The notes below the pieces were generated by a model. It saw nothing but the letters and a program-made list of their open reading frames with translations, did no database searches and was not told where the DNA came from. From Promethearchaeota archaeon (GTDB taxonomy: Archaea; Asgardarchaeota; Thorarchaeia; Thorarchaeales; Thorarchaeaceae), in NCBI GenBank assembly GCA_027031765.1, contig JALVPN010000208.1, forward strand, positions 1,714-24,081: a DNA stretch of 22,368 bases, read 5' to 3'. A program made the position numbers and the translations under genes. Position 1 is the first letter of the stretch; each line of letters begins with the position of its first letter. Positions 1-22,368 of the stretch are shown in pieces.

Positions 1-180
1 GTACCAGTTGGCGTAGATGCCGGTTTTGCGCGCCAGCCCGGCGACGAACAGCGGCGTGTCCGCCGAAAAGGTGGTGGCGACGATGGAGGTTCCCGCGATC
101 CACCACGGCAGGCGGCGTCCGGAGAGAAAGTACTCCTCGAGGCTCTTTCCCGCGCGGCTGGCGAAGGCCACGCCGACCCA
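1..180 (-). other. Fragment of a sodium:solute symporter (SSS/SLC5 family) N-terminal region, joined in frame to the permease
   Basis: Translation WVGVAFASRAGKSLEEYFLSGRRLPWWIAGTSIVATTFSADTPLFVAGLARKTGIYANWY matches the SSS N-terminal signature (xxEYFLxGRxLPWWxAGxSxVATTFxADTP...G...NW). Confidence 0.8.
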
Positions 181-2565
181 CTGCAGTCTCACCACGCCGC
201 TCTCAATGGGACGGCTGTAGTAGTTGTCGAGCTGCGCGGTCACCGAGTAGGTCCGTGCCACTCCTTCTACCGACTCCAGGATGTCGTCCTCAACGAGTGT
301 GCCGTTCGTCCCCGGTGTCGTCTTGATGAGCACCTCAGCAGTGGCCATTGGGAGGAAGCCCGTCGTGTTGAGGAACTCCTCTGACACAAAGGACGGGTAG
401 TCACCGCCTGTGGAGACCTCGACATCGCCGGCCAGTGTCTCTACGAGCGACTGGTATCCTATCAGTCCCACGACCCTGAGGGTAGCAGGGTGCCTCCCGC
501 CCGCCGGTACCACGTATATCCTGTCACCGACGGACACGTCGAGGGCCCTTGCGACCGTAATGGAGAGGATGACACCGTCGTCACCCAGCTGTGTGAACAT
601 GGGCTCGGGGTCGCCCACGAACCACTCGCGTTCCCAGTATGCTATCTCCGGCCACTCATCCGGCCGTATCGCACGTACGGAGAGCGCGTTCTCTCCAGCA
701 TACAACGTCAGTCGGTACTCAACGGTCGTGTCCTCGACATGGTCGAGCTGCTCGACTGCGGCGACAGCTGCCGTCACGTCCGCCCCGGCCTCCATCTCAA
801 CGCGGACATCAGCCCCGACTGTGTACCGTGCATTACGGTCAGTATGGTCGTACTGTGAGAACAGCTGGCCTGTGGAGGACACACCGTACGCCACAATGAG
901 CGCCACTATGAACACCACGGCAGCGTTGCGTGCTGGGTTCCGCTTGACGTTCCTCGTGGCCAGGTTACCAAAGGCCCCGAAGAACCGACGTGCGGCCACG
1001 ATGACTGAGTCCTGGAACCTCGTTGAGCCCCGCATGAAGAGCTTCGTTGTGCCGTAGAGGAAGAAGATGGGGCCGAGGAAGTCGAGTATCCCGTCCACCA
1101 CGACCCACGCTATCGCAAGGAGCACCAGGAAGAAGTTCCCGGGCCGCAGCACGGTGATGAGCATCGACACATCGATGCCGAGTGCCCATATCACCATCTT
1201 GTATGTGCCCAGCACGAAGGCCAGTGTTGGCAGGAGGCGCTTGTACTCGGACGTCTCCTCCACGTAGACATACTGTTTGAGTGCGTCGAGTATCTCAAGG
1301 CGCGCGGCACGGTTTGCGGGCCTCCACACGGAGATGAGCGCCAGTACCATGCCCACTACGAGGGACAGGATGACAGCAGTGGTGTTGCGGCCGATGATGT
1401 TGAGCACATCCTCCTCCGGCTTGACCATGGTCACTGCAATCAGGGCCCCGAGGAATGATGCGCACACCCCCGCAACCGCCCCTATCAGCGCGCCTTCGAG
1501 TAGCAGCATGTTGCGTATGTCCTTCCGTTTGAAGCCCTTCGTGAGCAGCAGCCCGACCTCGCGGCGCCTCAGGTTGTAGCTCACATCACTCACGGTCATG
1601 CCGGTAAAGTACGCCATGAAGAAGATGGGCAGCGCCATGGCCGTGAAGGCCAGGTTCATCATGCCCGAGATGAACTGGAACAGTCTCAGTGGAGTCCCGA
1701 GCGGGGTGCTCACCTCAGCGCCGTAGCGCTGCGCGTACATTCCAATGCGGTGCATGACCTCCTCCACCCGGTCCACTGATGCGGGGATATCATACGGGTC
1801 GATCAGGGCCTCCCGGTCAATCTTGATGTGGATGCTGTTCTGGACATAGGCGCCAGTGGCGTTCGGATAGCTGTGGGCTGCTCTGAGCAGCGGCGCCCCA
1901 GTGTTCTCCCAGTCCACAAGGAGGATGTTGTACGGTATCTCGATACCACGCCCGTATGGACCGGCCAGTATTCCAGCGTAGGGGTTCTGCTGCAGCGCGT
2001 ACCGGCTCGCATCCGGGACGTCCACAAAGCCAACGACAGTGACATTCCACAGCACCTGTTCAGGGCGGTCGTGACCAGTGCCGTCGCTGACCGTTACGAC
2101 AACTGGTATGGTGACATTGTCCCCAAGTGCGAAGAGGGACTCGTTGAGAGACCCCACGAGGACGTTGGTCTCGTTAGGCCCGGTGGCCACTCTGCCCGAC
2201 ACCAGCTCTAGGCCAGCGCCGAAGTCAGACTCCCAGTCCATCGCAAAGACCTGGAAGTAGGTGCCAGTTAGGTTGTACCGGAAGGTCACGAGGGTCGTCC
2301 TTGTGCTCGCCACCACCTCCGAAACGTTCGATATGTCTTCCTCCAGGGCAGAGAACGTGGTGTCGGTCCAGTTGGAGGGGTTCGAGTTCACGACCACATC
2401 GTAGAGGACACCGTCCAGGGCGCCCTCAAGTGCGTCACGGGCCAGGAGGTCAGCAGCAACATTCGTGCCTGCGAAGAACGTGGTCGCTACGAGGACTCCG
2501 ACAGTGAGCGCGGCGAAGAAACGGTATCCGCGTGCGACTCTCTTGAAGGCGTACTTGAACATCAT
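1..2565 (-). CDS. FtsX/MacB-type ABC transporter permease, open at the left edge; C-terminal part replaced in frame by a symporter fragment
   Basis: Manual translation from ATG at 2565 gives MMFKYAFKRVARGYRFFAALTVGVLVATTFF..., a large extracellular loop, then the FtsX motif SYNLRRREVGLLLTKGFKRKDIRNMLLLEGALIG, followed by ATRNVKRNPARNAAVVFIVALIVAYG and a second loop. No in-frame stop was seen down to nt 1. It is missing from the ORF track because there is no stop in the window. Confidence 0.85.
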   Translation of the reverse strand, partial: MMFKYAFKRVARGYRFFAALTVGVLVATTFFAGTNVAADLLARDALEGALDGVLYDVVVNSNPSNWTDTTFSALEEDISNVSEVVASTRTTLVTFRYNLTGTYFQVFAMDWESDFGAGLELVSGRVATGPNETNVLVGSLNESLFALGDNVTIPVVVTVSDGTGHDRPEQVLWNVTVVGFVDVPDASRYALQQNPYAGILAGPYGRGIEIPYNILLVDWENTGAPLLRAAHSYPNATGAYVQNSIHIKIDREALIDPYDIPASVDRVEEVMHRIGMYAQRYGAEVSTPLGTPLRLFQFISGMMNLAFTAMALPIFFMAYFTGMTVSDVSYNLRRREVGLLLTKGFKRKDIRNMLLLEGALIGAVAGVCASFLGALIAVTMVKPEEDVLNIIGRNTTAVILSLVVGMVLALISVWRPANRAARLEILDALKQYVYVEETSEYKRLLPTLAFVLGTYKMVIWALGIDVSMLITVLRPGNFFLVLLAIAWVVVDGILDFLGPIFFLYGTTKLFMRGSTRFQDSVIVAARRFFGAFGNLATRNVKRNPARNAAVVFIVALIVAYGVSSTGQLFSQYDHTDRNARYTVGADVRVEMEAGADVTAAVAAVEQLDHVEDTTVEYRLTLYAGENALSVRAIRPDEWPEIAYWEREWFVGDPEPMFTQLGDDGVILSITVARALDVSVGDRIYVVPAGGRHPATLRVVGLIGYQSLVETLAGDVEVSTGGDYPSFVSEEFLNTTGFLPMATAEVLIKTTPGTNGTLVEDDILESVEGVARTYSVTAQLDNYYSRPIESGVVRLQWVGVAFASRAGKSLEEYFLSGRRLPWWIAGTSIVATTFSADTPLFVAGLARKTGIYANWY

Positions 2566-2646
2566 ACATGTCCCGCTATCCCCATGAGGTGCACCATCGC
2601 AAATTAAGGGCCACGTTCAACGCACAATCACGCAGACGGCACACAA

Positions 2647-2794
2647 GTGCCCCGGCTGGTACGGGGCGCCACTGCGGCCTGTGAGCTCCTCGTCGAGGGG
2701 CATTGACACCTGGCACCACTGTGGACTGGTGGGGGCCGTCCGGTGCTACCTACCCCGACTTGCATGTCAGTACCTGCCATACCTGCCGGGGCAC
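2647..2794. repeat. 18-bp imperfect inverted repeat enclosing 112 nt, in the permease-epimerase intergenic region
   Basis: 2647-2664 GTGCCCCGGCTGGTACGG versus the reverse complement of 2777-2794, GTGCCCCGGCAGGTATGG (16/18 identical). Confidence 0.75.
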
Positions 2795-2830
2795 ACCGTA
2801 CGTATCCCCCACCGGCACGGGCACGACCAG

Positions 2831-3805
2831 TCACAAGAAGGGGAAGGGGGAGGCGGCCAGCACTCTCCGTCGTGCGAGAGGCCTAAGAAGCCTCATGATG
2901 TGACGTCTGAGCCCAAGGCTCTTCTCCAGGTCTTCGAGGTAGTCATCAAAGGTGCGTGTCTGGAACTGTAACAGCTCCTGGGCCTTGCGCGTGTCCATCC
3001 AGTTGGTATGGTAGTACTCCTCGTCACTCTTGGGGACGAGGAACGCCTCCTCCGGCAGCTCTCCTATGCCCATCACCTCGAAGGTGGCCCTGATGAACTC
3101 CCTGTACGACATCCTGCACCTCTCACCCCCACCAATCAGCAGCACTTTGCCCTCGGTCGGCGCAGTCACCGCCCTCGCCACTGCAAGTCCCACATCCCGG
3201 GTGTGCACGAACTCCACCCGCTGGTCCAGCGGGATCATGAACATGGTCTTGTCCACCTCATTGTTGATCCAGTCCACCCGTATCGCAGGCACCACACCAA
3301 AGCGCAGTACTGTCCACGGTAGCCCGCTCTCGCACACGAGCTTCTCTGACGCAATCTTTGTCTCAGTGTACACATCCGTGGCCACCTGCGGGTCATCGGC
3401 AGTCTTCGGCGGGCCACGCGGCGGCTGGTGACCATACGTGGCCACGGAGCTGGCATAGATGAACTTGGGCTGTGTCCCCATCTCGATAGCCGCCTCCAGC
3501 AGGTTCTCTGTACCACCTACGTTCACCGCCCGTGTCAACTCCGGGTCGATGTCTGACCTCGGCGGTATTATGGCCGCAAGGTGCGCGACCACATCCACCC
3601 CCTCTACTGCGCTACGGACGACCCCGAGGTCCCGGACGTCACCCCAGCACACATCGAAGTCGAACTGTACGGCGAGCTCATGGTATACTTTTTCAGTGTG
3701 GGGCGTCTTGATGTCGAGACATGTCACCCGGTGACCGTGCTCGACCATGGCAAGAAGAGCACTCTCTCCAATGTTGCCAAATGCACCAGTCAGCAGGACC
3801 CTCAT
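2831..3805 (-). CDS. NAD(P)-dependent epimerase/dehydratase (extended SDR)
   Basis: MRVLLTGAFGNIG (GxxGxxG), YASS, YTETK (YxxxK). Start moved from 3958 to ATG 3805, which has GGGAGGGG and TTTATA upstream. Confidence 0.9.
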   Translation of the reverse strand: MRVLLTGAFGNIGESALLAMVEHGHRVTCLDIKTPHTEKVYHELAVQFDFDVCWGDVRDLGVVRSAVEGVDVVAHLAAIIPPRSDIDPELTRAVNVGGTENLLEAAIEMGTQPKFIYASSVATYGHQPPRGPPKTADDPQVATDVYTETKIASEKLVCESGLPWTVLRFGVVPAIRVDWINNEVDKTMFMIPLDQRVEFVHTRDVGLAVARAVTAPTEGKVLLIGGGERCRMSYREFIRATFEVMGIGELPEEAFLVPKSDEEYYHTNWMDTRKAQELLQFQTRTFDDYLEDLEKSLGLRRHIMRLLRPLARRRVLAASPFPFL

Positions 3806-3828
3806 ACGTGACCCCTCCCGCGTACACG

Positions 3829-3834
3829 TATAAA
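3829..3834 (-). promoter_or_regulatory. Putative archaeal TATA box (TTTATA) for the epimerase gene
   Basis: TTTATA on the minus strand about 24 nt upstream of ATG 3805, in an AT-rich patch of a GC-rich region. Confidence 0.55.
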
Positions 3835-3938
3835 TATTTCGAGCAGCGAAATATTCTATACGCGAAATATCTGGTGGGTGGGGCGCTGTGCCGCGACCGT
3901 CTCGTGAAACGAAATGTCCGTCACCGAAATGTCCGTCA
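3833..3938. promoter_or_regulatory. Candidate operator array of CGAAATRT motifs
   Basis: Perfect inverted repeat AATATTTCG-N5-CGAAATATT (3833-3855), a third CGAAATAT (3863-3870), and a 14-bp direct repeat CGAAATGTCCGTCA (3910-3923, 3925-3938). Confidence 0.55.
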
Positions 3939-4057
3939 GCCGTTATTTCCGGTGTCAAGACTTTTCGGTGGTCGAAGTATTAGTACCGATGGGCCGGTGG
4001 GGTGTTGCCCACGGGCCGTTCAGTGTGTCCAGTCCTACTACATGTGAGGTGCTACGT

Positions 4058-4492
4058 ATGGACCGGAGACGTGGTGCGCTGGTCAGGGAGCTGGTCGAGC
4101 TGCTCCAGCTCCTGTCGAGGAAGCAGTGGTTCATGGGCAATACAGACCTCACGCTCGACGAGTTCCTCGTCCTGGACCTGGTGGAAGAGCGTGGCAACTG
4201 CACGATGGGAGAGGTCGCGGACTCCTTCTCCATGCCAAGGAGCACGCTGACAGGTATCATTGACAGGCTTGAGCGGAAGGACTTTGTCCGCCGTGTGCGT
4301 TCTGGTGATGACCGCAGGCGTGTCCGGATTGGGACGACGAGGCGCGGCAAGAAGGCCTACGAGAAGTTCCGGAGCTCGGCCCTCCAGAAGGTGGACACAG
4401 CACTGTCCCACCTGAGCGACGACGAGCTCGTCGACCTGATTGCCATTGTGCGCCGGCTTGCTGGTGCACTTGGCCTACCGGGTGCCCGTTGA
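4058..4492 (+). CDS. MarR-family transcriptional regulator
   Basis: LTLDEFLVLDLV...TMGEVADSFSMPRSTLTGIIDRLERKDFVRRVRSGDDRRRVRI, a winged helix with the DRR motif. Start moved to ATG 4058, after the RBS GTGAGGTG. Confidence 0.9.
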   Translation: MDRRRGALVRELVELLQLLSRKQWFMGNTDLTLDEFLVLDLVEERGNCTMGEVADSFSMPRSTLTGIIDRLERKDFVRRVRSGDDRRRVRIGTTRRGKKAYEKFRSSALQKVDTALSHLSDDELVDLIAIVRRLAGALGLPGAR

Positions 4493-4595
4493 ACAGGCCA
4501 GTGGACTGACGGCAGAGCGGGCATGTGCCGGGACGCAACAGTAAAAATGGTGAGCCCTCTGCCGATGTGCACCGGCGGACACAACGGTGGACAGT

Positions 4596-5591
4596 ATGCG
4601 CAGGGAACGACGTCTCCTCCTGGGTCTTTCAATGGTCGTGATGACCGTCAGTGGGATTGGCATGGCTGTGTACTTCGGTCAGGTGTCGGGCAGGGTCATG
4701 CTCGTGGTGGCCACGACGACCAGTCTCTATGACACCGGCCTGCTGGACGACCTGAGGTCCGTATACGAGGCTGCGCATCCCGACGTGAGGCTCGCCTTTG
4801 TGGCCACGGGGACGGGGATGGCGCTTGAGAGTGCCAGACATGGAGATGCCCAACTCGTGCTCGTGCACGCACCGGCCCTGGAGGCGGCTTTCATGCGGGA
4901 GGGTTACGGTGTGAACAGGAAGGTCTTCGCCTACAACTTCTTCGTGGTTGTCGGCCCTCCCGAAGACCCCGCCGGGATTGCCGGCCTGGACGTTGTGTCA
5001 GCACTGACGAGGATTGTCGGGTTCGGCCGCACGGAGAACGCATCTGTGTGGGTGAGCCGTGATGACAGCTCGGGGACGAATGTCCGTGAGAAGGCCCTGT
5101 GGATGTCCTGTGGCCTGGACTACGACGTGCTACGACAGGAAGCGTGGTTCATGTCCTCCGGGGCAGGAATGGGGCGCACCCTCACTGTTGCTGACGAGCT
5201 CGGCCTCTACACTCTCTCCGACGTCGGTACGTACCTCAAGTACAGCTCGGACGGGCTCGTGCACCTCCGCGTCTTTGTGGAGAACGAGTCGGCACTCCTC
5301 AACGTGTACAGTGTGATGGCTGTCAACCACTCGCTGGTGTCGCCGACGGAGTTCAGTACAGCAATGGACCTTGTTGCTTTCATCGTCGGCCCCGCACAGG
5401 ACCTCATCGGGCAGTACGGGGTGGACGCGTACGGGAGGCCGCTCTTCTACCCGGCAGTGTCAGTCCTGACTACTGGGCGGCCCCCGACCACTGCCGAGGC
5501 CATCCGTACCGTGGCATTCATCGACTACGAGGGTACCGCCTACGAGTGCCCGCCGCCATACCGCGTTGGCGAGTACGGACTGTACCCATGA
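4596..5591 (+). CDS. tupA: Tungstate ABC transporter substrate-binding protein
   Basis: N-terminal membrane anchor, ATTTSLYDTGLLD (TTTS motif), AVTGTG-like VATGTGMAL, LVHAP, SRDDSSGT. ATG 4596 is preferred to GTG 4587 because GGTGGA lies upstream. Confidence 0.85.
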   Translation: MRRERRLLLGLSMVVMTVSGIGMAVYFGQVSGRVMLVVATTTSLYDTGLLDDLRSVYEAAHPDVRLAFVATGTGMALESARHGDAQLVLVHAPALEAAFMREGYGVNRKVFAYNFFVVVGPPEDPAGIAGLDVVSALTRIVGFGRTENASVWVSRDDSSGTNVREKALWMSCGLDYDVLRQEAWFMSSGAGMGRTLTVADELGLYTLSDVGTYLKYSSDGLVHLRVFVENESALLNVYSVMAVNHSLVSPTEFSTAMDLVAFIVGPAQDLIGQYGVDAYGRPLFYPAVSVLTTGRPPTTAEAIRTVAFIDYEGTAYECPPPYRVGEYGLYP

Positions 5592-5601
5592 GGGACAGGC
5601 G

Positions 5602-6264
5602 ATGACGGTCGAAGAAGAGATTGTGGAGATCACGCTCAGGTCACTTGCGGTATCTGGACTTGCCACCCTGCTGGCAGCGGCTGCCGGCATCCCGCTTGGA
5701 CTGTTCCTCGGTCTTGCGCGTTCCAGGGGTCGGGACATGCTGACCGGAGTGTTCAGGGGTCTGATGAGCATGCCCACCGTCGCACTTGGCCTGGTGCTCT
5801 ACGTCATATTCTCAAGGAGCGGCCCTCTCGGCGTGTTCAGACTGCTGTACACGCCGCTCGCACTGGTCATCGGGCAGGCCCTGCTCGTGTTCCCAATTGG
5901 AGTCAGTATCACAGCTGAGACCTGCACCGCTCTGTCTTCAAGAGTCCGCGAACTGGCCCTGACCCTCGGCGCTGATGAGCGTGGCGCCACCGCTGCCGTT
6001 GTCCGTGAGTCGCTGGGTGGCATCATGCTCGCTGTTTCCGCGAGCTTCAGCAGGGCGGTCTCAGAACTCGGCGTAGCACTCATGGTGGGTGGCAACCTGG
6101 AGGGCATCACACGGGTACTGACCACCTCGATTGCCCTTGAGACCACCCGGGGTGAGGTCGTCCTCGGGCTTGCCCTGACCGTCGTCCTGCTGTCGATAAT
6201 GGTCGTCTTCAATGTCGTCCTGAGGTCGGCCGAGCAGCGCATCAGGTGGTGGCTGTGGCAGTGA
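5602..6264 (+). CDS. tupB: Tungstate ABC transporter permease
   Basis: About 5 TM segments with MPTVALGLVLY, GPLG, LTLGA (EAA loop) and SFSRAVSELGVALMVGGNLEGITRVLTT. Lies directly after tupA. Confidence 0.88.
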   Translation: MTVEEEIVEITLRSLAVSGLATLLAAAAGIPLGLFLGLARSRGRDMLTGVFRGLMSMPTVALGLVLYVIFSRSGPLGVFRLLYTPLALVIGQALLVFPIGVSITAETCTALSSRVRELALTLGADERGATAAVVRESLGGIMLAVSASFSRAVSELGVALMVGGNLEGITRVLTTSIALETTRGEVVLGLALTVVLLSIMVVFNVVLRSAEQRIRWWLWQ

Positions 6265-7370
6265 TCCAGCTACGGTCTGTCACCGTCCACTTTGGCCCCA
6301 CACGTGCCCTCAGCGACGTTGACCTCGAAGTCCGGCGCGGTGAGCTCCTCTCCGTCCTAGGTCCGAACGGCTCCGGGAAGACAACACTGTTGCGCGTGGT
6401 CGCAGGCCTGCTCCAGCCCAGTGATGGCACTGTCCTGCTCGATGGGACGCCTGTTTCACGGGACACACTACACGGTCTGCGCCAGCGTGTGACCATGGTC
6501 TTCCAGCGGCCCGTCGTCTTTGGTACCACTGTCTTCAACAACGTGGCGTATGGGCTCAGGCGGCGTGGCCTGTCAGAGTCAGAGGTGGCCGTCCAAGTGG
6601 AAGAGGCGCTGAGACTTGTAGGGCTTGACAGCCTGTCCACACGCCATGCCCGTTCACTGTCTGGTGGAGAGCAGAAGCGGCTGTCCTTGGCAATGGCCCT
6701 CGTCACACAGCCGGAGCTACTGCTGCTTGACGAGCCGACCGCATACCTCGATGCAGAGGGCGCCGACATGGTCTGGCGCTTGGTGGAGTCGCTCCGTGGC
6801 ACCGGCACCGGTATTGTCGTTGCCACGCACGACCTGTTGGGCATGACCCCATTGAGCGACCGGGCCGTGTTCCTCCGGGCTGGACACGTGGTCAGTACCA
6901 GAGAGGCCCATGGACATGTCATGGACGGGCTGGCTGCAATTGACGTGGTGGCCCCGGAACGGAACGTCTACCACGGGCACGCCAGGCTCCTACCGGGTAG
7001 CAGCACCGGCCCCTACCGTGCCCTCGTCCAGATTGCCCCGTCGGTGACCATTGAGGCCCTTGCCCACCATGGCGGCGAGGTCCGCGTGTCCGTCCCGCCC
7101 GAAGACATTGCTCTCTCTGTCACACCGGTCATTTCCAGTGCGCGCAACTCACTTCACGGACGTGTCGTGGGCGTGGAGCGGCACGGTGATTTGGCGGTGG
7201 TCTCAGTGGATGTTGGTGTGGTCTTCAATACACTTGTGACCGCCGAGTCGCTCGCGCGCCTGGACATCAGAGAGGGCACAGCGGTCTACGTCACTTTCAA
7301 GGCGTCCTCAGTGCGCGTCTACAGTGCGGGCGCCGGGACCGGTGGAGGCGATATGCATGACCAATCATAA
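6261..7370 (+). CDS. tupC: Tungstate/molybdate ABC transporter ATPase with C-terminal TOBE domains
   Basis: Walker A GPNGSGKTT, Q-loop FQRP, signature LSGGE, Walker B LLLLDEP, H-loop ATHD, and a TOBE-like SARNSLHGRV...VTAESLARLDIREGTAVYVTFKAS. GTG start overlaps the tupB stop (GTGA). Confidence 0.85.
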   Translation: MIQLRSVTVHFGPTRALSDVDLEVRRGELLSVLGPNGSGKTTLLRVVAGLLQPSDGTVLLDGTPVSRDTLHGLRQRVTMVFQRPVVFGTTVFNNVAYGLRRRGLSESEVAVQVEEALRLVGLDSLSTRHARSLSGGEQKRLSLAMALVTQPELLLLDEPTAYLDAEGADMVWRLVESLRGTGTGIVVATHDLLGMTPLSDRAVFLRAGHVVSTREAHGHVMDGLAAIDVVAPERNVYHGHARLLPGSSTGPYRALVQIAPSVTIEALAHHGGEVRVSVPPEDIALSVTPVISSARNSLHGRVVGVERHGDLAVVSVDVGVVFNTLVTAESLARLDIREGTAVYVTFKASSVRVYSAGAGTGGGDMHDQS

Positions 7371-8400
7371 CAGTTATCACGGGGCCCGACCGACGCGTGC
7401 CCCACCAATGACGGCGACACCGCAGGTAGTGCACATGGTCGGCCCCACCGGGGGGCGCAGGCTCGTGGACACCTATGGCCGGCCAGTGACCCATCTCAGG
7501 GTCTCGGTCACCCAGCGATGTGACCACAGGTGTTTCTTCTGCCACCGCGAGGGCGAGACCGCACCCGGCCCTGAGCTCCCGGCTGACGCGGTGGAACGGG
7601 TCGTCCGGAAGTGCGTCGAGTACGGCGTCCACACAGTCAAACTCACTGGCGGGGAGCCGCTCACGCGCGAGGACATCGTGGGACTGGTCAGGCGCCTGGC
7701 ACCGCTCGTGGGCGACCTGTCCATGACGACGAACGGCTCACGACTTGCAGGCCTTGCTGGTACCCTCCGGGACGCAGGCCTCACCCGGGTGAACGTCAGC
7801 CTGCACACTCTCAGTCACGAGAGACACCGCAGGATCACGGGTGTTGATGACCTTGATGCGGTACTGCGTGGTGTGCGGGCTGCAGTGGACGCGGGCCTGT
7901 CACCGGTGAAGCTGAACATGACCGTGATGCGCAGCTACAATGACGACGAGATACCTGACATGCTGGAGTTCTCTGCAGAGACAGACGCGGTGCTCCAGCT
8001 GATAGAGCTGCAGCCGTTCCCCACGTCAGGCCCCACGCTCGGGAAACTGATGGTGCCCCTCGCACCGGTGGAGCGGGTACTGAGCTCACGGGCCAGACGG
8101 GTGGTGCGCCGCTCCCTACACGGCCGGAAGCAGTACGCAGTGCCGACCGGGAACGGTGAGGCCCTGGTGGAGGTCGTGCGGCCGCACCACAACAGTGTGT
8201 TCTGTGCGAACTGTACGCGCCTCCGGGTCACGTCAGACGGAAAGCTCCGCCCGTGCCTGCTCAGGGACGACAACCTCGTGGACGTCTCACGGTTCCTGTG
8301 CGACGACGGGCCCGAGAACGCTACAGCACTCGACGCAGCACTGGACCTCGCAGTCAGGTTGAGAGAGCCGTACTGGAAAGGGGCTGTCAGCAATGATTGA
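7357..8400 (+). CDS. moaA: GTP 3',8-cyclase (radical SAM)
   Basis: DTYGRPVTHLRVSVTQRCDHRCFFCH (CxxxCxxC), LTGGEP, TTNG, and C-terminal FCANCTRLRVTSDGKLRPCL. The start is uncertain (7357 has a GGAGG RBS; 7408 and 7435 are alternatives). Confidence 0.93.
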   Translation: MTNHNSYHGARPTRAPPMTATPQVVHMVGPTGGRRLVDTYGRPVTHLRVSVTQRCDHRCFFCHREGETAPGPELPADAVERVVRKCVEYGVHTVKLTGGEPLTREDIVGLVRRLAPLVGDLSMTTNGSRLAGLAGTLRDAGLTRVNVSLHTLSHERHRRITGVDDLDAVLRGVRAAVDAGLSPVKLNMTVMRSYNDDEIPDMLEFSAETDAVLQLIELQPFPTSGPTLGKLMVPLAPVERVLSSRARRVVRRSLHGRKQYAVPTGNGEALVEVVRPHHNSVFCANCTRLRVTSDGKLRPCLLRDDNLVDVSRFLCDDGPENATALDAALDLAVRLREPYWKGAVSND

Positions 8401-8803
8401 GGTCACAGAGGAGGACTTCTCTATCGACGCGGTCGTGCGGAGGACACTCGCACCGTCAATGGGTGCTGCAGTGATGTTCCTTGGTGTCGTGCGGGACCGC
8501 ACCGATGGGCGTCCTGTCGACCGCCTTGAGTTCGAGTCTGATGACGAGTCCGCAGTGTCCGAGCTCCAGGCCATCAGGCAGGAGGCCATCGAGAGGTTCG
8601 GGGTCACTGAGGTGTCTATAGTCCACCGGAAGGGCCGGCTGGAGGTGGGCGAGGACATCGTACTCATAGTGGTCGGTGCGCCCCACAGGGACGCAGCCTT
8701 CGCAGGGTGCAGGTATGTCATTGAAGAACTGAAGAAGCGGGCCCTGATCTGGAAGAAGGAGTTCATTGATGGCGTGGGCCACTGGGTCGGTGGTGTGTCA
8801 TGA
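8393..8803 (+). CDS. moaE: Molybdopterin synthase catalytic subunit
   Basis: GAAVMFLGVVRD, HRKGRLEVGEDIVLIVVGAPHRDAAF, ELKKRALIWKKE. Confidence 0.93.
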   Translation: MIEVTEEDFSIDAVVRRTLAPSMGAAVMFLGVVRDRTDGRPVDRLEFESDDESAVSELQAIRQEAIERFGVTEVSIVHRKGRLEVGEDIVLIVVGAPHRDAAFAGCRYVIEELKKRALIWKKEFIDGVGHWVGGVS

Positions 8804-9246
8804 AGGAGGACGACCCGCTGCACATGGTGGACATCTCCGACAAGACACCCTCAGCGCGCGAGGCCGAGGCTGTCGGGACGATTGTGCTCCGGCCTGAGAC
8901 CGTCAGTGCAGTGCGTGACGGCACTATCAAGAAAGGCGACGTACTGACAGTGGCCGAAGTCGCGGCTATTCAGGCGGCAAAGCACACACCGGACATAGTG
9001 CCGTTGTGCCACCAGGTCCCACTCACATCCGTGCAGGTCTCGTTCTCGCTGGAGGTTGACGGGGTGGTAGTGAGGTGTACTGTGCGGGCGCACTACTCCA
9101 CAGGCGTGGAGATGGAGGCCCTGACAGCCGTGTCCGTTGCCCTGTTGACCATCTGGGACATGGTGAAGTACCTTGAGAAGGACAGCAGTGGCCAGTACCC
9201 CACTGCAAGGATCACAGATGTCCGTGTCGTCAGGAAGGAGAAGTGA
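8800..9246 (+). CDS. moaC: Cyclic pyranopterin monophosphate synthase
   Basis: HMVDISDK, KKGDVL, AAKHTPDIVPLCHQVPL, TGVEMEALTAVSVALLTIWDMVK. Confidence 0.95.
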   Translation: MKEDDPLHMVDISDKTPSAREAEAVGTIVLRPETVSAVRDGTIKKGDVLTVAEVAAIQAAKHTPDIVPLCHQVPLTSVQVSFSLEVDGVVVRCTVRAHYSTGVEMEALTAVSVALLTIWDMVKYLEKDSSGQYPTARITDVRVVRKEK

Positions 9247-9758
9247 CCGCAGTGACACACACAGAGCACAGACGTGACCAGAAGGTATCAGCAGGCTTTG
9301 GTATCCTGACAGTGAGCGACAGCCGCACCCTCGAGACCGACGAGTCCGGGGAGCTCGCCGCCAGGCTTGTGGTCGAGAGTGGCCACAGGGTCGTACAGCA
9401 CCTGCTCGTGAAGAACCGGCGTGCGGACATCCTCCATGCACTGACATCTATGCTCTCGGACCCCGGAGTCCAGGTCGTCGTCACAATTGGTGGCACTGGT
9501 GTTGGTGAACGGGACGTGACCGTTGACACCGTGACGCCGCTCTTCGACAAGGAACTCCCCGGCTTTGGCGAGCTGTTCCGCCGCCTCAGCATGGAGGAGA
9601 TTGGTATGCCTGCAGTCTACAGCCGTGCAACGGCGGGCCTCATCGGCCGCGTGGTCGTCTACTGTCTGCCAGGCTCTAAGAATGCGGTTGCCACTGGTGT
9701 GGGCCGCATAGTGCTCGACGGCCTCGGACACCTGCTGTGGGAGGTGAACAGGCGGTGA
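9243..9758 (+). CDS. moaB: Molybdopterin adenylyltransferase, MoaB/MogA family
   Basis: ILTVSDSRT...DESG, TIGGTGVGERDVT, KELPGFGELFRRLS, SRATAG, LPGSKNAV. GTG start overlaps the moaC stop. Confidence 0.92.
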   Translation: MTAVTHTEHRRDQKVSAGFGILTVSDSRTLETDESGELAARLVVESGHRVVQHLLVKNRRADILHALTSMLSDPGVQVVVTIGGTGVGERDVTVDTVTPLFDKELPGFGELFRRLSMEEIGMPAVYSRATAGLIGRVVVYCLPGSKNAVATGVGRIVLDGLGHLLWEVNRR

Positions 9759-10975
9759 GCCCCATGGAACCCTTCAGGCTCCTCGTGTCCTTCGAGGAGG
9801 CGCTCGAAACACTCATGCGTCACTGCCGGCCTGTGGACGGGAGCGAGTCCGTAGACATAAGCAGTGCGTGTGGCCGCGTGGTGAGCACCGACGTGGTCGC
9901 ACAGCAGGACGTACCACCCTTTGACAGGGCCGCAATGGACGGCTACGCAGTGGTGGCGTCGGACACGTTCCCGGCCACGCAGCAACCGGTCGTGCTTGAG
10001 GTCACAGGGAGGCTCCATGCTGGAGAGGCCCCCTCGACCGAGGTGACACCGGGCACATGCGTCCAGGTCGCGACCGGGGCGCCGCTACCGCCCGGGGCCG
10101 ACGCTGTGGTAATGGTGGAGTTCACCGAGGAACAGGACGGCAAGGTGTCTGTCACACGTCCCGTCTACCCGGGGGCCAACGTATCGCGTGCGGGCGAGGA
10201 CATCGACAGGGGTCAGGTAGTGCTCAGGAGCGGCACGTATCTGACACCCGCACGCGTAGGCGTCCTTGCAGCCCTTGGAATGACATCTGTGACGGTCTTC
10301 AGGCGGCCAGAGGTCGCGGTAGTCCCTACTGGTCGTGAGGTGGTACCACCCGGCCGACCACTGCGTCCGGGCCAAGTCTTTGATGTGAACTCCTTCACCC
10401 TTGAGGCGGTTCTGCGTTCCAACGGTGCTGTGGTGCGCCGGCTACCGGTGGTCACCGACGAGTACGGGGCGCTCCGCTCTGCAGTCGAGTCGGCGGCACA
10501 GAGCTGCGATATGGTCGTCCTCTCCGGTGGCAGCTCGGTCGGCGAGAAGGACCTGCTCGTTGGCGTCATAGAGGAGCTCGGTACTGTACATTTCCACGGT
10601 GTCCAGGTCAAGCCCGGCAAGCCGACCCTGTTCGGCACTGTTGGCGACACGCCTGTGCTCGGCATGCCCGGCTATCCGACATCCTGCTTGAGCAATGCCT
10701 ACATGTTCCTCCTACCTGCGGTCCGCAAGATGGCTCGTCTGCCACCCAGACATGAGCACCGCATCGTGGTGCCCCTGGCAAAACGGTACGTGTCGTCCTC
10801 CGGTAGAAAGCAGTTCCTCACGGTCCGGGTCAGTGACGGGCATGCATACCCGGCCTACAAGCACTCTGGGGCCATCACCAGCATGTCAGACGCCGATGGG
10901 TATGTGGTACTCCCGGTCAACCTCGATGTGATAGAGGAGGGCGAGGAGGTCGAGGTGGTCATGTTCGACCAGTAG
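9755..10975 (+). CDS. moeA: Molybdopterin molybdenumtransferase
   Basis: DVPPFDRAAMDGYAV, ATGAPLPPGADAVVMVE, TGREV, DVNSFTL, SGGSSVGEKD, VKPGKPT, MPGYPTS. Start is GTG 9755 (overlapping the moaB stop) or ATG 9764. Confidence 0.95.
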   Translation: MSPMEPFRLLVSFEEALETLMRHCRPVDGSESVDISSACGRVVSTDVVAQQDVPPFDRAAMDGYAVVASDTFPATQQPVVLEVTGRLHAGEAPSTEVTPGTCVQVATGAPLPPGADAVVMVEFTEEQDGKVSVTRPVYPGANVSRAGEDIDRGQVVLRSGTYLTPARVGVLAALGMTSVTVFRRPEVAVVPTGREVVPPGRPLRPGQVFDVNSFTLEAVLRSNGAVVRRLPVVTDEYGALRSAVESAAQSCDMVVLSGGSSVGEKDLLVGVIEELGTVHFHGVQVKPGKPTLFGTVGDTPVLGMPGYPTSCLSNAYMFLLPAVRKMARLPPRHEHRIVVPLAKRYVSSSGRKQFLTVRVSDGHAYPAYKHSGAITSMSDADGYVVLPVNLDVIEEGEEVEVVMFDQ

Positions 10976-11088
10976 GCACCGGGCCACCGCTCGCAGATCA
11001 CAGGCACACGGCGTTAGGGCTCCCACGCCTTTCTGAGCCTGGCCGGCCGGTGGCAAGAGATATTACGGTGTGCTGCAAGTTGAGGGAC

Positions 11089-11319
11089 ATGCGACGCCGG
11101 TTCACTATCAGGCTATCCGAGGACTACCGCAGTCGGTTCCTCCGGACGAACCAGCGCTACCGGCTCGGTTATACGTCTTTCACGCAGTTTGTAAGGGACT
11201 GTCTGCGCAGGCGTTTCGAGGAGCTCGACCGGGAACATGGGAGACCACTCGGCGACGATGACGGCGCGCACAGGGTAGCACCGGGTGTGAGGCCACACCG
11301 GTCCCCATCCCCCCACTGA
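11089..11319 (+). CDS. Small ribbon-helix-helix (CopG/NikR-N-like) DNA-binding protein
   Basis: MRRRFTIRLSEDYRSRF...GYTSFTQFVRDCLRRRFEEL fits a beta-strand-helix-helix pattern with the typical Y-x-S-x-x-x-FVR motif. RBS GAGGGA precedes ATG 11089. Confidence 0.6.
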   Translation: MRRRFTIRLSEDYRSRFLRTNQRYRLGYTSFTQFVRDCLRRRFEELDREHGRPLGDDDGAHRVAPGVRPHRSPSPH

Positions 11320-11325
11320 CTTGGG

Positions 11326-11350
11326 AGTATCAACGGATAACTGCTATAAG
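11326..11350 (+). promoter_or_regulatory. Putative promoter copy 1: AGTATCAAC-N9-CTATAAG
   Basis: 20/25 identical to 13114-13138 with the same spacing; contains a TATA-like CTATAAG. Confidence 0.65.
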
Positions 11351-11577
11351 TCCGGCCTGCAACTGGTGTGATTGCCGCAGAGTCATGTGTGGACGGGGCG
11401 CCAGACCGTGTTAGTCACTGGACCGCAGGCGCCTACTAGTCGCACGGGTCAGGACGCACAGCGGTCAGACGGGACCCCGTGCCCCTGGAGTCCCTGTCCA
11501 TACTTACAGAAGACACGTCGGTGCAGCAGACCAGAGGAATAACATTCATGCGGCCCTTGAGCTGGAGGCAATAGCGA

Positions 11578-12939
11578 ATGGACTTTCACTTGGCAATGGA
11601 GCTCGGTGCTCTGATGAGCGCGGCTGTGAACGCGGTCGCCTTTGGGGTCTACGTCCACAGGGTATACCCTGCGCGGCATGACCTCACCCCAGAAGTGTAC
11701 AGGGCACTTGTAGGCCTTGGCATGGGCGGAGCGATGTTCGCGGTCGTGGGCTTCTTCTCTATGGTGTACCCCTCTCTGAACATCCTGTTCACAGCGTGCT
11801 TGTATGCACTGCTCCTGTACGGTACTACTCACCTCGTAGTGACACGCCCGGGCCGCAGGAGGGCCGTGCTGGTAGTGCTCTTCTTATTGCTCTTGGGAGT
11901 CGTCGCTGATATGGTCCTCTCCAGACTTGTCGGGGGCATCCCACACATCGGCCTGGCAGTCAGTATGCCGGTGCTGGTGCTGGGCTGCATCATAGGTAGC
12001 GCGTACCTACAATACAGGTCGCCCTCGACAGTCAGCGTGGGCCTCGTTGTCCTGACCCTCTCATCAATAGTGGCATGGCTCCTCTCACGGACCGGCGTCT
12101 TGACCGCCCACCCGGAGTACTTCGTGTTCCCCATCATACCAGGACTTGTGGCCGCGAGTATGATGTTCACAGTGATGCGTTCGTGGCGCAGCGCTGTTTC
12201 TGCATTCGTCGTCCTGCTGGCCCTGGTGAACTCCATCGCCCTGTCTGTCCCTGCACTGCTGGCGGGCGACACTGAAATCCTCATCTACTCTGTGCTCACG
12301 CTCTTCGTATCACTGTCTATTTCCGTCCCCTTCGACTACTTTGTTGACCAGGCCATCACGACACACACCATGACGCCTGCGTACATCTCTGCCACACTCG
12401 TCAGTGTTGCACTGCTGATTATCTTCAACGCCAACTTCTATGCCGTCTTCAAGGAAGCACACTACTTGGACCCGTGGTTGATGTGGGTCGAGTTGGTCTT
12501 CGGCCTGGCTGCAATCACGTCGTTCATCCTCGCCCCAATGGCGCTGGCCTTCTCGTCAAATGCCAACCGTGCAACGCTGGACGTCATGCTGGCCTTCGAC
12601 GCGGTCGCTGCCACGGCCATCGTCCCGCCTGTGAGGTACGTGACCATAGAGGGTGTGCTGTACAACAGGTTCTTACTGGACGACCTCTTTGTGTACCTTG
12701 GCATACCCATCGCGTTCGGGGTCATCGCCTTCCTCTACGTGATCCACAGGCTCCTGAAGGTCGGTGCCCGGGCAGTGGCACTGCGGTTCATGATATTCAT
12801 GTCCGCCTCGGTCAGCATCGGCGTGGTAGCCATGTTCTCAGACACAATGGCCATTGAGACAATCTCCGTCCTGATGGTGGCCGCCGGTATGCTCCTGCTC
12901 TCTTCGAGCCCGAGGCTCATGTTCAAACGGTACCGGTGA
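11578..12939 (+). CDS. Uncharacterised multipass membrane protein (about 15 TM), paralog A
   Basis: 453 aa, hydrophobic throughout, RBS GGAGG upstream. Collinear with 13870-15249 (MDF, YRAL, YALLL, HPEYF, P-DYF--QA, RFM-FM, VAMF-D, SP). Confidence 0.85.
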   Translation: MDFHLAMELGALMSAAVNAVAFGVYVHRVYPARHDLTPEVYRALVGLGMGGAMFAVVGFFSMVYPSLNILFTACLYALLLYGTTHLVVTRPGRRRAVLVVLFLLLLGVVADMVLSRLVGGIPHIGLAVSMPVLVLGCIIGSAYLQYRSPSTVSVGLVVLTLSSIVAWLLSRTGVLTAHPEYFVFPIIPGLVAASMMFTVMRSWRSAVSAFVVLLALVNSIALSVPALLAGDTEILIYSVLTLFVSLSISVPFDYFVDQAITTHTMTPAYISATLVSVALLIIFNANFYAVFKEAHYLDPWLMWVELVFGLAAITSFILAPMALAFSSNANRATLDVMLAFDAVAATAIVPPVRYVTIEGVLYNRFLLDDLFVYLGIPIAFGVIAFLYVIHRLLKVGARAVALRFMIFMSASVSIGVVAMFSDTMAIETISVLMVAAGMLLLSSSPRLMFKRYR

Positions 12940-12968
12940 CCTGACAGCATGCGGTGTCTGGGAGACCC

Positions 12969-13040
12969 CGCCCATGTGATGTGTCGTGTTTCAAGTGCCA
13001 TCGTGGCCCCCCTGTTGATAGGCCCCACATCGAGTGGGCG
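12969..13040 (+). terminator. Putative 3' stem-loop after paralog A
   Basis: CGCCCATGTGATGTG (12969-12983) pairs with CACATCGAGTGGGCG (13026-13040): 12 Watson-Crick pairs, 2 G-U, 1 mismatch. There is no U-tract. Confidence 0.35.
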
Positions 13041-13113
13041 AGTCGGGACCTGGTACGTGTCAGCTCGTCCGAAGAGACCCCCATGGCCTGTGACTGCCGT
13101 GTCTTCCCCGTAT

Positions 13114-13138
13114 AGTATCAACAAAGAACGCCTATAAG
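13114..13138 (+). promoter_or_regulatory. Putative promoter copy 2: AGTATCAAC-N9-CTATAAG
   Basis: Matches 11326-11350; ends 53 nt upstream of ATG 13192. Confidence 0.7.
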
Positions 13139-13191
13139 GGTGACATGCAGCTCCTTTTCAAAGTGGACAAGGATATTAGGATGTCTTTGAT

Positions 13192-13470
13192 ATGAATCTC
13201 GTATTCTCCTGTCCTAAGTGTTCCGCCGCCGGAGAAGTCCGCTTCTCCGACGAGGACATTGAGCAGATACGAAAGGCAATACTGGAGAACGGCCGCTCGC
13301 CAACTGTGATCTCAAGGTGTGAGAATGGCCATGAGGTGATAATCACGCTGTATCTCAGGGACGACAAGCTCGGCATCCGCGACATAGCAACCCCACTCGA
13401 CACGGGCACTCAGGGCGAGGAGAAAAAGATGGGAGAACTAGACTGGCTCAGGAAGGCCTTTGGAGGTTGA
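13192..13470 (+). CDS. Small Zn-ribbon-like protein with a C-terminal amphipathic helix
   Basis: CPKC...CENGH metal-ligand set and C-terminal ELDWLRKAFGG. An in-frame stop upstream (13177) fixes the start. Confidence 0.75.
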   Translation: MNLVFSCPKCSAAGEVRFSDEDIEQIRKAILENGRSPTVISRCENGHEVIITLYLRDDKLGIRDIATPLDTGTQGEEKKMGELDWLRKAFGG

Positions 13471-13474
13471 AGTT

Positions 13475-13852
13475 GTGGTAGTCCGCCTGATTGCACGGGT
13501 GAACCTTGAGGACATGAAGTCCACCGTACTGTTCCCCCCTGACGGTGGTGACGAGGGCCGCATTGCACTGCTGACCGGCATTGTGCAGCTTATCTCGGCT
13601 GCACTTGAAAGTGCTGGCGGCCCGCATGGCTCTGGCTCGGGGACTCGGTTCATGAAGTCTGAACGTGGTGTCATCGCATACCAGATTGTCGAGCCGTTCC
13701 TGTTCATCGCAGAGGGGGACACCGAGAACGAGACCAGCGATGCGATTCAGGCGGTAATCAAGGACCCAGAGATCTCAGGCAAGCAGCTTGTAGAGCGTTT
13801 CTCCGATGAGGTCGAGCGGCGGGCACGCGAGATTGGAGACCTCTGGCGCTAG
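13475..13852 (+). CDS. Longin-like domain protein (putative)
   Basis: RBS GGAGGT precedes GTG 13475. By eye the pattern is beta-beta-alpha-beta-beta-beta-alpha-alpha: VRLIARVNL / STVLFP / RIALLTGIVQLISAAL / TRFMKS / GVIAYQIV / FLFIAEG / two helices. Confidence 0.6.
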   Translation: MVVRLIARVNLEDMKSTVLFPPDGGDEGRIALLTGIVQLISAALESAGGPHGSGSGTRFMKSERGVIAYQIVEPFLFIAEGDTENETSDAIQAVIKDPEISGKQLVERFSDEVERRAREIGDLWR

Positions 13853-13869
13853 GGGGTGGTTTCTAGGGT

Positions 13870-15249
13870 ATGGACTTCTCTCTTACTCTGATAACTGCTG
13901 TATACCTGGCTGCTGCAATCACAGTGGTGGCCGCGGCGACGTATGGACGACGCCTGTGGCAGATCCGGGACGCTCTGTCCACACCGACCTACCGCGCACT
14001 AGCATGGTTTGGTATGGCCGGTCTGGCATTGGTCTTCACGGCCGTCGTAGGCGTGCTCATGCCATCCCTTGACTTCGTGGCGTACGGGCTCGTCTATGCA
14101 CTGCTCCTGGTCGCGTCACTGAACCTGGTCATCACAGACACCAGACGCCTGAAATGGGCGGTCGGCGCAGTGCACACGGTACTGGTCGTCCTAGGAGTGT
14201 CGTGGCTACTCTCACCACTGCATGACCTGCTGGTGCTCCAGATGCTGTCACTGACCGGTCTCTTTGTTGCCTGCGTCGTGGTCGGCATCGTGTTCCTCAG
14301 GGCAAGTCCCTCAATGGTCAGTGTTTCCAACCTTGCAGTGGCCATTGTGACCCTCATCTCGTGGGTGTACGTACGTTCCGGTCTACGTGATATGCACCCG
14401 GAGTACTTCCTGCTACTGGTCTTGCCCGTCAGTATGGTGGCCTCTATGATGTTCTCCATCCGGAGGCCGTGGCGCCGGACGATCACCTACTTCATCGTGA
14501 TCACGATGACGTTGAACGGCATTGCCCTGCTGGTACCGGCCGCCTCGGACGGACAGACCGAGATAGCGACCTACGCCGCCCTGTCCATGGTCGTAGGGCT
14601 CACTATGGGCCTGCCGCTCGACTACTTCATATATCAGGCCGTGTCAACGAGGGCCCGCACTCCAATCTACATCTCGATGACGCTCGCAGGCACTGCAATG
14701 CTAGTGATGACCCACTGTGTGAACTACGCGATTGCCCACAGTCACATCGGCTACTGGGACTCGTGGATAATGTTCGTGGACTGGGTTCTCGGACTCTTTG
14801 CAGTGTTGTCGTTCATTGTGGCTGGTGTGGCAGCGAGCTTTTCACCGTCAGTCCGCAACGCAGCCCGCGAGGTCATGATTGTGGTCGGGTTCGTGATGGC
14901 CACTCTGGGACTGCCATCCCTGCGGTTCCAGGAACACAAGGGCACCATGTACGAGGTCTGGAACCTCAACTCGCTGTACCCTGTCATGCTTGTCCTGATT
15001 GGTATTGGCTTCTTGGTGTTCTTCAGAGTGATGTACCAGCTCTGGAAACAGGGCGCTTTGGGTGTCGCGGCGCGGTTCATGGCGTTCATGGTCGGCTCGC
15101 TGAGTCTTGGCCTCGTGGCAATGTTCGCTGATGTCTTCGGGATTGAAGTACTGACCATACTCGTGGTGGGTGCGTGCGTCCTGCTCTTCGTGGTCAGTCC
15201 ACACTCTCTTGACATCTTCAGGAGGTCACACGGTGAGCATGCCGCGTAG
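13870..15249 (+). CDS. Uncharacterised multipass membrane protein (about 15 TM), paralog B
   Basis: 459 aa, hydrophobic, collinear homology with 11578-12939. Confidence 0.85.
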   Translation: MDFSLTLITAVYLAAAITVVAAATYGRRLWQIRDALSTPTYRALAWFGMAGLALVFTAVVGVLMPSLDFVAYGLVYALLLVASLNLVITDTRRLKWAVGAVHTVLVVLGVSWLLSPLHDLLVLQMLSLTGLFVACVVVGIVFLRASPSMVSVSNLAVAIVTLISWVYVRSGLRDMHPEYFLLLVLPVSMVASMMFSIRRPWRRTITYFIVITMTLNGIALLVPAASDGQTEIATYAALSMVVGLTMGLPLDYFIYQAVSTRARTPIYISMTLAGTAMLVMTHCVNYAIAHSHIGYWDSWIMFVDWVLGLFAVLSFIVAGVAASFSPSVRNAAREVMIVVGFVMATLGLPSLRFQEHKGTMYEVWNLNSLYPVMLVLIGIGFLVFFRVMYQLWKQGALGVAARFMAFMVGSLSLGLVAMFADVFGIEVLTILVVGACVLLFVVSPHSLDIFRRSHGEHAA

Positions 15250-15269
15250 CAGTGAGGAGGTGTGATACA

Positions 15270-15812
15270 TTGGCAGTAATCAAGGTGGTGGTACTCGGGG
15301 ACACAGAGGTCGGCAAGACGTCGTTCACTGTCCGCTGGACGCAGGGCACCTTTCCGAACCCAGCCCTGCTGAGGACAACGGTGGGCGCCAGTTTTGACAC
15401 AAAAAAGGTCACCCTGCCAAGTGGACGTGAGGTCACCCTCTCCGTCTGGGACTTTGGGGGCCAGCGACGTTTCAGTGAGGCCCTCAAGCACATGATACGG
15501 GGCGCAAAGGCGGGCCTCTTCTTTTTTGACGTCTCACACCTCCCAAGTCTAGACAGCCTGTACAGCTACTGGGTACCTGCAGCCGAGGAGTTCGGCAACT
15601 TCTCTTTCGAGGACGGCGATGGGACAAGGTTCATCCTTGTGGGCAACAAGATTGACCTCTTGGGGAGCGACTTCTCTGCCGTGGAGGCCGAGATGCGCAG
15701 GTTCAGCGAGCGGTTCGGCACCGAGCACGTCCTGATCTCCGCCAAGACCGGCGTCGGCATTGAGGCCTTGGACTTCAAGTTCAAGGAGCTCCTAGACAGG
15801 GTCCTGGAGTAG
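15270..15812 (+). CDS. Rab-like small GTPase (Ras superfamily)
   Basis: G1 GDTEVGKT, G2 TTVGASF, G3 WDFGGQ, G4 NKID, G5 SAKT. TTG 15270 follows the RBS GAGGAGGTG. There is no C-terminal Cys. Confidence 0.93.
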   Translation: MAVIKVVVLGDTEVGKTSFTVRWTQGTFPNPALLRTTVGASFDTKKVTLPSGREVTLSVWDFGGQRRFSEALKHMIRGAKAGLFFFDVSHLPSLDSLYSYWVPAAEEFGNFSFEDGDGTRFILVGNKIDLLGSDFSAVEAEMRRFSERFGTEHVLISAKTGVGIEALDFKFKELLDRVLE

Positions 15813-15851
15813 CGGGTCTCTGTGGCCAATATGGCGCAGAGCTCCCACCCG
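15813..15851. terminator. Putative hairpin between the convergent GTPase and LRR genes
   Basis: CGGGT/ACCCG, CTCTG/CAGAG and GCC/GGC stems around the loop AATAT, starting immediately after the GTPase stop. Confidence 0.35.
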
Positions 15852-15886
15852 GGCCTCCGGCGCACCACCCCGTGACACGTTGCCGG

Positions 15887-16963
15887 TCAGTCACCCGGAG
15901 CGTACCACTCCACCGGTACTGTGTCTATCACCTCTTCCACAGCAGGCGGCAGTTCTGCACCTCTGAACTTCGAGGCAATCCTGATACTGCAGTCCGGGGG
16001 GAGAGTCATGTCAGCAAGGCTGTGACAGGAGTGGAGCGGGCTGAGGTCGAGAGTCCTGATGTCGTTCTCTTCGAGCTCGCTCTCGCTGGCAATGTAGAGC
16101 TCTTCAAGGGCCGTGCAGCCGGCTAGCGGCCTCAGGTCGAGGGCCGACAAGCGGTTCCTTGCCATGTCGAGGGACACAAGCTCACCGGCCGCATGTAGTG
16201 GTCCAAGGTCGAGGTCAGTGAGCTCATTCAGTGCAAGCCCAAGACGGGACAGGTGGCGGCAGGCGGCGAGGGGTGACAGGTCGATTCTTGAGAGGCGGTT
16301 CCCACCGAGCCGCAGGATACGCAGTTCGTGGCACGATGCGAGGGGCGTCAGGTCGACCTCTGTCAGCTGGTTGTGGTGGAGGTACAGGTACCGCAGTGCA
16401 CGACATGACGCGAGGGGTCGGAGGTCGAGTCGGGCGAGCCTGTTGTACATGAGGTTCAGCAGTTCGAGGTGAGCACACGGTGCCAGCGGGGTCAGGTCGA
16501 CTCCGCTCAACATGTTGTTCTGTAGTTCGAGGCCCTGCAGCTGCGTACACACTTCCAGTGGGGCGAGGTCGATAGCCGCAATCCCGTTGTCGAACAGCCG
16601 CAGGCGTCTGAGTGCCGGCAGCTCCCGGACAGCCCTCAGGTCAAGGTCGCCGAGCTGGTTCGAGCCGAGGGCCAGGACCTCCAGCCTTGGGCACTCTCCA
16701 AGTGGACGCAGGTCAACCTCCGCGAGCTGGTTCTTCGTGAGGTGTAGTTCTCGGATCTCCGACCCCGCCAGTGGTGTCAGGTCTATCCCTGTCAGTTTGT
16801 TGTTGCTGAGATCCAGCACCTCCACCTGCGGACACTCTGATAGCGGTCCGAGGTCGATGGCAGTTATGTTCCTCCGGCTGAGGTCAATGGTGGTCGTCTC
16901 TTCGTCGACTTCGACCTCAACCGTCTTCACAGGCGTCCTGCACCTCAGTGTGACGTAGCACAA
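15887..16963 (-). CDS. Leucine-rich repeat protein (about 12 repeats of 24 aa)
   Basis: Consensus LxxLxLxxNxLxxIDLxPLxxCxx, for example LRYLYLHHNQLTEVDLTPLASCHE. TTG start with AGGTGA upstream. Confidence 0.92.
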   Translation of the reverse strand: MCYVTLRCRTPVKTVEVEVDEETTTIDLSRRNITAIDLGPLSECPQVEVLDLSNNKLTGIDLTPLAGSEIRELHLTKNQLAEVDLRPLGECPRLEVLALGSNQLGDLDLRAVRELPALRRLRLFDNGIAAIDLAPLEVCTQLQGLELQNNMLSGVDLTPLAPCAHLELLNLMYNRLARLDLRPLASCRALRYLYLHHNQLTEVDLTPLASCHELRILRLGGNRLSRIDLSPLAACRHLSRLGLALNELTDLDLGPLHAAGELVSLDMARNRLSALDLRPLAGCTALEELYIASESELEENDIRTLDLSPLHSCHSLADMTLPPDCSIRIASKFRGAELPPAVEEVIDTVPVEWYAPGD

Positions 16964-17279
16964 TGCTGCCCACTCACCTTTCTAGGCCCGACTTGTGGCA
17001 GCGCCTATTGAGTCTTCCCACGCATCAGGTCGGAGGCCGTCCCGCCACAGGCAGGGCCACAAGTCCACAGGGGGCCTCGTGGGCGCGACTGTCGCCGACG
17101 TCGCGGACTGCGGGGCTGTCCCGAGAACGTTTATCTTGACTGGCAGTACCTACAGTAGCTGGTGGACTCGCCGCCGGCCCTCTGAGACCGTGCACGGCAA
17201 AGTGGGTTACACTGTTCTACACCTCCTCATTGTCGTCACCGTCGGGCCCTCCGTCCATCAATGCAGGAGGAACTTTGCA

Positions 17280-20200
17280 TTGTACCGTAGTCGTAGGACA
17301 GCAGTCCCGTCGGTCGTAGTCCTGTCGCTCTTTGTACTCTCAGTGGCGTACTCTGTGCCGGTTGTGTCGGTGCCGACCGCAACGCCGACGGGCGACCACA
17401 CACCACGCCAGGTCGGGCCACAGGCCTCGGGACAGTCGAGTGCGGGCACTACCGTTGATTGGGAGCGTGACATCGGGACACGTGACGAGTCGTGGACCTA
17501 CCAGTCGAACACATGGCTCTTCGGTCCGCGACCCACCATCTCGATAAGACACGAGAATGACAGCGAGGTCGGCACCGGACACCTGGAGCTGGGGGAAACA
17601 GTCCACGCCCTGGCCACCGTTCCAAGGAGCGCGGTCTTTCAAGGCGCCTCGATTGACCGTGTGACTGTGGACGGCACTATGCTCACGCCGAGGACAGACC
17701 TGGGTGCACACTTCACCCTCTCATTCTCGGTGGCAGAAACGGTCTCGTGGACTGTTTTCTCGTCACAGTACAACGCATCTGCAACCCCCAGCCACTCCCA
17801 TGTGGGCTTCGTTGACCTCTTTGTGGGCCGGTGCACCAACTGGAGCGGTCCTGACAACTACTACATCCTCTTTGTGTTCACGTTCAATACCAACGCCTAT
17901 CCCGGTCTCTACATGTTCACGATTGATGTAGCCGATACTAGCGGGGCCCATACCACCACCGGTGGCTACTCGGGCGGCGGGGTTTCCACGGAGGTCGCGG
18001 TCGGCATGCCCCACGACCAGGCCGTGACCCTCGCTTACTCTGGCCGCTACACGCTCCAGAAACTCGACCTGGACGGCAATGCCCTGTACTCCGTCAGCAG
18101 GGGCAGCGACTTCACCATGCGGGCCAACGTCACTGGTACAGCGATAAGCTACGCCGTCCTGAAGTTCAGGCCCCCATCGTCCACACTCAGGACCGTCAAC
18201 CGGACAGGGTGGCACTACGAACTGGTGACGGGACACGGTGGATGGGTCTACAACGGCTCGCTGGGGATGTACGTCTGGAACGCGTCCGTCGACATCTCCT
18301 ACTACGCCCGGGTACTTGGTGTCTACTCCAAAACAGAGTACGAGTACAGGGACTTCACCAAGACGGTCACCACCAGAGCTTTGGTACGGAACAGTACCAC
18401 CCAGCAGTTCGAGGTGGTGTACAAGAACAGGACAGTCCCCCTCTATTTTGGGGTGCTCTACAATGCCACCACGGACACGTTCTCGGTACTGTACACATAT
18501 GACTACGAAACATACCCCTATGACCACTACGTCCCGGGGACGAACACCATCACGGTCACTGAGTACGACCCCGTCCCCCCCGATGACCCGCACTACTACG
18601 AGGTCAACCACACTCTCTCCGATGCCCACTGGTCAGACAACGTACTGGTCGTGGACTTTGTCGGCCACTTCACCTCTCTGATGCCAGTGAGTGATGATGC
18701 CTCCTCTTGGGTCAATATCGAGGACGTGGTGGTCGATGACCAGGGCCGGTACTGTGTCCCAGACGCATTCCTACCCGGTGCCCACCAGTCCATGAACGAC
18801 TACGACATGGCCCGGCAGGTCACACTGGACTACCCGGTCGTGGTCGCCTCACTGCTCGCTGCCGACGGCTCGGAGCTCGGGACACAGGTGTTCCAGACAG
18901 ACATCAACAGCCCGTTCATGGTGCGCGCACGGCTTGAGGGTGGGGCCAGCCTCGCGGACGACATGGACGCAGTTGGGCTGACGCTCACTACACTTGTGAG
19001 TAACTGGTCTGATGTCGAGAGGCTGTACAGCGACCTGGTCCTCAGTATCGACTGCTTCTTCAACGGCAGCGCACAGTTCTCTGCCTTCAACTACACTGTC
19101 AAGGAGAACTACACGTACTCCGTACATGAGGACTGGGTGCTGGTGAACAGTACCGGGTGGCACAAGTTCTACAACAAGTCCTCCGGTGCGTGGGAGTGGA
19201 CGTACGGTGACTACTCCTCGTGGGAATGGGTCGAGGTCGAGGGATGGCACTGGACCAAATGGTACTACAACCAGCTCACACAGGAGTGGCAGGTGGCACC
19301 TGTCTACCCACGCAGCGCCGAGACCGTGGTCGCAGAGGACTTCGCCTCCGTCAGTCAGGTCCAGGAGTGGGTGGACAGGGGCAGCCTGTATGCGTCCTTC
19401 GTGGTGGACATCACTGGCAACGTCCCCGACGCCACGTACTACTGGGACGTGGCCTTCCTCAACAACACGCTCTACGTGGACACATCGTCCACGTTCGGTG
19501 CCCACACCATGGTCTCCTGGGGCCGCGACTGGGTGTACAGCTTTGACCATGGGGGCCAGCGCGTCCATGTCGAGAGCTTCAGGCACGACCAGCTCGGGTA
19601 CTTCAACAGCACACTGTGTGCGGCCCAGGGCTCTGACTACCTGCTGGGCCATGAGAGCCCGTACATCATCCTCAAGGGCGAGGTGCTCCCGCTTAGGACA
19701 TACGATGTCTACGACGCAGCCACAGGTACCACACAGGTCAAGTTCTTCTTCAATGACCGCTACGACCCCATCAGCAAGAGGGAGTACTACCACTACGAAC
19801 TACAGAACGGATCGTGGGTCACGGTCACCTACTCGGACGCGGTGGTCGTGTACAATGTCACAACTCCTGGCGGCGACACGTTCCTCACCACAACCGACAA
19901 CCCCATGCTCCTCCCACACGGTGGCGGGTTCCTCTACGTGTGGTACGACCTCGATGGTGTGACCCACGCTGGCACAGCTGCGGAGTATGGGCCCGACAAT
20001 GTGCAGGTCGACGCGGTTGACCGGATTGGTCTCACAGAACCGCGGGACAAGTTCTTCGTACTGTATGGTGCTGACGCGGATGTCCTCTACCTGTCGCGGT
20101 ACTGGGACTGGGACTCGACAGCCTCGATATACTACATGACCGATGTCAATGGCACACGGTACGACCTCTCCTACAACTCGACTTCCGGCTTCTACTACGC

Positions 20201-22368
20201 GGAGATTGACGGAGAGCGGCAGCCTGTCACGTGGCCGGTGCCCTACGGCATGGAGACCTACCAGTCACACACAATCCATGTGACCCGCATGCAGGTCGTC
20301 CAGTCGTGGTACACCGAGCTCGGTGGCATCAGGTATGAGATGCCATATCCCGGGGCCCACGCGGCGGACGACGACGACCTCTCCCTCACGGTGTCCTCTG
20401 GCGGTCTCGTGCCCACAACCAGCTCAGTTGACTACCTGGGGACTACGTATCAGGTAACCGGCAGCAACGGTACTTACTACGTGGACATCGGTGGTGTCAC
20501 CTACTCACTCATCGAACACCACGGCCTCTACAGCCGGGCCAACGGCACCGAGGTCTGGGACCCCAACGTTGTGAGCTACAGCGGTCGGGTCGGCACCTAC
20601 GACGAACACTTGCGCTTCACATACCTCAACACCACAACGTTCACCTCCCAGACCCCACTGATGGAGCCCCCATCGACCGACTACTTCAAGCTGACCAACG
20701 ACACATCCTGGGTGGTCGAGTCGGGCTACCTCTCCCTGGTCTTCAAGTACGAGTACGATGGACAGCAGTTCTACTCGCAGCACAGGTCGCCAATGTCAGG
20801 CGGCGGGCCAGGTGAGGAGTACCTGTACTACGAGGCCCTGAACGGCACCATCGTGAACATCACCACATGGGAGACACTGGCACCACTCGAGACCTACCGT
20901 GTCTGGATGACCTATAATGACACGGTCAACAAGTACACGTTCGAGTTCCAGGGCAGGACCTACAACGCCACGTCCCAGGCAGTGTTCTTTGCCTCCTACC
21001 GCGTGCTGAACGCCACGTCCAGCAAGGACGTATTCATCGAGTGGAACGACGGCCAGATGGTGCCGGTCTACGAGTTCCAGTACCTCGGCAGCCCGGTCAC
21101 GGCCATCGCCCACAAGGAGAACGTCCTGCGCCTGCGTACAGTGTGGGGCTATGCCGTCCGCTACGGCCCGGTGGCAATTGATAGCGCCCTCTACAGGAAC
21201 TACGACTTACTAGTGCTCGGTACACCAGACACCGGCCTCTGGGAGGTGAGGACATGGGACGTCGACCCGGCAACGGGGGCGCTGGACCTGGACGGCGACC
21301 TGTCCACCACCGGTGACCAGTACTACGTCATGGAGCACTACACATCGGAGCAGCACCTTACGCGCAGTTGGGACCTGATGTCAGTACACGTGTCGTGGGA
21401 CCCCAACGTCACCGTCACCGGTGACGAGTCCGTTGTGGACTCGTGGTGTGGCCTCGAGACCTACACCTGGTCTACAAGCTGGGACGAGTCGTTCTACTGG
21501 TACCACGCAGCTGACATGACCCGGCTCACATCTACCGAGATGGACTCTGTCCGGGCCACGGCCCTCACGACTGGCGGCGACCCGAGGCCCGGCTACTGGG
21601 GCATTGGGTGGATGTGTCAGAACGTCTCGTGGGAGGACGTCCTGGCCGAGGCAGCAGAACGCGGGTGGGACTGGATCTCGGAGTCCCAGACGTGGACCTG
21701 GCTTACCTTTGGGATGTCCCAGGAGTACGATACCGGGGTGTCCACCGGCAGCGAGTTCCACCGGTACAGTGTGCAGCTCCGCTACGAGTTCAGCGGCCTC
21801 ATGGTCTGGGAGAACCGTGACAACGACCGGGTCATGGACGTGGACGTGCTTAGCCCTGCATCCGGCGAGCTCACCCACTACCTGATACCGGACTCGGTGA
21901 CCGCCCTCGACTTCATCATGCCAGGACAGGCCTACGGCGACGACCGGACATCGGGGTCACTACAGCTGGGGCTATATGATGAGGTCACCTGGGGCATCAG
22001 GTTCCTCGGCGTCAATGGCACGGTCTACCCGTTCACTACGTATGGGTACTGGGACTGGTACGCTGGTGTGGTCACCGGTTCAGACCTCCGGTCCTTTGAC
22101 GAGAGGCCGACCCGTGTGACCATCGACGAACTGTCCTTCATCGTACACCTCCAGGGCAATACCACCTCTCCAGACAGCGCGAACAACGAGGTGGACGTCA
22201 AGGTCGACAACTACGTCGGTAACTGGGACGTGGGCCTTGTTGGTGGCAGGGGCAACCTCGTCAACAGGTCGCTGGCACTCAACTACCTCGTAGACGTCAC
22301 CACCTCCGAGTACTGGGTCTTCAATGCCAACGGCACCGCCGCAACACCTGACAGTACTGTCTCTGCTG
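17280..22368 (+). CDS. Very large secreted/cell-surface glycoprotein (>1696 aa), partial, open at the right edge
   Basis: TTG 17280 follows AGGAGG. Signal-peptide-like MYRSRRTAVPSVVVLSLFVLSVAYS. Manual translation found no stop to the window end. It is rich in Y/W/T/D, with about 38 N-x-S/T sequons counted by hand. It is missing from the ORF track. Confidence 0.9.
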   Translation, partial: MYRSRRTAVPSVVVLSLFVLSVAYSVPVVSVPTATPTGDHTPRQVGPQASGQSSAGTTVDWERDIGTRDESWTYQSNTWLFGPRPTISIRHENDSEVGTGHLELGETVHALATVPRSAVFQGASIDRVTVDGTMLTPRTDLGAHFTLSFSVAETVSWTVFSSQYNASATPSHSHVGFVDLFVGRCTNWSGPDNYYILFVFTFNTNAYPGLYMFTIDVADTSGAHTTTGGYSGGGVSTEVAVGMPHDQAVTLAYSGRYTLQKLDLDGNALYSVSRGSDFTMRANVTGTAISYAVLKFRPPSSTLRTVNRTGWHYELVTGHGGWVYNGSLGMYVWNASVDISYYARVLGVYSKTEYEYRDFTKTVTTRALVRNSTTQQFEVVYKNRTVPLYFGVLYNATTDTFSVLYTYDYETYPYDHYVPGTNTITVTEYDPVPPDDPHYYEVNHTLSDAHWSDNVLVVDFVGHFTSLMPVSDDASSWVNIEDVVVDDQGRYCVPDAFLPGAHQSMNDYDMARQVTLDYPVVVASLLAADGSELGTQVFQTDINSPFMVRARLEGGASLADDMDAVGLTLTTLVSNWSDVERLYSDLVLSIDCFFNGSAQFSAFNYTVKENYTYSVHEDWVLVNSTGWHKFYNKSSGAWEWTYGDYSSWEWVEVEGWHWTKWYYNQLTQEWQVAPVYPRSAETVVAEDFASVSQVQEWVDRGSLYASFVVDITGNVPDATYYWDVAFLNNTLYVDTSSTFGAHTMVSWGRDWVYSFDHGGQRVHVESFRHDQLGYFNSTLCAAQGSDYLLGHESPYIILKGEVLPLRTYDVYDAATGTTQVKFFFNDRYDPISKREYYHYELQNGSWVTVTYSDAVVVYNVTTPGGDTFLTTTDNPMLLPHGGGFLYVWYDLDGVTHAGTAAEYGPDNVQVDAVDRIGLTEPRDKFFVLYGADADVLYLSRYWDWDSTASIYYMTDVNGTRYDLSYNSTSGFYYAEIDGERQPVTWPVPYGMETYQSHTIHVTRMQVVQSWYTELGGIRYEMPYPGAHAADDDDLSLTVSSGGLVPTTSSVDYLGTTYQVTGSNGTYYVDIGGVTYSLIEHHGLYSRANGTEVWDPNVVSYSGRVGTYDEHLRFTYLNTTTFTSQTPLMEPPSTDYFKLTNDTSWVVESGYLSLVFKYEYDGQQFYSQHRSPMSGGGPGEEYLYYEALNGTIVNITTWETLAPLETYRVWMTYNDTVNKYTFEFQGRTYNATSQAVFFASYRVLNATSSKDVFIEWNDGQMVPVYEFQYLGSPVTAIAHKENVLRLRTVWGYAVRYGPVAIDSALYRNYDLLVLGTPDTGLWEVRTWDVDPATGALDLDGDLSTTGDQYYVMEHYTSEQHLTRSWDLMSVHVSWDPNVTVTGDESVVDSWCGLETYTWSTSWDESFYWYHAADMTRLTSTEMDSVRATALTTGGDPRPGYWGIGWMCQNVSWEDVLAEAAERGWDWISESQTWTWLTFGMSQEYDTGVSTGSEFHRYSVQLRYEFSGLMVWENRDNDRVMDVDVLSPASGELTHYLIPDSVTALDFIMPGQAYGDDRTSGSLQLGLYDEVTWGIRFLGVNGTVYPFTTYGYWDWYAGVVTGSDLRSFDERPTRVTIDELSFIVHLQGNTTSPDSANNEVDVKVDNYVGNWDVGLVGGRGNLVNRSLALNYLVDVTTSEYWVFNANGTAATPDSTVSA

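Follow-up and report, generated by a model that had tools for sequence, protein, structure and literature searches.

The conservon (CvnA-D; Mfp) provides a prokaryotic precedent for a system that combines a membrane sensor, a roadblock protein, and a small protein with a small GTPase (PMC13343842, PMC13621833, PMC4316618). Asgard archaea possess an operon encoding a LAMTOR1-like roadblock protein, a Rab-like GTPase, and a DENN-domain protein, for which control of the nucleotide state has been proposed (Liu et al., bioRxiv 10.1101/2020.10.19.343400). In Halobacterium salinarum, the bacteriorhodopsin-regulating zinc finger protein Brz regulates bop (PMC2253796; PF23454). The locus described here, which lies in a window of 22,368 nucleotides (the whole stretch of DNA that we analyzed), resembles each of these systems in part. 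It contains five genes on the + strand, identified from ORF calls with starts refined via homologs, and two copies of a promoter/operator-like motif:

11326..11350, + strand: promoter/operator-like motif, copy 1, AGTATCAAC-N4-AAC-N2-CTATAAG; MemA starts 227 nt downstream
11578..12939, + strand: MemA (membrane paralog A), 453 aa; the start fits the family's conserved MDF N-terminus
13114..13138, + strand: promoter/operator-like motif, copy 2, ending 54 nt upstream of the zinc-ribbon start
13192..13470, + strand: zinc-ribbon gene, 92 aa
13475..13852, + strand: longin-like gene, 125 aa, GTG start
13870..15249, + strand: MemB (membrane paralog B), 459 aa
15270..15812, + strand: GTPase gene, 180 aa, TTG start

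A longer form of the longin gene, starting with TTG at 13460, was rejected because homologs give it no support. The gaps between the zinc-ribbon, longin, MemB, and GTPase genes are 4, 17, and 20 nt, which agrees with the spacings and the shared orientation given in the initial annotation. A GGAGG-like or G-rich (Shine-Dalgarno-like) motif is found directly 5' of the start codon in each of the three gaps, including GAGGAGG ~8 nt 5' of the TTG start of the GTPase gene, and the short gaps and these motifs are signs that suggest an operon.

One copy of the 25 nt promoter/operator-like motif, the CTATAAG part of which is TATA-like, precedes each unit (MemA and the zinc-ribbon cassette). The pattern has two exact matches in the window, compared with 0 expected from shuffles of the window, and the 2.95-Mb genome contains no further copy even if 2 mismatches are allowed, so the near-identical motif that the initial annotation had placed ahead of paralog A is one of the only two in the genome. 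Several relatives have similar CCTATAAGG-type TATA elements ~60–80 nt upstream of the zinc-ribbon gene.

The conserved core of the locus is a set of four genes, encoding the zinc-ribbon, longin, membrane (1–2 copies), and GTPase proteins, in that order. We identified 45 non-redundant cassettes, all from one Thorarchaeota family, and gene order was the same in 33 of the 33 that are complete; the membrane profile recovered 17 loci and the longin profile 37, and none of them departs from this order. Twenty-two cassettes have a single membrane gene, 11 have two, and 12 are of other types, of which 11 are apparently cut by contig ends; the remaining one is a complete zinc-ribbon-longin-membrane unit that lacks a GTPase gene of its own because a second cassette directly follows. 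When both profiles were searched against 24 genomes of the family, 17 had the membrane gene as well as the longin gene and 7 had neither, and four cassette-negative genomes retain the flanking genes but have no cassette at that site. Gains and losses at the syntenic site thus involve the whole module, which is intact in the present genome despite a genomic context unlike that of its relatives. The division into types I and II that is seen in the membrane-protein tree is recovered as a single branch for the GTPase (98), longin (98), and zinc-ribbon (94) proteins, and it holds even where both types occur in tandem in one genome, which shows that the four genes co-diversify into two types. We found no description of this cassette in the literature searched, and it is apparently undescribed.

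The initial annotation had interpreted the locus as one functionally linked unit containing a longin-like protein and a Rab-like GTPase, and these elements stand, the invariance of gene order being decisive for the linkage. The proposed five-gene system must be corrected to a conserved core of four. MemA and MemB are paralogs, as proposed (35% identity over their full length, E 3e-79), and A is sister to B in the membrane-protein tree (support 100/99) and lacks its own zinc-ribbon, longin, and GTPase genes. A is a recent lineage-specific duplicate of B, and an A+B heteromer would therefore not be a general feature of the module. Paralog A retains near-invariant cytoplasmic residues, including R199/W201/R202, F253, P265, G395, F406, and P444. 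The adjacent membrane gene pairs in 11 other cassettes derive from an older, separate duplication.

The locus encodes a Thorarchaeota-specific four-component module, and we consider there to be about an even chance that it functions as a membrane-anchored, receptor-like small-GTPase switch, which is best read as an analog of the actinobacterial conservon, not a member of it. Both are four-gene operons whose products are a sensor-type membrane protein, a small accessory protein, a small GTPase of the Ras superfamily, and a protein with the roadblock/longin superfold, and both undergo frequent tandem duplication, at times with loss of one component. Unlike that of the conservon, its membrane protein has a double 7TM architecture in place of histidine-kinase or HAMP domains, its regulator adopts a longin topology where the conservon has MglB/roadblock, its accessory protein is a zinc ribbon rather than DUF742, its GTPase is Rab-like with DxxGQ rather than MglA-like, and it belongs to an Asgard archaeon. 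Sequence homology went undetected for three of the four parts. As in the LAMTOR1-like/DENN operon, the genes for a Rab-like GTPase and a protein of the roadblock/longin superfamily share a conserved neighborhood, but the module has no DENN protein, includes a zinc ribbon and a polytopic membrane protein besides, and occurs in one Thorarchaeota family, whereas the DENN operon occurs in most Asgard lineages.

The GTPase matched Pfam Ras with 92.4 bits (cut-off 21.6; 3e-26), and its nearest solved relatives are Rab28, Ypt7/Rab7, Rab21, and Thor-Rab 7ezb. The G1–G5 motifs are intact, including the catalytic Gln, and GxxExGKT, TTxG, DFGGQ, NKxD, and SA(K/R)T are invariant in the family. Inspection of the sequence revealed no lipidation site (neither a Cys at the C-terminus nor Gly2 at the N-terminus), so the initial description of a Rab-like, unlipidated GTPase holds, and a protein partner would therefore be needed for it to reach the membrane.

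The AlphaFold2 model of the longin protein (pLDDT 79) has the topology beta-beta-alpha-beta-beta-beta-alpha-alpha, and VIA matched it to roadblock and longin domains with Z 8–10 (LAMTOR roadblock, 10.0; CPLANE, 9.2; TRAPP, 8.0); BLOC-3 and Mon1-Ccz1 chains were also among the structural matches. An atlas shape match to TRAPP sybindin covered residues 1–118 (TM 0.68), roadblock proteins match the core equally well or better, and the nearest language-model neighbors were the first longin domains of Fuz/Mon1/HPS1 (0.89, a lead only). The longin fold belongs to a superfamily that regulates small GTPases, and the modeled fold makes this protein a candidate GTPase regulator. It resembles the longin-domain Rab GEFs (Mon1-Ccz1, Fuzzy-Inturned/CPLANE, and HPS1-HPS4, with TRAPP sybindin/sedlin) in its fold and in its association with a GTPase nearest to Rab7/Ypt7, but it differs from them in being a single 125-aa longin domain that matched no Pfam family, the Pfam longin included, and its GEF activity is putative.

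These Rab and longin relationships would also suit a role in membrane identity or trafficking, in which the 15-TM protein is only a receptor or anchor for the GTPase and the longin protein is its GEF, so that the system would label or reshape a membrane domain and sense no external signal, much like Yip1/PRA1-type Rab receptors or SR-beta paired with the SRX longin. The absence of a lipidation site favors such a role, as does the conservation of the cytoplasmic face of the membrane protein: of the 46 positions conserved most strongly, 35 lie in the cytoplasmic halves, which are the better conserved (Mann-Whitney p 0.003). However, the module is accessory, being missing from about half of the genomes of the family, which would be unusual for core membrane organization; the membrane subunit evolves fastest (23–36% identity, compared with 52–69% for the GTPase), which suits a variable-ligand receptor better than a passive anchor; and the cassette has no linked coat, tether, or SNARE-like gene. 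We regard a pure trafficking role as unlikely.

The receptor-like switch is also suggested by the predicted structure of the membrane protein. The AlphaFold2 model of MemB (pLDDT 94.2, pTM 0.91) contains 15 TM helices, in agreement with the ~15 first proposed, arranged as a 7TM bundle (residues 1–201), a linker TM helix (202–226), and a second 7TM bundle (230–442), followed by a cytoplasmic C-terminal helix (444–458); positive-inside analysis placed both bundles N-out/C-in. With the exception of the 7TM-fold transporter Ost-alpha (Z 10.6), VIA structure comparison matched the bundles only to GPCR/rhodopsin-type chains, including ADGRL3 (Z 14.9, rmsd 3.6 Å over 187 residues) and ADGRV1 (Z 14.0, MemB residues 230–451), a match to be read at the level of fold only, as helical bundles may reach Z ~14 without kinship in the VIA calibration. 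HisKA_7TM sensor modules were among the atlas neighbors, and Foldseek E-values were only 0.04–0.17. Pfam/profile and sequence searches matched no known family, and a search of 1.84 billion proteins returned 48 representatives, none from outside the Thorarchaeota family. The membrane family that the initial annotation did not recognize thus remains without a sequence family, but its fold is of a recognizable kind, modeled as two receptor-like 7TM bundles joined by a linker helix. Its likeness to GPCRs, HisKA_7TM proteins, and microbial rhodopsins lies in the N-out/C-in seven-helix bundle and the cytoplasmic helix that follows TM7 in the second bundle. It differs from them in having two bundles in one chain with a TM linker between them, in lacking sequence similarity to any 7TM family, in the absence (read from sequence and topology) of the retinal lysine of rhodopsins from both seventh helices, and in its linkage to a monomeric Rab-like GTPase rather than a heterotrimeric G-alpha.

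Two repeated bundles connected by an inversion-linker helix could also form a permease or channel, a 7+1+7 parallel repeat (as in the 3+1+3 SWEETs) gated by the GTPase and the longin protein, or a transceptor; FeoB is a precedent for GTPase-coupled transport, and Ost-alpha is among the structural matches. We think transport improbable: no transporter family was matched by sequence or profile, receptors or rhodopsins account for nearly all of the structural matches, and the most conserved residues cluster in cytoplasmic helix ends and loops rather than along a mid-membrane path.

The zinc-ribbon gene is always the first of the cassette. Its product is a Brz-like C2-CH zinc beta-ribbon (C7, C10, C43, H47). 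Across the family, the GRSPT loop is invariant and a D-W-x4-F-G motif is conserved at the C-terminus. All 20 family members tested matched Pfam Zn_ribbon_Brz (PF23454) weakly, the best at 5.5e-7, and the protein in the window, at 18.6 bits, is under the cut-off of 27.9. As with Brz, the gene for a small archaeal Cys/His zinc beta-ribbon lies directly upstream of a 7TM-fold gene in the same orientation, but the Thorarchaeota protein adds a conserved C-terminal half with its motif. Because Brz is a transcription regulator that controls the mRNA level of the adjacent 7TM gene (PMC2253796), the linkage could be partly regulatory rather than physical. At the extreme, the zinc ribbon would be a Brz-type transcription regulator of the membrane gene, and the longin and GTPase genes would be carried along under the same regulation, without their products forming a complex with the membrane protein, an arrangement that the specific duplicated promoter motif would suit. 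The strict co-diversification and all-or-none occurrence of the four genes exceed what co-regulation requires, the invariant C-terminal motif, which is outside the ribbon, looks like a docking or membrane-binding peptide, and even Brz has no demonstrated DNA binding; we give this explanation little credence.

The least probable alternative, an accessory GTPase-centered sensor of viruses or other invaders that acts at the membrane, would fit the clean presence or absence at a fixed site, the tandem duplications, the rapidly evolving membrane subunit, and the patchy occurrence even within genera (39 of 85 genomes in the family and 14 of 28 in one genus); the last three also weigh against the switch, as they fit an accessory or conflict system too. 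However, PADLOC defense models gave no match, no effector domain, whether nuclease, protease, pore-forming, or of another type, was found within the cassette or adjacent to it, its neighbors are housekeeping redox and oxidoreductase genes rather than a defense island, and many of the negative genomes are incomplete MAGs.

In the receptor-like switch that we favor, the double-7TM protein would act as a sensor or docking platform, with a conserved cytoplasmic face that would hold the soluble proteins and a fast-evolving outer face that would differ among lineages. The GTPase may be recruited via the longin and zinc-ribbon proteins; the longin protein, probably with the zinc-ribbon protein, would set its nucleotide state in a GEF- or GAP-like manner, and the GTP-bound form would relay to a downstream output, although the cassette conserves no effector gene. 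All of these physical contacts are inferred, as are the signal, the output, and which way regulation runs. The present locus also encodes A, a recently duplicated extra membrane subunit that has its own copy of the promoter motif. If this interpretation is correct, it would name a testable switch, together with its regulator and its membrane partner, in close relatives of eukaryotes.

The five genes between 11578 and 15812 are co-oriented. The features of the window discussed here are as follows.

6246-10975, forward strand: molybdenum cofactor cluster (TOBE-domain ABC ATPase, MoaA, MoaE, MoaC, MoaB/Mog-like, MoeA)
11050-11319, forward strand: small basic protein of 89 aa, directly upstream of the first promoter motif; no family match
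11351-11577: untranslated leader of the MemA gene, 227 nt from the TATA-containing motif to the MemA start (54 nt in its counterpart at the Zn-ribbon gene)
11578-12939, forward strand: MemA (paralog A), 15-TM membrane protein
13192-13470, forward strand: Zn-ribbon protein
13475-13852, forward strand: longin-like protein
13870-15249, forward strand: MemB (paralog B), 15-TM membrane protein
15270-15812, forward strand: GTPase
15887-16963, reverse strand: cytoplasmic LRR protein of 358 aa, convergent with the GTPase gene
16995-22367, forward strand: open frame of at least 1791 aa that runs off the window, rich in Tyr, Trp, Thr, and Asn

The genome around the window is 2.95 Mb and 95% complete, and the window contig has a G+C content of 60%. 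Alignment of homologs set the start of the longin-like gene at GTG 13475 and that of the GTPase gene at TTG 15270, and with these starts the spacings of 4, 17, and 20 nt between the last four genes reported in the initial annotation were exact. In each of the three gaps, a GGAGG-like or G-rich motif stands a few bases 5' of the start codon, the pattern that internal ribosome-binding sites on a single mRNA would produce. The paralogy proposed for the two membrane proteins was borne out (35% identity over the full length, E 3e-79), and so was the near-identical promoter motif ahead of paralog A: the 25-nt pattern AGTATCAAC-N4-AAC-N2-CTATAAG is found at 11326 and 13114, with its CTATAAG boxes at 11344 and 13132, whereas zero matches are expected by chance in the window, and a search that allowed 2 mismatches found no third copy in the whole genome. 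Because the pattern was built from its own two copies, this test goes no further than to exclude a generic promoter and a chance pairing. An Rfam scan of the whole window gave zero matches. A search of sequencing runs found no RNA runs carrying the window DNA; the sole run that contained it was a hydrothermal-vent metagenome DNA run, probably the source sample.

We surveyed gene order by tblastn of the window proteins against 17 loci identified with a membrane-protein profile and 37 loci identified with a longin profile, the latter mostly from Candidatus Thorarchaeota, with three from Promethearchaeota and the rest labeled "archaeon" or "uncultured archaeon." Order and orientation were identical at every surveyed locus: Zn-ribbon (Zn), longin (Lon), one or two membrane genes (Mem), and GTPase.

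Arrangement of the 45 non-redundant cassettes
Zn-Lon-Mem-GTPase: 22 of 45
Zn-Lon-Mem-Mem-GTPase: 11 of 45
Apparently cut by contig ends: 11 of 45
Complete Zn-Lon-Mem without its own GTPase, followed directly by a full cassette: 1 of 45

This census indicates that the conserved unit consists of four genes. The initial annotation had described a system of five; the order of Zn, Lon, Mem, and GTPase stood, but paralog A is an extra duplicate.

The cassette has a narrow range and behaves as a unit within it. In whole-genome searches, the membrane profile matched 17 of the 24 genomes taken from the GTDB family of the window and none of 16 from other families of its phylum. The longin profile matched 39 of 85 family genomes and none of the 315 from the rest of the phylum; many of the negatives are incomplete genomes. 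When 24 family genomes were searched with both profiles, the membrane and longin genes were both present in 17 and both absent from 7. In most relatives the cassette sits between two gene blocks, one containing LRR, thioredoxin-domain, thioredoxin-reductase-like, glutaredoxin, and rubrerythrin-like genes and the other containing 2-oxoacid:ferredoxin oxidoreductase genes, and four cassette-negative genomes retain both blocks with the cassette gone from between them. The context in the window is different, as the cassette lies downstream of a molybdate ABC ATPase and a MoaA/E/C/B-MoeA cluster, yet it is intact. A two-type split defined on the membrane tree (types I and II) corresponds to a single branch in FastTree trees of the GTPase (98), longin (98), and Zn-ribbon (94) proteins, and it holds also in genomes with both types in tandem, with the qualification that the label was set on one of the four trees and that related genomes are not independent. 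Identity to the window proteins was 52-69% for the GTPase, 35-55% for the Zn-ribbon protein, 33-53% for the longin-like protein, and 23-36% for the membrane protein, which is the fastest-evolving part. The invariant order, the presence or absence of the cassette as a unit, and the shared split of the trees argue strongly that the four genes work together. We conclude that they very probably form one functional module that includes the membrane protein, and every GTPase seems to be paired with partners of its own.

Several loci showed variations on the cassette. Full cassettes of types I and II stand in tandem at loci L014, L015, L030, L039, and L042, and at L022/L041 Zn-Lon-Mem is followed directly by Zn-Lon-Mem-GTPase, so that the first unit is a cassette minus its GTPase. 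At L036 (2689-4076) the membrane gene is split into pieces of 140 aa and 329 aa, and at G011:C65 25807-27156 (L005/L016) it carries one in-frame TGA; these broken genes could be sequencing errors or decaying copies. Many relatives, but not the window, have a GGGAC(C/G) element approximately 15-25 nt 5' of the Zn-ribbon start codon, which could be a ribosome-binding or regulatory element. The 89-aa protein upstream of the first promoter motif looks by eye like a ribbon-helix-helix DNA-binding protein and is a candidate regulator of the 25-nt motif; one other genus (L022/L041) has a homolog (52% over 46 aa) immediately 5' of its cassette.

On the other side of the locus, we asked whether the LRR protein belongs to the cassette as a sixth member. 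In approximately 10 of the 14 relatives with enough flanking sequence its ortholog lies in synteny with the cassette, but an ortholog (44-50% identity) occupies the same syntenic site in cassette-negative genomes, indicating conserved synteny and not membership, and we rejected it. The open frame beyond it had no Pfam match in either half and probably encodes a giant surface protein.

A maximum-likelihood tree built from 50 membrane proteins pairs A with B as sisters (100/99 support) on long branches, which indicates that A arose by duplication within the lineage of the window. In the Mem-Mem cassettes of other genera, the "first" and "second" copies fall in separate clades, and so the duplication that produced A is not the event behind those cassettes. 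Paralog A retains the near-invariant residues of the family and the conserved MDF start, and on these grounds it looks functional. The 227-nt leader of its gene contains no decayed Zn or longin remnants detectable by blastn or tblastn and had zero Rfam family matches; it may be the residue of a duplicated promoter-Zn-longin-Mem unit that lost two genes. We also asked whether A and B have diverged more on the outer half (32.9% identity) than on the cytoplasmic half (40.6%), but the difference was not significant (Fisher p 0.11).

The membrane protein has no match in Pfam or NCBIfam, including the 7tm_1-7, HisKA_7TM, 7TMR-DISM, and Bac_rhodopsin families. When 1.84 billion representative proteins were searched exhaustively with an HMMER profile, only 48 relatives emerged; they share one architecture and are approximately 440-480 aa when full length. 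The AlphaFold2 model (39-sequence alignment; pLDDT 94.2, pTM 0.91) comprises seven helices (residues 3-195), a linker helix (202-226), seven further helices (230-442) with a short β-hairpin in one of the outer loops, and a polar helix at the C terminus (444-458). We compared the model with 48,161 solved chains without Foldseek pre-filtering. The top 50 entries were nearly all GPCR-fold chains, the exceptions being a few microbial rhodopsins, two designed GPCR-like folds, and Ost-alpha; some aligned to model residues 1-203 and the others to 226-459. Over approximately 190-215 residues, each of the segments 1-203 and 226-456 aligned to GPCR-fold chains at Z 10-14.9; the matches included ADGRL3 (Z 14.9, rmsd 3.6 Å, 187 aligned), a designed GPCR-like fold (Z 14.8), ADGRV1 (Z 14.0, residues 230-451), and mGlu2, GABA-B, and microbial rhodopsins (Z 10.5-13.8). 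Because helical bundles reach such Z values without kinship, as the search tool cautions, we claim shared fold and connectivity and not homology. Foldseek against the PDB gave weak E-values (0.04-0.17), and all of its matches were GPCRs or rhodopsins. The ESM Atlas matched the second bundle to HisKA_7TM sensor kinases and 7tm_1 receptors, and language-model neighbors were hypothetical proteins of approximately 220-240 aa, roughly the size of one bundle, with HisKA_7TM present in 10% of the members of one cluster. The model thus assigns the membrane protein, at the level of fold only, to the 7TM-receptor (GPCR/rhodopsin-like) class, and we are confident that the predicted 7+1+7 arrangement is a new architecture without annotated relatives.

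Lys and Arg cluster in the odd-numbered loops, which indicates that the N terminus is outside and that both bundles are N-out/C-in, an identical orientation that the linker helix makes possible. Conservation is skewed toward the inferred cytoplasmic half (mean 0.49 versus 0.43, p 0.003), which holds 35 of the 46 most conserved positions; among these are the S-x2-R-P-W-R loop that follows TM7, the F-x2-Q-x3-T-x-A-x2-P turn that joins TM9 to TM10, and single residues after TM13 (Gly) and TM15 (Pro). The N- and C-terminal 7TM halves showed no in-register sequence similarity (hhalign, probability 12%), and thus an internal duplication is not detectable by sequence.

The longin-like protein had no match to curated longin families (Pfam Longin, Sybindin, Sedlin_N, Fuz_longin_1, and others) in 20 members at E <= 0.05, where the only Pfam matches were chance hits to PK_C, and a sequence-profile search of the PDB found nothing significant for the longin family. 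The AlphaFold2 model (pLDDT 79) has the order β-β-α-β-β-β-α-α (strands 5-10, 16-20, 58-62, 65-72, and 75-81; helices 27-46, 84-95, and 102-123), which is the longin arrangement (PMC10933270): there is no N-terminal helix, and there are two C-terminal helices. The roadblock/LC7 (MglB-type) order, α-β-β-α-β-β-β, was rejected because the model opens with two strands and no N-terminal helix. The core can still be superposed on roadblock proteins with Z 8-10 (LAMTOR 10.0, p14 9.4, MK-D1 roadblock 8.9), as it can on longins (CPLANE 9.2, SYBL1 8.6, VAMP7 8.4, DENND1A 8.3, TRAPP 8.0), but only longin targets cover the C-terminal helices (residues 1-118 of 125, versus 1-99 for roadblock targets). A shape search of the Atlas matched residues 1-118 to TRAPP sybindin (TM 0.68). 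Language-model neighbors, which we treat as leads only, were Asgard clusters that bear the names of the Fuz/Mon1/HPS1 first longin domain (0.89) and of Roadblock/LAMTOR2 (0.88). The label "longin-like" is therefore appropriate, and the invariant R29 is a candidate functional residue.

The GTPase was correctly called Rab-like. It matches Pfam Ras at 92.4 bits (cut-off 21.6), its nearest solved relatives are Rabs (Rab28 6e-20, Ypt7 1e-17, Rab21 3e-17, Thor-Rab 7ezb 5e-17), and its one informative NCBIfam match is the TIGR00231 small_GTP domain. Motifs G1-G5 are intact, including the catalytic Gln in DFGGQ, and across 20 orthologs GxxExGKT, TTxG, DFGGQ, NKxD, and SA(K/R)T vary little or not at all. 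Among orthologs at 54-74% identity, all that are named come from Thorarchaeota, and several carry the NCBI name "Rab family GTPase"; for the longin, Zn-ribbon, and membrane proteins, the orthologs with a name are annotated "hypothetical protein." The small GTPase had 17 matches in the genome of the window, a number that is typical of Asgard archaea. The reported absence of a CAAX or myristoylation site also holds, as both a terminal Cys and Gly2 are missing. No Cys was found in the C-terminal tail of 21 aligned orthologs, and the missing C-terminal Cys prenylation motif rules out strict membership in the eukaryotic Rab family; Thor-Rab is likewise reported to lack this motif (PMC10933270).

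The Zn-ribbon protein has four invariant Cys/His residues (C7, C10, C43, and H47); its GRSPT loop, an R-D pair, and its C-terminal D-W-x4-F-G motif are invariant too. Pfam PF23454 (Zn_ribbon_Brz) matched 20 of 20 members weakly at E <= 0.05 (best 5.5e-7), although the window protein scored 18.6 against a cut-off of 27.9, and the Atlas also names the cluster Zn_ribbon_Brz. Brz is a small Cys/His zinc-finger protein that is encoded directly upstream of the bacterio-opsin gene and is needed for bop mRNA (PMC2253796). A Brz-like gene thus stands in front of a 7TM-fold gene in both cases, a parallel that may be coincidental; a purely regulatory role for the Zn-ribbon protein is one of the less probable rival readings.

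The module is a cassette of the kind that combines a membrane sensor, a roadblock/longin protein, and a small GTPase. The best-supported reading, which we consider about evenly poised between right and wrong, is that it is a membrane-anchored, receptor-coupled small-GTPase switch. The double-7TM protein would act as a sensor or platform whose conserved cytoplasmic face receives the soluble proteins, and regulation of the GTPase would fall to the longin-like protein, alone or together with the Zn-ribbon protein; we infer the contacts, direction, signal, and output of such a switch. A structure prediction with four chains (MemB, Zn-ribbon, longin, and GTPase), in which the membrane protein was set as the partner, scored 0.35, compared with 0.00 when the membrane protein was replaced and 0.26 when the GTPase was replaced, and we gave it no weight either way. 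One rival to the receptor-coupled switch is that the module serves as a passive Rab receptor or in membrane identity. Another is a GTPase-gated transporter; the 3+1+3 layout of SWEET transporters follows the same principle as 7+1+7, but the solved chains closest to the two bundles have the GPCR fold. It is unlikely, but would be of wider consequence, that a GPCR-fold Asgard receptor directly controls a Ras-superfamily GTPase, with the longin-like and Zn-ribbon proteins docked cytoplasmically as exchange or hydrolysis machinery. If true, the prokaryotes most closely related to eukaryotes would have a relay from a 7TM receptor to a G protein, with a bearing on the origin of receptor-GTPase and Ragulator-like membrane signaling. 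The last rival is a conflict system, and PADLOC defence models identified 0 families among seven proteins tested.

The closest prokaryotic counterpart is the conservon of actinobacteria, which comprises a sensor kinase in the membrane, a roadblock protein of the MglB type, a DUF742 protein (probably a GEF), and a small GTPase (PMC13343842, PMC13621833, PMC4316618). Kinase, HAMP, and DUF742 domains are absent from the five proteins of the window, so that none of the defining domains of the conservon is present, and the GTPase is Rab-like, whereas that of the conservon is MglA-type. The cassette is best regarded as an analogue and not a member. Duplicated conservons that have lost one GTPase gene are comparable to the L022/L041 unit. 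Liu et al. described an Asgard operon of roadblock, Rab-like GTPase, and DENN genes and reported most such genes to lie outside conserved neighborhoods (bioRxiv 10.1101/2020.10.19.343400). According to Tran et al., the small GTPase genes of the Lokiarchaeon MK-D1 do not, as a rule, share operons with roadblock, longin, or TRAPPC3 genes, and their introduction gives longin homologs for Loki and Odin, not Thor (PMC10933270). A 2026 preprint reports Asgard 7TM proteins and a class C GPCR-like cluster with no GTPase linkage (bioRxiv 10.64898/2026.10.28.762692). A limited literature search found no description of the cassette, and the module is real and conserved and, as far as this search reaches, undescribed.

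Asgard archaea have dozens of small GTPases and longin/roadblock proteins, the genes for which are generally outside operons (PMC10933270; bioRxiv 10.1101/2020.10.19.343400), and the GTPases therefore cannot be matched to their regulators from genome layout. The cassette is an exception, in which a Rab-like GTPase, a longin, a zinc ribbon, and a membrane partner are kept, duplicated, and lost together; particular to the window are the extra membrane gene with its duplicated motif and the changed genomic context. Because the four partners are held together, the questions that the cassette opens, namely how an unlipidated archaeal Rab-like GTPase reaches the membrane, what an archaeal longin does to it, and whether a 7TM-fold protein is involved, are directly testable with four small recombinant proteins.
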